Assembly: GCA_903915225.1 (NCBI GenBank)
Contig: CAIWSB010000089.1
Span: 5,835 to 69,834 of the forward strand
DNA length: 64,000 nucleotides
Source of the DNA: an uncultured Candidatus Woesearchaeota archaeon
Lineage (GTDB): Archaea; Nanobdellota; Nanobdellia; Woesearchaeales; B29-G15
Reading direction: 5' to 3'
Shown: one piece after another, positions 1-64,000 of the stretch
How the letters are laid out: the number at the start of each line of letters is the position of its first letter
Position numbering within the stretch: position 1 is the first letter of the stretch
Notes under the pieces: generated by a model
What the model saw: the letters and a program-made list of their open reading frames with translations, nothing else
The model's database searches: none
Told to the model about the DNA's origin: nothing
Made by a program: the position numbers and the translations under genes

Positions 1-284
1 AGCAGAGGAATTGCACAGTGGTTCAGAGCGATGGCTTTGAGAATCTCAAGGGAGTTTTTGATGTTATTCTCCTAAACCCTCCTCAGACTGCAGGCAAGGA
101 TGTTTGCATAAAACTCATTGAGCAATCAAAAGCCCATCTTGCCAAGGGTGGGAGCCTGCAGATTGTCGCTAGGCACAATAAGGGGGGGAAAAGTTTATAT
201 AACATTATGACAGAATTGTTTGGAAATGGAACCGTCTTGAGCAAATCAGGCGGTTTTAGGGTTTACTCGTGTCACAATGCCTAA
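1..284 (+). CDS. Class I SAM-dependent methyltransferase (MTS/RsmC-like), C-terminal fragment. The gene starts upstream of the window.
   Basis: ORF 18..284 runs open to the window start. It contains a ...VILLNPPQ... motif resembling motif IV (N/D-PP-F/H/Q) of N-methyltransferases, plus a GGSLQIV Rossmann strand. Confidence 0.5.
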   Translation, partial: QRNCTVVQSDGFENLKGVFDVILLNPPQTAGKDVCIKLIEQSKAHLAKGGSLQIVARHNKGGKSLYNIMTELFGNGTVLSKSGGFRVYSCHNA

Positions 285-459
285 GAAATGCGTTATTTGC
301 GGCGATAGTGCGGTCTTCCAGATAAAGGGGACCAACAACTACTATTGCGAATCCTGTGCCGAGGCTCTTTTTAGCGATACAAAGCTTCTTGTGAAGGTTG
401 AGGAAGAGGCACAAGCCTTTAAGAAATTCTTGGACCAGCAGAGTGAAGAGCAGGACTAA
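277..459 (+). CDS. Small zinc-ribbon protein (CxxC...CxxC), 60 aa.
   Basis: Protein contains CVICGD...YYCESC. Its start overlaps the upstream stop (ATGCCTAA), which suggests translational coupling. Confidence 0.45.
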   Translation: MPKKCVICGDSAVFQIKGTNNYYCESCAEALFSDTKLLVKVEEEAQAFKKFLDQQSEEQD

Positions 460-815
460 AGCTCATCAACTGTTTCCTTATTCAGCCCAACCAAGCGTAT
501 GCCCACGCCCAGTTTTAGTAGGCTTGAGAGAAGGGCCATGTGCTCCTTTCCCGTGCCTGAGACAATGTTCAGTGCAACCTCCATGCCCAGCGACTTGCCT
601 TTCAGCTGGGTGAGTATCTGCTGAGTTATCTCTGGGATTTCTTTTGTGTCATCAATTATAACAAAAGCAAGCTCACGTCCGGGGACTGAGAACCGCTCTG
701 CGCCGAAGCTGTTTGTGACAAGCATTACCTGCTCCCATTCCTGCTTTTTCACGAGCTCAATTATGTAGGTCCAGGAGCCTTTGCCTGCGCCCAGAGATGC
801 AATGAGAATTGTCAT
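456..815 (-). CDS. Hypothetical small Rossmann-like protein. It weakly resembles a CARF/Csa3 N-terminal domain.
   Basis: 119 aa ORF with the pattern MTILIASLGAGKG...NIVSGTGKEHMALLSSLLKLGVGIRLV. I have no decisive motif. Confidence 0.35.
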   Translation of the reverse strand: MTILIASLGAGKGSWTYIIELVKKQEWEQVMLVTNSFGAERFSVPGRELAFVIIDDTKEIPEITQQILTQLKGKSLGMEVALNIVSGTGKEHMALLSSLLKLGVGIRLVGLNKETVDEL

Positions 816-1178
816 ATGTAGCGTGATATTTGGAGTCTATATAAATTTTTTCCACAGCCTATAGAAATATAATCAACTGCTAAGAGATATAACTGGGTTA
901 TAAACCCATAAAAACCAAGTTTTATCTTTGCGTGAATTTCTCGTCGAGAATTCAAAATTCCATATATATAGGTATATAACTTTTATATGTAGAAATATTT
1001 TCGGAATCCTAATTCAGAGCCCATTCATTGCAGATGTCCACATAAAAGTTCAAGCTCTTTGAAGATTACACTCATCTGCGATATAGATTGTTTTTTCATT
1101 AATCATAAAATATACTACTTAGTAATAGTAAAAATAGTTAGATTTATAAATTAGCCAAATATCCCACTGTGAAGGTGA

Positions 1179-2177
1179 TTGATTATGGCAAATCTAGATG
1201 AAATCTTGGTCGCAATGAAAACTAATGATATGGTCGTGGCTGCAACTGAACTACCAGAAAGGATTGGGAATTTTGGCAAACTCTTTGCAGGTGCTCTTGG
1301 GAAGACTTCTGGCAAGCTGATTGACATCTATACCCAAATGTTCTCTGAGTTGTCTGCCGGAAAGTCGGCTGATGAAGTGAAAAAAGCAATCAGGAGGAGA
1401 ATCAACCAGGAGTCAAAGATGGAGTTCAAGGCCCCGTTCTCAGCCCAAAAAGTCGCAAGGAATTGCGGGCTGGTGGCAATCAGGGATTCAGGGTTTTTCG
1501 ATGCAGAAGTGGAGCTTTACGAGAGGCTGAGGCAGGACATTGGTGAAGGGGATTTGTTGCAGGACGCAAGAGCTGCGGCTGCGACACACCCTGAGACTTA
1601 CTCTCAACTGCTGGAGGCAAAGCAGCAGGCAGTTTATGATTTCGGCGTGCTCATGGGCACAGTTTCCGACAGGGATCGCTTCAAAGAGATAACTGGCACG
1701 ATGCCAGATAAGATGGCTAAATTCTTCGGAATAGTTTCCAGGCGCCACTCAGGAAAAATAATCAGCTGGCCACTGCCTTTCAAGAGATTTTCAAACTCTA
1801 TCAGGCAAGGGCTTGTGTTTGACAGGTTGAGCTATGAGCTTCAGCAAGGGCTTGGCAGGGACTTCGGGTTTGTGAACCCAGAAGAAAGGAAGGACAAGCT
1901 GGCTGAAATTGTGGACAAAGCACCAAAGTTTGATTCAAGCGCAAACCCTATCAAGAGATGGCAGGCAATCTCTGCTGCCACTACAGCAATGGTTTATCTT
2001 GCCAATATGGGGCCTCAGCTGGCTAAGGTCCAGCAGATGGGATTCTCTGAAGCGAACCCTTGCCTTGCAGCAACTTTAATCGGAGCAACAGTGGCATCAT
2101 TGTGCGGGCAAAATGTGAATACGAATAATGTTTCAGAATATAGTTTAACTGTGTACTCAACACTCACCACGACATGA
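1179..2177 (+). CDS. Hypothetical protein, 332 aa.
   Basis: Long ORF preceded by a 360-nt AT-rich intergenic region. I recognise no motif. Confidence 0.5.
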   Translation: MIMANLDEILVAMKTNDMVVAATELPERIGNFGKLFAGALGKTSGKLIDIYTQMFSELSAGKSADEVKKAIRRRINQESKMEFKAPFSAQKVARNCGLVAIRDSGFFDAEVELYERLRQDIGEGDLLQDARAAAATHPETYSQLLEAKQQAVYDFGVLMGTVSDRDRFKEITGTMPDKMAKFFGIVSRRHSGKIISWPLPFKRFSNSIRQGLVFDRLSYELQQGLGRDFGFVNPEERKDKLAEIVDKAPKFDSSANPIKRWQAISAATTAMVYLANMGPQLAKVQQMGFSEANPCLAATLIGATVASLCGQNVNTNNVSEYSLTVYSTLTTT

Positions 2178-2187
2178 ACTTAAGGAA

Positions 2188-3378
2188 TCACTTAACAACA
2201 TCCACCTTAACAATCTCTCCCGGCAGTGTTGTCGTGCCGGGCCAGAGCTTTCTCCCCGGATAGATAGAAGTGTTTATGCCGGTATGGACATTGTCCCCAA
2301 TAATTGCACCCAGCTTCCTGCGGCCAGTGTCAACTAAGGTGCCATTGATTATTGACTTAATATTGGCATTGTCATGCCTCCAGTTTGCTGTCTTTGTGCC
2401 TGCACCCAAATTGACGTTGTTCCCCAGAATGGAATCACCTATATAGCAGAAATGGCAGCCATTAACCCCATTCATGATTATTGAGTTTTTTATCTCAGCG
2501 CAGTTCTTTATTTTGGTATTATTCCCAATTGTTGTGGAACCCCGGATGTAGCAGTTGGGGCCGATTACTGAGTTCTCTCCCACCAAAACATCCCCCTCAA
2601 TATAAGCTCCTGCCTTGACAACAGAGCCTTTGCCGAGAATCAGCTTTCCGTGATTTGTCACCCCTGGCTCAACAGTGCCCTCAATCTTTGAGGGGAGCTT
2701 CCCCAGCACAGCTGCATTTGCATCAAGGAGCTTCCATGAGTGGCTGATGGGCAGCCATAAACCTTTTGCAGTCAGATACGTAACCTCATTTTTCTTTGCA
2801 TATGAATTCACTGCATCTGTGAATTCCAGCTCGCCTCGAAGGCTTGGCCTGAGGGATTTCACACAGCCAATAATCTCCGGCTTGAAAACATAGGCTGCTG
2901 TGTTTGCGAGATTGCATCTTGGATGGCTTGGCTTTTCAATAATCCCCTTGAGCCTTTTTCCAATTGAATCAATTATGCCAAAGAACTGTGGCTGGTCAAC
3001 TTTGCTCACCAGAACGCAGTCTTCCTTCCCAACGAGAGCTTTTATGTCCTCTTTTGAATATAAATCATCACCATTCATCAAAATGAATTTTTCCTTAACG
3101 AATGGCGCAAGCTGCTTTACAGCATCCCCCGTACCCCGCATACCCTTCTGCTCAAAATATGTAATAGAAATATTACGGTATTTATCACCAATGGCTTGCT
3201 TGACCATGTCCGCCTGATAGCCTACAACAATTATTACCTCCTTAACAAGCCCAACAAGCACATCGAGGTTGTAGAAAATTAGCGGGCGGTTTGCTATTGG
3301 GAGGAGGGGCTTGGGGCAAGTTAGAGTAAGCGGGTAACATCTTGTTGATTTTCCTGCTGCCAATATAATTGCTTGCAT
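2188..3378 (-). CDS. glmU: Bifunctional sugar-1-phosphate nucleotidylyltransferase/acetyltransferase (archaeal GlmU-like; GlcN-1-P acetyltransferase / GlcNAc-1-P uridylyltransferase).
   Basis: The N-terminus MQAIILAAGKSTRCYP matches the nucleotidyltransferase G-x-G-T-R motif. The C-terminal half has left-handed beta-helix hexapeptide repeats (IGPNCYIRGSTTIGNNTKIKN...). I take the start as the ATG at 3378, 78 nt downstream of the ORF-track start, so it abuts the glmM stop at 3380. Confidence 0.8.
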   Translation of the reverse strand: MQAIILAAGKSTRCYPLTLTCPKPLLPIANRPLIFYNLDVLVGLVKEVIIVVGYQADMVKQAIGDKYRNISITYFEQKGMRGTGDAVKQLAPFVKEKFILMNGDDLYSKEDIKALVGKEDCVLVSKVDQPQFFGIIDSIGKRLKGIIEKPSHPRCNLANTAAYVFKPEIIGCVKSLRPSLRGELEFTDAVNSYAKKNEVTYLTAKGLWLPISHSWKLLDANAAVLGKLPSKIEGTVEPGVTNHGKLILGKGSVVKAGAYIEGDVLVGENSVIGPNCYIRGSTTIGNNTKIKNCAEIKNSIIMNGVNGCHFCYIGDSILGNNVNLGAGTKTANWRHDNANIKSIINGTLVDTGRRKLGAIIGDNVHTGINTSIYPGRKLWPGTTTLPGEIVKVDVVK

Positions 3379-3379
3379 C

Positions 3380-4690
3380 TTAGCACAACCCCTTGCGTAT
3401 AGCGTTTGCAATATTCTCTGCCAGGGGCTTAATAAGTTTTTCTGATTCGCCCTCAATCATGACCCTTGCCATGGGCTGAGTACCAGAGTACCTAACAAAA
3501 ACTCGCCCGAGTGTACCCAATTTGTTTTCTGCTGCTTTCATTGCATCCATAACCTGAGGAAGTTTTTCCAATGGAGGCTTCTCCTTGACATCCACATTTA
3601 TTAGAACCTGGGGGAAATCTTTCACCGTGTTTGCCTCTGAAAGCCTTCTTTTTCCGAGTGCCTCAAGAGTGGCCAATGCTGTGACTATGCCGTTGCCTGT
3701 TGTCTCGTAATCGCTCAGGACAATGTGCCCTGATTTCTCTCCGCCGAGGTTCAAGCGGGCTTGCCTCATGCGCTCTGCAACAAACCTGTCGCCTGTGTCA
3801 ACAAATTCAATCTTAATGCCCTTTTCAGTTAGTATCTTACTCAAAGCCAGGTTGGAGTATTGGGTTGCAATAATCTTAGCACCCCGCAATTTTCTACGCT
3901 GCCACCAGTTGATTGCCAGTAGAGCCATGATTGCATCACCATCAACCTTGTTGCCATTCTCATCAACCATAATAATCCGGTCGCCATCACCATCAAATGC
4001 TATCCCAATATCAGCTTTATTCTTGAGCACAGCAGCCCGGAGCTTTTTGATGTCTCCTGCACCGCAACCCTCATTTATGTTAACTCCATCTGGCTCATTG
4101 CTGATTGTTATTGGCTTTGCACCAAAGGCCTCAAAAATCATTGGGGCGAGAGTACAAGTTGCACCATTGGCTAGGTCCAGGACTATCTTGAGCTTCGAAA
4201 GGTTGAGCTTGAATTGGGATTTTAGCCGGGCTATGTACTGCTCTTGCCATGCAACTATGTAGTAGACTGAGCCCACGCTGCTGGGGCCAGATGATTCCTT
4301 GGATTCGACCTGCTTTGAAAAATTATCCTCTTCTGCAAGGCTCAGCTTGTAGCCGCTGTTGTTGAAAATCTTGACGCCGTTGTCGTGCCAAGGATTATGT
4401 GATGCTGAAACCATAACCCCGCAGGGGGCCTTGTACTGCCTGACAAGATGTGCCAGAACAGGTGTGGGTATGACATCTGCGAGCAAAACGCTTCGACCGG
4501 TGGAGGTTATCCCTGAAACCAGAGCAGTTGAGATCATTGTTGTGCTGAGCCTTGGGTCACCACCAAGTATCACCATGCCATTGCCTTTGAAGAAAACCCC
4601 AATTGCGCGGCCTATCGACGTGAGGTATGCAGGCACCAATGGAAACTCATTTGCCCGGCCGCGAATCCCATCTGTGCCGAAGAGATTCAT
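3380..4690 (-). CDS. glmM: Phosphoglucosamine mutase / phosphomannomutase family (GlmM).
   Basis: N-terminus MNLFGTDGIRG and the active-site serine loop SASHNP place it in the alpha-D-phosphohexomutase family. It overlaps glmS by 4 nt. Confidence 0.85.
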   Translation of the reverse strand: MNLFGTDGIRGRANEFPLVPAYLTSIGRAIGVFFKGNGMVILGGDPRLSTTMISTALVSGITSTGRSVLLADVIPTPVLAHLVRQYKAPCGVMVSASHNPWHDNGVKIFNNSGYKLSLAEEDNFSKQVESKESSGPSSVGSVYYIVAWQEQYIARLKSQFKLNLSKLKIVLDLANGATCTLAPMIFEAFGAKPITISNEPDGVNINEGCGAGDIKKLRAAVLKNKADIGIAFDGDGDRIIMVDENGNKVDGDAIMALLAINWWQRRKLRGAKIIATQYSNLALSKILTEKGIKIEFVDTGDRFVAERMRQARLNLGGEKSGHIVLSDYETTGNGIVTALATLEALGKRRLSEANTVKDFPQVLINVDVKEKPPLEKLPQVMDAMKAAENKLGTLGRVFVRYSGTQPMARVMIEGESEKLIKPLAENIANAIRKGLC

Positions 4691-6423
4691 TTCACAGTCA
4701 CGCTCTTGGCAAGGTTTCGCGGCTTGTCTATTGGCAGCCCGTTCAGCTTGGCAATGTGGTATGCCAGGAGATGCCCTATTATTGTCGATACTATGGAATA
4801 TTCCTCCTCATTCAGGCCATCGGGCAGCATGAAGTCTTTGGAGTGGTTGCCAATCTTATAAACATCTGCCCCACGGGCCTGGACCTCGCGCAGTGCTGAA
4901 TCCATCCTATCCCTATTGGATTCATGAACCAGGCCTATTACCGGGACCCCTGGCTCAATCAGTGCTATTGTGCCGTGTTTCAGTTCGCCTGCCATCATGC
5001 CCTCTGCATGCACATAGCTAATCTCCTTCAGCTTCAGTGCAATCTCACGGGCAATGGGATAGCTCACGCGGTGGCCGAGCACGAAAATGTCATGCTTGTC
5101 CTTGAGCTTTTTTGCCAGGCGCTTGACATTGGATTCATTTTCTGAAATCACTTCCTCAATTATGGAGGGTATCCTATCAAGGACAATGTGATTCCTCAGC
5201 ACGCGGGCGAGCTCGTAGATTGCCACAAGTGTATTTGTAAATGTTTTTGTGGCTGCAACACAAATCTCCTGCCCTGCCATTATCTCAATGTAATTATCAG
5301 CCATGCGATGGACACTCGAATAAGGATAGTTCACAATTGCAATTATCTTTGGATTGAAGCGCTTTATGTCCTTCAGCACTGTGATTACATCCATTGTTTC
5401 CCCTGATTGGGAGACTGCAAACACAACAGTGTCCTTGTCAATGATTGAGAAATCCTCAAACTCTGAGGCAATCACAGCGTGGGCCTCGAAGCCGAGCCTG
5501 CTGAGCAGGTATGAGCCTATCAGGGCTGCATGGTATGATGTCCCGCAGGCAAGGAAAAATATTCGCTTGCATCCGCGCACCATGTCTGCTATTTCACCCA
5601 TGCGCTTTGCCTGGGTGGTTTTTAGTGAATGAAGCAACCGTTCAACTGCAGCAGGCTGCTCGCATATTTCCTTCAGCATGAAATGATCAAAATGTTTCTT
5701 AATGACTGGTTCACGCTCCCATTGGATTTGGACAGGCTCCTTTTTCATTGGGCCGCTCATGCCAAAAAATTGGAAACCCTGCGGTGAGACCTCGGCCATC
5801 TCATAATCCTCAAAGAAAATCACCCTGTCTGTTTCATGCGAGAAAGCGTAGATGTCCGATGCAACAAACACTCGGCCTTTGGAGACACCCAGACAGAGCG
5901 GCGAGTCCTTTTTCATTGCATATAGCTTATCGCTGCCAGTCTTGAAAAACACAACTGCATACGTGCCCTTGGCTGCCTTCATGAAATCACGCATTGCATC
6001 AATTGGTTTTGAGGTTTTCATGCGGTCATGGAGGAAGTTTACAATAACCTCAGTATCGGTTTCAGTCCTGAAAATGTAGCCCTTGGCCTCCAAGGCGGCC
6101 TTTAGCTCTAGGAAATTTTCAATAATGCCATTGTGCACCAGGAATACCTCTTTCTTGGCATCAAAATGGGGATGGGCGTTCTGTTTCGTGACGCCCCCAT
6201 GGGTTGCCCAGCGGGTGTGGGAGATGGCTGTCTTTGTGAGAAAATCTTTTTGGGTGGATCTCAAAAGGTTGTCAATGTCCCCAACCTCCTTGCCATAATT
6301 CCCTTCTGTTGTGGCAAACCCTGCGGAGTCATAACCACGATACTCAAGCTTCTTCAGGCCGAAGAGAAGGTCCTTCTTTACTGAGAATAGTTTTTCTGAA
6401 GTTATCGCAACAATTCCGCACAC
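4687..6423 (-). CDS. glmS: Glutamine--fructose-6-phosphate aminotransferase (GlmS).
   Basis: It has a class II glutamine amidotransferase N-terminus (CGIVAI...) followed by two SIS domains. The catalytic Cys must be residue 1 after Met removal. The codon directly before Cys is GTG (plus-strand cac at 6421-6423), so the likely start is GTG at 6423 rather than the upstream ATG at 6468. Confidence 0.85.
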   Translation of the reverse strand: MCGIVAITSEKLFSVKKDLLFGLKKLEYRGYDSAGFATTEGNYGKEVGDIDNLLRSTQKDFLTKTAISHTRWATHGGVTKQNAHPHFDAKKEVFLVHNGIIENFLELKAALEAKGYIFRTETDTEVIVNFLHDRMKTSKPIDAMRDFMKAAKGTYAVVFFKTGSDKLYAMKKDSPLCLGVSKGRVFVASDIYAFSHETDRVIFFEDYEMAEVSPQGFQFFGMSGPMKKEPVQIQWEREPVIKKHFDHFMLKEICEQPAAVERLLHSLKTTQAKRMGEIADMVRGCKRIFFLACGTSYHAALIGSYLLSRLGFEAHAVIASEFEDFSIIDKDTVVFAVSQSGETMDVITVLKDIKRFNPKIIAIVNYPYSSVHRMADNYIEIMAGQEICVAATKTFTNTLVAIYELARVLRNHIVLDRIPSIIEEVISENESNVKRLAKKLKDKHDIFVLGHRVSYPIAREIALKLKEISYVHAEGMMAGELKHGTIALIEPGVPVIGLVHESNRDRMDSALREVQARGADVYKIGNHSKDFMLPDGLNEEEYSIVSTIIGHLLAYHIAKLNGLPIDKPRNLAKSVTVK

Positions 6424-6639
6424 AATTTCCACCTCTTTATGGGATTCAACCAGTAATCTGGAACCCATATATATAACCTATTAAAAATTTATGTACACTG
6501 TTATAAAAGTTTTTTTAGGAGGTATTATAAAGGAAAGTAACTCCCCTTTAATAACAAAAAAGGGGGATGTACGTTTATATACAAGTTATTGTCTTACAGT
6601 GAAAATTAAATAACAAAAAATCAGAGAGAGGGGTGCACC

Positions 6640-7482
6640 ATGGCAAAAAAACCCGAGATTGAAGTCCCTGACGACAGGCTAACCGCTTTATTGCAAAAAT
6701 ATAATCTTAGTGAAGATGAACTTAAAGAGGTTCTAAGAAGCAATAGAAGATCACCGTCTAGAAAGCAGAAGTTGTCTTTGGCAACAGACCACGTAAAATA
6801 TGGATATTTTGCTGATCCTCATATCGGCCATGAGGCATTCAAGCCAGACCTCTGGGAGCTGATGTGCGAAAGGTTCAGGCAAGAGCATCTGGAATTTATT
6901 GTTGATGCAGGGGACCATCTTGAGGGGATGAGTGGACGCGATGGCCATGTCTTCGAGCTCACTAAGCTAGGGTTTCAGAGGCAGATGGAGTACGCAGTGG
7001 AGCTCTACGGCCAATTGCCTGCCCCTGTGTTTGGCATTGATGGGAACCATGATGATTGGTATGTAAGAAAGGGGAATTGCGGTGTTATTGTGGGAGAGGA
7101 ACTGCAGCGAAGGCTGCCGGACAGATACTTTCATCTAGGGCAGGGCGAAGGAGATATCGAAATAGCAAAGGGAGTTTCAATAAAGCTAGTCCACCCTAAT
7201 GACGGGACAGCCTATGCTGTGTCATACAAGCTCCAGAAGCTTATCGAGAGCTTTACAGGAGGAGAAAAGCCAAACATCCTGCATGAGGGGCACTACCACA
7301 AGGCCATGTACATGTTCAACAGGAACATCCATGCCTTTGAGTGCGGGACGCTCTGCGGGCAGACCCCATTCATGCGAGGCAAGAAAATCCCGGCGCACAT
7401 GGGCTTTGGGATTGTGGATGTCTACCTTGAGAAGCGCGGTGTGAACCGGCTTGTCATGGAATTCGTTCCGTATTACGAATAA
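6640..7482 (+). CDS. Calcineurin-like metallophosphoesterase.
   Basis: Motifs DPHIGH, GDHLE, GNHDD and GHYH are present. A GGGGTG Shine-Dalgarno-like sequence sits 5 nt upstream of the ATG. Confidence 0.7.
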   Translation: MAKKPEIEVPDDRLTALLQKYNLSEDELKEVLRSNRRSPSRKQKLSLATDHVKYGYFADPHIGHEAFKPDLWELMCERFRQEHLEFIVDAGDHLEGMSGRDGHVFELTKLGFQRQMEYAVELYGQLPAPVFGIDGNHDDWYVRKGNCGVIVGEELQRRLPDRYFHLGQGEGDIEIAKGVSIKLVHPNDGTAYAVSYKLQKLIESFTGGEKPNILHEGHYHKAMYMFNRNIHAFECGTLCGQTPFMRGKKIPAHMGFGIVDVYLEKRGVNRLVMEFVPYYE

Positions 7483-7541
7483 AAATTTTACTGGCAGGCC
7501 CGCAAACCTGCCAAATTCTTTTTAATTCTTAGAAATTTTCT

Positions 7542-7667
7542 TTTTGTTATAGCAGTAGTCGTGGCGCCGCTGGGGCGGGGGTTGTCCAGAGGTATCCGAT
7601 GGACACCAGAGATTCCGAATCTCTGAGTGTCCCTTGCGGGGTGCACCAGGAGGAGCAATAGCGACGA
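7542..7667. repeat. Divergent, longer copy (copy E) of the intergenic structured repeat family, in the same orientation as copy C.
   Basis: It begins AGCAGTAGTCGTGGCGCCG...GGGGG and contains CCTTGCGGGGTG. Compare copy C, which has AGCAGCAACAATGGCGCCG...GGGGG...CCTACGGGGTG. Confidence 0.4.
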
Positions 7668-7753
7668 CGGCCGCCTTATCGTTATCACAGAAAAACAAAT
7701 TTCTAAATTAAGATTAGAATTGAATGAGAATCAAAGGAAGCACCTGAAAATCT

Positions 7754-7770
7754 GGGGGCACCCCTTTTTT
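7754..7770 (+). terminator. Putative hairpin plus oligo-T terminator.
   Basis: GGGGGCACCCC hairpin followed by TTTTTT, downstream of the 6640-7482 gene and of repeat copy E. Confidence 0.3.
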
Positions 7771-7807
7771 AAAAAACAAAGAAACCCTCGCTTAAAAAGG
7801 TTCCGCA

Positions 7808-8239
7808 TCAGTGCATCCCAAAAGCCGCCATTATTGCATGGATACCTTGGTAAACGAGGTGTGGTGCCTGGGCCACATGGACACCAAACGCCTGAACCAT
7901 GGGGGGCAGCACGTGGAGATTTAGGTGAAGATGCAGACCCTTGGATTCCAGATATCTTTTAACGCCCACTGCAGCCATGATATAAGGACCGGCATTTACA
8001 TAGTCATAAGGAACGTACCTATTAGCCAATGCTACCTCAATCATTGCATCATTGTAGAGCTCCCCTGTTTCTCTAAAAGGGTGCCTGGTAAACTCACGAA
8101 GATTAAAATGCTTAGATTCAGGTTTAGGTTCAGTCTTGTCCAACTTGCCCTCAAGTCCCGTAGGCTTATCGGACCCATCATCAGGGCCGATAAGGGCCGT
8201 GGAACAGAAGGCACCTATTGCAAGCAATATTAGTATCAT
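7808..8239 (-). CDS. Hypothetical secreted protein (N-terminal signal peptide).
   Basis: The protein starts with the hydrophobic leader MILILLAIGAFCSTALIG. I recognise no domain. Confidence 0.45.
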   Translation of the reverse strand: MILILLAIGAFCSTALIGPDDGSDKPTGLEGKLDKTEPKPESKHFNLREFTRHPFRETGELYNDAMIEVALANRYVPYDYVNAGPYIMAAVGVKRYLESKGLHLHLNLHVLPPMVQAFGVHVAQAPHLVYQGIHAIMAAFGMH

Positions 8240-8461
8240 TATTTTATCACCTTTATTTTTATTACTATTAAGGGGTAATTTATAAATATAACGGTTGCTG
8301 ACAAAAATGCAGAGTTTTTGAATGTTTTTCGGTTTTTATTGTTTAAAAGCGCAAAATATCCACAAATTTCCAGAGAAGTGTCAAAATTCATTTATAAATA
8401 ATGAAATATTTCCGGAATTTTCCTAAGAAATTTTAATAAGAATTGTTGTGGCCTAGATGCC

Positions 8462-9772
8462 ATGAAAACACCAAAAATACTCGGGATGGTTCTGGTTTTT
8501 ATCCTGGCAACAACCTGCGTCTGGGCTAGGTCCAATGTGCTCATAACCGAAGTGATGTACAACCCCATTGGGACTGAGAACGGGCTTGAGTATGTTGAGC
8601 TGTTCAACCAAAATGATGTGCCTGTCAATATAGGCGGTTGGATTATATCATCAAGCTCCTATGACACAGATGCCACAATACCAAACGGCACAGTAATCCC
8701 GGCAAAATCCCATTTCCTGATTGCCGATGAGGGTTTCGCATTGTCGAAACCTGCCTCATGGCCTCTTGCAGATCATGAAGAGGCGCTCACCTTAAGCAAT
8801 ACTGCGGGGGGTGTGGCCCTTGTTGGCTCAACTGTCGTGGAAGACAGCGTTGGGTGGGGTCCTGTGAGCAACCCGAAGCTCTTCGAGGGCAGCCCTGCCG
8901 CACTTGGAGATGAGGGGCTAAGCTTGACTCGAGAAAAAAGTGGCGATGCGTACATAGACACAGGCAACAACTCCAAAGATTTCACATATCAGCAGCCAAG
9001 CCCGAGCAACTCAATCGGGCAATTGGGGCCGAACAAGGATTTGGCAATAGAACTCACTATTGAGGATTCTGCTCCAGATATCCTCTATGTCAATGTAACT
9101 GATGAAGCACCTGAAAAGTCGGGCATACAAGTTTTCCCCGCGCCGGGGCAAACAAAGAACCTGGAAGTCGCTGTTGGGGTTCGTGATTTGTCCGGGGATA
9201 TAAAAGGGGTGGGGCTAGGGTTTGACAATATCTCACTAAACCTCACAGATGTGGTTAATGAAACCCAACCCACGAGAGTATATTCCGGGAAGATACCAAT
9301 AAATTACCACATTACCCCTGGATTACATTATATTACAGTAACTGCATGTGACTCCGGCGACTGCGCAACCTCAACAATTGGCATTGATATCGGTGAGGTG
9401 CTGGCCTTCAATGTCGACACCACAAAGATCTCAATTGACACAAATCTCGGCGGGTCTTACCAGCTGATTGGCGACCTAGACCCGAGCACTCCTGCAAAGC
9501 CCACTTTGCAAAACACTGGCAACAGCCCCCTTAATCTAATGGTTTCCACAAACGGACTGCAGCTAAACCAGAGCCAGATCCCTCCAAGTGCAATAAGTGT
9601 GCAAATATCCCGGGCAGAGCCAGTTGAGTTTTTTGAGCTCTCATCAAACTATCTCACAACAGAATCCCTGGCTGTGAAGGGCATACTGAGATTATCCTTG
9701 CGCTTTGATTTACCGAGAACCCTAGTGCCGGGAGTCTATAACGGGCACATCACGCTCACAGCTGTAAAATGA
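8462..9772 (+). CDS. Secreted protein with an N-terminal lamin-tail-domain (LTD)-like module.
   Basis: Signal peptide MKTPKILGMVLVFILATTCVWA. Following it is SNVLITEVMYNP...GLEYVELFNQNDVPVNIGGWII...SHFLIA, typical of LTD (PF00932-like). Confidence 0.6.
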   Translation: MKTPKILGMVLVFILATTCVWARSNVLITEVMYNPIGTENGLEYVELFNQNDVPVNIGGWIISSSSYDTDATIPNGTVIPAKSHFLIADEGFALSKPASWPLADHEEALTLSNTAGGVALVGSTVVEDSVGWGPVSNPKLFEGSPAALGDEGLSLTREKSGDAYIDTGNNSKDFTYQQPSPSNSIGQLGPNKDLAIELTIEDSAPDILYVNVTDEAPEKSGIQVFPAPGQTKNLEVAVGVRDLSGDIKGVGLGFDNISLNLTDVVNETQPTRVYSGKIPINYHITPGLHYITVTACDSGDCATSTIGIDIGEVLAFNVDTTKISIDTNLGGSYQLIGDLDPSTPAKPTLQNTGNSPLNLMVSTNGLQLNQSQIPPSAISVQISRAEPVEFFELSSNYLTTESLAVKGILRLSLRFDLPRTLVPGVYNGHITLTAVK

Positions 9773-10239
9773 GGCGGCTGTTTTATTTTTTGTTGCTGTT
9801 TATTTCTATCAGCTCTGCTAATGCCCTCGGAATTGGCATTTCCCCCCCTGAGATTTCAGCCAACTGCTCCGAGGGCACTATCTGCAGCCTTCAATTAAGG
9901 GTTTTTAATCCTAACAGCGAAGCTATTGCGGTGAATGCCGAGCTGGAAAAGCACAATGCATGGCTCAATTCCAAAGGTGCAGAGGTTGAACCCTTCTCGT
10001 CGAAGCTTTGCCAGATAACCCTAGTGCCCAATCAAACAGGGCTTATTGAGGATAGATTAATCCTCAAAACAGCAGGGGGAAACCTGGATGCTGCAGTGGG
10101 TGTGGCAATTAAGTTAAAAGTGAAGCAGAAAGAAAAAGTCGCAACTGGCGTCCTGGTTACAGGGTCAATTGTTTTGGTAGGGCTGGGTTGTATGGGAGCA
10201 ATAAGGATAGTAAAGGTACCAAAGGGAAACAAAAGTTGA
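9769..10239 (+). CDS. Small secreted protein with a C-terminal membrane anchor.
   Basis: Its start ATGA-overlaps the upstream stop. It has a signal peptide, and a C-terminal TM helix followed by a basic tail (...LVGLGCMGAIRIVKVPKGNKS). Confidence 0.5.
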   Translation: MRRLFYFLLLFISISSANALGIGISPPEISANCSEGTICSLQLRVFNPNSEAIAVNAELEKHNAWLNSKGAEVEPFSSKLCQITLVPNQTGLIEDRLILKTAGGNLDAAVGVAIKLKVKQKEKVATGVLVTGSIVLVGLGCMGAIRIVKVPKGNKS

Positions 10240-10284
10240 GATATCTTTTTGATAAAACGAATTAATAATTAGAAAGAATCGATT

Positions 10285-10776
10285 TTAATCAAGCTTAGGT
10301 AAGTCAAATTCATAGGTTGGCTTTCCCATTTCTCTAATCATTGTTGTTTCACGGAGGGATTGGGGGCCAATTCCAATCCTTACCATCGCATCAAGGCCGT
10401 AATGAGGATGGTTTTGATATTCTCCAACTTTTTCTGGTTCAACATCTTTGATTACTCCAACCCCTCTTACGAAAACAGGACTTTCCTCTCCCCAGTTTTT
10501 TCCAACAATTACAGGTTTTTCAGTCATTGGAAATAAGTCATAGTTAGCTGCCTTCACGCAAGCAACCCCACCTGTTCCAAATCCCCTTTGGGTCGCCAAT
10601 TTGTAAGCCTGTGCAAGGACTCCAACATTTGTTGCACCTGAGACAATTACAATATCTCTACCTGCAAAATCGGATTCAATCCTATCAAAAGCCTCTTCCA
10701 GAAACTGTAGTGCTTTTACTTCATCATATTTTGTAGGTGGGCAATAACCAACGACTCCTATTCTTGCTTGTTTCAT
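10285..10776 (-). CDS. Rossmann-fold nucleotide-binding protein (LOG/SLOG, TIGR00725-like).
   Basis: IGVVGY...VIVSGATNVGVLAQAYKLATQRGFGTGGVACV resembles SLOG-family glycine-rich motifs. The function is uncertain. Confidence 0.4.
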   Translation of the reverse strand: MKQARIGVVGYCPPTKYDEVKALQFLEEAFDRIESDFAGRDIVIVSGATNVGVLAQAYKLATQRGFGTGGVACVKAANYDLFPMTEKPVIVGKNWGEESPVFVRGVGVIKDVEPEKVGEYQNHPHYGLDAMVRIGIGPQSLRETTMIREMGKPTYEFDLPKLD

Positions 10777-10885
10777 TTTAATTACTATAGAGTAAATAAT
10801 AATTATTTAAATCTTTCGGTATTCATTTTTTGTTTGAAAAACATAATAATATAGAATAAAATCTATTTTGGGAACAATTTACGTT

Positions 10886-12643
10886 CTATGCATAATACAG
10901 CTTCCCGGTTGTCTTTTGCTCCCTGTCAAGCCTCGAATCCAGCTTGTTTATCCTCGGGCGTTTGGACTCAAGGTCACGCCGTAGGGTTATGCCCAGCACG
11001 CCCAGGAAGAGGTTCATACCAGCTTCCATGGAGAACGGACCTTTTAAAGTGCCTGAGACAGCTGGCTTGCCTTCGAAAACAATCAAATCTTCAGATAGGT
11101 AATCCAGAAAAAGCAAATCATGGTCAACAATAAGGGCAGTTCTGCCTGTGGTTTGAATGAGCCGGCTTATTATTTTAGACACCTGGAGGCGCTGCTCCAC
11201 ATCAAGATAAGCAGATGGTTCATCTAACAAATACAAGTCGGCCTCCTCAGAGAGGCATTTTGCAATCATCACCCTCTGAAGCTCTCCACCAGAGAGGCTG
11301 CTAACGGGCTCTGTCAGCAATGGGTCCAGCTCAAGTGGATGCACAAGCTCATTAATGTGGGTGCTGATGGCGTGTTTAAGGAAAATCCCCACTGGCTCTT
11401 TGCTGTCTGAATCAATATATTGGGGCTTATAGCTCACGGAAACACTTGCATTTAGCTCTCCCTGGTCAGTTGGGATTTCGCCGGCAAGGATTCTCACGAA
11501 AGTTGTCTTGCCGATGCCGTTTTCACCCAAAACTCCAACTAGGTGCTTACGGTAAATGATGCCAGGTTCAGAGGAAAAGGAAAAGTCGCCCAGCTTTTTC
11601 TTAAGGGGCTGCCACTCCACCAAGGCCTGCCCTTTCGCTAGCTTCACTGGGGGTTTGTCGTCGAAAGTGATGGCTCCGGGGCGGAAGCGGATGTTCTCCT
11701 TCCTCATGAAGCCCCGAAGATACTCATTGACTCCCTCACGGGTGGACATTGGGCTTGAAATCACACCATAACCTGAGGGGACTCCGAATGTGATGTGCAC
11801 CAACTCGGTCATGTGGTCAAGGATTATTAGGTCATGCTCGATTACCACAACAGCAGTCTGCTCATTGGCCAGGCTTTGGATGTACTCGCTCACGCGGACC
11901 CTCTGCTTGATGTCAAGGTAGGATGTTGGCTCGTCGAAGAAGAACACATTCGCCTTCTTAAGCGAACAGGAGGCTATTGCCACCCTTTGGAGCTCACCAC
12001 CTGAAATTTGAGAGAGCTTGCGGTCCAGGAACTGGGTCAGCTCGAGCTTCTCAGCCACTTCCTTCATACGCCCCGTCTCGTCCATCTTTTTGAGGAGTTC
12101 TCCGACTGTGCCGCTGAAGCGCTTTGGGAGCAAACTGACCTGCTGCGGCTTCACAGCAACCTTAATTTTGCCTGCATTTAGGTTCTCAAAATAGTTGTGG
12201 AGCTCTGTTCCCTTAAAATACTCGATAAGCTCTTGTATCGACGTATTGTGCTCGGGTTTGCCAAGGTTGGGCTTGAGCTGGCCAGAGAGTATATTGATTG
12301 CAGTGCTCTTTCCAATGCCGTTCTTGCCAATAATGCCCACAACCTTGCCGAAAATGGGTATTGGGAGGTTATATAGATGGAAGCCGTTCTTGCCGTAGGC
12401 GTGTATTGGCGGCTTGCTAAGCTCCTCGGGGAGGTTTATGATATTTATTGCCCCAAATGGGCATTTCTTAATGCAAATCCCGCAGCCGATGCACAGGTTC
12501 TCGTCAATAGCCGCCTTGCTGTCTGGAGTCTTGGAAATACACTCATCCCCCTTCCTGTTAATGGGGCACACCCTAACACAGAGGTAGTCCCCGCAATTAT
12601 TTGGGGCGCATTTCTTCTTGTCCAAAACAGCTATCCTGACCAT
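10886..12643 (-). CDS. ABCE1 (RNase L inhibitor-like ribosome recycling ATPase).
   Basis: The N-terminus has a 2x[4Fe-4S] ferredoxin-like domain (CVRVCPINRKGDECI...CIGCGICIKKCP). Two ABC ATPase domains follow (GKNGIGKST, GENGIGKTT, LSGGELQR x2). I take the start at MVRIAVLD (12643) rather than the ORF-track start at 12664. Confidence 0.9.
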   Translation of the reverse strand: MVRIAVLDKKKCAPNNCGDYLCVRVCPINRKGDECISKTPDSKAAIDENLCIGCGICIKKCPFGAINIINLPEELSKPPIHAYGKNGFHLYNLPIPIFGKVVGIIGKNGIGKSTAINILSGQLKPNLGKPEHNTSIQELIEYFKGTELHNYFENLNAGKIKVAVKPQQVSLLPKRFSGTVGELLKKMDETGRMKEVAEKLELTQFLDRKLSQISGGELQRVAIASCSLKKANVFFFDEPTSYLDIKQRVRVSEYIQSLANEQTAVVVIEHDLIILDHMTELVHITFGVPSGYGVISSPMSTREGVNEYLRGFMRKENIRFRPGAITFDDKPPVKLAKGQALVEWQPLKKKLGDFSFSSEPGIIYRKHLVGVLGENGIGKTTFVRILAGEIPTDQGELNASVSVSYKPQYIDSDSKEPVGIFLKHAISTHINELVHPLELDPLLTEPVSSLSGGELQRVMIAKCLSEEADLYLLDEPSAYLDVEQRLQVSKIISRLIQTTGRTALIVDHDLLFLDYLSEDLIVFEGKPAVSGTLKGPFSMEAGMNLFLGVLGITLRRDLESKRPRINKLDSRLDREQKTTGKLYYA

Positions 12644-12706
12644 GGGCACGGAGGGGCTTTCCAATGTTTAAGAACTTTTCGACGCTGTCACTTATTCACT
12701 CATCTT

Positions 12707-12827
12707 GCAGCAACAACTCTAGCGGCCTACGGTCATTTGCTGCTGCAAATGCCCTATTCGCCACCCCGTAAGGGGCCGGAACACTTCGTGTTCCTTTCCC
12801 CCGACTCATCGGCGCCATTGTTGCTGC
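12707..12827 (+). repeat. Intergenic structured repeat element, copy A (MITE-like with terminal inverted repeats, or an ncRNA).
   Basis: GCAGCAACAA...GGCGGCCTACGG...hairpin CATTTGC-TGCT-GCAAATG...CGCCACCCCGTAAGGGG...GGCGCCATTGTTGCTGC. The termini are inverted repeats. Copies B, C and D are similar. Confidence 0.6.
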
Positions 12828-12916
12828 CCCAGGGGGTAAATTTCCCGTCTATCGACGCAAGTTATTTAAATTCCTCCTCGCTTCCTGACCAGCTAAAGGC
12901 CTGAAAGCAGATTAAA

Positions 12917-15352
12917 ATGGAGTTAGATAAGCATTACGACGCAAAGGCGTCAGAGAAGAAGTGGCAGGATTTCTGGCTTAAGGAAAAAATCTATGCCTTC
13001 AACCCGGCCACGAGAAAGAAGATATTCTCGCTAGATACACCTCCACCGACTGTCTCCGGGAGCATGCACATAGGGCATGCAGTTGCCTATTCCCAGGCGG
13101 ATTTCATAATGCGCTACAGGAGGATGGTAGGGGATGAGATTTTCTATCCCTTTGGGTTTGACGATAACGGCCTGCCTTCTGAGCGCTATGTGGAGAAGAA
13201 ATGCGGCGTCAAAGCCACGAAGATGAAGCGGGATGAGTTCAGGAAGCTCTGCATGGAGCAGACTGCAGAGGCTGAGGAGAACATGCTCAAGCAATTCCTC
13301 TCAATTGGGCTTTCACCTGACCTGCAGCTTCGGTACCGAACAATTGACAAGCGCGTGCAGCGCATGTCGCAGCTAAGTTTTATTGAGATTCATGAGATGG
13401 GGCGCGGTTACAGGAAGGAAGCCCCGATTATATGGTGCCCCGAGTGCCAGACTGCAATTGCGCAGGTGGAGCTCAAGGACAAGCAGTTCAGCTCAATGTT
13501 CAATGACATTGTTTTCAAAGTGGGGAGCAGCAATCTGATAATCTCAACAACAAGGCCAGAGCTGCTGCCATCCTGTGTTGCGGTTTTCTATAACCCTGCT
13601 GATGAGAGATACCAGCAATTGAAGGGCAAGGAGGCAAAGGTGCCCCTGATGGACTTTAAAGTCCCAATCCTTGAGGATGCAAAGGTGGACATGACCAAGG
13701 GCACAGGCATTGTCATGTGCTGCACTTTCGGAGACCAGACAGATGTGGAGTGGTACGGCAAGCACAAGCTTCCCCTAAAAATGTCCATCACAAAGGACGG
13801 TAAAATGGCTGAGAGCACTGGAAAGTATGCGGGGCTCACTATAAAGGAAGCAAGGACTGCAATAATTGAGGATTTGAAAGCGAGTGGCCTACTCAAAGAC
13901 CAAAATCCATTGTCGCATTTCGTAAACGTGCACGAACGGTGCGGGACAGAAGTCGAATTCATAGTTTCTAAGCAATGGTTTGTCAAGTACCTTGACTTAG
14001 TGGACAAGTTTGTTGAGATGGGGAACAAACTCAAATGGTACCCTGACCACATGAAGGCTAGGTACGAGAACTGGGTTAAGGGTTTGCGCTGGGACTGGTG
14101 CATATCCAGGCAGCGCTACTTCGGCGTTCCGATTCCGGTTTGGTATTGCGCAAAATGCGATGCTGAGATTATTGCCAGCAAAGATAAACTGCCTATTGAT
14201 CCTCTGGTGGACAAGCCTCCAGTGAAGCAATGCCCAAAATGCGGGTCAACTGAGATTGTGCCAGAGAAGGACGTCATGGACACTTGGGCGACATCATCAC
14301 TGACGCCGTTCATAGCAGCCAAGTGGCGTGAGGATGAAAAGCTCTTTGATAAAATATTCCCGTTCTCGCTGAGGAGCAATGGCCACGACATAATCTCATT
14401 CTGGCTTTTCAATACAATAGTCAAGTCATGGCTACACGAGAAGAAGCTGCCCTGGAAGGATGCCATGATAAACGGGTTTGTGTTGGACCCGCACGGCGAG
14501 AAAATGTCAAAGTCCAAGGGCAACATTATCCTGCCGGAAAATGTGCTAAACCAATTCTGCGCTGACGCACTCAGATTCTGGTCGGCATCTTCAAAGCTCG
14601 GCGAGGACCTGGCATATCAGGAGAAGGATCTGGTTACTGGGATGAAATTCCTGACAAAACTCTGGAACGCCTCCAGGTTTGCGCTGATGCACCTCGAGGA
14701 TTTCAAGGGTGGCAAGCCTAGGAAAATGCACCCGGTGGATCTTTGGATGATAAGCAAGTTCCAGGATGTGATCAAGGAATCCACTGCTGCATTTGAGGAT
14801 TACGAGTTTTCCAAGGCAAAGCAGGTTGTTGAGAACTTCTTCTGGCACACCTTCTGTGACAATTATCTGGAAATGATTAAGGCTAGGCTGTACCTTGAGG
14901 ACAAGGCAAACCCAGAGCGCGTTTCCGCACAATATACAATCTATTATGTGCTACTCAACATCCTAAAGCTGATTGCACCGCTGCTGCCGCACATCGCTGA
15001 AGATATTTACCAATCGTTCTATGCAAAGTCCGAAAATGACAAGAGTATCCACATTGCCAGCTGGCCTATCTACAATGCTGAGCTAAAGGACGCCGCAGCC
15101 CAGAAAGGGGGCGACCTGGTTGTGGATATGGTTACCCGAATCAGGAAATTCAAGTCAATGAGGGACATGAGCCTTAAGGCTGGGATTGATGTGCTCACAA
15201 TAGAGAAGAAGTTTGAGAAGGCAATAGAGGGTTTTGAGGACACGCTTAGGGCAACAACCGCCACCAGCAGGATTGTGTTTGGCAGCCCGATGGAGCTTTC
15301 AACAGAGGAATTCGGCGTAAAGATGGACATCGCCCTGCACGAGGGCGTTTAA
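12917..15352 (+). CDS. valS: Valyl-tRNA synthetase.
   Basis: HIGH region PPPTVSGSMHIGHA, KMSKS motif (EKMSKSKGN), DWCISRQRYFG, and an 811 aa length typical of archaeal ValRS. Confidence 0.85.
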   Translation: MELDKHYDAKASEKKWQDFWLKEKIYAFNPATRKKIFSLDTPPPTVSGSMHIGHAVAYSQADFIMRYRRMVGDEIFYPFGFDDNGLPSERYVEKKCGVKATKMKRDEFRKLCMEQTAEAEENMLKQFLSIGLSPDLQLRYRTIDKRVQRMSQLSFIEIHEMGRGYRKEAPIIWCPECQTAIAQVELKDKQFSSMFNDIVFKVGSSNLIISTTRPELLPSCVAVFYNPADERYQQLKGKEAKVPLMDFKVPILEDAKVDMTKGTGIVMCCTFGDQTDVEWYGKHKLPLKMSITKDGKMAESTGKYAGLTIKEARTAIIEDLKASGLLKDQNPLSHFVNVHERCGTEVEFIVSKQWFVKYLDLVDKFVEMGNKLKWYPDHMKARYENWVKGLRWDWCISRQRYFGVPIPVWYCAKCDAEIIASKDKLPIDPLVDKPPVKQCPKCGSTEIVPEKDVMDTWATSSLTPFIAAKWREDEKLFDKIFPFSLRSNGHDIISFWLFNTIVKSWLHEKKLPWKDAMINGFVLDPHGEKMSKSKGNIILPENVLNQFCADALRFWSASSKLGEDLAYQEKDLVTGMKFLTKLWNASRFALMHLEDFKGGKPRKMHPVDLWMISKFQDVIKESTAAFEDYEFSKAKQVVENFFWHTFCDNYLEMIKARLYLEDKANPERVSAQYTIYYVLLNILKLIAPLLPHIAEDIYQSFYAKSENDKSIHIASWPIYNAELKDAAAQKGGDLVVDMVTRIRKFKSMRDMSLKAGIDVLTIEKKFEKAIEGFEDTLRATTATSRIVFGSPMELSTEEFGVKMDIALHEGV

Positions 15353-15354
15353 TT

Positions 15355-16824
15355 CTAGAAAATAAACTTAAGGATCAGACCCAGGATTACACCTGCTGCT
15401 GCTCCAATCCCCAAACCCCATAACATACTCGCTGCAGGGAGTTCAAGTGCGAGCCAGACGATTAAACCCACTATGACTCCAACAATTGCACCAATTAATG
15501 CAAGCCTTAGGATATTTTTATTCTCTGAAGAGCTATCTTTCGCACATGCATCGCCCTTTCCATCCTTGTCTGTGTCCTTTTGGTCAGCGTTTGCCACATC
15601 AGGGCAGTTGTCGCACACATCCCCCAATTTATCTCCATCGCTATCTGTCTGGACAATATTTACTTCGGAAACGCAGTTGTCGCATGCGTCTCCCACACTA
15701 TCACCATCTGTATCCAATTGGTCTACGTTCTGGATATCAGGGCAGTTGTCCTTGTCATTTAAAATCCCGTCATGATCTCTGTCGTTGTTTAACGAAGGAC
15801 CTGAAGTCACTGTTGTTGTGGTTGTCTGTAAGGGGTTGCTTTGGATATATCTCATACATGAGTTTGAGTCGCACTGCCCAATGGTTGCGAAATCAACCCA
15901 GACAAATCCCTCGCCTGTACACTTCACATTTTCTCTCTGGTTGCCTCCCCAAACATCATCGGGTGAGTGTGAGCAGCAACAGCCCTTGGTGCATTCATTC
16001 CAGTTGGCAAAATTAATTGAGTTCATCATTGCGCATGCCACTGAGCCCTCCTGGCAGGTATCGGCTTGGTAATAGAAGAACCAGTTCTTGAGGCAGTCTG
16101 CCTGATCCTTGGGGCCATTTTCGTTTCCGGTGGCATAGGCTTTTGGGTCATCTGCCGGGCAGCACTCTTTTGCAACCTGGTTATATGTGCAGGGGCTTGT
16201 CTTAGGGTTTACGCAGCATCCGCTCTTCTCCTGTTCTCCCCCTTGGCAGATGCTGTTTGTGCAGCCACCAGGGCACCAGTTCGTTGTTTTCATGCAAGAG
16301 CCACTTGAACAGAAATATTCAGCAGCCCTGTTGCTCCCATCGCAATCGTCCACAAAGCCATGCCCTTGGGCGTCAATACAAATGCTCTGGACATCAAAGT
16401 TTTTTCCATCTGGATGGGCTGCGTCAACATCAAAGTCCTTGCATGTTCCTAAGGGAACGTTACCATAGCTCTTGCGGCAAACCCCTTTATCTATATCGCA
16501 GCCGAACTCGCATTTCTCTTCAGTAGACATGCAGAAAGGGGGATGACACTGGTAGCAGAACCATTCCTTAAGTGTTGACAAACTAAGGCATTCATCTGGT
16601 ACATTAGTTACTGTGCCATCGCTGCATGTTCCCCACTCGTAAATCTTCCTCCCATTATCAGTCTCAGAGCATCCAGAATATGGTGTCGCAATGGTGGTAG
16701 TTGTGCCACAACCAACCCCGCCGACACTCCCTCCACACTTGGGGGATGTAGAATCTTCAGCAGAAACAATTATAGGAACAAATAGAAATAATATAAGTAA
16801 AACCAGCAGCACCCTTTTAAGCAT
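15355..16824 (-). CDS. Secreted cysteine-rich protein with thrombospondin type-3 (TSP3) calcium-binding repeats and a C-terminal TM anchor.
   Basis: Signal peptide, then about 60 Cys residues in repeated modules. TSP3-like repeats ([26 protein letters not shown]...[34 protein letters not shown]) precede C-terminal hydrophobic helices. Confidence 0.7.
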   Translation of the reverse strand: MLKRVLLVLLILFLFVPIIVSAEDSTSPKCGGSVGGVGCGTTTTIATPYSGCSETDNGRKIYEWGTCSDGTVTNVPDECLSLSTLKEWFCYQCHPPFCMSTEEKCEFGCDIDKGVCRKSYGNVPLGTCKDFDVDAAHPDGKNFDVQSICIDAQGHGFVDDCDGSNRAAEYFCSSGSCMKTTNWCPGGCTNSICQGGEQEKSGCCVNPKTSPCTYNQVAKECCPADDPKAYATGNENGPKDQADCLKNWFFYYQADTCQEGSVACAMMNSINFANWNECTKGCCCSHSPDDVWGGNQRENVKCTGEGFVWVDFATIGQCDSNSCMRYIQSNPLQTTTTTVTSGPSLNNDRDHDGILNDKDNCPDIQNVDQLDTDGDSVGDACDNCVSEVNIVQTDSDGDKLGDVCDNCPDVANADQKDTDKDGKGDACAKDSSSENKNILRLALIGAIVGVIVGLIVWLALELPAASMLWGLGIGAAAGVILGLILKFIF

Positions 16825-16869
16825 TTTAAGTCGGTAATACCTTATACTAGTATTTAAAATTTTGCATAA

Positions 16870-18684
16870 TTAAATCAGGCCGAACAGTGAGCCAACTATT
16901 CCTCCAACAACACCGCAGGCAAACACAAGGGGCAAAAGTATTGGGGCGAGGGCAGGCACGGTGAGTGCAATAATCCCTCCAATAACCCCACCAACTATAG
17001 CGCCGAAAAGTGCATACTGTTGGGTCTTGTTTGAACTACCATCGCAGGCATCCCCCTTACCATCACTGTTAGTGTCCTTTTGGCTGGGATTGGATTTGTC
17101 AATGCAGTTGTCACAAGCATCCCCCACTTTGTCATCATCCCCATCCGCCTGATCCTGGTTGGGGGTTTCAATGCAGTCGTCGCAGGCATCACCCACCGAA
17201 TCTTTATCAGTATCACTCTGGTCTGCATTTTTTACAAAAGGGCAATTGTCGCAAACATCGCCAATCTGGTCCAAATCAGAATCCTTCTGATCAGGATTGC
17301 TAACATCAATACAATTGTCCATGGCATCGCTAATGCCATCCTTATCTATGTCTTCAGAAGAGGCTGGAGGTTTTATCGAAGATTGGTCATCGTTAACGAT
17401 TTCCTCAGCTGTTCCCCCCATTATTTTTGCGCAGGCCTCATTGCTGCATTCATTAATCTCTCCAAAAGATTTCCACTGCTGCTGGCTTCCGCCGCATTTT
17501 ATCTTGGACAGTTGAGAGCCCTTCACAAATCCTGATGGGGAGCGCTCGCAGCAGCAGCCCTGTTCACAGTATCCCGCATTGTCAAAATTCGCTGTGGTCA
17601 TCTGGGCGCAGGCATCATCACTGCTATAAAAGAAGAACCAATCGCGGGAGAGGCATTGCTGCCTATCTTTTGGACCCACTTCTATGGGGGAAACATATTG
17701 GGTTGTATCCTCTGGACAGCAAAGGCTGGCTGATTCGTAATACGTGCAGGCATTCTTTTTGGGGTTGAGGCAGCAGCCCCCCCCTTGAGTCATTTCTGGC
17801 TGCTCAACGAGGCACGCACCGGCAGCGCAACCCCAGGTGCATTTCTGCATTGCATCCATTGCACAGCTGCCGCCCAGGCAATAGAATTCCTGGATATGGC
17901 ACCTGTCACCTGAGCAGGAATCAACATATTCAAAGTTAGTTCCATCATCAGTGAGGACGCATTGGTCAGTCCAAGATTTGAGCCTGTCATTGCAGGTCCC
18001 CTGGACGAAAAAGTCCTTTGAATTGTCTGTCTCTGAACAATCCTGCCGAGGCTGCTCTGTAGCCATTGGAATCTCAATTGTTGTAAAAGTCCTGACCTTG
18101 CAAGCCCCATTCTCGCAGCCCAGCGGGCACCAATTGTCCTTTGGGAGGCATTGTGATTCTGGTTGACTATTGCACTCTCTGCCGTGGCAGCCTCCGCTAG
18201 GAGTTGCCGGACCGCAGTAGTATTCCTTTAAGCGATTGCCATCACAAGTGTCTGGAAACTCCTGTTCACTTCCTGTCCCAATGCCATCTGTGCAGAGCCC
18301 ATTAACCTCTGGAAAAATCCCTTCGTCAGTGTCATCGCAGCCAGGCGCGGGGTAAGTAATTTTTGTTCCGCTGGGCAGACAGGCGCCATTAAGACAGCCA
18401 TTGTCGCACCAGGCGTCGTTTGGCATGCAAAGCCCCTCTCGGCAGTAATACTCGGTTAGCCTCACAGGGTACCCGGCGGCTTCGTAGTCACACTTGTCAA
18501 TAACTGTTCGGGTGGCATCCTTGCACACGCCTTGCATATAGACATTGAATCCGCCATCCTCCTCACAGCATGTGCCACTGTTATCCAAATAACAGACCGA
18601 GTCCCCACAATCGCAGGCTGCTGCAATTCCTGCGCATAGTATCATAGCGAGCAACAGTGCCAAACAGAACCTCATTAATTTCAC
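16870..18684 (-). CDS. Secreted cysteine-rich protein with TSP3 repeats (a paralogue of the 15355-16824 gene) and a C-terminal TM anchor.
   Basis: Same architecture as the 15355-16824 gene. It has three CxDTDxG...C..GC..GAC modules, a shared GCC(V/L)NPK..CTY...CCP.D...GPKD..CL module, five TSP3-like repeats (DxDxDxxGDxCDNCP), and a C-terminal TM. Confidence 0.7.
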
Positions 18685-18880
18685 CAGTTTTGCTATGGAG
18701 ATTTGTAATATACTAATATAAATAATTTAGGGTAAGGACAGCCGTGAATAAAAAACAGTAAAATTAGCCCCGTACATAATGGCAAAGAGTAACGGATTCT
18801 AGCGAAACTTTGCACGATGTGCACAAAATATCTGTTTTAAGATTTTTTTGTTATTATAGAGTGATTACACTTCGAAAGGT

Positions 18881-18890
18881 TTATAAATAA
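18881..18890 (+). promoter_or_regulatory. TATA box of a leaderless promoter for the 18917-31557 operon.
   Basis: TTATAAATAA lies about 30 nt upstream of the ATG at 18917 in an AT-rich intergenic region. There is no SD sequence, consistent with a leaderless archaeal transcript. Confidence 0.4.
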
Positions 18891-18916
18891 GCCCAAATGC
18901 CTATCTTCGAGGGACA

Positions 18917-19693
18917 ATGGTGAATATTGACATTACAGGTAACTGTAACCAGAGATGCGAGTTTTGCTACCAAACCCTGGATGGCTCAAGCCTGCCAACC
19001 GACGTGATTTTGGACGTGGTTCAAGAACAGAAGAGCGATAGCAGCGTCCAAGTGGGTGGAGGAGAGCCAATGCTTGATCCTCGGATATTGTGGCTAATAG
19101 AAAAATTTGTTGACATGGGGAAAAGGGTGCACATTGCCACCAATGGGACAGTTATTCCAGAGGGGCTTTTAGACCTTGAAGAGACTGTCAAGAAAAACGT
19201 CGAGATTCAGGTGAGCCTCCATGCATCCAGCCCTGAGCTTTACAAGAGCATTACTGGAACTGATTTTTTCGACAGGGTTTTAGAAAATATTGGGGCTTTG
19301 AAAGCCCATTTCACAACTCTCATCACAAGTGTGGTTTATCAGAGAAATTATGGTGATATGCAGAATATCATTGACTTGGCCGAGCAGATGGGCTTGCCGC
19401 TGCGCGTGAACCTTGTCTTCCCAGTGGGGCTCGGCAAGGATGTGATTCGGCTGACCTCAAAGCAGGTTGAAGGGCTGCGCGGGCTGCTGCTGGCTGAGAG
19501 GCTGGGAAAAAAGGGGATGATTGATTCGCCGCTGGTGCATGCCGAAAGCAACTGCCATGCGCTGGAAGTGGCATATGGAATCCCACGAACAGGGCAGTGC
19601 CCGTTCGACCTGGGGAAGCTCTATGTTGCCCCGAGCGGTGAGAGATTTGGTTGTGAATTTTATAGAAAGAAGGAAAGGAGGAATGAAAAATGA
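18917..19693 (+). CDS. Radical SAM enzyme with a C-terminal twitch/SPASM-like Cys motif.
   Basis: CNQRCEFC (CxxxCxxC) near the N-terminus, a GGGEP SAM-binding motif, and C-terminal GQCPFDLGKLYVAPSGERFGCEF. Confidence 0.75.
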   Translation: MVNIDITGNCNQRCEFCYQTLDGSSLPTDVILDVVQEQKSDSSVQVGGGEPMLDPRILWLIEKFVDMGKRVHIATNGTVIPEGLLDLEETVKKNVEIQVSLHASSPELYKSITGTDFFDRVLENIGALKAHFTTLITSVVYQRNYGDMQNIIDLAEQMGLPLRVNLVFPVGLGKDVIRLTSKQVEGLRGLLLAERLGKKGMIDSPLVHAESNCHALEVAYGIPRTGQCPFDLGKLYVAPSGERFGCEFYRKKERRNEK

Positions 19694-21261
19694 CTACTCA
19701 ACCAACATGCCCCACGGGCCAAATGGCCATTAGGGCAAATGAAGAAAAGACAGTTAATGAAAAGACATATTATATTCCAAAAGCTTTGAAGGAAGATCTT
19801 GAGACAGTTATTGCCACATTGTCTGATATTGATAAATTTGGCAAGGAAATGGGTCACAGAAATATCCTTCTGACAGGCCCGCCTGGGACAGGTAAAACAC
19901 TGGGCGCAAGATTTATCGCATACAAGACCGGCTTTGTTTACTATGACGGCAAGAAGCTCTCTTCTGCCTTTGACATAATCAAGGTTTTTGATGAGCTCAG
20001 AAAGCAGGTTAAGGAAGGCAAAAAGGCAATCCTGATGCTTGATGAAATCGATAGGTTCTCTAGCAGGGAAGAGAGCAACGACCCGGGCCAGGTGCAGATG
20101 CTCAACCAGCTTCTGGCAGAGCTGGATGGAGTGGAATCCAACAACGGCATATTTGTCATAGGAATGACCAACATGCCAAACAGGATTGACCCTGCGCTGC
20201 GAAGGCCGGGACGATTCGGCAAGGAGATTGAGTTCATGCCCCCTGATGAGCAGGGTAGGCTTGAGATTCTCAAGATCCATGCAAATGGCAAGGGTGGCCA
20301 TCAGTTCAAGTTTGACCCAAAAGATGTTGAATATTTGGCTTCTGTCACATATGGATATACAGGCGGTGACCTGCGCGGCCTGCTGGATGAGGCCATGGCA
20401 CGCGCCAACCTCAGAAACTCCCTAAATGTAAAGAGGGAAGATTTGGACTTTGCCAAAGTAAGGATTAAGCCTTCTGCAATAAGGGATATGCCATTCAAGG
20501 AACCAAAGATTACAGTTGATGATATTGGTGGGTATGCCCTACATAAGGACTTGCTTGGGCAAATAGTAAGCAGCAAGCAGGGCGGGAACATTTTGTTCTA
20601 CGGACCTCCTGGAGTTGGCAAGACCACATTTGCAGAAGCGCTGGCCAAGCAGTATGGGCTTAACCTCATTGTTGTCAGCGGTTCTGCACCATTGGACAAG
20701 TATGTTGGTGAAACCGGGAAGAAACTCGAGAAATACTTCGACAGGGCCAGGCAGCTCGCGCCGTGCGTGCTGCTTTTTGACGGCTTTGACGCACTGATTG
20801 AGCGCCGAGGATTTGTTTCATGGGCCTCAGATTGGACAGGGCTGATTGAATCTAAGCTAAGTTCACCCATGGATGGGGTTTATGTCATTGCCACAACAGA
20901 AAAGCCAGAGCTCATCGGGCCAACACTGCTGGAGAAGTTCAGGCACAGGGTTTACTTCCCAATGCCACAGGCGGAAGAGGTCGCTGAGATTTGGGCAAGA
21001 TACCTTCCCGATGGCATTAGCCCAGAGACTATCAAGGATGCCAACCCACGGCTCAATGGTCTTGATATTGCCAGGGTCATGGGCATGATTAAGGATTTCG
21101 GCATCGAACCTACTACAGAAATCCTGACACAACTTGTGACAGGCATAGAGCACGCAACAGACCTAGAACAGCCTTCGCTCACTTTCCGGGATGCCAATGG
21201 GGATTCCATACAAGATTACCGAAAGATTAAAGCCTTGCTAGGAGGGCAAAATGGCGCTTGA
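19690..21261 (+). CDS. Tandem AAA+ ATPase (two AAA domains, CDC48-like, no N-domain).
   Basis: Walker A GPPGTGKT and Walker B LMLDEIDRF, then a second GPPGVGKT and LLFDGFDAL. SRH-like GMTNMPNRIDPALRRPGRF. It overlaps the upstream gene by 4 nt (ATGA). Confidence 0.8.
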   Translation: MTTQPTCPTGQMAIRANEEKTVNEKTYYIPKALKEDLETVIATLSDIDKFGKEMGHRNILLTGPPGTGKTLGARFIAYKTGFVYYDGKKLSSAFDIIKVFDELRKQVKEGKKAILMLDEIDRFSSREESNDPGQVQMLNQLLAELDGVESNNGIFVIGMTNMPNRIDPALRRPGRFGKEIEFMPPDEQGRLEILKIHANGKGGHQFKFDPKDVEYLASVTYGYTGGDLRGLLDEAMARANLRNSLNVKREDLDFAKVRIKPSAIRDMPFKEPKITVDDIGGYALHKDLLGQIVSSKQGGNILFYGPPGVGKTTFAEALAKQYGLNLIVVSGSAPLDKYVGETGKKLEKYFDRARQLAPCVLLFDGFDALIERRGFVSWASDWTGLIESKLSSPMDGVYVIATTEKPELIGPTLLEKFRHRVYFPMPQAEEVAEIWARYLPDGISPETIKDANPRLNGLDIARVMGMIKDFGIEPTTEILTQLVTGIEHATDLEQPSLTFRDANGDSIQDYRKIKALLGGQNGA

Positions 21262-22252
21262 ACAGCTTACAGAAAGGAAGGTTGCGTTCAGGAGTGTTGC
21301 ACCAACATATATACTTGAGCTCTTGGCCAAGGGCCAGAAGTTCGTGCCATTCCAAGGCCAAATTGACCCTAATAGCCTGCCACCTGGATACACAATAATG
21401 GAGATGCAGTACAAAGGCACTACTTTCAAAGCCATTGTCCCGCAGACACTCCTGTATTTCATGGCAAATCCTGGCGAGGGTAACGCTGATGGGGCTCTTG
21501 ACGAGCTGGCTGAATTCTACCGCGAGATTGAGGGCGTTGAGAACAGCGCAATTGCAAATGGTGAGACAAACCTCCAATTGGGCAAGTTCGGGCAATGGGC
21601 CAGGGAATCCTACGGAACGTATCTAATCAATAAAATAATTAGAATTAGGGGAGGCCAGGATGAGGAAGGCCAACCGCTAAGCGAGCTGGATCCAAAGGTA
21701 ATGGAAAGGCTTGGGCTTAACGACCCTTATGTTCTTGAAAGGATTAAAGCAATTGCAGCTGTTAGGCTCGGCAAGCGCTCGGACCAGGTTCAGGCGCACG
21801 ATGTCGGAGCCCTGCTGAAACATGTGACAGTCAGGGGCACTGGAAAAACAGAGCAATTGAGCAGGCCTGAGCTTGAGAGGGTTGCCTGCCACTGCGGGAG
21901 CCACTACGAGCTCAAGGCAGAGTTTAGGAATGACCCAAATTACTCATATCATGTTGTTGGCTACCAAGGCTCTAGAACTGAGAAAAAAATTGAGATATCA
22001 ACATTTGACCCCAAGGTTAGCCTGCTGGAGAAGGAGATTGTTGACCACGTGAAGGAGAAGAACGGCGGTAAGTTAGGTCCGCATGATGTTCAGATGCTAA
22101 GGACAGTCACAAACCTGCGCTACATTGCCCCTGAGAACCCGCGGGCACAGTTAAGCACAACTCCTCACGCCACACCTGCTGCTGAAAATGAGTTGACAAT
22201 CTACAAAGTGGAAGAGGGGACACCGAAACCAGATGAAGTCAAGAAGGTGTAA
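21251..22252 (+). CDS. Hypothetical protein (333 aa), co-operonic.
   Basis: It overlaps the AAA gene end by 11 nt and is 5 nt from the next gene. I recognise no motif. Confidence 0.5.
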   Translation: MALEQLTERKVAFRSVAPTYILELLAKGQKFVPFQGQIDPNSLPPGYTIMEMQYKGTTFKAIVPQTLLYFMANPGEGNADGALDELAEFYREIEGVENSAIANGETNLQLGKFGQWARESYGTYLINKIIRIRGGQDEEGQPLSELDPKVMERLGLNDPYVLERIKAIAAVRLGKRSDQVQAHDVGALLKHVTVRGTGKTEQLSRPELERVACHCGSHYELKAEFRNDPNYSYHVVGYQGSRTEKKIEISTFDPKVSLLEKEIVDHVKEKNGGKLGPHDVQMLRTVTNLRYIAPENPRAQLSTTPHATPAAENELTIYKVEEGTPKPDEVKKV

Positions 22253-22257
22253 AACCA

Positions 22258-23870
22258 ATGCCGCTGCAAACCATTGCTGGAGAGGACAAGCAGCATGCTG
22301 AGCTGCTACGCCTACTCCAAGCTATGGGGGAAATAAGGCGCGGGGAAGAAACTGGAAACCCCAATCTGGAGAAAAGGGATAAATACCTTGGCCTGAGCCA
22401 GGAATTTGGCGAGCTTCTGGACAGCATGCCTGACATTAAGGTATCTGTTAAGTATCTTGTTCAGCGTGCTGAAAATGGAGAGGGAGCAGAGTATGACCCA
22501 TATTTTATTGAAGCCTGGGAACAGATTTACCCGGATTTTATTAATGTGCTCGAGAATCTGACTATCCAGCTAATGGGCGATGACCTTGCGGGTTTCAAGA
22601 GCACACACCACATTTGGAACGCGATAAAATATCTATCAACAGAAGGCAAGCCCTTGAAAGACAGCCTAAAAGTTTATGACACAATTCTCCCTGTTCAGCC
22701 ATCGCTTGATCTCAAGGGATTCACAGTCACGGGAATTGAACCAAGTGATGGTATCCTCACATTAGGGCGTGAACCGGATAAATTAGAAGATATAGTAAAG
22801 AGGGCTTCCCAAATCGGATTCAAACGCTTGAGGACCGAAATTGACCTAAACAATCCTACGGATTCTCAATCTGCTGTGCTGACGAATTACAGGAGAAAAG
22901 ATATCACACCGAATAAGGGTGTGGCTGCAAAGAAAAATAAGAAAGGCCTTTTCGAAAGGATATACAATCCTGTCACGGCGATCCCTTTAAATTTTATAAT
23001 TGGGGGGTTACCAGCTAAAATTCAGGTATGGATTAGTGAAAAATATAAGAAGAAAGGGCTAGAGATTAACTCAGATGTGTGTAGTGGATACAATTGGATG
23101 GGGGAAACTGTGATGAGTGCCATTGCAGCTGTGGTTTGCCCCTTAACATTAGGGTTATGGACGGTTGGCCCAACTGCAGGATATTTTGGGTATTCAATAA
23201 TAAGATTTATTTGGTCGGCTGTTAAAGATACAAGACAATTGGAAATGCTCTCTGGAAAATCCCTCTTCTGCCAGTTGAATTGGCAATACGTAATAAAGAA
23301 AATCCAAAAAAAGGAGCTAAAAAACCAGAGAACTGGGCCCTGATGGAGATTGAATTGGGGTCTGTTAGAAACGTAAATAGGGGCTTTGCCCAAATATATG
23401 AGCCAGTTTCAGAAAACCTCCACCCTTCGATGAGGAGATTGGCTGAGGTTCAATTGGATCAAAAGCAAGAGGATAACCTTGTGTATTCTCCAAAGAACCA
23501 CAACTACCAGGGAAGCCTATTCCGGGATGCCTTGCAGGTTCAAGGGAGTGGGGCTGTAGTGTTAAGGGAATTGGATAAATGCGACCTCTACAGGGATCTC
23601 AGTGCAATCACATTCTACAAAGTCATGACCGAACACAAATACAGTAAGACATCTGCATTGGTGTGCTACCAAAACAGGCGTTATGCAATCACCTTGGTAA
23701 CACCAAATGAATTTGAGCCAAAGGAGCTCCCAAAGCTATTGGCAGACACATCTAAGCCAATTGAAGAAAGAGTTGAGGGGCTTGCGAAATCATCAAGAGC
23801 ATTATACGCCCACGTGACCCAATTTGAAAAATGCCAGAAGACAGCAGACCTGGTCTGGAGGCAGGGCTAA
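22258..23870 (+). pseudogene. Frameshifted copy P1 of the tandem paralogue family, as two ORFs 22258-23343 and 23280-23870.
   Basis: The N-terminal ORF aligns with the N-terminal 360 aa of P2 and the C-terminal ORF with the C-terminal 190 aa of P2. They sit in different frames with a -1 shift near 23275-23285, which is not a homopolymer tract. Confidence 0.55.
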
Positions 23871-23871
23871 G

Positions 23872-25467
23872 ATGGCAATCCAGAAAATAACCGGAGAGGA
23901 CAAGCAGCATGCCCAGCTTTTGCAATTACTGGATGCAATAGAAAACATCAGAATAGCTGAGCAAAACGGAGAGGGTTCACCAAAGCAGAGGGATACGTAC
24001 CTTGGCATGAGCCAGGAACTTGGAGAGCTGCTGACAAGTATGCCCCAAATTAAAAGCCAGCTCAATAATCTTAAGGCTCTTTTTGAGAAAGGCGAAGGAA
24101 AGAGCTACGACCCATATTTTGGAGATGTATTCCGAAAGACAAGCCCTGAAATTACCACCGGGCTTGAGAGCCTCACAATCCAACTCTTGGGAGATGACCT
24201 GGCTGGATTTGAAGACACCCACCATATGTGGAATGCAGTTAAATATCTCACATCAACTGGCAAACCAAAGGCAGAGGTGCTGAAGATATTTGATCAGATT
24301 GTGCCAATGCAGCCCTCACGCAGTTACAAGGGGCTGGATGTGGATGGCAAAGAGCCAACTGAGGAAATTCTATTTGTCGGGCGACCGCCTAAAGAGTTTT
24401 TGAGTTTAGCAGCAAGGGTTGGGAATGCTGGGTTTAAGACCCTTCGGGCAGAAATCGATATGAATCATCTTACTGAAGAAGAAAGAGCTATGTTCTCTAA
24501 GTGTAAAAACTTGAGGGTTCCTGCGCAAGGGGAAGATAAAAATAAATCTCGCGTAATCAGGTTTTTGGACCGGGTTTACAACCCTGCCACCAGAATTCCA
24601 ATACATTTTGTTGTAGGGGGGCTGCCAAAAAAGGTTCAGAAATGGGCAGTAGATCAGCTCAATCTTGCTGCAAAAAACAATTATATTTATGAGGAGGATA
24701 CAACATTAGCCAATATAATTGGGGAAGGTGTATTAAGTGCAGGTGCTGCTGTCGCATGTGGGCTGACTTTAGGGCCTTTAACATGCATCCCTGGAGCGGT
24801 ATATTTTGCTTACACTGGCTTTAAGGGACTTGTTCAATTTATACAAGAATCGGATGCTTCTGACCGCCTTATCTGCGGAAACCTGTTCTGGAAGCTACCA
24901 CTCCTGCCATTTGAATTGAAAATTCGCAGGGAGGAAAAGGAAGGAAAAAGTAAAGCCAAGGAAGATTGGGCGCTCATTGATTTTAAGCTAGAGGGTTATT
25001 ATCGAAAGGTAAGCAAACAGGACAAGCACAACTTCCATCCTGTGTTGGACAGCCTCGGAGCAATAACAGTTGATGCCACAGTTGAGGAAAACCTAGTCCA
25101 TACACCAAGCAACCACAACTCGCAGGGTTACAATTTCAGGGAAGCTCTCTTAGCAAAAACCCCACAGTTAGAGCAATGCGTGCTCAACAGGGAATATGAC
25201 GCAGTGACCTCATTTAATGTCTTGCCTGTGGACAATTACTCAAAAATTTCTGCCTTGGTGTGCTTCAAAGGTCAGCGCTATGCCATAACAATGGTTACGC
25301 CCGGGGAATTCAGGCCTCAAGAGTTGTCGGCACTGCTTGCTGATTCAACAAAGCCGATAGGAAAGAGGCTAGAAGGAATTGCTAAGAATTCAGGCGCAAT
25401 ATACGCTCACATTACTCAGTTCACCAGCTGCCAGAAGACAGCTGATTTAGTTTGGAGGAAGGATTAA
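23872..25467 (+). CDS. Paralogue P2 of the novel family (uncharacterised, ~530 aa, central hydrophobic segment).
   Basis: Shared motifs: LTIQLLGDDLAGFEDTHHMWNAVKYL, VGGLPKKVQ, a hydrophobic stretch, NHNSQGYNFREAL, SALVCFKGQRYAITMVTPGEF, YAHITQF..QKTADLVWR. I take the start at MAIQKITGEDKQHA (23872), 48 nt downstream of the ORF-track start at 23824. Confidence 0.65.
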   Translation: MAIQKITGEDKQHAQLLQLLDAIENIRIAEQNGEGSPKQRDTYLGMSQELGELLTSMPQIKSQLNNLKALFEKGEGKSYDPYFGDVFRKTSPEITTGLESLTIQLLGDDLAGFEDTHHMWNAVKYLTSTGKPKAEVLKIFDQIVPMQPSRSYKGLDVDGKEPTEEILFVGRPPKEFLSLAARVGNAGFKTLRAEIDMNHLTEEERAMFSKCKNLRVPAQGEDKNKSRVIRFLDRVYNPATRIPIHFVVGGLPKKVQKWAVDQLNLAAKNNYIYEEDTTLANIIGEGVLSAGAAVACGLTLGPLTCIPGAVYFAYTGFKGLVQFIQESDASDRLICGNLFWKLPLLPFELKIRREEKEGKSKAKEDWALIDFKLEGYYRKVSKQDKHNFHPVLDSLGAITVDATVEENLVHTPSNHNSQGYNFREALLAKTPQLEQCVLNREYDAVTSFNVLPVDNYSKISALVCFKGQRYAITMVTPGEFRPQELSALLADSTKPIGKRLEGIAKNSGAIYAHITQFTSCQKTADLVWRKD

Positions 25468-25468
25468 C

Positions 25469-26665
25469 ATGGATAACTTAGGAAATTATGTTACTATTGA
25501 ACTCACTGACAAGGACGTGCAGGTGCACATTGACAGCATTGTCAAATCTATGGAGGCCATACGCCAGGATGCCCTCACAGAGCGGGGCTTCAGCCAGGAT
25601 CAGGCTGATGATTACGTGCACCTGGCAACCAGGCTTGCATCAGCCATGGAAGGCTTGGCAAACGAACAGTTGGGCAAGAAAGTCAGGAGCCAGATTACAA
25701 TTGCCAACAGCAACCCCAAGCTGGTACTCTTTGACAGCCTCCAATCAGATTACTGGGGCAAAAAGAACAAGGAATTTTTACGAGGGCTTGCCCAGATTAC
25801 TGTCCAGTTCATGGGTGATGATTTCCGCGGCTTGGGCGACACGCACCATTTCTGGAACGCAATAAAATACCTGGGATGCGTTGGGCTCCCATCGGAGCAG
25901 CGCTCTGTTGTGCTTTCAACAATTGTTCCTTTCCATACCCCTGATGGCCTAAAGCCAAAAATCAAGAAGGGCAAGGGCGACGGGCTAACTGTGGTTGTGC
26001 CAAAGGCAGGCGCACTACCTGATGCAGTTGATGCTGCCAAGAATTACGGCTTTACTGCTGTGAGATTTAAAGCAAATCATCGAGAGCTGGCAGAGATAAA
26101 GAAGCAATATCCATCTATTAATTTAGTTGGAGTTGAGAACCAGACCGCAAACGACGCAGATGTAATTGCCGAGGTTAGGGTTGCCAGCATTGGGGAAAAT
26201 GTCAAGCACAATTACCATGCCAAAATTTGTGAAATTGCAGAGCTCCAGCTGCCTGATGCAGCTGAACAGAACCTGACTTGGAGCATGAGGAACCATAACA
26301 CCCAAGGAAAGGATTTTGAGAAGGCAATAAGAGCACTTTTGGAGAAGGGCATTGAGTACCGGTCCCATCTAAACAGGGAGTGCAATGCATTATCATTATT
26401 CAACAGGACCGAGTTTGGGCCTTGGCAGAAGGTCTCTGTTGTGGTGTGCTTCCCAGGGCAAAGGTATGCTTTGACTTATGTATCTCCAAGAGAGACTTCA
26501 CTGCCAGATTTCCAGCCAATAAGCACTATCCTTGCTGCAAGTGAAAAACCGCTTGAAAGGAGAATCGATGAAGAGCTTGCAACTGCATTAAACGCAGAAT
26601 ATGCCCACATAGGCCACTATGTAAAAGGTGCCCTGGCAGGGGACTGGATTTACAGGAGGGACTAG
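25469..26665 (+). CDS. Paralogue P3 (short form, lacks the central hydrophobic segment).
   Basis: QFMGDDFRGLGDTHHFWNAIKYL, NHNTQGKDFEKAI, VVCFPGQRYALTYVSP, YAHIGHY. Confidence 0.65.
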   Translation: MDNLGNYVTIELTDKDVQVHIDSIVKSMEAIRQDALTERGFSQDQADDYVHLATRLASAMEGLANEQLGKKVRSQITIANSNPKLVLFDSLQSDYWGKKNKEFLRGLAQITVQFMGDDFRGLGDTHHFWNAIKYLGCVGLPSEQRSVVLSTIVPFHTPDGLKPKIKKGKGDGLTVVVPKAGALPDAVDAAKNYGFTAVRFKANHRELAEIKKQYPSINLVGVENQTANDADVIAEVRVASIGENVKHNYHAKICEIAELQLPDAAEQNLTWSMRNHNTQGKDFEKAIRALLEKGIEYRSHLNRECNALSLFNRTEFGPWQKVSVVVCFPGQRYALTYVSPRETSLPDFQPISTILAASEKPLERRIDEELATALNAEYAHIGHYVKGALAGDWIYRRD

Positions 26666-26685
26666 GAGAAGCGCTTTGAGGCGAT

Positions 26686-28332
26686 TTGATGCAAAAGATA
26701 GACCTGATACAAGCCAACGGGGAATTGCTCTCCTCAAGGGAAGAGCTTGGTGATATTATCACCAGGATGGAGAACTTAAGGACTAATTTTAAGGATAAGG
26801 ATGAGCAAAAAAACCAGTACCTTGTGCTGGCCGGGCAGGCTGGCGAACTTATCCAGAAGATTTCTGGTCTGGAGGCAAGATTAGACCGGCTAATCAAAAA
26901 AGCTGAGAGAGATTTTACTACCAGGGGCTATGACTCATCCAGAGATAAGCTTTGGTATGCTGCTGAACCTGGTTTCATGAAAGATCTCGAGATGGCGACA
27001 GTCCAGTTGCTGGGGGATTCCTACCGCGGAACAATAGATAGGCACCACATCTGGAGTGCCGTGAAAGTCCTGGCCGGCCAAAACCTCCAAAGGCGTGAAA
27101 TGATTGAGCTTTATGACACAATCCTGCCAAGAAATTCGCAATATTTCATTGTAACCGGAAACCTCAGGAAATTGTTTGGGCTGCCTAGGAGATCCACAAT
27201 AAAGGGAGGCGTGCTGGAAATAGACTGGGGGGTCAAGGATATTGATGAGATTGTAAAAAAGGCTGGGAAAATGGGTTTAGAAAAGGCGGGGTTTTGGTTT
27301 GACGACGTTAAACAGTTGTATAACCCTCAAATTCCAGGCATCATAGTAAAAGTCCAATCCAAAGGCTTGCCCGTGTCAGATATAAGGCTGCTAAAGGGCT
27401 TGTTCAAACAGAAATGGCTAACATACCCCTTTCTTGGTGCCCTCCCTAAGAAAATCCAATCTACAATTGCAAATTACTTAAACAATAATGATATGAGAAA
27501 ATTGTACTCACCAAGTGCTGCTTCGCAGTGGAGCCTCGGTATTGAGGCCGTTGGGCTAACTGCTGCCGGAATTACATTAGCTGTCACTGTAAGCCCTTGG
27601 CTTGCATTCCTAATTGGAGGAGGCTTAGTGGGAGGGTTGTTTATACGTGGCCCATTGCTTGGTCTAGGAGGTTGCAACGATTATCTGCAAAGTAGAAACA
27701 AGAACGACTCCGATGACTGGGGCCACTGCAGCTACTGCTTCCGCAAGCAGGCTGACAAACCATTAGGGAGCGGCTTCCTTAAGCCATTTTTCTGGCCAGT
27801 CGAAAAATTAGTCGAATCCAATAGGTCACCAAATGCAATGGGAAACCCCCGCTGGGCTGTTGCTGAGATTCCCCAGAAAGCTCAGGCAACCCAGTACCTC
27901 AACAATTACCACAGCACACTTTGCAAGATGGCAGGAACTCTTTTTGAACCAAGCCTTGAGCAGGATCTTGTGCTAAGGCCAGAGAACCACCACAATGCGG
28001 GGAAGGCGTTTGAGGCTGCGCTGAGAGCTTTGCCTGACTTCCCAAAGACTGCTTTAAGACTTTCTGAAAGGAGCAGAGAATACAACGGGATGGCGGTTTA
28101 CGAAGAAGAAATTGGAACAGAGCAAAGCAAGCTCTCTGCCTTTGTCTGCTTCGCCAACGAAAGGTATGTTGTCACAGTTGTTAAGCGAGGGAATACTGGT
28201 GTTGATAGTATTATTCAATCACTCTCTGCTGGAGATACAAGAGGGCTAACAAATGCAGTGAATGCAGATTATTTGCACCTCACACATTTCAAGGAAGGAA
28301 AGAAGGTTGAGGATTTTGTGTATCTGAGGTAA
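26686..28332 (+). CDS. Paralogue P4.
   Basis: VQLLGDSYRGTIDRHHIWSAVKVL, LGALPKKIQ, a long hydrophobic segment, ENHHNAGKAFEAAL, SAFVCFANERYVVTVV, YLHLTHF. Confidence 0.65.
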   Translation: MMQKIDLIQANGELLSSREELGDIITRMENLRTNFKDKDEQKNQYLVLAGQAGELIQKISGLEARLDRLIKKAERDFTTRGYDSSRDKLWYAAEPGFMKDLEMATVQLLGDSYRGTIDRHHIWSAVKVLAGQNLQRREMIELYDTILPRNSQYFIVTGNLRKLFGLPRRSTIKGGVLEIDWGVKDIDEIVKKAGKMGLEKAGFWFDDVKQLYNPQIPGIIVKVQSKGLPVSDIRLLKGLFKQKWLTYPFLGALPKKIQSTIANYLNNNDMRKLYSPSAASQWSLGIEAVGLTAAGITLAVTVSPWLAFLIGGGLVGGLFIRGPLLGLGGCNDYLQSRNKNDSDDWGHCSYCFRKQADKPLGSGFLKPFFWPVEKLVESNRSPNAMGNPRWAVAEIPQKAQATQYLNNYHSTLCKMAGTLFEPSLEQDLVLRPENHHNAGKAFEAALRALPDFPKTALRLSERSREYNGMAVYEEEIGTEQSKLSAFVCFANERYVVTVVKRGNTGVDSIIQSLSAGDTRGLTNAVNADYLHLTHFKEGKKVEDFVYLR

Positions 28333-28336
28333 CAAG

Positions 28337-30025
28337 ATGAAGCGACAAGTTGTCACAAAGGCACCGCCGAAAACAGGCGCAAGCCATGATTTGATCAAGC
28401 TACTTGACTCAATGCAAGCGCTAAGGGAACAGCAGCGCATCTCAAAGCTGGACTCAATTAAACTCGATGATTACCTTGTGGCAGCTGGTGAGCTGGGTGC
28501 TTACCTTGAGCAGTATGAAGGGAGCGACTTTAAAAAAATTGCCACAGCTATCGCAGGAAATGCCAACCTCAGGTTTTATGATGCAGATAGGGACTTGGCA
28601 TGGAGGGTAATTGAGCCCGAGATGTTAGAGCTTCTAGATGGAATAATTGTGAAAGCCATGGGGGACGACTTCCGCGGGCTGGAAGACAAGCACCACTTCA
28701 TGAATGCTGCAAAATGCGTAATGTGCAAAGACTGGGAGCTGGAAAAAAGGATTGAAGTCTATGACACTGTACTCCCTGTTGTGGATTCAAGTCAAGCACT
28801 TAACATTGCAAATAATATTGGCCAAATTAGCGGAGACACTCTAAAGATTAATTTAGACGCCAAGGATTTGGATACAAGGATAAAGCAGGCAAAAGATGCG
28901 GGGTTCAGCAAAGTTGTAATCAGATTTGATTATACTAAGGATAAGGAGAAGATAATAAAATTAAAGAGAATTTATAACGGAACAATTACTGATGTAGCGC
29001 AACCAAGCGGACCAAATAAGAATACAATTTTTAAAAACCGCCTGTTAGGGGTGCCTGCATTCCTGCTTGTAGGCGGTCTGCCAGCCTCGTTGCAGAAAAG
29101 GATTCAAAACGCGTTTACTATGAGAGGTTATAGCTCATTTAATAGTGAGTCGACAACAGCCGCTAACGCACTATTAGAAGGAGCAGCTTCTTTCTCCCTT
29201 GGTTTTTGGGCATTGCACCTTGGCCCAATTGTTTACGTGCCACTATTCGCATACTTTGGATTAGCAGCAATACCCCGAATTGCAAGTTTGATGAAAAATT
29301 CAGACATAGCTGTAAAAGACAAGAATGTTTTTGGCAAGGCAAAAGCCAGACCAATAGGGTCGCTAATTGCCAAGATTCCGCTTTATCCTGCGGAACAAAT
29401 ACTCAATCTAGCGTGCGGGAAGGTCAATTATTACCCAAAAGAATACACAATTAACTTTAACCAAGCTACACCATTGGGTGCCTTTGATAATCGTTTCATG
29501 AGATTAGCCCGAGCTCAAGCAACAACTGCCGCTCAGAAAGCGCTCCCTGAAAAGCCTCAGTTAAAAATCCCTCCGGCACCCAATTATCATCCACTTATGG
29601 ATAAGGCAGCATTAATTGCAGTTAACGCTGAGGCTGAGGAGAGCCTGCGATATAGGGTTACGGCACACCACAGCCAGGGTAACCTGTTCCGAGATGCAAT
29701 GAACCCTAAAGGATTGGAAGGGTTTGGAAGATACCTGGATAAGCCCAGAAACTCGCTCACATTTTTCTCGACTTCAGAGCAACAACCTTACAGAAAGTTC
29801 TCAGCATTGGTTTGTTTCTCAGGGGAACGCTATTCAATCACTCTTATCGGTAAGAATCAAATTGCAGCGCAGGCAATCTCCGAGAAGCTATCTGATGGCA
29901 AAAAGCCTCTTGATGCCAGGCTAAAAGAGATTGCGGAATTGGCCGAAGCTGATTACGCACACCTCACTTATTACAAACAGGGACAGAAAGCAGAGGATCT
30001 GATCTGCAGGGGGGTTGCTGCATGA
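28337..30025 (+). CDS. Paralogue P5.
   Basis: KAMGDDFRGLEDKHHFMNAAKC, VGGLPASLQKRIQ, a hydrophobic segment, AHHSQGNLFRDAM, SALVCFSGERYSITLIG, YAHLTYY. Confidence 0.65.
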   Translation: MKRQVVTKAPPKTGASHDLIKLLDSMQALREQQRISKLDSIKLDDYLVAAGELGAYLEQYEGSDFKKIATAIAGNANLRFYDADRDLAWRVIEPEMLELLDGIIVKAMGDDFRGLEDKHHFMNAAKCVMCKDWELEKRIEVYDTVLPVVDSSQALNIANNIGQISGDTLKINLDAKDLDTRIKQAKDAGFSKVVIRFDYTKDKEKIIKLKRIYNGTITDVAQPSGPNKNTIFKNRLLGVPAFLLVGGLPASLQKRIQNAFTMRGYSSFNSESTTAANALLEGAASFSLGFWALHLGPIVYVPLFAYFGLAAIPRIASLMKNSDIAVKDKNVFGKAKARPIGSLIAKIPLYPAEQILNLACGKVNYYPKEYTINFNQATPLGAFDNRFMRLARAQATTAAQKALPEKPQLKIPPAPNYHPLMDKAALIAVNAEAEESLRYRVTAHHSQGNLFRDAMNPKGLEGFGRYLDKPRNSLTFFSTSEQQPYRKFSALVCFSGERYSITLIGKNQIAAQAISEKLSDGKKPLDARLKEIAELAEADYAHLTYYKQGQKAEDLICRGVAA

Positions 30026-31557
30026 GAACTGTTGTCATCCAAGCCCCGGAGAGAGACAAGTCTCTAGTGAAGCTGCTAGACTCCATGGAAGACATCCGGC
30101 GACAAGAACTCGCAAAAGGAGAATCTGAAAGCACCCAGCAGAACGAGTATCTCATACTGGCTGACAGACTGCGCTCGGAACTAAAACCAAGATTGGGCGT
30201 TGCAGAGGACTTCGATAAGATTGTTGCCATTTTGGCTGATAAACCCCATCTCATGCATTATGATGTATCCAGCGAAAGCATGTGGCGGCAGGTAGAGCCG
30301 GAGATATCTGAGCTTTTAGATAGAGTCTTAATTGAAGCAATGGGTGATGATTTCAGAGGAGTTGCTGACAAGCAACATGTGCTCAATGCAGCAAAGTGCG
30401 AAATGTGCGCCAATTGGCCACTGAAAACCAGGCTTGAGGTTTACGATTATGTCAGACCGGTGCTTGACTCAAGCAGAACCCTAAACTCAATCACAAATGT
30501 GGGGGAGATAATTGGCAACGGAACTGAAATTCTAATTAAGGGAATTCCAAGGGACCTTGAAGAAAAAATCAGGCAAGCTGGGGAGATGGGCTTCAAATAT
30601 CTCATATTGAGGGCAGATTATTATGAAAACAGGAAAGATATAAAAAAAATGAGGGGGAGAAAGGGATGGGAGATAAAGGGCATGGGTGCCCAGAGAAGCC
30701 CCGATAGATCTTATACCCCGAGAATCATGCAACGCCTCTATCCATTGATAGGAGCACTTCCTGCCTCGTTGCAAAGAAGGGTGTATATTAATCTAGAGAA
30801 AAAGGGGATAACCTATGATGAGATGACTCCGAGTATGCGTAATTCTGCCGCATCAATAGTTACTGACATGATAACTGCAGGAGGTTTGATGCTGCTTACC
30901 CAAAACCCTTTGGTTTATGTTCCTGTTTTTGGATTAATTGCAGTGGATTACCTTAGGCTATTGTACTCATTTGGAACAAGCATGTTTAGGAACAACATCG
31001 GCAGAAACCTCAATAAGCCAATGGGCTCCCCTGTTGCAAAAATAGTCCTATTTCCAATTGAGCTTATCCTCGGCGGGGTTTACGGCAAGGTTGCGTACAA
31101 TCCCTTAGAGATTAAGATACACTTAGACCAGGATGGCAAAGAGGAGCAGACTGCACCAAACCTCCATCCAATAATGGAAAAGCTGGCATCTAGTGAAGAT
31201 GGGGCCAGCAACTTTGAGCTGGCGGAAAAATTGAAGGCGCAAGCCCCTGGAACACCAATTCTCACTAGCCAAAGCAATAAAAATGATACTTTCACCTTGT
31301 ATAATATAGTCTCCGATTGTTCCCCGTTCAATAAGCTCTCAGCACTGGTCTGCCTCAGCGGCGAACGTTATGCAATAACAATTATTGGGACAAATGAAAT
31401 CAATTTGGAGCAAGTTTCTGAGACGCTTTCTGATGCAAAACTCCCGATTGAGCAAAGGCTATGTGAGATTGCAGAGAGGAGTGGAGTGCGCTTTGCACAT
31501 TTAACACACTACAGCCAGGGTAAGAAAACAGAGGATATGGTGGCTTATTCCAATTAG
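30022..31557 (+). CDS. Paralogue P6.
   Basis: EAMGDDFRGVADKQHVLNAAKC, IGALPASLQRRV, a hydrophobic segment, SALVCLSGERYAITIIG, FAHLTHY. It overlaps P5 by 4 nt. Confidence 0.65.
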   Translation: MRTVVIQAPERDKSLVKLLDSMEDIRRQELAKGESESTQQNEYLILADRLRSELKPRLGVAEDFDKIVAILADKPHLMHYDVSSESMWRQVEPEISELLDRVLIEAMGDDFRGVADKQHVLNAAKCEMCANWPLKTRLEVYDYVRPVLDSSRTLNSITNVGEIIGNGTEILIKGIPRDLEEKIRQAGEMGFKYLILRADYYENRKDIKKMRGRKGWEIKGMGAQRSPDRSYTPRIMQRLYPLIGALPASLQRRVYINLEKKGITYDEMTPSMRNSAASIVTDMITAGGLMLLTQNPLVYVPVFGLIAVDYLRLLYSFGTSMFRNNIGRNLNKPMGSPVAKIVLFPIELILGGVYGKVAYNPLEIKIHLDQDGKEEQTAPNLHPIMEKLASSEDGASNFELAEKLKAQAPGTPILTSQSNKNDTFTLYNIVSDCSPFNKLSALVCLSGERYAITIIGTNEINLEQVSETLSDAKLPIEQRLCEIAERSGVRFAHLTHYSQGKKTEDMVAYSN

Positions 31558-32195
31558 CCAGACCAGCAAGAGCCTAATGTCATCCAGTTGATGAAGCTAT
31601 TGTACTCAAGATAGCCCACCTGCCTCCTCGTGCAGCCCGGCTGGATAAAAACACTCACCGGAATTCCTGTTACTTGATACTTTTGCACATCAGCATTGCC
31701 ACTGCTGGCATAAATTCTCTCAACCACAATGTTGGGGTACTCTGCCTCAACCTGGCTTATGACTGGCTTCTCCTTTTCACACCAACCGCAGGTATCGCTG
31801 TAAAAGAACTTTAGGGTTCCACTAATTGAACTGCCTTGACGGGTGGTTGTCGTTGTGAGCCTGCTAGTAGAAGAGGTATGCAGTATAGTTGTGAAAGTCA
31901 TTCCAGAAAACTCTATTGGAACAAATACCGGGTTGTTAATGCACCTGCCGAAAAGGCAGCCGTTGGGGCAATTGCTGCTTGAAGCTACACAGCCATTGCT
32001 GCCGCAGGAATACTCAACCAAGATAGTTAAGTCAGCTGAGCAATAATCGGCCTTCTCGCCGATGCCGTCTGTGCATTTGCCGAATTTGGAATAATCCTTA
32101 CCGTTGTCTGTATCACTGCACTCACCGTAGACTAACCCGGCAAGAAGAATAAATAGGATTAAAATAGAAACGCCTTTGAAATTAATTGTAACCAT
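31554..32195 (-). CDS. Secreted fusion of a Cys-rich CxDTDxG module and a thioredoxin-like (CGWC) domain.
   Basis: Signal peptide. The module CSDTDNGKDYSKFGKCTDGIG...CPNGCLFGRC matches the modules in the 15355-16824 and 16870-18684 proteins. The C-terminal region carries a CGWC (CxxC) thioredoxin-fold motif (FFYSDTCGWCEKEKP...TGIPVSVF). Confidence 0.6.
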   Translation of the reverse strand: MVTINFKGVSILILFILLAGLVYGECSDTDNGKDYSKFGKCTDGIGEKADYCSADLTILVEYSCGSNGCVASSSNCPNGCLFGRCINNPVFVPIEFSGMTFTTILHTSSTSRLTTTTTRQGSSISGTLKFFYSDTCGWCEKEKPVISQVEAEYPNIVVERIYASSGNADVQKYQVTGIPVSVFIQPGCTRRQVGYLEYNSFINWMTLGSCWSG

Positions 32196-32231
32196 CTTTT
32201 TTAATTGAATCGGTAAGGGGATATTTAAAAC

Positions 32232-33638
32232 TTACCCTGAAACCTTGCGCCACTTGGTTCCTTCTGGTGAGTCAAAAAGCTCAATTCCCTTTTCAAGGAG
32301 CTGCTTCCTCAGCATATCTGCTGTCGCCCAATCCTTATTAGCTCGGGCAATGTCCCGCTGCTTTATCAGTTCCTCAACATTTTCTGCGAGTTCTGGGCTT
32401 TGAGATTGGAAAGAGATTATCCCCAAAACCTGATTAATCTGTTCCAAAAACTTGAGAACAACCTTGGCATCAACTGAGCTGAACCCCTGCTTGTAGAGCT
32501 CTTTCACGAAATCAAAGAGTATGCCCAAGGCCTTAGAAATGTTGAGGTTGTCATCCATTGCCGCATCAAACCCTTTCTTGGTTTTCTCAATCAGCTCACC
32601 CACATTGGTATTGGGTTGGCCGGTCTTGGCCTGCTGGAGCTCAAACACAAGGTTGTTGATGCGCTCCATGGCAGCCTCCCCTGCCTTGAGGCTTTCCATT
32701 GTGAAATTGAGAGGCATCTTGAAGTTGGTTGAGATTAGAGCATAGCGCACAGCCATTGGGCTAACTCCCTTGGCTAAGAGGTCGCGGAGAGTATAGAAAT
32801 TACCAAGGCTTTTTGACATCTTCTGGCCTTCTACCATGAGATACTCGTTATGGAGCCAGTATTTTACAAATGGCTTTCCAGTTGCAGATTCAGATTGGGC
32901 TATCTCATTTGTGTGATGAGGGAATATCAAATCTGCACCGCCTGTGTGGATATCAAAGCTTTCTCCCAGATACTTCATTGACATTGCAGAGCACTCTATA
33001 TGCCAGCCTGGCCTTCCTTTGCCAAGTTCTGTCTCCCAAAACACAGGCCCATCGGTTGGTTTCCAGGCCTTCCAGAGCACGAAATCACGGGCGTTTTCCT
33101 TATCGTAGCTATCGCTGTCCAGCCTCCCTTGGGCGTTTTCAGTCAGTGCCTCAAAATCCAGGTGAGCCAGCTTGCCATATTTGGGGAAGCTGGCAATCTT
33201 GAAGTAAATCGAGCCCTCATGCTCGTATGTATGGTCCTTATCCCTTATTTTCTTGATGAGTTCAACAATCTCCTTGATGTGCTCAGTGGCCCTGGGATAA
33301 TGGCTTGCAGGCTCTATGTTTAGCATCTGAAGGTCTTCAAAAAATGCCTCAATGTACTTTTCAGTGTACTGCTTCAGAGGAAGCCCTTGCTTTTGGGAGC
33401 CGAGAATTGTCTTGTCATCCACATCCGTAAGATTCATGACCTTGATTACCTTAAACCCCTTATACCTCAGATATCTTGTGATGAGATCAGAAATCATGAA
33501 TGCACGAAGGTTGCCAATATGTGCGTAATCGTACACAGTTGGACCACAAGAGTACATTTTAACAACTCCTGGCTCAAGTGGCTTGAAAGCCTCCTTTCTT
33601 CTGGTTAGAGTATTGAATAGGCGCAGTGCCATGGCCAT
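32232..33638 (-). CDS. cysS: Cysteinyl-tRNA synthetase.
   Basis: MYSCGPTVYDYAHIGN (HIGN motif), KMSKSLGN, and a ~465 aa class I fold. Confidence 0.85.
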   Translation of the reverse strand: MAMALRLFNTLTRRKEAFKPLEPGVVKMYSCGPTVYDYAHIGNLRAFMISDLITRYLRYKGFKVIKVMNLTDVDDKTILGSQKQGLPLKQYTEKYIEAFFEDLQMLNIEPASHYPRATEHIKEIVELIKKIRDKDHTYEHEGSIYFKIASFPKYGKLAHLDFEALTENAQGRLDSDSYDKENARDFVLWKAWKPTDGPVFWETELGKGRPGWHIECSAMSMKYLGESFDIHTGGADLIFPHHTNEIAQSESATGKPFVKYWLHNEYLMVEGQKMSKSLGNFYTLRDLLAKGVSPMAVRYALISTNFKMPLNFTMESLKAGEAAMERINNLVFELQQAKTGQPNTNVGELIEKTKKGFDAAMDDNLNISKALGILFDFVKELYKQGFSSVDAKVVLKFLEQINQVLGIISFQSQSPELAENVEELIKQRDIARANKDWATADMLRKQLLEKGIELFDSPEGTKWRKVSG

Positions 33639-33669
33639 TCGTGGGCTTAGAAGGTTTAAAAAGTTTTGC

Positions 33670-34113
33670 TTATCCTATGTAATTCTCTTCCCCTTTCTCA
33701 ACTGAGATTTTTGGCATTGGGATTGGCGGCGGCAACGTCACCTCCTTGCTTAGGGCTATTGCCTCCACATTCGCTCTGCTTAGGGCATAGTTGAGGATTC
33801 CTGGTGCAATGTCGCTTGGGATTTTCTTGTCCTTCTTCCAGGATTTTATCGTCTCATCAGCCTTCTTCTTGTCAGTCAGGTAGAAAACCTCTCCTATGAT
33901 GGAAATGTGCGATTCCGAAGGGTCGTAATGGGAGACAAACTCAAACTCAAAGCGCATCCCCTTCATATCCTTGTCAATTTTCGCGCCAGATGCAGAGAGC
34001 TCATAATCTTCAACATTTCTTATCGCAATGTTATTTCTTATGCTAATTTTCCCTTCAAGCTGTTTTTTCCTTTCAATCTCAATCTTTGTGAATCCAAATC
34101 CTACAATTGCCAT
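33670..34113 (-). CDS. Hypothetical protein, 147 aa.
   Basis: Compact ORF between cysS and ileS. I recognise no motif. Confidence 0.4.
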   Translation of the reverse strand: MAIVGFGFTKIEIERKKQLEGKISIRNNIAIRNVEDYELSASGAKIDKDMKGMRFEFEFVSHYDPSESHISIIGEVFYLTDKKKADETIKSWKKDKKIPSDIAPGILNYALSRANVEAIALSKEVTLPPPIPMPKISVEKGEENYIG

Positions 34114-34248
34114 ATTAAATCACCCTCCAAGGGATAAATTGGGGGTTTATTTAAAGTTTTCTACATTAAAAACCTGCTGCATTTCACCTCTAAAAATAGC
34201 GTTCGTGAGGAAAACCCTTATAAAGTAAACCAATTCAATGTCTCCAGA

Positions 34249-37200
34249 ATGGAGCCTTATAATCCCCACAAAAGCGAGGAAAACGTCCACAAATTATGGA
34301 AGGACAAGGGTATTTACCAGAAGGCAAAGGATGTAGGTAAGGGTAAGAAACCTTTCTACTTTCTTGATGGCCCACCTTACACTTCAGGGCATGTGCACAT
34401 AGGCACAGCTTGGAATAAGGCACTAAAGGACGCGGTACTAAGGTACAAGAGAATGCGCGGGCTTGACGTGTGGGACCGGGCGGGGTATGACATGCACGGC
34501 ATGCCCACTGAGCGCAAGGTCCAGCACAAGCTTGGACTTGACAGCAAAGAGGACATTCTCAAGTTTGGCATGGAAAAATTCGTTAAGGAGTGCAAGGAAT
34601 TTGCCATTGCCAACATGAACCACATGAGCGAGGAGTTCAGGAAGCTAGGAGTCTGGATGGATTTTGACAATGCCTACATGCCCATAACAAAGGATTATAT
34701 GGAAGGCGAATGGTGGCTCATAAAACAGGCTGAGAAAAATGGGCGCTTATATCAGGCTGAAAAAACAATGCATTGGTGCAAGGACTGCAGCACTGCCCTG
34801 GCAAAGCACGAACTGGAATACAAGAATGTAAATGAAAACTCAATTTTTGTGAAGTTCAAACTGGCAGGTAAGCCCAATGAGTACCTGATAATATGGACCA
34901 CGACACCTTGGACAATCCCCTTCAACATGGGGGTCATGGTGCACCCTGAGCTGGAATACGTGCGCATCAAGGTGGATAAGGAGGTTTGGATAGTGGCAAA
35001 GGGGCTTTCCGGGGTCTTCATGAGCGGTGTTGTGGGAAAGAATTTTGAAATAATTGAAGAGCTTAAGGGCGAGCAGCTGGCAGGGCTGAAGTACGAGCAC
35101 CCACAAAAGCCGGAAATACAATTCTTCAAGGATTGCAAGATACCCAAGGTGCATACTGTCGTGCTGAGCAGTGAATATGTGGACTTGTCTGCAGGCACTG
35201 GGCTTGTTCACATGGCTCCAGGGTGCGGACCAGAGGATTATGAGATAGGCCACAGGGAAGGCATCCCGCCATTCAACAGCCTCACTGAAAACGGGGTTTT
35301 CCCTGAGAATATGGGGAAATTTGCAGGGCTTGTTGCGAAACGGGATGATACCAAGTTTGTTGATGATCTCAAGCAGCGTGGCGCTTTGATCGCCGAGGCC
35401 TCTGTAGAACATGAGTATGCCCACTGCTGGCGCTGCAAGAACCCGGTGATATTCAGGACGACAAAACAATGGTTCTTCAAGGTAGAGGACCTTATACCCA
35501 AGATGCGGGAACTCAATAAGAAGATAAAATGGGTGCCGGACTGGGCTGGCACAAATTGGTTTGACTCCTGGCTGGATAAGCTCAGGGACAACTCAATAAC
35601 CCGGCAGCGATTCTGGGGAACTCCGCTGCCAATCTGGCAGTGCGATAAATGCGAGAGCTATGAGGTTATTGAAACAGTTGCCGAGCTTGAGAAAAAGGCA
35701 GGCTCTGTTCCTGCTGACTTGCACAAGCCTTGGATTGACAAGCCCACATGGAAATGTAAGTGTGGTGGGGTAATGCGCCGTTCGCCAGATATACTTGATG
35801 TCTGGATTGATGCAGGCACTAGCTCCTGGAACTGCTTGGATTTTCCACGGCAGAAGGCAATGTTTGAAAAACTCTATCCTCCAGATTTCATTCTGGAGGG
35901 AAAAGATCAGATTAGAGGTTGGTTCAACCTACTTTTGGTAACTTCAATGGTGGCAATGGGTAAACCCTCTTTCAAGGCCTGCTACATGCACGGGTTTGTG
36001 CAGGACGATTCAGGTAGGAAGATGTCAAAGAGCCTTGGAAACATAATCACGCCGGGGGAAGTCCTCAAGGATTTCGGCGCAGACACCTTTAGGCTTTATG
36101 CAATAGGGGGGGCAAATGCTGGACTTGACCTCAACTACAACAAGGATGATATCAAGGTTAAGCATAGAAGCCTAGCAATACTTTGGAATGTTCACAACTA
36201 TTTGTTGGAATATGCAAATGGTGAAAAACTCAAGGAATTGAAAAAACCCAAAGGGCTTGAGGAGAAATACATGCTGTCAAAGCTCCACTCCACGATTGCA
36301 GAGGCAACTGAGCTTATGGAGAATTATAATATTGATAAGGTGCCTACAAAGCTCGAAGATTTGTTCCTGGAGCTCTCAAGGACTTACATCCAGCTTACCA
36401 GGGAGAAGATAAACGAGCCTGACGAGAAGCAGGAGGTTCTGGATACAATATTCACAGTCCTGCTGCGCTGCACTGAGCTTTTGGCTCCAATCACTCCATT
36501 TATCGCAGAGGAAATTTATCAAAATCTAAAGGGAGCTTTTGGCCTCAAGGGAGAGAGTGTTCACCTGGCTGCCTGGCCTAAGGCTGACACCAAGCTGATT
36601 GACAATGAATTAGAGTCTAGCATGGCTGTTGCCGAGGGATTTATCCAGGCAATACTCTCAGCAAGGGAGAAGATAAGCAGGGGACTGCGCTGGCCACTTG
36701 CTGAGGCAGTGATTGTGCCTGCTGACAAGGAGAGCAAGAAGGCAGTTGAGGGCATGATTGAATTGATTTCCCAACAGACCAATGTCAAGAGTGTTGTCAT
36801 AAAGCCCTCATTCAAGGCAGAGTATTTTGTGAAGCCAAACTTCAGGTCACTTGGCAAGCGCTTTGGCAGCAAGGTGCCGGAGGTTGCCGAGAAAATTACC
36901 AAAGAAAAGCCAGACAAAATTGTTGAGGGGCTCTCCAAGGGCAAACTCACTCTTGGCGGATTTGAGCTGATTCCAGAGGATGTTATTATTGAGAAGAAAC
37001 TCCCAGAAGGCAAGATTGCAGCTGAGTGCAGGTTTGGTTCCGTTTGCCTTGATACAACTCCAAAGCCAGAGCTTGAGGCAGAGGGTATGGCACGAGAGCT
37101 GATGAGGCGCATCCAGAACCTGAGGAAGAAGGCGGGGCTAAGCAAGAGCGATTCCATTAAACTGGATATTTCTGGTGACGAAGCCTCTGTAAAAAGCCTG

Positions 37201-37335
37201 GCCAAGTGGGCTGATGCAATCAAAGCAAAGTGTGGGGCAACTTCGTTGAGCTTTAACGGCAAAGGAAAGTACAAGGAAACTGAAGCCCACGAGATTTCTG
37301 GGAAGAAGCTGGCTATTGGGTTTAACCTTTGTTAG
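34249..37335 (+). CDS. ileS: Isoleucyl-tRNA synthetase.
   Basis: GPPYTSGHVHIGTAWNK (HIGH), WTTTPWTIP, KMSKSLGN, and a 1028 aa length. Confidence 0.85.
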   Translation: MEPYNPHKSEENVHKLWKDKGIYQKAKDVGKGKKPFYFLDGPPYTSGHVHIGTAWNKALKDAVLRYKRMRGLDVWDRAGYDMHGMPTERKVQHKLGLDSKEDILKFGMEKFVKECKEFAIANMNHMSEEFRKLGVWMDFDNAYMPITKDYMEGEWWLIKQAEKNGRLYQAEKTMHWCKDCSTALAKHELEYKNVNENSIFVKFKLAGKPNEYLIIWTTTPWTIPFNMGVMVHPELEYVRIKVDKEVWIVAKGLSGVFMSGVVGKNFEIIEELKGEQLAGLKYEHPQKPEIQFFKDCKIPKVHTVVLSSEYVDLSAGTGLVHMAPGCGPEDYEIGHREGIPPFNSLTENGVFPENMGKFAGLVAKRDDTKFVDDLKQRGALIAEASVEHEYAHCWRCKNPVIFRTTKQWFFKVEDLIPKMRELNKKIKWVPDWAGTNWFDSWLDKLRDNSITRQRFWGTPLPIWQCDKCESYEVIETVAELEKKAGSVPADLHKPWIDKPTWKCKCGGVMRRSPDILDVWIDAGTSSWNCLDFPRQKAMFEKLYPPDFILEGKDQIRGWFNLLLVTSMVAMGKPSFKACYMHGFVQDDSGRKMSKSLGNIITPGEVLKDFGADTFRLYAIGGANAGLDLNYNKDDIKVKHRSLAILWNVHNYLLEYANGEKLKELKKPKGLEEKYMLSKLHSTIAEATELMENYNIDKVPTKLEDLFLELSRTYIQLTREKINEPDEKQEVLDTIFTVLLRCTELLAPITPFIAEEIYQNLKGAFGLKGESVHLAAWPKADTKLIDNELESSMAVAEGFIQAILSAREKISRGLRWPLAEAVIVPADKESKKAVEGMIELISQQTNVKSVVIKPSFKAEYFVKPNFRSLGKRFGSKVPEVAEKITKEKPDKIVEGLSKGKLTLGGFELIPEDVIIEKKLPEGKIAAECRFGSVCLDTTPKPELEAEGMARELMRRIQNLRKKAGLSKSDSIKLDISGDEASVKSLAKWADAIKAKCGATSLSFNGKGKYKETEAHEISGKKLAIGFNLC

Positions 37336-37383
37336 GAAAGCCCATTCAGAAACTTTATATATTTTCTTAGTTCTCAGAATTTT

Positions 37384-37836
37384 ATGATTAGAAAAGCAGA
37401 TAGAAAAGATTTGTCAGTGTGTAGTAAACTAATATGTCAGGTAATTAGTGAAATAGAAGCAAGGCATTATTCTCTGGGGATAATAAAAGGCTGGCAAGAA
37501 TATAATTCTCCATCAAATTTAGAAAACGAAGCGAATAGTGCAGAATTCATCGTATATGAAGAAAACGGTATTATTTTTGGTGTGGGAGCAATTGAGGGGG
37601 CCCATATCAAAAAAGTCTATGTATCGCCAGCATATCAAGGAAGAGGAATTGGAAGATTATTAGTGGAAAATCTTGAACAAATAGCAAAGAAAAATGGATT
37701 TGAAGAATACGAACTAAATTCGACTGTCAATGCATTAAACTTCTATAAACGACTTGGCTATCAAGAACAAGGACCTATTACTATTGAAAAAAATGGAATA
37801 AGCGTTACGTTCACAAGAATGACTAAACGGGTATAA
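37384..37836 (+). CDS. GNAT family N-acetyltransferase.
   Basis: Acetyl-CoA binding motif A: VYVSPAYQGRGIGRLLV. Confidence 0.75.
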   Translation: MIRKADRKDLSVCSKLICQVISEIEARHYSLGIIKGWQEYNSPSNLENEANSAEFIVYEENGIIFGVGAIEGAHIKKVYVSPAYQGRGIGRLLVENLEQIAKKNGFEEYELNSTVNALNFYKRLGYQEQGPITIEKNGISVTFTRMTKRV

Positions 37837-37875
37837 GGGCTTTTCGTCAAAAAAAAGTTAATAGGAATTTCCAAT

Positions 37876-39114
37876 TCACTCATACCTAAGCGCATCAACT
37901 GGCTTTAGCTTTGACGCCTGAAGTGCAGGTATCACTCCTGCTAATATTCCAATTATTATCGAAACCGATAGGGATAGGATTATTGAATTCACCGATACAA
38001 ATGTGCCTCCACGGAGCATACTAATATCACCCATTAGAATTGGCAGAAGCGCAGAAAGAATTATACCAAAGACAACCCCCAGGAGCCCTCCAACAAGGCC
38101 GATGAGGGCTGCGTTAAGCAGGAATATGCTTAATATGTCTTTGTTCCTGGCGCCAATGGCCTTCATTATGCCAATCTCCTTTGTCTTCTCCATGACAGAG
38201 GTGAACATGGTGTTGGCAATTCCCACAGCGCCAACAATGAGCGAAACAGCTGCCAATGCCACAAGGAAAGTGTTCATTGAAGACATCATTTGTGATCTGG
38301 TTTGCTGAATCTGCTTGTTGGAAATTATTGAAAAATCCTTCTTGCTCGCTATCACATGTCTCAACAAGAGAAGCCGGTTCTCAATTTTTGTCATAGTCTC
38401 ATTTAGCTTTGACTCATCTTTTATTTTTATGACAATTGAATCATAAACGCCGTTCTCTTTGGTTGTAAGCACTTGGAAAGCCATCTGAATAGGCATGTAA
38501 ATGGTGTTGCTCTGGTCATCGAGAACCCCCACAACCCGGAAAACATTCTTCTCAATGGTAATCATTTGGTTAATTCCAACAGGCTTATCAAAATAGGTTG
38601 CTGCCAGACGGCCACCTATGACAATCACATTTTGGTCTGCTGCATCAAGCATTCGGCCGGCACTGATTTTCGAAGTGGTCACGCGTGACCAAACCTCAGG
38701 GTCAACTCCTGTTAGTGAAACAGTTCCAGATTTGCCCAAATAGGTGACTTTTACATTGCCCCTTATTTCTGTGTCAAATGCAGCAATATCTGGAATACCC
38801 CTCAATGCCTGAGCATCCAGTCTAGTCAATGTGGGTTGAGTTTTTGTTGCAGTAGTTCCACCGCCTCCTCCTTCCCTTTCTCCAGGAGGCCCGAACATGC
38901 TAAACCCTCTCGAATAGCCTGCAGTGAGAGTTAATATGTCGCCTCCCAAACTCCCAAGCTGCTGGTTAACATTCTGCTGAAAACTGCCACCCAAGGACAT
39001 TATTGCTGTGACTGAAGCCACACCTATCACAATGCCCAAGATGGTGAGCCAGCTTCTTAGCTTGCTGTGCAGCACCATCTCAAATGCATGCTTCAGGCAC
39101 TTGATAAACTTCAT
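37876..39114 (-). CDS. ABC transporter permease, FtsX/MacB family.
   Basis: N-terminal TM helix, a large extracytoplasmic domain, and C-terminal 3-TM FtsX-like helices. Adjacent to the ABC ATPase gene. Confidence 0.75.
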   Translation of the reverse strand: MKFIKCLKHAFEMVLHSKLRSWLTILGIVIGVASVTAIMSLGGSFQQNVNQQLGSLGGDILTLTAGYSRGFSMFGPPGEREGGGGGTTATKTQPTLTRLDAQALRGIPDIAAFDTEIRGNVKVTYLGKSGTVSLTGVDPEVWSRVTTSKISAGRMLDAADQNVIVIGGRLAATYFDKPVGINQMITIEKNVFRVVGVLDDQSNTIYMPIQMAFQVLTTKENGVYDSIVIKIKDESKLNETMTKIENRLLLLRHVIASKKDFSIISNKQIQQTRSQMMSSMNTFLVALAAVSLIVGAVGIANTMFTSVMEKTKEIGIMKAIGARNKDILSIFLLNAALIGLVGGLLGVVFGIILSALLPILMGDISMLRGGTFVSVNSIILSLSVSIIIGILAGVIPALQASKLKPVDALRYE

Positions 39115-40505
39115 TTTCTTTTCGAGCGGCCCCTTCTAAGCATATCCCTAAGCCTATAATCTGGGTTGAGTTTTTTCTCTTTTTTGAACTTCCAGGTTAT
39201 ACCCACAAAAACAAGAAGGACAACAAATACTGCGATGTACCATTTGTACTTGGAGAAAAAGCTTTGCTGTTGCCTAACCCTTCCGAAACCTGTAGTAGAT
39301 GCTGAGGCTCCTGAAGTGGTGGAAGCTACTGATGAATTTTGCTGATTCATCTCAACCTGCTTATCCACCACCAATCTATTTCCCATAGTGTCGGTGTAAG
39401 CAACTTGAACTTTCAGTACGCCCTGCGATTGGGAAGTTGATTGGGGCGCTGAAGGCGTTGTAGCGGAGGCTCTATTTCTGCCTGTCGAGCTGCCTTGGGA
39501 TATTTGGGATGTAGTTTGAGTTACTGCAAAGCTGGCCACCGTGTAATCCCCCTTATTTAGGTTGCCCACAATCATGGAGTTTGAGCTAGTAACACGCCAT
39601 CCTGGCTGCCGGGGCACTATGACAGAGACAGATAGAGCGGGGTTGCTCCCAACGTTTGATACTGTGAAAGACACCTGGCCCCCAGAGCTTTCCGAGAAGG
39701 CAACGTCAAAATCAGTGCTGCCACCAATGTAAACACCTGCAATGGTGTTTATTTCCTTTTCACTTTTATTAATTGTATCATAGTATGCGAGGTGCAATGA
39801 GAGCTGGTACAAACCTGAATCTGCGTTTGTGTCTGGGATCACCTGGTACTGCAAATCAGCACTGCCGCCCACATCGATATACTTTATGTACTTTGTATTG
39901 TCGCTGCCAACCGGGAGGATTACTTTGTCTGCATTTTCCCAACTGAATGTCAGATCGCGGAGAGGGGAACTGCCAACATTATTAATCCTAAACCTTATTG
40001 AGTCCTGTTTTCCAGGGATTAAAACTGTCTTATCAATAGAAACCACTTCTGCGCTCTGCTGGCTTTGAACCACGATGTTCATTAATTGTATTACTGCTGA
40101 TGACTCTAACCCTTCCTCGTATTGCTTTATGTTTAATCCATATTGCCCTGCAGTTGCGTCCTTGTCAACCTTAACCTTGAAGCTCACAACTTTTTTCTCG
40201 CTGTCGTACTGGTACGCATTGAGGGTCTCAATTTTTGTTATGTAATTCTCCCCAGCTAGCGCACTAAATGGGTATTTTGGCACGAACTCCAACATGAAGT
40301 TCTCAACCCCTACTCCGCCGCGATTCTCAACCCCCAGCCTCACTTCAAAAACATCTCCTGCAAGCGCAGGGTCCGGGTCTTGATTAAGTAGGCTCACGAC
40401 CACTGCTTTATCGCCGCTGATGTCAGCACGGGCTGAAAAAGAGAGAAGTGTAAAAAGTACCATCATAAGCATGCATATAGTAATCGTTTTTCTCATGTTC
40501 ATCAC
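39111..40505 (-). CDS. Secreted Ser/Thr-rich protein with a C-terminal TM anchor, co-operonic with the ABC transporter.
   Basis: Signal peptide, an S/T-rich low-complexity region, and a C-terminal hydrophobic helix plus basic tail. 4-nt overlaps couple it to the genes on both sides. Confidence 0.5.
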   Translation of the reverse strand: MMNMRKTITICMLMMVLFTLLSFSARADISGDKAVVVSLLNQDPDPALAGDVFEVRLGVENRGGVGVENFMLEFVPKYPFSALAGENYITKIETLNAYQYDSEKKVVSFKVKVDKDATAGQYGLNIKQYEEGLESSAVIQLMNIVVQSQQSAEVVSIDKTVLIPGKQDSIRFRINNVGSSPLRDLTFSWENADKVILPVGSDNTKYIKYIDVGGSADLQYQVIPDTNADSGLYQLSLHLAYYDTINKSEKEINTIAGVYIGGSTDFDVAFSESSGGQVSFTVSNVGSNPALSVSVIVPRQPGWRVTSSNSMIVGNLNKGDYTVASFAVTQTTSQISQGSSTGRNRASATTPSAPQSTSQSQGVLKVQVAYTDTMGNRLVVDKQVEMNQQNSSVASTTSGASASTTGFGRVRQQQSFFSKYKWYIAVFVVLLVFVGITWKFKKEKKLNPDYRLRDMLRRGRSKRK

Positions 40506-40508
40506 CTT

Positions 40509-41198
40509 TTAATTCTTCTTCATCTTTATTATTTGGCCATCTGCCAGCTCAATTGTTGTATGGGCAAATTGAGCAAGTTTAAGGTCATGTGTTACCATAA
40601 TAATGGTCTTTCCGCCTGTCTTCCAGAGCTGGCGAAACATCTCCATGATGCTTTTACCAGTAACGCTGTCCAGGTTGCCAGTTGGCTCATCTGCCAGGAT
40701 TATCTCTGGGTTTGTAACCATGCTGCGGGCAATTGAAACCCTCTGCTGCTGTCCTCCAGAGAGCTGGGTTGGAAGATTGTGAAGCTTGTCACCTAGCCCA
40801 ACCTCATTCAGGATTTTCCTAGCTTTGACAATTGCCTCTCTATCATCATACTCCAGAAATTCCAGGGGAAGCATTACATTGTCAAATGCACTAATGGATG
40901 GAATTAGGTTATACTGCTGGAAAATAAAACCGATTGTCCTGCCCCGGAGGGTTGCTAGATCTGATTCAGACATCTTGGTAATATCACGGTTTTTTAGAAA
41001 AATGTTCCCTTTTGTGGGGATATCAAGGCACCCAATGAGGTTCATCATTGTGGACTTGCCGCTGCCTGATGCACCGACGATTACAACAAAATCTCCCTTG
41101 CTAATCTCAACACTAACGCCCCGAAGTGCTGGCACTTCCACCTCGCCCATCTTGTAGATTTTCCAAACATTCTCCAATTGGAGGAGCTTGTCCATCAT
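40509..41198 (-). CDS. ABC transporter ATP-binding protein (MacB/LolD-like).
   Basis: Walker [10 protein letters not shown], signature [15 protein letters not shown], Walker [12 protein letters not shown]. Confidence 0.85.
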
Positions 41199-41566
41199 CC
41201 CTGCCTCCTGGTCCTGTTAATCGTGCAAAGCAGCTTGTTGTCGCTGGTTTTGCAAATCCCCCTCATTTCAGGAGTACGTGAATCCGGCGGGCATACTTCT
41301 CCTTCGCTCTTTCCATTGCATGCTGCCTGCTCCATTTCCGCAAATCTTTGTCTCATAGTATCATTTAAGGGATTCATCGTTCTGTTAAATCTTGGAACTC
41401 CACCGGGAGGCATGCCTTGAGGGCTACCTCTAGCATTATGTGAGGGTTTTGCTAATTTTGTGTTATTGGAAATCACCTGTTGGGAATCCATCTTAGATGA
41501 GCAGCCATACAAGAATGGAAAGGAAATAAACATAATTAGAATTAAAATTGGAATTGCATTCTTCAT
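41195..41566 (-). CDS. Small secreted/lipoprotein-like Cys-containing protein.
   Basis: The probable start is MKNAIPILILIMFISFPFLYGCSS (lipobox-like LYGC), 48 nt downstream of the ORF-track start at 41614. It overlaps the ABC ATPase start by 4 nt. Confidence 0.4.
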   Translation of the reverse strand: MKNAIPILILIMFISFPFLYGCSSKMDSQQVISNNTKLAKPSHNARGSPQGMPPGGVPRFNRTMNPLNDTMRQRFAEMEQAACNGKSEGEVCPPDSRTPEMRGICKTSDNKLLCTINRTRRQG

Positions 41567-41699
41567 TGTCCATTTCCTCGCGTGATTTCCATGTTCTGGC
41601 TGTCTCAAGTTCATTTATTTATAAGCATAGTGGACTTATCATCCACATTTCTAAAAAAAAGTGCATTAAAAGTCCACATAATTTATAAATAAGCAAATT

Positions 41700-42389
41700 G
41701 TGAGCAGAAAGGTGGTAAATATAACTCCCCAATTTCCCCAGCCATTCCTGCCAATAGGTTTCGGTCTGGAGCTATTTTATACAATAATAATTGTGGTTTT
41801 TTGCTTTCTGGTGTACTTCAAAACCCGTGAGATTTACGAGCTGACCAAGCACCGTGGAGTGGAGTTCTTCAGGTACGCCTTCCTCTTCTTTGGGCTGGCC
41901 TATGCCTCAAGGCTGCTCATATACATGGCAGTTGTGGGCAATTTGCTATGGTTCGAACCTTTCCGAGGGACAAGGCTCATGCTACCTGTCTCTCACTTAG
42001 TTATGGCCTATTTCAGCACCACAGCCATACTCTTCCTCACATACAGCACAATCTGGAAAAAATTCAGCATTGAGCATTTCCTCATGTTTTCCAGCATCAT
42101 CTCTCTTTTCGTTTCAGTCATCGCATTCATTTCAATGTCCCCTCTCACTGTATCATTAATCCAGCTGGTCTTGCTAGCAGTGACCTTGATTTTCAGCCTC
42201 AAGGTCAAAACAAACAAGAGGAACCATATGAGGGCTTTGTATTTCCTCATCGCTATGTTCTGGCTCCTAAGTTTATTCGTGATAGATAGTCCGAGGCATA
42301 TGCCCTTCTGGGGAGATGTAACGCTACAGGCAATCTCGCTCATTGTGTTCTTTGCCATTGTCTATAAGGTCTATAAATGGGCAAAATGA
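41700..42389 (+). CDS. Polytopic membrane protein (~6 TM), hypothetical, with a GTG start.
   Basis: Highly hydrophobic 229 aa ORF starting at GTG 41700. Confidence 0.5.
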   Translation: MSRKVVNITPQFPQPFLPIGFGLELFYTIIIVVFCFLVYFKTREIYELTKHRGVEFFRYAFLFFGLAYASRLLIYMAVVGNLLWFEPFRGTRLMLPVSHLVMAYFSTTAILFLTYSTIWKKFSIEHFLMFSSIISLFVSVIAFISMSPLTVSLIQLVLLAVTLIFSLKVKTNKRNHMRALYFLIAMFWLLSLFVIDSPRHMPFWGDVTLQAISLIVFFAIVYKVYKWAK

Positions 42390-42661
42390 CCAAAAAGAGG
42401 GACCGGCTCGAGGTTATTTTTGATTTCTTAAGGATAATACAGGATAATCAAAACTCAATAAAGCGAACCCCGCTGCTGAGAAGAACAAATCTCTCAAGCC
42501 AAAGCTTTTCAGAATATTTTGATGAACTGCTAAAGAAGGATTTCATACGGGAGATTCACAACAACAAGGGTAGGCGGTACATAACCCTCACAGATCGTGG
42601 ATTTCGGTTCCTCAGCAAGTTTAAGATGATACGCGGCTTTATCGAGGAGTTTGAGCTGTAG
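42377..42661 (+). CDS. Small winged-helix DNA-binding protein.
   Basis: 94 aa, basic, wHTH-like (...RRYITLTDRGFRFLSKF...). It overlaps the upstream membrane protein gene by 13 nt. Confidence 0.5.
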   Translation: MGKMTKKRDRLEVIFDFLRIIQDNQNSIKRTPLLRRTNLSSQSFSEYFDELLKKDFIREIHNNKGRRYITLTDRGFRFLSKFKMIRGFIEEFEL

Positions 42662-42675
42662 TTCAAAGGTTTTCT

Positions 42676-42786
42676 GCAGACATCAACAACTTTGGCGGCC
42701 TACGGTCAAAATCGCTTCTGCGATTTTGCCCTATTCGCCACCCCGTAGGGGGCGTCCCCCGGTTCATTGGCGCCTTTGTTGCTGCT
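42676..42786 (+). repeat. Intergenic structured repeat element, copy B.
   Basis: GCAGACATCAACAACTTTGGCGGCCTACGG..CAAAATCGC-TTCT-GCGATTTTG..CGCCACCCCGTAGGGGGCG..GGCGCCTTTGTTGCTGC. Confidence 0.6.
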
Positions 42787-42884
42787 CGTTGTTTATTAAT
42801 TATTCCTCTGTAGGGAAGCTTTATAATTTTGCTCAGATTAATACAAATGGGGCAAAAGGGGTTGAACGTTAAGGTGCTAGATAT

Positions 42885-43850
42885 ATGTATCCAACTAAAT
42901 TCATCCTCAATCCACGCGCGGGCGGTTTCTCGGGGCTAGAAAAAAGAATAAAGGATGTTGTGGCCCACTCAAAAGGAAGCGAAATCCTATATTCTAAGCT
43001 CACTGAACATGGGGAAGTTAAGATTGACGGCTTCAAACTTGACCTGAGGCCGAGTGCAATCTTAGGTGGTGATGGGACACAAAGCAGCGTCATTAACTTT
43101 ATAAAAAAGGCCTATGAAGAAGCTGGCTCTGAATGCCCGGCGTTCTTTCCCATGCCATGCGGCACTGGCAATGGCATTAAAGTTGGGCTTGGGCTTAGGC
43201 AAGAGCCTGCAAGGCTTCTCGAGATGTATGCTTCTGAAAGAATGCAAGCAAGGGAGATTGATCTCATAGAGATGGTTGAACACGACCAATCAAAATATGT
43301 CGTAAATATTTTCGACGCAGGTTTTGTTCCAGATGTGCTCAAAACACGCAACGCAATTATGCTAGAGCATCCTGCTGATCCCGCCTATAACCGCAAGATG
43401 TTTGTTTTGCAGTACACCTGGGCTGCACTAAGAGTTTTGCAGAGCAACACCAGCTACAACTTCTCCAGAATTGAACTTGATGGAAAACAACAAAACAACA
43501 AAAACGTGAAACTTATTACCCTGGGGAACGGACTCTGCTATTCCTCAAAGCCAGGCATGTACCCCTTAGTGCTGGCAATGATTGACGACGGTAAGATTTC
43601 TAGCGCAATCCTTAGGATTGGCAACAATCCACTCACATTTTGGGGCAAGGCAGTTGTTTCAGGAGTGCTAATGGCCCTAAGGATTCCAAACCCTGCAACC
43701 AAATACAGGGACTGTGAAGAGGTCTTGTTTGAGGGTAAGGACATCCCCTGCGAGGTTGACGGGGAATACATTGGCAGGCGAGACTCGCTCTACTTCAGAA
43801 TAAAAAAGGCTAAAGAGAAAAAGGGGATAAAGGTTTATGTGCCTGCCTAG
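42885..43850 (+). CDS. Diacylglycerol kinase catalytic-domain lipid kinase (YegS/DAGK family).
   Basis: N-terminus FILNPRAG plus the GGDGT motif ([11 protein letters not shown]). 321 aa. Confidence 0.7.
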
Positions 43851-44284
43851 CGCCTGGCTTTCTCTATTTTGCCCCTGATGAGGGCATTCAGGCTCTGGTC
43901 GTTCACTTTGATGACCTGCCACCTGACTCCAGGGATATCGCCTTTGGCGCGCCCCTTTCTGCCGCCAATGCACTCAACAATAATTTCGTCGTGCTCGTCA
44001 ATAAACTTTATTGCGCCGTTGCCTGGTGCAAATGCAGTAACCTGCTTGCTGTTCTTAATCAGCTGTACACGCACGCACTTTCTCATGGCTGAGTTGGGCT
44101 GCTTTGCCTCAAGCTGAATCTTTTCAAGCACAATACCACGAGCCTGGGAGCTACCACGGAGTGGATCTGACTTCTCCTTCAGCTTCAGGGCTTTTCTCTT
44201 GTAATTGGAGTCCATCCAGCGGCCCTTTTTCCTTCTCCTGACCAGCATCTTGGCTGCGTTTAATCCCGTAGTTTTTCGTCCCAT
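43847..44284 (-). CDS. rps12: 30S ribosomal protein S12 (uS12).
   Basis: [13 protein letters not shown]...[11 protein letters not shown]...[12 protein letters not shown]...[14 protein letters not shown], which is the uS12 signature. Confidence 0.9.
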
Positions 44285-44285
44285 T

Positions 44286-44705
44286 TTATTTGACCTTGAT
44301 TTCCTTGATGTCGAAGTAACGCTGAGCGATGCTCTCGTAGTTTCTCAGGTTCTTGCCGCTTTTTCCTATCAGCAAGCCCTTAACTCCCGTGTCCTCGCTC
44401 TTGAGTGTGACAATATTTTCCTCGACGGTGATATTGTCAACCTTATAGGGGAGAATGAGGTTCTTTATAAACTTAATTAAATCCTCGCTATCCTCAACAA
44501 TCTTTATCTTCTTGTTGAATTTCTCAGCCACCATCTTGGCTGTTGTGCCGTGCTTGCCAAGAGCACGGGCTATGTAGCCCTCCTGAACCAGGAACACAAG
44601 CACTCCGTTCTTATCAGTAAAACAGTCCTTCAGCTTAGCCTGTGTGAGCTTCTCAAACAGGGTTATGTATCCAATTGTGATAGAATCAAATTTAATGTTA
44701 ACCAA
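44286..44705 (-). CDS. nusA: Archaeal NusA-like transcription termination factor (two KH domains).
   Basis: 139 aa KH-domain protein (GKHGTTAK..., LIGKSGKNL) in the conserved slot between L30e and S12. Confidence 0.75.
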
Positions 44706-44706
44706 T

Positions 44707-44970
44707 TTACACCACGAAACCGATTAATGATATGCCGAAGCTCTTCTTGCACAGCGCGCCAAGGTCCATGTTGGTGAGCTTACTCTCCTCAACCTTAAGC
44801 CCTGCTGCTTCGCACAGCAGTACAGCCTCTTTCTTCATTACCGGGCTGCAGTTGGCTGCCAGAATTACCCTTGAGAGTTTCCCTTGCTTGAGTTTCTTCA
44901 GAACAATGTTGCTCCCTATCACAACCACTTTTTTCTCAATCCCTGCTTTGATTTCATCCTCCATTGCCAT
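44707..44970 (-). CDS. rpl30e: 50S ribosomal protein L30e (eL30).
   Basis: 87 aa protein containing KLSRVILAANCSP...GISLIGFVV, in the conserved position after rpoA''. Confidence 0.8.
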   Translation of the reverse strand: MAMEDEIKAGIEKKVVVIGSNIVLKKLKQGKLSRVILAANCSPVMKKEAVLLCEAAGLKVEESKLTNMDLGALCKKSFGISLIGFVV

Positions 44971-44971
44971 T

Positions 44972-48695
<3,724 letters not shown>

Positions 48696-48709
48696 TTTTT
48701 TTCACTCCG

Positions 48710-50512
48710 CTAGTACTTGTCACCCAGCACTAGCTTGGGGTAAATGCACAGGGCCTTGAGTTCGTCAAGCAGGAGCTTGAATGCATAGGACATCTCCACA
48801 AACTCAATCTTCCCGTCATCACCGCAGACTGGGCAGTACCTCTTGTTTTTGTAGGAATCAAAGATTGCTACCATGCCGCATTTCTCGCACACAGGCACGA
48901 CAGTGTCGTCTGAATCAAACCTCTCCTTGAGCAGCATCGAGGCTCCATGGGCTATGAATGTGTCCTTCTCCATTTCACCCAACCTCAAACCACCGCCCTT
49001 GGCTCGCCCTTCAGTGGGCTGCCTTGTGAGGAGCTGTATCGGTCCACGCGCACGGGCATGAATCTTGTTTGCAACCATGTGCTTCAACTTTAGGTAATAC
49101 ATGTTGCCGATGAAAATTTGAACCTGAAATTGGCGGCCTGTTATTCCATCATACAAAGTCTCAGTGCCGTTCTCCCTGAAGCCCAGGCTGGAGAGCTCTT
49201 TCCTGAGGTCTGCCTGCACTTCGGCATCAAACACTGTTCCGTCAACATATCTCCCGGCTAGTGCGCCTGTCTTACCGCCCAGTAATTCTATTAAATGGGA
49301 AACCGTCATTCTGCTGGGGATACCCATTGGCGAGAAAATTAAATCTGGAGATACTCCTGAGGCACTGAAGGGCATGTCATCTGCTGGCACAATTAGGCCA
49401 ACGACACCTTTTTGCCCGTGCCTGGATGTGAACTTGTCCCCTATTTCTGGGATTCTCTCATCTCTTATCTTGACTTCGACAAGCTTGTTGCCCTCTTCAT
49501 TTTCAGTGAGCACAATTATGTCAACCTTGCCTTTCTCTCCATGTTTCAGATACTCAGAGGATTCACGGCGCGTAGTGCTTGCAAGCTGGTACTCACCCAG
49601 GTTGCTCAGGAATCTTGGTGGTGAAGTCTTGCCAATCACTACTTCACCCTCTCGCACAACAGCCTCGGGGTAGATTATTCCATCTTCCTCAAGCATGCGG
49701 TAATCCTCTTCAGTTTTGTAGCCGCGCACATCCTTGTCTGGAACGCAAATCTCATCCAGCAGGCCTCCTGAATAGCGGAGCTCCTCTGCAATGAGCGGGC
49801 GATAGTAGCTTGAGCGCCCCATGCCTCGCTCAATTGAGCCACCGTTAATTACAATAGCATCCTCCATGTTGTAGCCCTTGTAGCTCATGACCGCCACAAT
49901 CAGGTTCTGTCCCGATGGGTGGCTATCATAGTCCATGAAATCATGCATAATGGTTTTTACAATTGGGCGCTGCGGAGTGTGTATTAGGTTAACATCCATG
50001 TCCATTCTTATCAGGAAGTTTGCAGCATAAAAGCCAAGGGCTTGCTTCTGGTTCTTTGAGCCGGTGTTTACCTTTTGGGTTGTTGAAAAGTTTGAATATG
50101 GCACCAGCGCAGTTATTATCCCAAACATATCAATTGGGTGTATTGCCAAGTGGGTTGTCTCAGGGGTAATCTCCTCCTTAAAGAATGAGACCAGCGCGTT
50201 CTCCTCTTCGGCGGCATCCAGGTACTCAATGATTCCCTGCTCAACCAATTCATTCCAGGAGAGTTTGCCTGCCTCAACCTGCTCAAGGTGTTTGTCTGTC
50301 AGCAGTGGTTTTCCATCTTTGACGACAATCAACGGCCTCCTCAGGCGTCCGGACATGCTCTCCACAAAGACTTCATCAATCCTGGGGTCATAGTGGACGC
50401 TCACGTTTCTGCTAACTGTGCCCTTTCTCCTTTCAGCAATTATCTTTTCAATAAACTGGGTTGGATTGGTAACAGTGCCCATGAATCTCCCGTTAAGTAA
50501 GACGTCTGTCAT
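48710..50512 (-). CDS. rpoB1: DNA-directed RNA polymerase subunit B' (C-terminal part of the split RpoB).
   Basis: GDKFTSRHGQKGV and the C-terminal Zn ribbon CEKCG...CPVCG. Confidence 0.9.
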   Translation of the reverse strand: MTDVLLNGRFMGTVTNPTQFIEKIIAERRKGTVSRNVSVHYDPRIDEVFVESMSGRLRRPLIVVKDGKPLLTDKHLEQVEAGKLSWNELVEQGIIEYLDAAEEENALVSFFKEEITPETTHLAIHPIDMFGIITALVPYSNFSTTQKVNTGSKNQKQALGFYAANFLIRMDMDVNLIHTPQRPIVKTIMHDFMDYDSHPSGQNLIVAVMSYKGYNMEDAIVINGGSIERGMGRSSYYRPLIAEELRYSGGLLDEICVPDKDVRGYKTEEDYRMLEEDGIIYPEAVVREGEVVIGKTSPPRFLSNLGEYQLASTTRRESSEYLKHGEKGKVDIIVLTENEEGNKLVEVKIRDERIPEIGDKFTSRHGQKGVVGLIVPADDMPFSASGVSPDLIFSPMGIPSRMTVSHLIELLGGKTGALAGRYVDGTVFDAEVQADLRKELSSLGFRENGTETLYDGITGRQFQVQIFIGNMYYLKLKHMVANKIHARARGPIQLLTRQPTEGRAKGGGLRLGEMEKDTFIAHGASMLLKERFDSDDTVVPVCEKCGMVAIFDSYKNKRYCPVCGDDGKIEFVEMSYAFKLLLDELKALCIYPKLVLGDKY

Positions 50513-50513
50513 T

Positions 50514-52001
50514 TTATACCACCATGCTCATTCCCAGCTCCTTAAGTCTCTTAAGGAGGTCCTTTTCCTGCTCGAAGTTAGTAATCTCAGTGATAAGCGA
50601 TAGGTTCTTCTTCAGCCCAATGTTTGTACCTTCAGGGGTTTCAATAGGGCAAAGCCTGCCGAAGTGCGTTGGGTGCAGGGCTCGTGCTCGGAAGTTCTCC
50701 TGCTGTGAACTCAACGGAGAGACAACACGCTGGAGGTGAGAAAGCAAATCAAGGTAGTTCCTGCGCTGGATCCTTTGTGAGATTCCTTTCCTTCCACCCA
50801 CCCATGAACCTGTGGCCATTGAACTCTGGATTCTGGAAGTGAGCAGTTTCTCCCGGATTATTACTTTCACAGATGGGAACTTGCCACGCTTGACAATCCT
50901 TTGGAAGTTGTAGAGCAAATCGCTGATGAGCACTTTTAGGTTAACCCTGAAAAGATCTGCTAGCAGGTCCCCTGATTGCTTGACCCTCTTGTTCATGTAG
51001 TGGTCCTTGTCATCAGGTGACAGCATGCCACGCTCAACATAAATAAACTTCTTCATCATTTTACAAATATTATAAGCCTTGAGTTTTCTGGATTTATCAT
51101 CAATTCCAATGTTTGGCAGCAAATACTTGTCCAGCATCTCTGTGATTCTCTCAAGCCTAATCTGCCTTGACTGGGTGATGCCTGCCTTCTTGGCCAGGAA
51201 ATCCATTGCGTCTTCTGAAGTCTTGATGTCAGAGAATTCATAGAGGTTGATGTAAACCTCATCAAGGACTTTGTCTGCTGAAACAGCCTTCATTATCTCC
51301 TCATCCTTGAGCATTCCCAATGCCTTCACTACAATTATCAATGGGACTCTCTGGAGCCTCACAAATGAAATATAGAACAGGCCGTCCTTCAGTCTCTCCA
51401 TGTTGTGGAGAATCTTATATGAGCCTCGCTCAGAGAATACTCGCCCGGTTAGTTCGCTAGGGCCTGTGGAGCTACGCTCAACCATGAAATGGTTGCTGGC
51501 CAAATCCTCAACTTTAACCAGGACTTTTTCTGAGCCGTTGATTATGAAGTACCCTCCAGGGTCATCTTTATCCTCGCCAGCCTCAACAAGCTGCTCTGGC
51601 TTGAGGCCATGCAGGTTGCAGTACTTCGACTTGAGCATTATCGGTATCTTACCAACCTGAGTTTCAAAATTCTCGCGCTGTGTTCCGTTAATGTATGAGC
51701 TCACGGTGAGATAGATAGGAGCAGAATAACTGATTTTCCTAATCCTAGCCTCAATTGGCATGATGGGGCGCTTGGAGCCATCAGCTTCTGTGATCTCGGG
51801 TTTGCCCACCTTAATTTTCTCAAGTCGGATTTTGAACTCCTCAATGTTGGCGGGGATAATTGTTGGTGTTATTTCTCGGTTTTCATCAATTATCCTCTGG
51901 AGCTCGAAGTCGATGAAATTGTTGAAGGAGTCAATGTCCGACTGGACAAAGGATTTGTCTTGAAAGTATCTCTTAAGTAAAATTCGACCTTCTTTAAGCA
52001 C
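50514..52001 (-). CDS. rpoB2: DNA-directed RNA polymerase subunit B'' (N-terminal part of the split RpoB).
   Basis: Homology to the N-terminal half of RpoB (...SDIDSFNNFID...). The likely start is GTG at 52001, 4 nt after the rpoH stop. The ORF-track start at 52085 would overlap rpoH by 92 nt. Confidence 0.85.
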   Translation of the reverse strand: MLKEGRILLKRYFQDKSFVQSDIDSFNNFIDFELQRIIDENREITPTIIPANIEEFKIRLEKIKVGKPEITEADGSKRPIMPIEARIRKISYSAPIYLTVSSYINGTQRENFETQVGKIPIMLKSKYCNLHGLKPEQLVEAGEDKDDPGGYFIINGSEKVLVKVEDLASNHFMVERSSTGPSELTGRVFSERGSYKILHNMERLKDGLFYISFVRLQRVPLIIVVKALGMLKDEEIMKAVSADKVLDEVYINLYEFSDIKTSEDAMDFLAKKAGITQSRQIRLERITEMLDKYLLPNIGIDDKSRKLKAYNICKMMKKFIYVERGMLSPDDKDHYMNKRVKQSGDLLADLFRVNLKVLISDLLYNFQRIVKRGKFPSVKVIIREKLLTSRIQSSMATGSWVGGRKGISQRIQRRNYLDLLSHLQRVVSPLSSQQENFRARALHPTHFGRLCPIETPEGTNIGLKKNLSLITEITNFEQEKDLLKRLKELGMSMVV

Positions 52002-52230
52002 GGGACACCACCCTGTAGAAGTGTGCCACACCAGCAGTTGGGCTTCTCCTTTCAATCTTAATAATATCCCCGGATTCGGGGTCAAGATCCTTTATTGCAG
52101 GATCAGAAATGAAAATCCTCGGGAGATGCTCTCTCCTCAGGTTGTTCTTTTCTAGCAACTGTTTTGCCTCGGAGTCCGAGAGTTTAGTGTGGTTTGGGAC
52201 AAGTATGTGTTTCGCAGGTTTTTTTTCCAT
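51994..52230 (-). CDS. rpoH: DNA-directed RNA polymerase subunit H (Rpb5-like).
   Basis: 78 aa protein containing HILVPNHTKLSDSEAKQLL...DPAIKDL...GDIIKIERRSPTAGVAHFYRVV. Confidence 0.85.
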   Translation of the reverse strand: MEKKPAKHILVPNHTKLSDSEAKQLLEKNNLRREHLPRIFISDPAIKDLDPESGDIIKIERRSPTAGVAHFYRVVSRA

Positions 52231-52259
52231 AATCCATCGTTCCCTTGCTGATAATCAAA

Positions 52260-52364
52260 TGGGTCGGACGAGATTTTCAAGTCCCGGCCGGACGGCGAGG
52301 ACAATTCGAACTCGCGACCTCTTGATTAAAAGTCAAGCGCTCTGCCAAGCTGAGCTACCGACCC
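52260..52364 (-). tRNA. tRNA-Lys (anticodon UUU) with a putative ~31 nt non-canonical intron directly after the T-loop.
   Basis: Minus strand: GGGTCGG-TA-GCTCAGCTTGGCAGAGC-G-CTTGA-CTTTTAA-TCAAG-AGGTC-GCGAG-TTCGAAT-[TGTCCTCGCCGTCCGGCCGGGACTTGAAAAT]-CTCGT-CCGACCC-A. Confidence 0.65.
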
Positions 52365-52383
52365 ATTTTTTAAATAGGTTATA

Positions 52384-52491
52384 CGCCCCGGCCGGGATTT
52401 TTGCTCCCCGTAACTTTGTGTCGCGGGAAAGATTCGAACCCGGGTCAAAGCCTCGACAGGGCTTTATGATAGGCCGACTACACCACCAGGG
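52384..52491 (-). tRNA. tRNA-Asp (anticodon GUC) with a putative ~35 nt non-canonical intron after the T-loop.
   Basis: Minus strand: GCCCTGG-TG-GTGTAGTCGGCCTATCAT-A-AAGCC-CTGTCGA-GGCTT-TGAC-CCGGG-TTCGAAT-[CTTTCCCGCGACACAAAGTTACGGGGAGCAAAAAT]-CCCGG-CCGGGGC-G. The D-arm closely resembles known archaeal tRNA-Asp. Confidence 0.65.
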
Positions 52492-52621
52492 CGTGCTCAC
52501 TTTGTACCGTATCCTCTACAAACTGTGCGTTCGCGTAGTTTACAGAAGATAAGATACCCCATTTTCCAATGTGATTTCTAGTTCCTTTATAAAGTTTTCT
52601 CCTCATATTGAGGAGAATGAG

Positions 52622-52775
52622 TCCCTGCCCCCGGGTTTTCTTGGTACCCCCTTGGTTGGGCACCATGTCGAACCAGGAACCTTTCGGTTTCAGCTGACTG
52701 CTTTTCATTCCTAAGCCACGCGGCGCAGTCGAACAGTTTCTACAGCCGAACGCTCCACCATTGAGCTAGGCAGGG
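52622..52775 (-). tRNA. tRNA-Tyr (anticodon GUA) with a canonical 37/38 intron (~50 nt) plus a second insertion (~30 nt) after the T-loop.
   Basis: Minus strand: CCCTGCC-TA-GCTC-AATGGTG-GAGC-G-TTCGG-CTGTAG-[AAACTGTTCGAC...CAGCTGAA]-A-CCGAA-AGGTT-CCTGG-TTCGACA-[TGGTGCCCAACCAAGGGGGTACCAAGAAAA]-CCCGG-GGCAGGG-A. The C1:G72 pair is characteristic of archaeal tRNA-Tyr. There is one T-stem mismatch in my hand fold. Confidence 0.55.
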
Positions 52776-52849
52776 ATAGAGAGGAAAATCCAGAACTGTT
52801 TATAAAGGTTGTGGGTAAGTCGAGGGCAAACGCGAAACATTAACTTCAA

Positions 52850-52955
52850 GCAGCAACAATGGCGCCGATGAGCCGGGGGAGGGCCCCTACGGGGTGGCGA
52901 ATAGGGCAAAATTGCCTCAGCGATTTTGGCCGTAGGCAGCCATTATTGTTGCTGC
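52850..52955 (-). repeat. Intergenic structured repeat element, copy C (opposite orientation to A, B and D).
   Basis: The reverse complement reads GCAGCAACAATAATGGCTGCCTACGGCCAAAATCGCTGAGGCAATTTTGCCCTATTCGCCACCCCGTAGGGGCCCTCCCCCGGCTCATCGGCGCCATTGTTGCTGC. Confidence 0.6.
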
Positions 52956-52984
52956 AATTAAGTTAGAGAAGTTATTATGCCCTA

Positions 52985-54427
52985 TCACCCAACAATCCTG
53001 CCCCTACCGCTCTTGGTCTTGAGCTCGGAGCCGCTGTTGGTCTTGAACTTGGCGAGCGCAGATGGCAGCGCAAACGTGCCAACAACCTGAAGCCTTGCCT
53101 TAATCTTGTATGTAATAAGCCTCTCCTCATATGGTTCAATTGAGGGGATTATCCACTTAAGCACAGTCCCGCCACGTTCGTCCCTTACCACTTTTTCTGG
53201 TCTTAAGGTGCCCATGTCAAACTCCTGGCTTATTGCGCCTATATCTGGCACACGGTCTGCAAGCCTTATGTTTATTATTTGCTTGCTGGTGCGGTTCTTG
53301 AGAGTGAGCAGCACCTTAATCTGGGATATGGCTCCCTCTTTTACCTCAATAACTTTCGCCCCCTTATCCAACATGAGCGGCGTCCTCAGGAACATGTAAA
53401 CCAGCCACATAATAACAGCCAAAAGAACAATCCAGAAGATAAAGCTGTAATTTTGTGCAATGCTAATCTGGGCACTTACCATTGGCTGGAGCTTAAGCTC
53501 CCAACCCAAGTAAGAGCCCGTCTGGTTTTTCATCTGGAAATATGCCGGCTTTGTTGATGTGAAAAGCTTCTGGATGAAATTGGTCTTTGTATAAAACTTC
53601 TTGGTTTCGTCTTTGTTGCCGTTATTGTAGAATGTAATTGTTCTCTCTGATTTTAGGAAACCATTCTTGAGTTCATCCTGGGTTTTCCTCACATCAGAAT
53701 ATGGCTCGATAGTGTAGTGCGTCTTTAGGCTCTTTATCTCCTTGCCATCATGGGAGAATGTGAGAGTAATTGTATCGATTAAGGGGGTTTGGTATGGAGA
53801 GAACTTGAGCGGGAATGAGAGGCTTGTTTTGCCCAATGGTTTCATGTTGAACTTTGTCTGGGTCTTTATCAGCTCTGATTCAATATTCAAATTTATGCCA
53901 GAAATATTGCCTGGATAGAGGTTTTCAACAGATACATCCATTACTGCTTCTTCCCGTGGATCAATATACTCTGGGATTGAAACTGAAACAACAAGGGCCA
54001 AAGCAAAATCATTGAGGGTTGGCTTTACAGACACAACGTCAATGTAAATCTGTTTTGTGAACTCCTCCTTGCCTCCGAGTGATTTTACAAAAAGGGGTAG
54101 TGTGTGCCTTCCAACGAGTTTTTGCTCCAAGGGTTTGGCAAAAAGATGAACGGTGTAAGTCTCTCCAGGTTTAATGTCCGGGCCGCCTCCCACATAATCC
54201 ACCCAAGGGTCCGACCAAATACTCCATGAATAATCGCGAACCTCAATCTCAAACCTATCTTCGAAACCATAATTATTGGTAATTTGTAAGTCATAACTAG
54301 CATACTGGTTTGTGCCAACAAGAATCTCTGCATTGTTCGGAATAACATTAACATTAAACCCTGCTGCATTTGCATTCCCTATCGCTATGCACAAAAGAAC
54401 CAAAATCACCAGCAATTTTTTTTCCAT
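52985..54427 (-). CDS. Membrane-anchored extracellular protein, hypothetical.
   Basis: Signal peptide MEKKLLVILVLLCIAIGNANA, a ~300 aa beta-rich ectodomain, a TM helix (IFWIVLLAVIMWLVYMFL), and a ~120 aa C-terminal domain. Confidence 0.5.
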   Translation of the reverse strand: MEKKLLVILVLLCIAIGNANAAGFNVNVIPNNAEILVGTNQYASYDLQITNNYGFEDRFEIEVRDYSWSIWSDPWVDYVGGGPDIKPGETYTVHLFAKPLEQKLVGRHTLPLFVKSLGGKEEFTKQIYIDVVSVKPTLNDFALALVVSVSIPEYIDPREEAVMDVSVENLYPGNISGINLNIESELIKTQTKFNMKPLGKTSLSFPLKFSPYQTPLIDTITLTFSHDGKEIKSLKTHYTIEPYSDVRKTQDELKNGFLKSERTITFYNNGNKDETKKFYTKTNFIQKLFTSTKPAYFQMKNQTGSYLGWELKLQPMVSAQISIAQNYSFIFWIVLLAVIMWLVYMFLRTPLMLDKGAKVIEVKEGAISQIKVLLTLKNRTSKQIINIRLADRVPDIGAISQEFDMGTLRPEKVVRDERGGTVLKWIIPSIEPYEERLITYKIKARLQVVGTFALPSALAKFKTNSGSELKTKSGRGRIVG

Positions 54428-54511
54428 GGTCTCCCTCGATATCCGAGAATATTTATTCCCTAACTGGTATATAAAACTTTTGTTTGTCGAGAGTTACATC
54501 CCAAAAAGAAT

Positions 54512-56422
54512 TCACTTAATCCTGACTGCTTCGAGGTTTCTCGGTGCGATTGTCTCAATCCTGTATTTTTTATGTATTGAGCTAGTGAGATTTAGCACCT
54601 TCGAGTTCTCACCGTGATTAAGAATAACCTTGCTGGGCCTGGGGTTGCAGTGCTGGATGAAGTTCATCAGCTCGTTCCTGCCAGAGTGGCCAGTGAGCCC
54701 GCTTAGTGTGTAAACCTCCATCTTTATGTTTACCATTTCTTGGTTTGTTCCATTGGCAGTCATTATGATTTCTCTTTCTCCCCTCTGAATTCTGCGGCCA
54801 AGCGAACCCGCGCCTTGGTAGCAGACAAAACATAACGAATTGCGTGGGTTGTCAGCCAAGTGCCTTAGGTATTCAACAGATGGCCCACCAACCAGCATAC
54901 CCGAAGTCGCCAGAATTACGCAAGGCCCGGTCTCCTCAATTATCTTCATGCGCTCGCGCTGTGAGCCGATGCGCTTGAACAATGGTGATAGGAAAGGGTT
55001 TGTGTCCTTGTGGAAAATCATCTTCTTCAGGTCACGGTTGAGGTACTCTGGATAGGTGGTGTGGATTGCAGTCACATCCCATACCATTCCATCAATAATG
55101 ACTTGCACATCCTCGGGCAGCTTGCCTTCGTGCTGCATTTTCTCTAGAATCACAAGGACTTCCTGTGCACGGCCAACTCCCAGTACGGGTATCAGCACCT
55201 TGCCACGCCGCTCCATTGTCTTTTGTATAATCTCCTGGAGTGCCATCTCGGCCTCTGCACGGTTGGGCAGCACATCATCCTTCCCACCGTAAGTGGATTC
55301 CATCATGACTGTCTCCAGTCTAGGGAATACTGTTGAGGCGGGGTTCAGCAGTTGAGTCTTCCCAAACTTCATGTCTCCTGTGTACAAAAAGTTATGGAGC
55401 CCGTTGCCGATGTGCATGTGAACCATTGAGCTACCCAGAACATGGCCTGCATTGTAGAGCGTAATCCTAAAATCAGGGGTTATGTCCGTGACTTCCTCAT
55501 ATTCCAGAGTGATTGTGTGCTTTACCATCTCCTTGATTTCATCCTGCCCAAAGAGTGGCTTCTTGTTTTCAGAGCGCATGATTTTTACATAATCCAGCAG
55601 CAGCAGTGCAGCGACATCCCTTGTGGGCTTTGTGCAGTAGATGGGCCCGCGGTAGCCGTACTTGAAGAGGTAAGGGACAAAACCGCAGTGGTCAAGGTGC
55701 GAGTGGGAAATTATCACAGCATCCAATTCTTTCAGGTCAAACTCAGGGGCATCCAGGAACGGATACGCATCTTTTTCATTTGCAGCCACATCTATTCCAC
55801 AATCCAAGAGTATCCTGCTTTCAGGGGTCTGCACTAGGAAACAAGAGCGGCCAACCTGGCGGCCTGCGCCCAGCACTGAAACGCGAACCCATTCATTTTT
55901 CTTCTCGCGTATCCATCCATCGTATATCCTGTGGCCAACCTTGTCAAGAAATTTTCTCCTGTAATCAGAGTTCTCGTAGAGCACTCCTCTAATATTCTCA
56001 ATAATTGTGGATTTAATCGGCGGAGTGCGCCGAATGACTGGAATCCAATATGTCTTTTCGCGGATTTCATTCAGAATCTCGCCATTCTTGCCAATTGCCA
56101 CACCTGGCTTCTCTGCTTCAATAATCACTTTGGAGCGCTGGGAATCGAAGATGATATCGGTTATGCCAGCATCCTCGGGCATCATTTTTGTAATCACGGA
56201 CTTAGCTTCATCAGGGTCCATGCAAACAGTTGGGTCAGAGCGGAGCTCAATCCTTTTCTTTATCTGGTTGACAATATTTTTTATCAAGCCTCCATTCTCT
56301 AGAAAGAATTGTATGTCCTTGGTATAAAGGACAATGTTTGCCCCCTCAAAGCAAGCCTCGCTTATCTTGTTCTCAGGGATATACTTAAGTATTTCTTTTA
56401 TTATGTCCGGCACTATCGGCAC
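54512..56422 (-). CDS. aCPSF1 (archaeal beta-CASP ribonuclease / transcription termination factor with N-terminal KH domains).
   Basis: 636 aa. It has N-terminal KH domains and the metallo-beta-lactamase HSHLDHCG motif, plus beta-CASP motifs. Confidence 0.85.
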   Translation of the reverse strand: MPIVPDIIKEILKYIPENKISEACFEGANIVLYTKDIQFFLENGGLIKNIVNQIKKRIELRSDPTVCMDPDEAKSVITKMMPEDAGITDIIFDSQRSKVIIEAEKPGVAIGKNGEILNEIREKTYWIPVIRRTPPIKSTIIENIRGVLYENSDYRRKFLDKVGHRIYDGWIREKKNEWVRVSVLGAGRQVGRSCFLVQTPESRILLDCGIDVAANEKDAYPFLDAPEFDLKELDAVIISHSHLDHCGFVPYLFKYGYRGPIYCTKPTRDVAALLLLDYVKIMRSENKKPLFGQDEIKEMVKHTITLEYEEVTDITPDFRITLYNAGHVLGSSMVHMHIGNGLHNFLYTGDMKFGKTQLLNPASTVFPRLETVMMESTYGGKDDVLPNRAEAEMALQEIIQKTMERRGKVLIPVLGVGRAQEVLVILEKMQHEGKLPEDVQVIIDGMVWDVTAIHTTYPEYLNRDLKKMIFHKDTNPFLSPLFKRIGSQRERMKIIEETGPCVILATSGMLVGGPSVEYLRHLADNPRNSLCFVCYQGAGSLGRRIQRGEREIIMTANGTNQEMVNIKMEVYTLSGLTGHSGRNELMNFIQHCNPRPSKVILNHGENSKVLNLTSSIHKKYRIETIAPRNLEAVRIK

Positions 56423-56425
56423 CCC

Positions 56426-57070
56426 TTACTTAGTGAGATCCTGTGTCAGGTCCTTCTCAATTACCCTTTTTATTCCAGAACTGGTTATGGTAACGACATC
56501 GTAGCCAGAACCAGAGGCACTGTCCCTCCTCAGGGCTGCGTTCAGCGACTTGAGGGCGAGCTTAATGCCGTCTGCGACTGTCAAGCCTTTCTTGTAGTCG
56601 TTCTCAAGAACTCCGTAGGCCATTACTGAGCCCGAGCCAGAGGAGACAAAATCATCCATCTCAGTGAGAGAACCGTCTGGATAAATATCAAAGAGCAAAA
56701 AGCGATCTCCTTCTTTACCACCCAGCACAAAGTGAGCGACGCTGGGTATTGCGGAAAACTGCCTTATGCTGTTGTAAATAACGCCAGAGAGGAAATTGGC
56801 AACTTCCTTAACACTAGTGGTTTTTCTGGTGGTGATGGATTTAAGGTTTATGTTTGCCTTCAGCACCCTTATAATCAGCTGTGCATCCGAAACGCTGCCT
56901 GCGATTGTCACGGCAATGTCATCTGTAATCTCATGCACTTTCTTTGCCTTGTTGTCAGCAATGAAATTCCCTGCTGTTGCGCGTTTGTCTGCAGCCAGCA
57001 CAATTCCATCCTTGCACATAATACCCACTGTGGTTGTTCCTGTTTTTAGTATGTTTGCGTTCTCTTCCAT
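56426..57070 (-). CDS. psmB: Proteasome subunit beta.
   Basis: A propeptide followed by the N-terminal catalytic Thr in GTTTVGIMCKDGIVLAADKRAT. 214 aa. Confidence 0.85.
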   Translation of the reverse strand: MEENANILKTGTTTVGIMCKDGIVLAADKRATAGNFIADNKAKKVHEITDDIAVTIAGSVSDAQLIIRVLKANINLKSITTRKTTSVKEVANFLSGVIYNSIRQFSAIPSVAHFVLGGKEGDRFLLFDIYPDGSLTEMDDFVSSGSGSVMAYGVLENDYKKGLTVADGIKLALKSLNAALRRDSASGSGYDVVTITSSGIKRVIEKDLTQDLTK

Positions 57071-57198
57071 CAGATTAACACCCTCTCAGAATTGATCCCA
57101 TTTTAAGAAGATTATTCTATCTAGAAATTTTTGAATGTATATAAATCTTTCGCTTGCCAACAAAATATCAAGTTTGAGAGCACACTTTTTGTGAAGAT

Positions 57199-57291
57199 TT
57201 TTCTGAAGGCAGCAACAACTCTGGCGGCCGTCCTCGCTCCGCTCGTCCCCCTGCCACCCCGTAGGGGGCTGCCCCCGGCCGGGCGGCGTCA
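57199..57291 (+). repeat. Intergenic structured repeat element, copy D (shorter variant).
   Basis: GCAGCAACAACTCTGGCGGCCGTCC...GCCACCCCGTAGGGGGCTGCCCCCGGCCGGGCGGCGTCACTATTGCTGC. Confidence 0.5.
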
Positions 57292-57485
57292 CTATTGCTG
57301 CCCGCTGCATTTTTGTTAATCACTTCCATTTCTTGGCAGTTTAATTTAATCTATTATTACTATATAATTCCCAATCTCCTATGTTTATTTCTCATTTTTC
57401 CCAATGCTCAAAAACCCCATTCTCCCTCGGAGCAACTCAACGAAACATTTAAATACTTCCTGCGTCCATACCAGTTTACAAAAAG

Positions 57486-58031
57486 ATGGCGAGCACCTTC
57501 CGAGGCGTAATTGAATTCATGAACAGAATAGGCCTCTATGATGTAGTCTTGCCGTTCCTTCTGGTTTTCACAGTTGTGTTTGGAGTGCTTGAAAAGTCAA
57601 AGATTTTCGGCACTATCAAGGTTGACGATGTTGAAACCACGAAGAAAAACCTGGATGCTATTGTGGCTTTTGTGATTGCATTCTTTGTCGTGGCCTCTGT
57701 CAGGCTGGTTTCCATCATAACAGAAGTATCATCCAACATGGTCCTGATGATGCTCTTTGCATTCTTCTTCCTTATACTTATAGGGATGCTAGTGCAGGGC
57801 AAGGAAGGAATCTCACTTGAGGGCAAATGGAAATGGGCCTTTTTTGTAATAATATTCATCGCTCTTGTGCTCATATTTTTTGGAGCCCTGGGCTGGCTTG
57901 GCCCGATTTGGAATTTCATCATCCAATTCGGAAACAACGATATGGTGGCAGGCATATTCCTGCTTGTTATTGTTGTGGGTATCATGTTCGCGGTTGTTGG
58001 CGGAACAAAAACGAAAAAGGAGTCCAAATAA
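57486..58031 (+). CDS. Small polytopic membrane protein (tandem paralogue 1 of 3).
   Basis: 181 aa with 4-5 predicted TM helices. The N-terminus follows the pattern ...VVLPFLLVFTVVFGVLEKSKIFG. Confidence 0.5.
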   Translation: MASTFRGVIEFMNRIGLYDVVLPFLLVFTVVFGVLEKSKIFGTIKVDDVETTKKNLDAIVAFVIAFFVVASVRLVSIITEVSSNMVLMMLFAFFFLILIGMLVQGKEGISLEGKWKWAFFVIIFIALVLIFFGALGWLGPIWNFIIQFGNNDMVAGIFLLVIVVGIMFAVVGGTKTKKESK

Positions 58032-58643
58032 TTGGAGGTAAAAAAAATGACCAATTTCACAGACTTGTTTGCCTGGTTCGACAGGCTCGGGGTTGCAGAC
58101 TCATTGCTGCCTTTCCTGCTGATTTTTTCAGTGATATTTGCAGTACTGGAGAGAATTAACATATTTGGGCCTAATAACAAAAGAACCCATGTTATAATCG
58201 CCCTCATTATGGGAATTCTGTTTGTGATTCCCCATGTTACGGGTACATATCCTTCGGGTTCGGACCCCGTGTCAATAATTAATAAGGCAATACCCAATGT
58301 GGGTGTAGTCCTTATTGCAATAATCATGCTAATGCTCATTGTGGGGATATTTGGCCACAACCTTAACATCAAGGGCTCTGCATTATCAATGGTTGTGATA
58401 CTCCTCGCGTTTGGCTACGTGATTTATATCTTCGGCTGGGCAGCGGGCTGGTGGAGCACGGGCGGCACATTCTCTTGGGGGCTTGGGTTCCTAGGGGATC
58501 CTGAGACCAGGGCAATGCTTATCGTGCTGGCAGTCTTCCTCATTGTGGTGTTTGTCATCATAGGTGGCAAAGGCCCAGCGGGTGAAGGCAAGAAAGGCTT
58601 TGGCAAGATCATAGAATACTTCCAGAACATGCTTAAAGATTAG
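58032..58643 (+). CDS. Small polytopic membrane protein (tandem paralogue 2 of 3).
   Basis: 203 aa with the N-terminal pattern ...SLLPFLLIFSVIFAVLERINIFG, similar to its neighbours. Confidence 0.5.
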   Translation: MEVKKMTNFTDLFAWFDRLGVADSLLPFLLIFSVIFAVLERINIFGPNNKRTHVIIALIMGILFVIPHVTGTYPSGSDPVSIINKAIPNVGVVLIAIIMLMLIVGIFGHNLNIKGSALSMVVILLAFGYVIYIFGWAAGWWSTGGTFSWGLGFLGDPETRAMLIVLAVFLIVVFVIIGGKGPAGEGKKGFGKIIEYFQNMLKD

Positions 58644-58645
58644 CT

Positions 58646-59209
58646 ATGGCCACACCACTCAACTTAGGATTGCTGGATAAATTTTCTGTAATTTTTATTA
58701 TCCTTTTCCTTTTTGCAATCCTGTATGGCCTTTTAGAGCTAGTAAAGGTATTTGGGGAGGGCAAACACAATCTCAATGCAATAATCGCCCTGATGGTAAC
58801 ACTGATTGCAGCCATGACCCCAGACCTTGTGAAGATGCTCAAGTTAATGCTCCCCTGGATTGCCATGATGATTGTGTTCTTTTTCTTCCTCTTTGCAATC
58901 CCCATGTTCATGGGCATGACAAAGACAGACATAACTACATTTATGGGGGGGACTAGACGCATTGGCACAGTTGGCTGGGTGTTTGGCGCAATGATATTCC
59001 TCATAATTTACTCAATGGGTAATATATTCGGTGAAAAACTCCTCGTTGGAGACGTTTCTAACTCAAACTCTAGTTCATCTGTGAATGCTTCGGCAACAAG
59101 TAATTTCCAATCAAATGTTTTCAAGACAGTTTTTAACCCTAAGATAATTGGTATGTTCTTTATTCTGCTGTTGTCAATGCTTGCAGTAACCTATCTCACA
59201 AAGGACTAG
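58646..59209 (+). CDS. Small polytopic membrane protein (tandem paralogue 3 of 3).
   Basis: 187 aa containing ...FSVIFIILFLFAILYGLLELVKVFG, with a C-terminal Ser/Asn-rich tail. Confidence 0.5.
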   Translation: MATPLNLGLLDKFSVIFIILFLFAILYGLLELVKVFGEGKHNLNAIIALMVTLIAAMTPDLVKMLKLMLPWIAMMIVFFFFLFAIPMFMGMTKTDITTFMGGTRRIGTVGWVFGAMIFLIIYSMGNIFGEKLLVGDVSNSNSSSSVNASATSNFQSNVFKTVFNPKIIGMFFILLLSMLAVTYLTKD

Positions 59210-59907
59210 TTATCAGCCGCCTTTTTCTTCCTAGAAGAAACACCCTCAGTGAATTTTGAGAGTTCCTTAACATTCTCCGTAAATTTGGGTAACACATCCT
59301 TGAAAACCATTTCCATGGCCTTGAGCTGCGCCCCCACGTTGCCCATGCTTTTGTCATACTGCTCAACCTTTCTTAGTAGCGCGGTGTGCAGCTTGTCGAA
59401 CTCCTGGCGCAGGTGCTGTAGCTCCTTGTCAATCTCATCCACACGCTCAGTGAATGAGGTTTTCCATTCAATTATTTTCTCAACAGTCTCCACAAAGTCC
59501 TTCCATTTTTCCTCAATTATGGTCTCTGTGACCTCCTCAATCTTCTCCACCAGCTCCTCTTCGGTCATACCCACTGATGGCGCTGCAGGTTGCGCATAGG
59601 ACTCCTCAGGCGCATACTGTTGTGGTGGCTGGGGCATTTGGCCTAATGTATCAGAGAACATGGGCTTATCAGGCTGCCCTTCCATGGGCGACATTCCTGT
59701 TGACCCGATGCCAGTTCGCAGATCAGCTTGGTTTAGAGCATCAAAAATCTGTGTTGTGGAATAGCCATCACGCTGCAGGGATTCGCATATCTGGTTATTG
59801 GATAAACCCTTGCCACGCATTTCTAGAATCTTATCTATAGGTAAAGGAGGCCTGGCTGGTTTAACAGCTGCCGTATCACTCTTTTTTGGACCACCGAACA
59901 AGGGCAT
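59206..59907 (-). CDS. Coiled-coil protein with a small N-terminal helical domain and a P/Q-rich linker.
   Basis: 233 aa. The C-terminal ~120 aa are an acidic heptad-like coiled coil. It is adjacent to the pilus ATPase locus. Confidence 0.45.
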   Translation of the reverse strand: MPLFGGPKKSDTAAVKPARPPLPIDKILEMRGKGLSNNQICESLQRDGYSTTQIFDALNQADLRTGIGSTGMSPMEGQPDKPMFSDTLGQMPQPPQQYAPEESYAQPAAPSVGMTEEELVEKIEEVTETIIEEKWKDFVETVEKIIEWKTSFTERVDEIDKELQHLRQEFDKLHTALLRKVEQYDKSMGNVGAQLKAMEMVFKDVLPKFTENVKELSKFTEGVSSRKKKAADN

Positions 59908-59966
59908 CTTTCTATTTAAAAATTCCTCCTCTATATTTAAATTTTTCTATTAAGCAAAAAACGGGA

Positions 59967-60404
59967 TCAAACCTTGTCCTTCCTTGACCTTTTAGCCAAG
60001 GCTTCCTGAATTGCCCGTTCCATCTCTGAAGCAGTCACGAAGTTCACCGGGCGCCACAGCTCAAGGTATTTCTTAAACACCAAGAATTCGGAATCCGACG
60101 CCTTGGTTTCCAGCTGCTCGCTCGTCCGCTCAAGCTTATCCCTGAGTTCAATGAATTGTAACTTCAATTCAGCCAGCTCCTTGCCCAGAATCTTAAGCTC
60201 ATTGGCCGAGCTGCGGCTGAACTCCAGTAGGCTCTCTTCGTTTACCTGCTGCTGTTTCTGGATGTTGAAGAAACGCTCTTCCACAACCCTGACGCGCCGG
60301 CTAAGATTTGTTACATTGACTGCATCAATTGTTGCCTTGTCTTCAATCCCAGCCTCTCCCTGCGGCTTGGGTTTTCCGAAAAGTCCGCCTCTTTGTTCCG
60401 CCAT
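59967..60404 (-). CDS. Coiled-coil protein (~145 aa). The start is probably internal to the 191 aa ORF-track ORF.
   Basis: The likely start is MAEQRGGLFGKPK. The upstream 46 codons (MLYRIRAPLFFFF...) look like a non-coding read-through. It has coiled-coil heptads. Confidence 0.4.
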   Translation of the reverse strand: MAEQRGGLFGKPKPQGEAGIEDKATIDAVNVTNLSRRVRVVEERFFNIQKQQQVNEESLLEFSRSSANELKILGKELAELKLQFIELRDKLERTSEQLETKASDSEFLVFKKYLELWRPVNFVTASEMERAIQEALAKRSRKDKV

Positions 60405-60494
60405 GGTCACACCGACATATTTATATACAACTACTACTCTTTTTTGGGCAACTGAGATAAATAACTTTTGTTGCCATGGTCTAGTGATACAAAA

Positions 60495-62786
60495 ATGGCT
60501 GGAGAAGAAAAAAAAGAGGGGTGCCCTTATTCTGTAGAGCATGAGGGGGATGAAACAATCCTCTCGTTCGACTGTAACAAATGCGCCTACTCACCCTCCA
60601 TTGAGGATAATGAGAACTGCATGGCAAGGGTCATTGAAACCCTCAATGTGGTTGAGTCAACAACCAAAATTGTGTTCTCACAAAAGCACAATTACGAGTA
60701 TGAGATTGAGCAGACTGCAATACTCAAGGAGATTGCCAAGGTTTACTCACGCTTAACTCATGACAGCGATACCTTTGGCATAGACCGTCTCAACGCACCG
60801 GATTGCATTGACCTGGCCAGCATCTATTACATGCGCATAAAGAATGTTCTTTTTGAGCTGATTAAGAGTGACCCGCTGGGTGCATTTGTCCGTGCAAAAC
60901 GGTGGGGGCGTGAGGCAAAGAATGAGCAACCAGGGGATGCATCTCCAGAACGGGCTGAATGCACCCGTAACTACCTTGAGATGCTCCGTGTGATTGTGAG
61001 TGAGCTCGCAAAAACAAAGATGCTCAAGCAAGCCAAGCCATTCCTGGCTGGGTACAAGGTTGGAGACAGGGACATTTACAGAAAAATCTTCATGCCTTCT
61101 ATTAAGCCTGATTTCATGTTCACCAAGCTTATGTCAACCTTCCCAAATGACTCTGAAGAGATTGACACCTACAAGCTGTCAGGGGGGAGCGAGATAACCA
61201 TTTTCAAGCTAAAGGACACTGTGCAGTACCTTTACCATTTGATGCCTCCTGAGTTTAATCTTTCTGAAGAAAAATACGAGCTGCTGGATCAGGCCAAGAA
61301 AATCCTTTCCTCCCACAAACCAACAGAGCAGGAGTTTGTTGACCCCTCCAGGATGAGGCAGGTCTTCATGAATGTGGGGCATGATCTTATTGAGGAGCTT
61401 GCAGAGTACAACTCAATTCACATGAACGAGGAAGAGCTCAACCTCCTGGCTGAGATTCTTGTGCGCTACACAGTTGGCTTCGGGCTGATTGAGGTGCTGC
61501 TGCAGGACAAGGCTGTACAGGATATAACTGTTAACTCGCCCACAGGTCAAACCCCAATATTCATAGTGCATGAGATTTATGGGGATTGCAAGACCAACAT
61601 AATCCCAACGCCTAACGAAGTGGAATCCTGGGCGACAAAGCTGAGGATGGTTTCCGGCCGGCCGTTGGATGAGGCTAACCCAATACTTGACACCGGTATC
61701 GTGCTGCCAGGAGCAAGAGCCAGGGTTGCAGTCATATCCAAACCGCTAAACCCCAGTGGACTGGCATATGCATTCAGGAGGCACAGAGACAAGCCATGGA
61801 CGCTGCCCCTTTTTATCCAGAACAAAATGCTAACTCCGCTGGCCGCCGGGCTAATAAGTTTTATTATTGATGGAGCTCGAACAATTCTTGTGGCAGGAAC
61901 AAGGTCAGCTGGTAAGACTTCAGTCCTGGGTGCTGTTTTGACTGAGATTATGAGAAAATACAGGATTATCACAATTGAGGACACGCTAGAGCTCCCTACA
62001 GATGCGCTCCGCGAGCTCAACTACAACATACAGCACATGAAGGTTGCCTCTGCAATGTCCAAGAACACATCAGAGGTGCCTGCTGATGAGGGCCTAAGGA
62101 CAACCCTCAGGATGGGTGACTCCTGCCTCATTATTGGAGAAGTTAGAAGTACTGAGGCCCTTGCTTTGTACGAAGCAATGCGTGTTGGGGCAATGGCCAA
62201 CGTTGTCGCAGGAACAATCCACGGCGATTCACCTTTCGGTGTTTACGACAGGGTTGTGAATGATCTTGGTGTTCCAAAAACCTCTTTCAAGGCAACGGAT
62301 ATTATAATTGTATGCAACCCAATTAAGAGCCCTGACGGACTCCATAAGTGGAAACGCGTGACACAGATTTCTGAAGTAAGAAAAGAATGGGTTGATGACC
62401 CGCTCCGTGAGCATGGCTTTGTTGATCTAATGAAATACTCTGCGAAAGATGATGAGCTCAAGCCCACCAAGGATCTGCTAGAAGGTGAGATTGAGGTGCT
62501 CAAGAAAATTGCAGAGAATGTGGAGGAATGGGCTGGCAACTGGGATGCGGTTTGGGACAACATACTTCTAAGGGCCAAGACAAAGGAAAGAATTGTGGAA
62601 GTGGCAGCTAAGGAAAAGCTGGATATTCTGCTTGAGGCTGAATTTGTGGTGCAGGCCAACGACCAGTTCCACCGTGTCTGCGAGCAGGTGAAGGCTGACA
62701 GGGGCAAAATGGACAGTAAAAGGATTTTCCTGCTCTGGGATGATTGGCTAAAGAAAGCAGTGGAGAAGATTAAGCAGCAGGCCTAA
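60495..62786 (+). CDS. Type II/IV secretion-family ATPase (archaeal FlaI/PilB-like) with an extended N-terminal region.
   Basis: Walker A GTRSAGKTS, Walker B-like CLIIGEVRSTEA, and GspE-family His/Asp boxes. I take the start at the ATG at 60495 (MAGEEKK) rather than the TTG at 60468. Confidence 0.75.
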   Translation: MAGEEKKEGCPYSVEHEGDETILSFDCNKCAYSPSIEDNENCMARVIETLNVVESTTKIVFSQKHNYEYEIEQTAILKEIAKVYSRLTHDSDTFGIDRLNAPDCIDLASIYYMRIKNVLFELIKSDPLGAFVRAKRWGREAKNEQPGDASPERAECTRNYLEMLRVIVSELAKTKMLKQAKPFLAGYKVGDRDIYRKIFMPSIKPDFMFTKLMSTFPNDSEEIDTYKLSGGSEITIFKLKDTVQYLYHLMPPEFNLSEEKYELLDQAKKILSSHKPTEQEFVDPSRMRQVFMNVGHDLIEELAEYNSIHMNEEELNLLAEILVRYTVGFGLIEVLLQDKAVQDITVNSPTGQTPIFIVHEIYGDCKTNIIPTPNEVESWATKLRMVSGRPLDEANPILDTGIVLPGARARVAVISKPLNPSGLAYAFRRHRDKPWTLPLFIQNKMLTPLAAGLISFIIDGARTILVAGTRSAGKTSVLGAVLTEIMRKYRIITIEDTLELPTDALRELNYNIQHMKVASAMSKNTSEVPADEGLRTTLRMGDSCLIIGEVRSTEALALYEAMRVGAMANVVAGTIHGDSPFGVYDRVVNDLGVPKTSFKATDIIIVCNPIKSPDGLHKWKRVTQISEVRKEWVDDPLREHGFVDLMKYSAKDDELKPTKDLLEGEIEVLKKIAENVEEWAGNWDAVWDNILLRAKTKERIVEVAAKEKLDILLEAEFVVQANDQFHRVCEQVKADRGKMDSKRIFLLWDDWLKKAVEKIKQQA

Positions 62787-62787
62787 A

Positions 62788-64000
62788 ATGGGGGAAGAGG
62801 ATATAATTGAGAAGTACAAGGCCAGGATTGCCACAGAGTTGGGCGAATCAAGGCTTACTCCAGTGCGCTCTAAAAAGCTCACCACAGACCAGTACAACAA
62901 GTTCAAGCATGAATTCCTACCCAAAAACCTCTCCTATTACGAGCAGGCCTGTCGTTTCTCGGAGTTCCTTAGACTCAGGCCCAGCCCCAAGGAGGATGTT
63001 GAGCTTCAGGAGTCTATTAACATAACCCACTTGGGGGTCACCCCGACGGGAGTACTCTCTTTTGCCCTGGTGGGCCCGATAATATTCATGATACTTGGTG
63101 GCGTCCTTTCATTTGCCATCTTCCAAAAGATGGGTTTTGTGATTTATTTCATGCTGATGGGTGTAATCCTGATTTTTCTATTCAGGAAGCTCCCACATTT
63201 CATGGCCAACAGCTGGCGCCTTAAGGCCAGCAACCAAATGGTGCAGTGCATTTTCTATGTGGTTACGTATATGCGCCACACCTCAAACCTGGAGAATGCA
63301 ATCCAGTTTGCTGCCGAGCACTTGAGCGCGCCACTATCAATTGACCTCAGGAAAGTCCTCTGGGATGTGGAGACCGGCAAGTATGACACAATCAAGATGT
63401 CATTGGATGCCTACCTGGAGAGCTGGCGCAAATGGAACCTGGAATTTATCGAGGCCTTCCATCTTGTTGAATCCTCACTCCTGGAGCCTTCAGAGGACCG
63501 CAGGCTGGCCCTTCTTGAGAAATCACTGGATGTTATGCTTTCTGAGACATATGAGAAAATGCTCCACTATACCCATGAGCTCACGTCGCCTATTACGATT
63601 CTCGTTATGCTAGGGATAGTACTGCCTGTGCTGGGGCTTGTGATTTTGCCAATGATTACCAGCTTCATGACCTCAAAGACTATGACGCCAAACGCCCTCG
63701 CGCTGTATTTGGCTGTGCTGTATGATGTTACCCTTCCAATAATTGTTTATGTGTTTGGCAGGATAGTACTCACCAAGAGACCAACAGGCTACGGCGAATC
63801 TGACATTTCAAGCGAGTTCCCTGAATATGAAAAATACAAGAATATAATAGTAAAGATAGGCAGCTATGAGCTGAAAATAAACCCGCTGTGGATTTCACTG
63901 ATGATAGCTATCCCACTAATAATAATAGGGCTCTACCCATGGGTACATAGGTATGTTGTGCCAATAAATGTGCTCACTGCTGAAAAGCCCTTCTTCATGA
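62788..64000 (+). CDS. Type IV pilus/archaellum membrane platform protein (FlaJ/TadC, GspF-like), 3'-truncated at the window end.
   Basis: The ORF opens at the ATG 1 nt after the ATPase stop and runs to the window end without a stop. It has alternating cytoplasmic helical domains and TM helix pairs. It is missing from the ORF track because it has no stop codon. Confidence 0.55.
   Translation, partial: MGEEDIIEKYKARIATELGESRLTPVRSKKLTTDQYNKFKHEFLPKNLSYYEQACRFSEFLRLRPSPKEDVELQESINITHLGVTPTGVLSFALVGPIIFMILGGVLSFAIFQKMGFVIYFMLMGVILIFLFRKLPHFMANSWRLKASNQMVQCIFYVVTYMRHTSNLENAIQFAAEHLSAPLSIDLRKVLWDVETGKYDTIKMSLDAYLESWRKWNLEFIEAFHLVESSLLEPSEDRRLALLEKSLDVMLSETYEKMLHYTHELTSPITILVMLGIVLPVLGLVILPMITSFMTSKTMTPNALALYLAVLYDVTLPIIVYVFGRIVLTKRPTGYGESDISSEFPEYEKYKNIIVKIGSYELKINPLWISLMIAIPLIIIGLYPWVHRYVVPINVLTAEKPFFM

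Follow-up and report, generated by a model that had tools for sequence, protein, structure and literature searches.

Putative BHB-type introns at T-loop position 59/60 of three clustered tRNA genes in a Woesearchaeota archaeon, and the use of the same position in related genomes

Three tRNA genes lie close together in a 64,000-nucleotide stretch of DNA from an uncultured Candidatus Woesearchaeota archaeon (the whole stretch analysed is referred to here as the window), and each is interrupted within its T-arm, which raises the question of whether the inserts are introns at a non-canonical position or insertions that have destroyed the genes. A sequence-only reading of this DNA had proposed that the clustered genes for tRNA-Lys(UUU), tRNA-Asp(GUC) and tRNA-Tyr(GUA) carry an insert at one and the same site, and this was confirmed: all three are encoded on the minus strand between 52260 and 52775 and, as read from the interval 52230–52800, follow one another along that strand in the order Tyr(GUA), Asp(GUC), Lys(UUU). 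The position is indeed shared, although it is not, as had been thought, right after the T-loop; it lies within the T-loop, between nucleotides 59 and 60, so that a single loop nucleotide separates it from the 3' strand of the T-stem. CCA is encoded in none of the three genes. On the evidence of the sequence and of its comparison with related loci, it is highly probable that the three inserts are spliced archaeal introns of the bulge-helix-bulge (BHB) type at position 59/60. The genes and their parts, with the introns being putative, are as follows.

52775..52622, minus strand: tRNA-Tyr(GUA) gene with two introns, called by ARAGORN once the T-loop insert is deleted
52775-52740, minus strand: Tyr exon, 36 nt
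52739-52689, minus strand: Tyr anticodon-loop intron, 51 nt
52688-52667, minus strand: Tyr middle exon, 22 nt
52666-52636, minus strand: Tyr T-loop intron, 31 nt, at 59/60
52635-52622, minus strand: Tyr 3' exon, 14 nt
52492..52384, minus strand: tRNA-Asp(GUC) gene with one intron and a G73 discriminator; the spliced form is a perfect cloverleaf
52492-52433, minus strand: Asp 5' exon, 60 nt
52432-52398, minus strand: Asp T-loop intron, 35 nt, at 59/60
52397-52384, minus strand: Asp 3' exon, 14 nt
52364..52260, minus strand: tRNA-Lys(UUU) gene with one intron; ARAGORN calls the spliced form and not the raw one
52364-52305, minus strand: Lys 5' exon, 60 nt
52304-52274, minus strand: Lys T-loop intron, 31 nt, at 59/60
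52273-52260, minus strand: Lys 3' exon, 14 nt

The cluster lies just upstream of a gene for an RNA polymerase subunit, the start of which is 29 nt past the 3' end of the Lys gene:

51994..52230, minus strand: rpoH, 78 aa (Pfam RNA_pol_Rpb5_C, E = 1.2e-24)

This is followed by split rpoB'' and rpoB' genes and then by rpoA', rpoA'', L30e/L7Ae, NusA-KH and S12 (with Rpb2 and Rpb1 domains in the polymerase genes), while FttA/aCPSF1 and a proteasome beta subunit are encoded on the other flank of the cluster; the flanking genes are archaeal, and the best relatives of RpoB'' were found in Woesearchaeota/Nanoarchaeia genome bins. An open reading frame of 147 aa on the plus strand (52109-52552), which is antisense to rpoH and the tRNA genes and has no Pfam match, was treated as spurious.

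Standard tools recognised these genes poorly in their raw form. In the raw window ARAGORN called only Asp of the three, as an 'uninterrupted' gene of 75 nt (52418-52492), and Rfam gave the raw Lys gene a partial match (model positions 7-64, 41.5 bits), in which the intron segment CUCGCC was taken as a false 3' strand of the T-stem; the raw Tyr gene was seen by neither ARAGORN nor Rfam. When the inserts were deleted in silico at 59/60, ARAGORN returned complete Lys, Asp and Tyr cloverleaves, the last with its anticodon-loop intron, which bears out the earlier statement that normal cloverleaves form only with a segment removed. The ARAGORN call could be taken to mean that tRNA-Asp is an uninterrupted gene at 52418-52492 with mere spacer downstream, and the Rfam alignment of that form does span the full length of the model; however, its score of 24.9 bits falls short of the gathering score (29), and the alignment marks non-canonical pairs in the acceptor stem as well as in the T stem, whereas the spliced form has 7/7 acceptor pairs and 5/5 T-stem pairs and matches the pattern seen in about 50 orthologues. 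We therefore give the uninterrupted gene almost no credence, and the ARAGORN check suggested with the original reading came out in favour of the spliced forms.

Within the window, the Rfam tRNA model found no further match at E up to 1, and no more hidden tRNA genes were detected among sites where the T-arm is intact and an acceptor partner lies within 320 nt upstream. Two other kinds of disrupted gene were considered and set aside. Group I introns of tRNA genes are at least 200 nt long, possess a P1-P9 catalytic core and usually reside in the anticodon loop; self-splicing introns of this group were ruled out for inserts of 31–35 nt, and no Rfam intron family was matched at E up to 10. Split or permuted tRNA genes were likewise ruled out, the halves being contiguous and colinear in all three cases.

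If the inserts are introns of the BHB type, the precursor should present the corresponding motif around the proposed junctions. At all three, the central exon-intron helix is formed by pairing of U54-U55-C56-R57 with intron nucleotides -3 to -6, and a 3' bulge of 3 nt, consisting of intron nucleotides -2 and -1 and of nucleotide 60, abuts the T-stem. In Lys the central helix (UUCG/UGAA) has 4/4 pairs, and its BHB is classed as relaxed because a U.U mismatch displaces the inner helix (GUCC/GGAC), with a 5' bulge of 4 nt. The Asp central helix (UUCG/CAAA) has 3/4 pairs, with a C56.A mismatch, and an inner helix of 6–7 bp, and that of the Tyr T-loop intron (UUCG/AGAA) also has 3/4 pairs, with a G57.A mismatch, and an inner helix of 8 bp. 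The geometry is thus strict 3-4-3 for Asp and Tyr (hBHBh' in Tyr) and relaxed for Lys; a perfect hBHBh' is present in none of the three window introns, all of which are relaxed variants. A search for BHB motifs, another of the checks proposed at the outset, ranked the 59/60 solution first for Asp and Tyr, with Lys again relaxed, and RNAfold gave each precursor the layout that a BHB needs, in which the T-stem is followed by two strands of about 7 nt and then by a hairpin within the intron; for Lys both 3-nt bulges were predicted outright.

These structures account for several features that had been noticed in the letters and correct others. The AAAA tail common to all three inserts is explained by the central helix and the bulge, two of the A's being the partners of U54 and U55 and the other two belonging to the bulge. 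The complementarity of CTCGCC with GCGAG in Lys and of CGGGG with CCCGG in Asp is real, but neither pairing is the helix of a BHB, as had been supposed: the Lys CTCGCC is a decoy partner of the 5' strand of the T-stem, and the Asp CGGGG pairs with the intron's own UCCCG in the inner hairpin. The insert strings first given for Lys and Asp were correct apart from a shift of one nucleotide, which yields the identical spliced product because T stands at both junctions, whereas the 30-nt string given for Tyr was one nucleotide short; its excision would leave an 8-nt T-loop or a mismatch in the T-stem, and the cut that fits the BHB motif removes 31 nt (ATGGTGCCC...CCAAGAAAA).

The exact splice site deserves separate consideration, since by sequence alone cuts at 56/57, 57/58 and 58/59 would also leave a T-loop of 7 nt. 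It may thus be argued that the inserts are BHB-type introns cut at one of these sites, with the intron tail supplying the 3' part of the T-loop, which the tail G-A-A-A-R-U does resemble: a 56/57 cut would give UUCAARU, close to the intact Tyr T-loop of the closest relative (UUCAAGU), and in Tyr itself both the 58/59 cut (UUCGAAC) and the 59/60 cut (UUCGACC) give acceptable loops. In canonical introns nucleotide 32 pairs with intron nucleotide -3, and each 3-nt bulge is cleaved 3' of its second nucleotide. Because only 59/60 places both cuts in bulges, as the BHB cleavage rule demands, it is the preferred site; the alternative sites lie inside the helix, the rule puts the 3' cut between -1 and 60, and the covarying pairing described below sets intron nucleotides -6 to -3 opposite 57 to 54, exactly 3 nt before the T-stem. 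We regard a different splice site as improbable.

With splicing at 59/60, the maturation pathway that we infer would be as follows. In the precursor, the outer helix would be the T-stem (49-53/61-65), the 4-bp central helix would arise from pairing of U54-U55-C56-R57 in the T-loop with intron nucleotides -3 to -6, and the inner helix would be the intron's own hairpin; the 5' bulge would comprise nucleotides 58 and 59 and the first intron nucleotide, and the 3' bulge the last two intron nucleotides and nucleotide 60. EndA would cut each bulge after its second nucleotide, that is, between 59 and +1 and between -1 and 60, and an RtcB-type ligase would join the exons, such that the T-loop, and hence the tRNA elbow, would form only after ligation. 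Both enzymes are assumed for this genome from the literature; neither EndA nor RtcB was found among the 54 open reading frames of the 64-kb window that were scanned against Pfam.

Strong comparative evidence for introns at 59/60 comes from the wider lineage. A splice-aware scanner, which requires a 5-bp T-stem around a T-loop plus insert, a 7-bp acceptor stem and a spliced product that ARAGORN accepts, and which sets no constraint on the sequence of the insert, was applied to the window and 80 related loci (671 kb of real sequence) and returned 77 matches, as against none in the reversed sequence and none in each of three shuffles. Inserts at 59/60 were found in 72 further tRNAs from 55 of the 80 related loci; most belong to a syntenic Asp-Lys pair ahead of rpoH, and a few were called as Tyr, Ser and other isotypes, although additional introns make some of these isotype assignments unreliable. 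Among the orthologues, such an insert is present in about 50 of 62 Asp genes and in 22 of 56 Lys genes. That the whole cluster is interrupted at the same site, which had seemed striking, is consequently not exceptional in this group.

Across the 75 introns, the bodies are unrelated in sequence and range in length from 14 to 141 nt, while the exons are conserved, as expected of sequence that is removed, and the 3' tail follows a consensus, Y-G-A-A-A-R (Y in 64/75, G in 74/75, then A in 63/75, 70/75 and 70/75, and R in 72/75). The Asp intron of the window, which has A instead of G at -5, is the only such case. All four pairs of the central helix are present in 60 introns and three of the four in the other 15, with 92.6 % of the helix cells counted as paired by the tool; in shifted registers the pairing fails. 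Covariation links nucleotide 57 to intron nucleotide -6, A57 being accompanied by U in 44 of 49 cases and G57 by C or U in 18 of 26, and for the whole structure (T-stem plus central helix) the observed values were reached in 0 of 500 shuffles. The geometry is strict in 18 introns; in 43 the inner junction contains additional unpaired nucleotides, and in the remaining 14 no inner helix lies nearby, which makes them relaxed motifs of the hBH form, with a well-defined bulge on the 3' side only. The original proposal of non-canonical BHB-type introns is therefore supported jointly by in-silico splicing, by BHB geometry and by comparative data.

The same survey bears on two further explanations. 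The genes might be pseudogenes, tRNAs broken by insertions and devoid of function, as could be suspected of a cluster in which two of three genes are not called by standard tools and all three BHB motifs are imperfect. Yet the intact exons give a perfect fold, a constrained 3' tail and a covarying pair have been preserved in the inserts, the window was found to contain no other gene for Lys, Asp or Tyr, and 55 of 80 related genomes show the same interrupted arrangement at a locus that is syntenic and presumably essential; we judge loss of function to be very unlikely. That the mature tRNA keeps the insert, whether as an additional arm or as a larger T-loop, is scarcely credible, given that insert lengths vary from 14 to 141 nt with bodies that are unrelated even between close relatives, and that, by established tRNA architecture, pairing of nucleotides 54-57 with the insert would block the T-loop and its contact with the D-loop. 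Removal of the inserts as introns remains the reading that we adopt.

The presence of the introns differs between relatives. The closest relative (L001; 83 % RpoB'' identity, other relatives being at 62–69 %) has an anticodon-loop intron as well as a 59/60 intron in its Asp gene, and its Lys gene bears a 59/60 intron of 22 nt that is unrelated in sequence to the 31-nt Lys intron of the window, whereas its Tyr gene lacks a T-loop intron and adjoins a duplicated 3' fragment of the same tRNA. The site had been suggested as a lineage marker, and it does behave as a hot-spot throughout Woesearchaeota, but the presence of an intron varies gene by gene, even among close relatives, as the Tyr gene just mentioned illustrates. 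Transposition of introns within a genome was considered and rejected: similarity between introns within genomes (mean 0.31) was not higher than that between genomes (mean 0.28), and the sequences thus give no sign of recent copying of introns between genes. The Lys orthologues also have introns in the D-loop, in the anticodon stem and at 37/38, with up to three or four per gene, and, as read from the sequences, the pairing rule fits the relatives' canonical Lys introns (tail AAAG-NN, with A following the cut) and their D-loop introns (exon GCCU with intron GGGC-AA, ending at the cut) as well.

The exon half of the motif, UUCR, would be supplied by a sequence that is nearly invariant in every T-loop, and therefore any insert ending in Y-G-A-A-A-R should be spliceable from any tRNA, which would explain the repeated use of 59/60 in this lineage. 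Taken further, 59/60 could be a lineage-wide, self-perpetuating 'docking site' for introns, at which YGAAAR inserts would be spliceable by an alpha4-type EndA and selection may keep the introns in place; we put this forward tentatively and think it somewhat unlikely to hold as a whole. Enzymes of the alpha4 type had been thought to need strict motifs. Selection may act by either of two routes: introns may break up the attachment site, from the T-arm to the 3' end, that is used by integrating elements, or they may impose a maturation checkpoint by forcing splicing before the elbow forms. The intron-less Tyr gene of the closest relative, with its duplicated 3' tRNA fragment, is an anecdote compatible with the attachment-site idea.

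The Tyr gene of the window differs from its two neighbours in having a second intron, which had been noted as a canonical 37/38 intron of about 50 nt together with a C1:G72 pair; both were borne out, the intron measuring 51 nt and the identity elements being C1-G72 and A73. It was placed at 37/38, although 38/39 would give the same product, on account of the conservation of G37 and A38 in 7 orthologues. Its BHB is atypical, with 3/4 pairs in the central helix, and the BHB scan found no strict BHB for it; its tail is conserved in the orthologues as NCAG-CYG-NN, with A following the cut, which includes three extra nucleotides.

Two TATA-like boxes and a hairpin were identified upstream of the Tyr and Asp genes:

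52799..52806, minus strand: TATA-like box TTTATAAA, 24-31 nt upstream of Tyr position 1; putative promoter, from sequence
52586..52593, minus strand: TATA-like box TTTATAAA, 94-101 nt upstream of Asp position 1, from sequence
52510..52551, minus strand: 14-bp leader hairpin upstream of Asp, with four G.U pairs

The second box is probably the promoter of a leader-Asp-Lys transcript, which may continue into rpoH; a TATA box is present at about -100 to -122 in most related loci. Depending on the start of transcription, the leader between the Tyr and Asp genes would be about 70–95 nt long, and because of the four G.U pairs its hairpin folds only on the minus strand. At the same position the relatives possess a conserved hairpin RNA of about 83 nt, with a 5' strand AAUCUUUCU-N-UAG and a 3' strand CUA-N-AGAAGGAUU. 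A covariance model of this hairpin, built from 20 copies of the relatives only, matched once per locus, always on the tRNA strand and just upstream of Asp, in about 41 loci at E < 0.1 (best 9e-13), about 21 of which are outside the seed alignment; the copy in the window was a weak match (6.1 bits, E = 0.42). No Rfam family matched the leader hairpin RNA, and RNAalifold returned no structure for the leader upstream of Asp, the helix tested there having been drawn by hand.

tRNA-Asp(GUC) is normally the sole decoder of its codons, and the practical consequence of the 59/60 introns is that all three genes of the window escape ARAGORN and the Rfam tRNA model or are mis-called by them, as happens in dozens of related genomes. 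The 'missing tRNAs' of DPANN genome bins are therefore at least partly an artefact of annotation, as was suspected by Kaneta et al. (PMC5829648). The related loci also amount to a natural series, in which about 75 independent intron bodies share one splice site, a fixed tail of 6 nt and a covarying pair, and which may serve the study of relaxed BHB recognition by the little-studied DPANN endonucleases and of the gain and loss of tRNA introns.

The introns of the window add to a known type, as 59/60 is among the published non-canonical intron positions (Yoshihisa 2014, PMC4090602). In the literature covered, which falls short of all journals, no paper was found on a 59/60 hot-spot in Woesearchaeota or on the YGAAAR tail. 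The nearest precedent is ARMAN-2 (Ca. Micrarchaeum), which likewise belongs to the DPANN superphylum and has short introns at 59/60: its pre-tRNA-Cys(GCA) contains a 13-nt intron at 59/60 in a relaxed hBH (Fujishima 2011, PMC3239211), this precursor being cleaved in vitro by the ARMAN-2 epsilon2 EndA, and its pre-tRNA-Pro(GGG) has introns at 53/54 and 59/60 with a strict hBHBh' (PMC3239211). It is, however, another lineage with a different enzyme, epsilon2 there as opposed to the alpha4 type with an extra 'L3' loop that was reported for other DPANN archaea in a survey that included one Woesearchaeote (Kaneta et al. 2018, PMC5829648) and that also described raised tRNA gene disruption and incompletely predicted tRNA sets. 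In the Woesearchaeota, by comparison with ARMAN-2, the 59/60 site is filled in most tRNA-Asp orthologues of an order-level group, and the introns share the YGAAAR tail.

Other parallels are found in the Thermoproteales and in a red alga. Introns in Thermoproteales recur at 20/21, 29/30, 30/31, 59/60 and other positions (Sugahara 2008 and Fujishima 2010, as cited in PMC4090602 and PMC4033280); like the loci related to the window, these genomes have non-canonical BHB introns at recurrent positions and several per gene. They differ in being TACK archaea with an (alpha-beta)2 EndA, and in that similar introns across their tRNAs indicate transposition. Reports on Cyanidioschyzon merolae (PMC3728597, PMC9602550) likewise describe BHB-type introns in the T-arm, sometimes together with D-arm and anticodon introns, in this case in a eukaryotic nuclear genome with a different endonuclease complex.

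A further counterpart, of identical local geometry, is the canonical 37/38 intron. In both, a 5-bp stem closes a 7-nt loop that is cut between its nucleotides 6 and 7, the first four nucleotides of this loop are paired with intron positions -3 to -6, and the same enzymes are presumed to act. The canonical intron, however, occupies the anticodon arm, where the exon strand of the helix changes from one anticodon to another, in contrast to the invariant UUCR of the 59/60 site; and the 59/60 intron, unlike that at 37/38, blocks formation of the T-loop until it is removed.

In Woesearchaeota, the stretch between a TATA box and tRNA-Asp holds a conserved hairpin RNA about 83 nt long, with a 5' strand of AAUCUUUCU-N-UAG, an apical part of about 33 nt, a 3' strand of CUA-N-AGAAGGAUU and a spacer of 18-21 nt between the hairpin and tRNA-Asp. 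The covariance model, built from 20 copies in relatives, placed it in about 41 of the 80 related loci, as one copy per locus on the tRNA strand, and no matching family was found in Rfam. The same place in the window holds a 14-bp hairpin rich in G.U, which fitted the model weakly (6.1 bits).

Leader hairpin region and example copies in related loci
window 52493-52593 (-), leader hairpin region
L034:3428-3510, example copy
L020:3418-3500, example copy
L036:53-135, example copy

The hairpin is a candidate for a new structured leader, or a new small RNA, at the 5' end of the Asp-Lys transcript, which may run on into rpoH. Only 29 nt separate the 3' end of tRNA-Lys from the rpoH start codon (window 52231-52259 (-)) and no TATA-like box was found within this gap, so one transcript may cover both the leader-Asp-Lys unit and the RNA polymerase operon. 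Elsewhere in the window, seven consecutive ORFs of 333-562 aa (21251-31557 (+)) gave no hit to Pfam at E up to 1e-5. The neighbourhood also encodes two proteins with thrombospondin repeats (15355-18684) and one with a lamin-tail domain (8462-9772).

Position 55 of tRNA is almost universally U (pseudouridine 55). The T-loop UCCGAAU, with C at this position, was observed in about 15 tRNA-Lys orthologues besides three examples (L020:3641-3730, L026:3619-3750 and L031:566-672). The first count of T-loop introns between nucleotides 59 and 60 is an underestimate because its scanner demanded T at position 55; the later per-isotype count accepted C55 as well.

In one related locus, L001, a segment that runs from the variable loop of tRNA-Tyr through its 3' end to about 45 nt downstream is tandemly duplicated, the duplicates (L001:3158-3240 and L001:3333-3410) lying about 175 nt apart in what looks like an attachment-site scar; the tRNA-Tyr gene there has no T-loop intron. 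The Tyr anticodon-loop intron (window 52689-52739 (-)), compared with orthologues in L001, L019, L020, L028, L053 and L067, has a conserved 3' part, GGAUGA-N(3-5)-GCAG-N-CAGCYG-NN/A38 (slash, splice junction), and a covarying inner helix (CUGC/GCAG in most, CAGUU/AACUG in L053, AUGCA/UGCAU in L067). Pairing between its CAGCYG and nucleotides 29-34 of the exon is possible and would compete with the anticodon stem, and its nGAC...GGAUGA arrangement resembles a kink-turn.

Recurrent intron sites were also observed in tRNA-Lys(UUU) orthologues, with up to four occupied per gene (L007:676-850, L018:366-644, L012:3531-3758, L022:252-416 and others): in the D-loop after GCCUGG (intron tail GGGCAA), in the anticodon stem (around 29-31), at 37/38 and at 59/60. 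This intron load is comparable to that of Thermoproteales.
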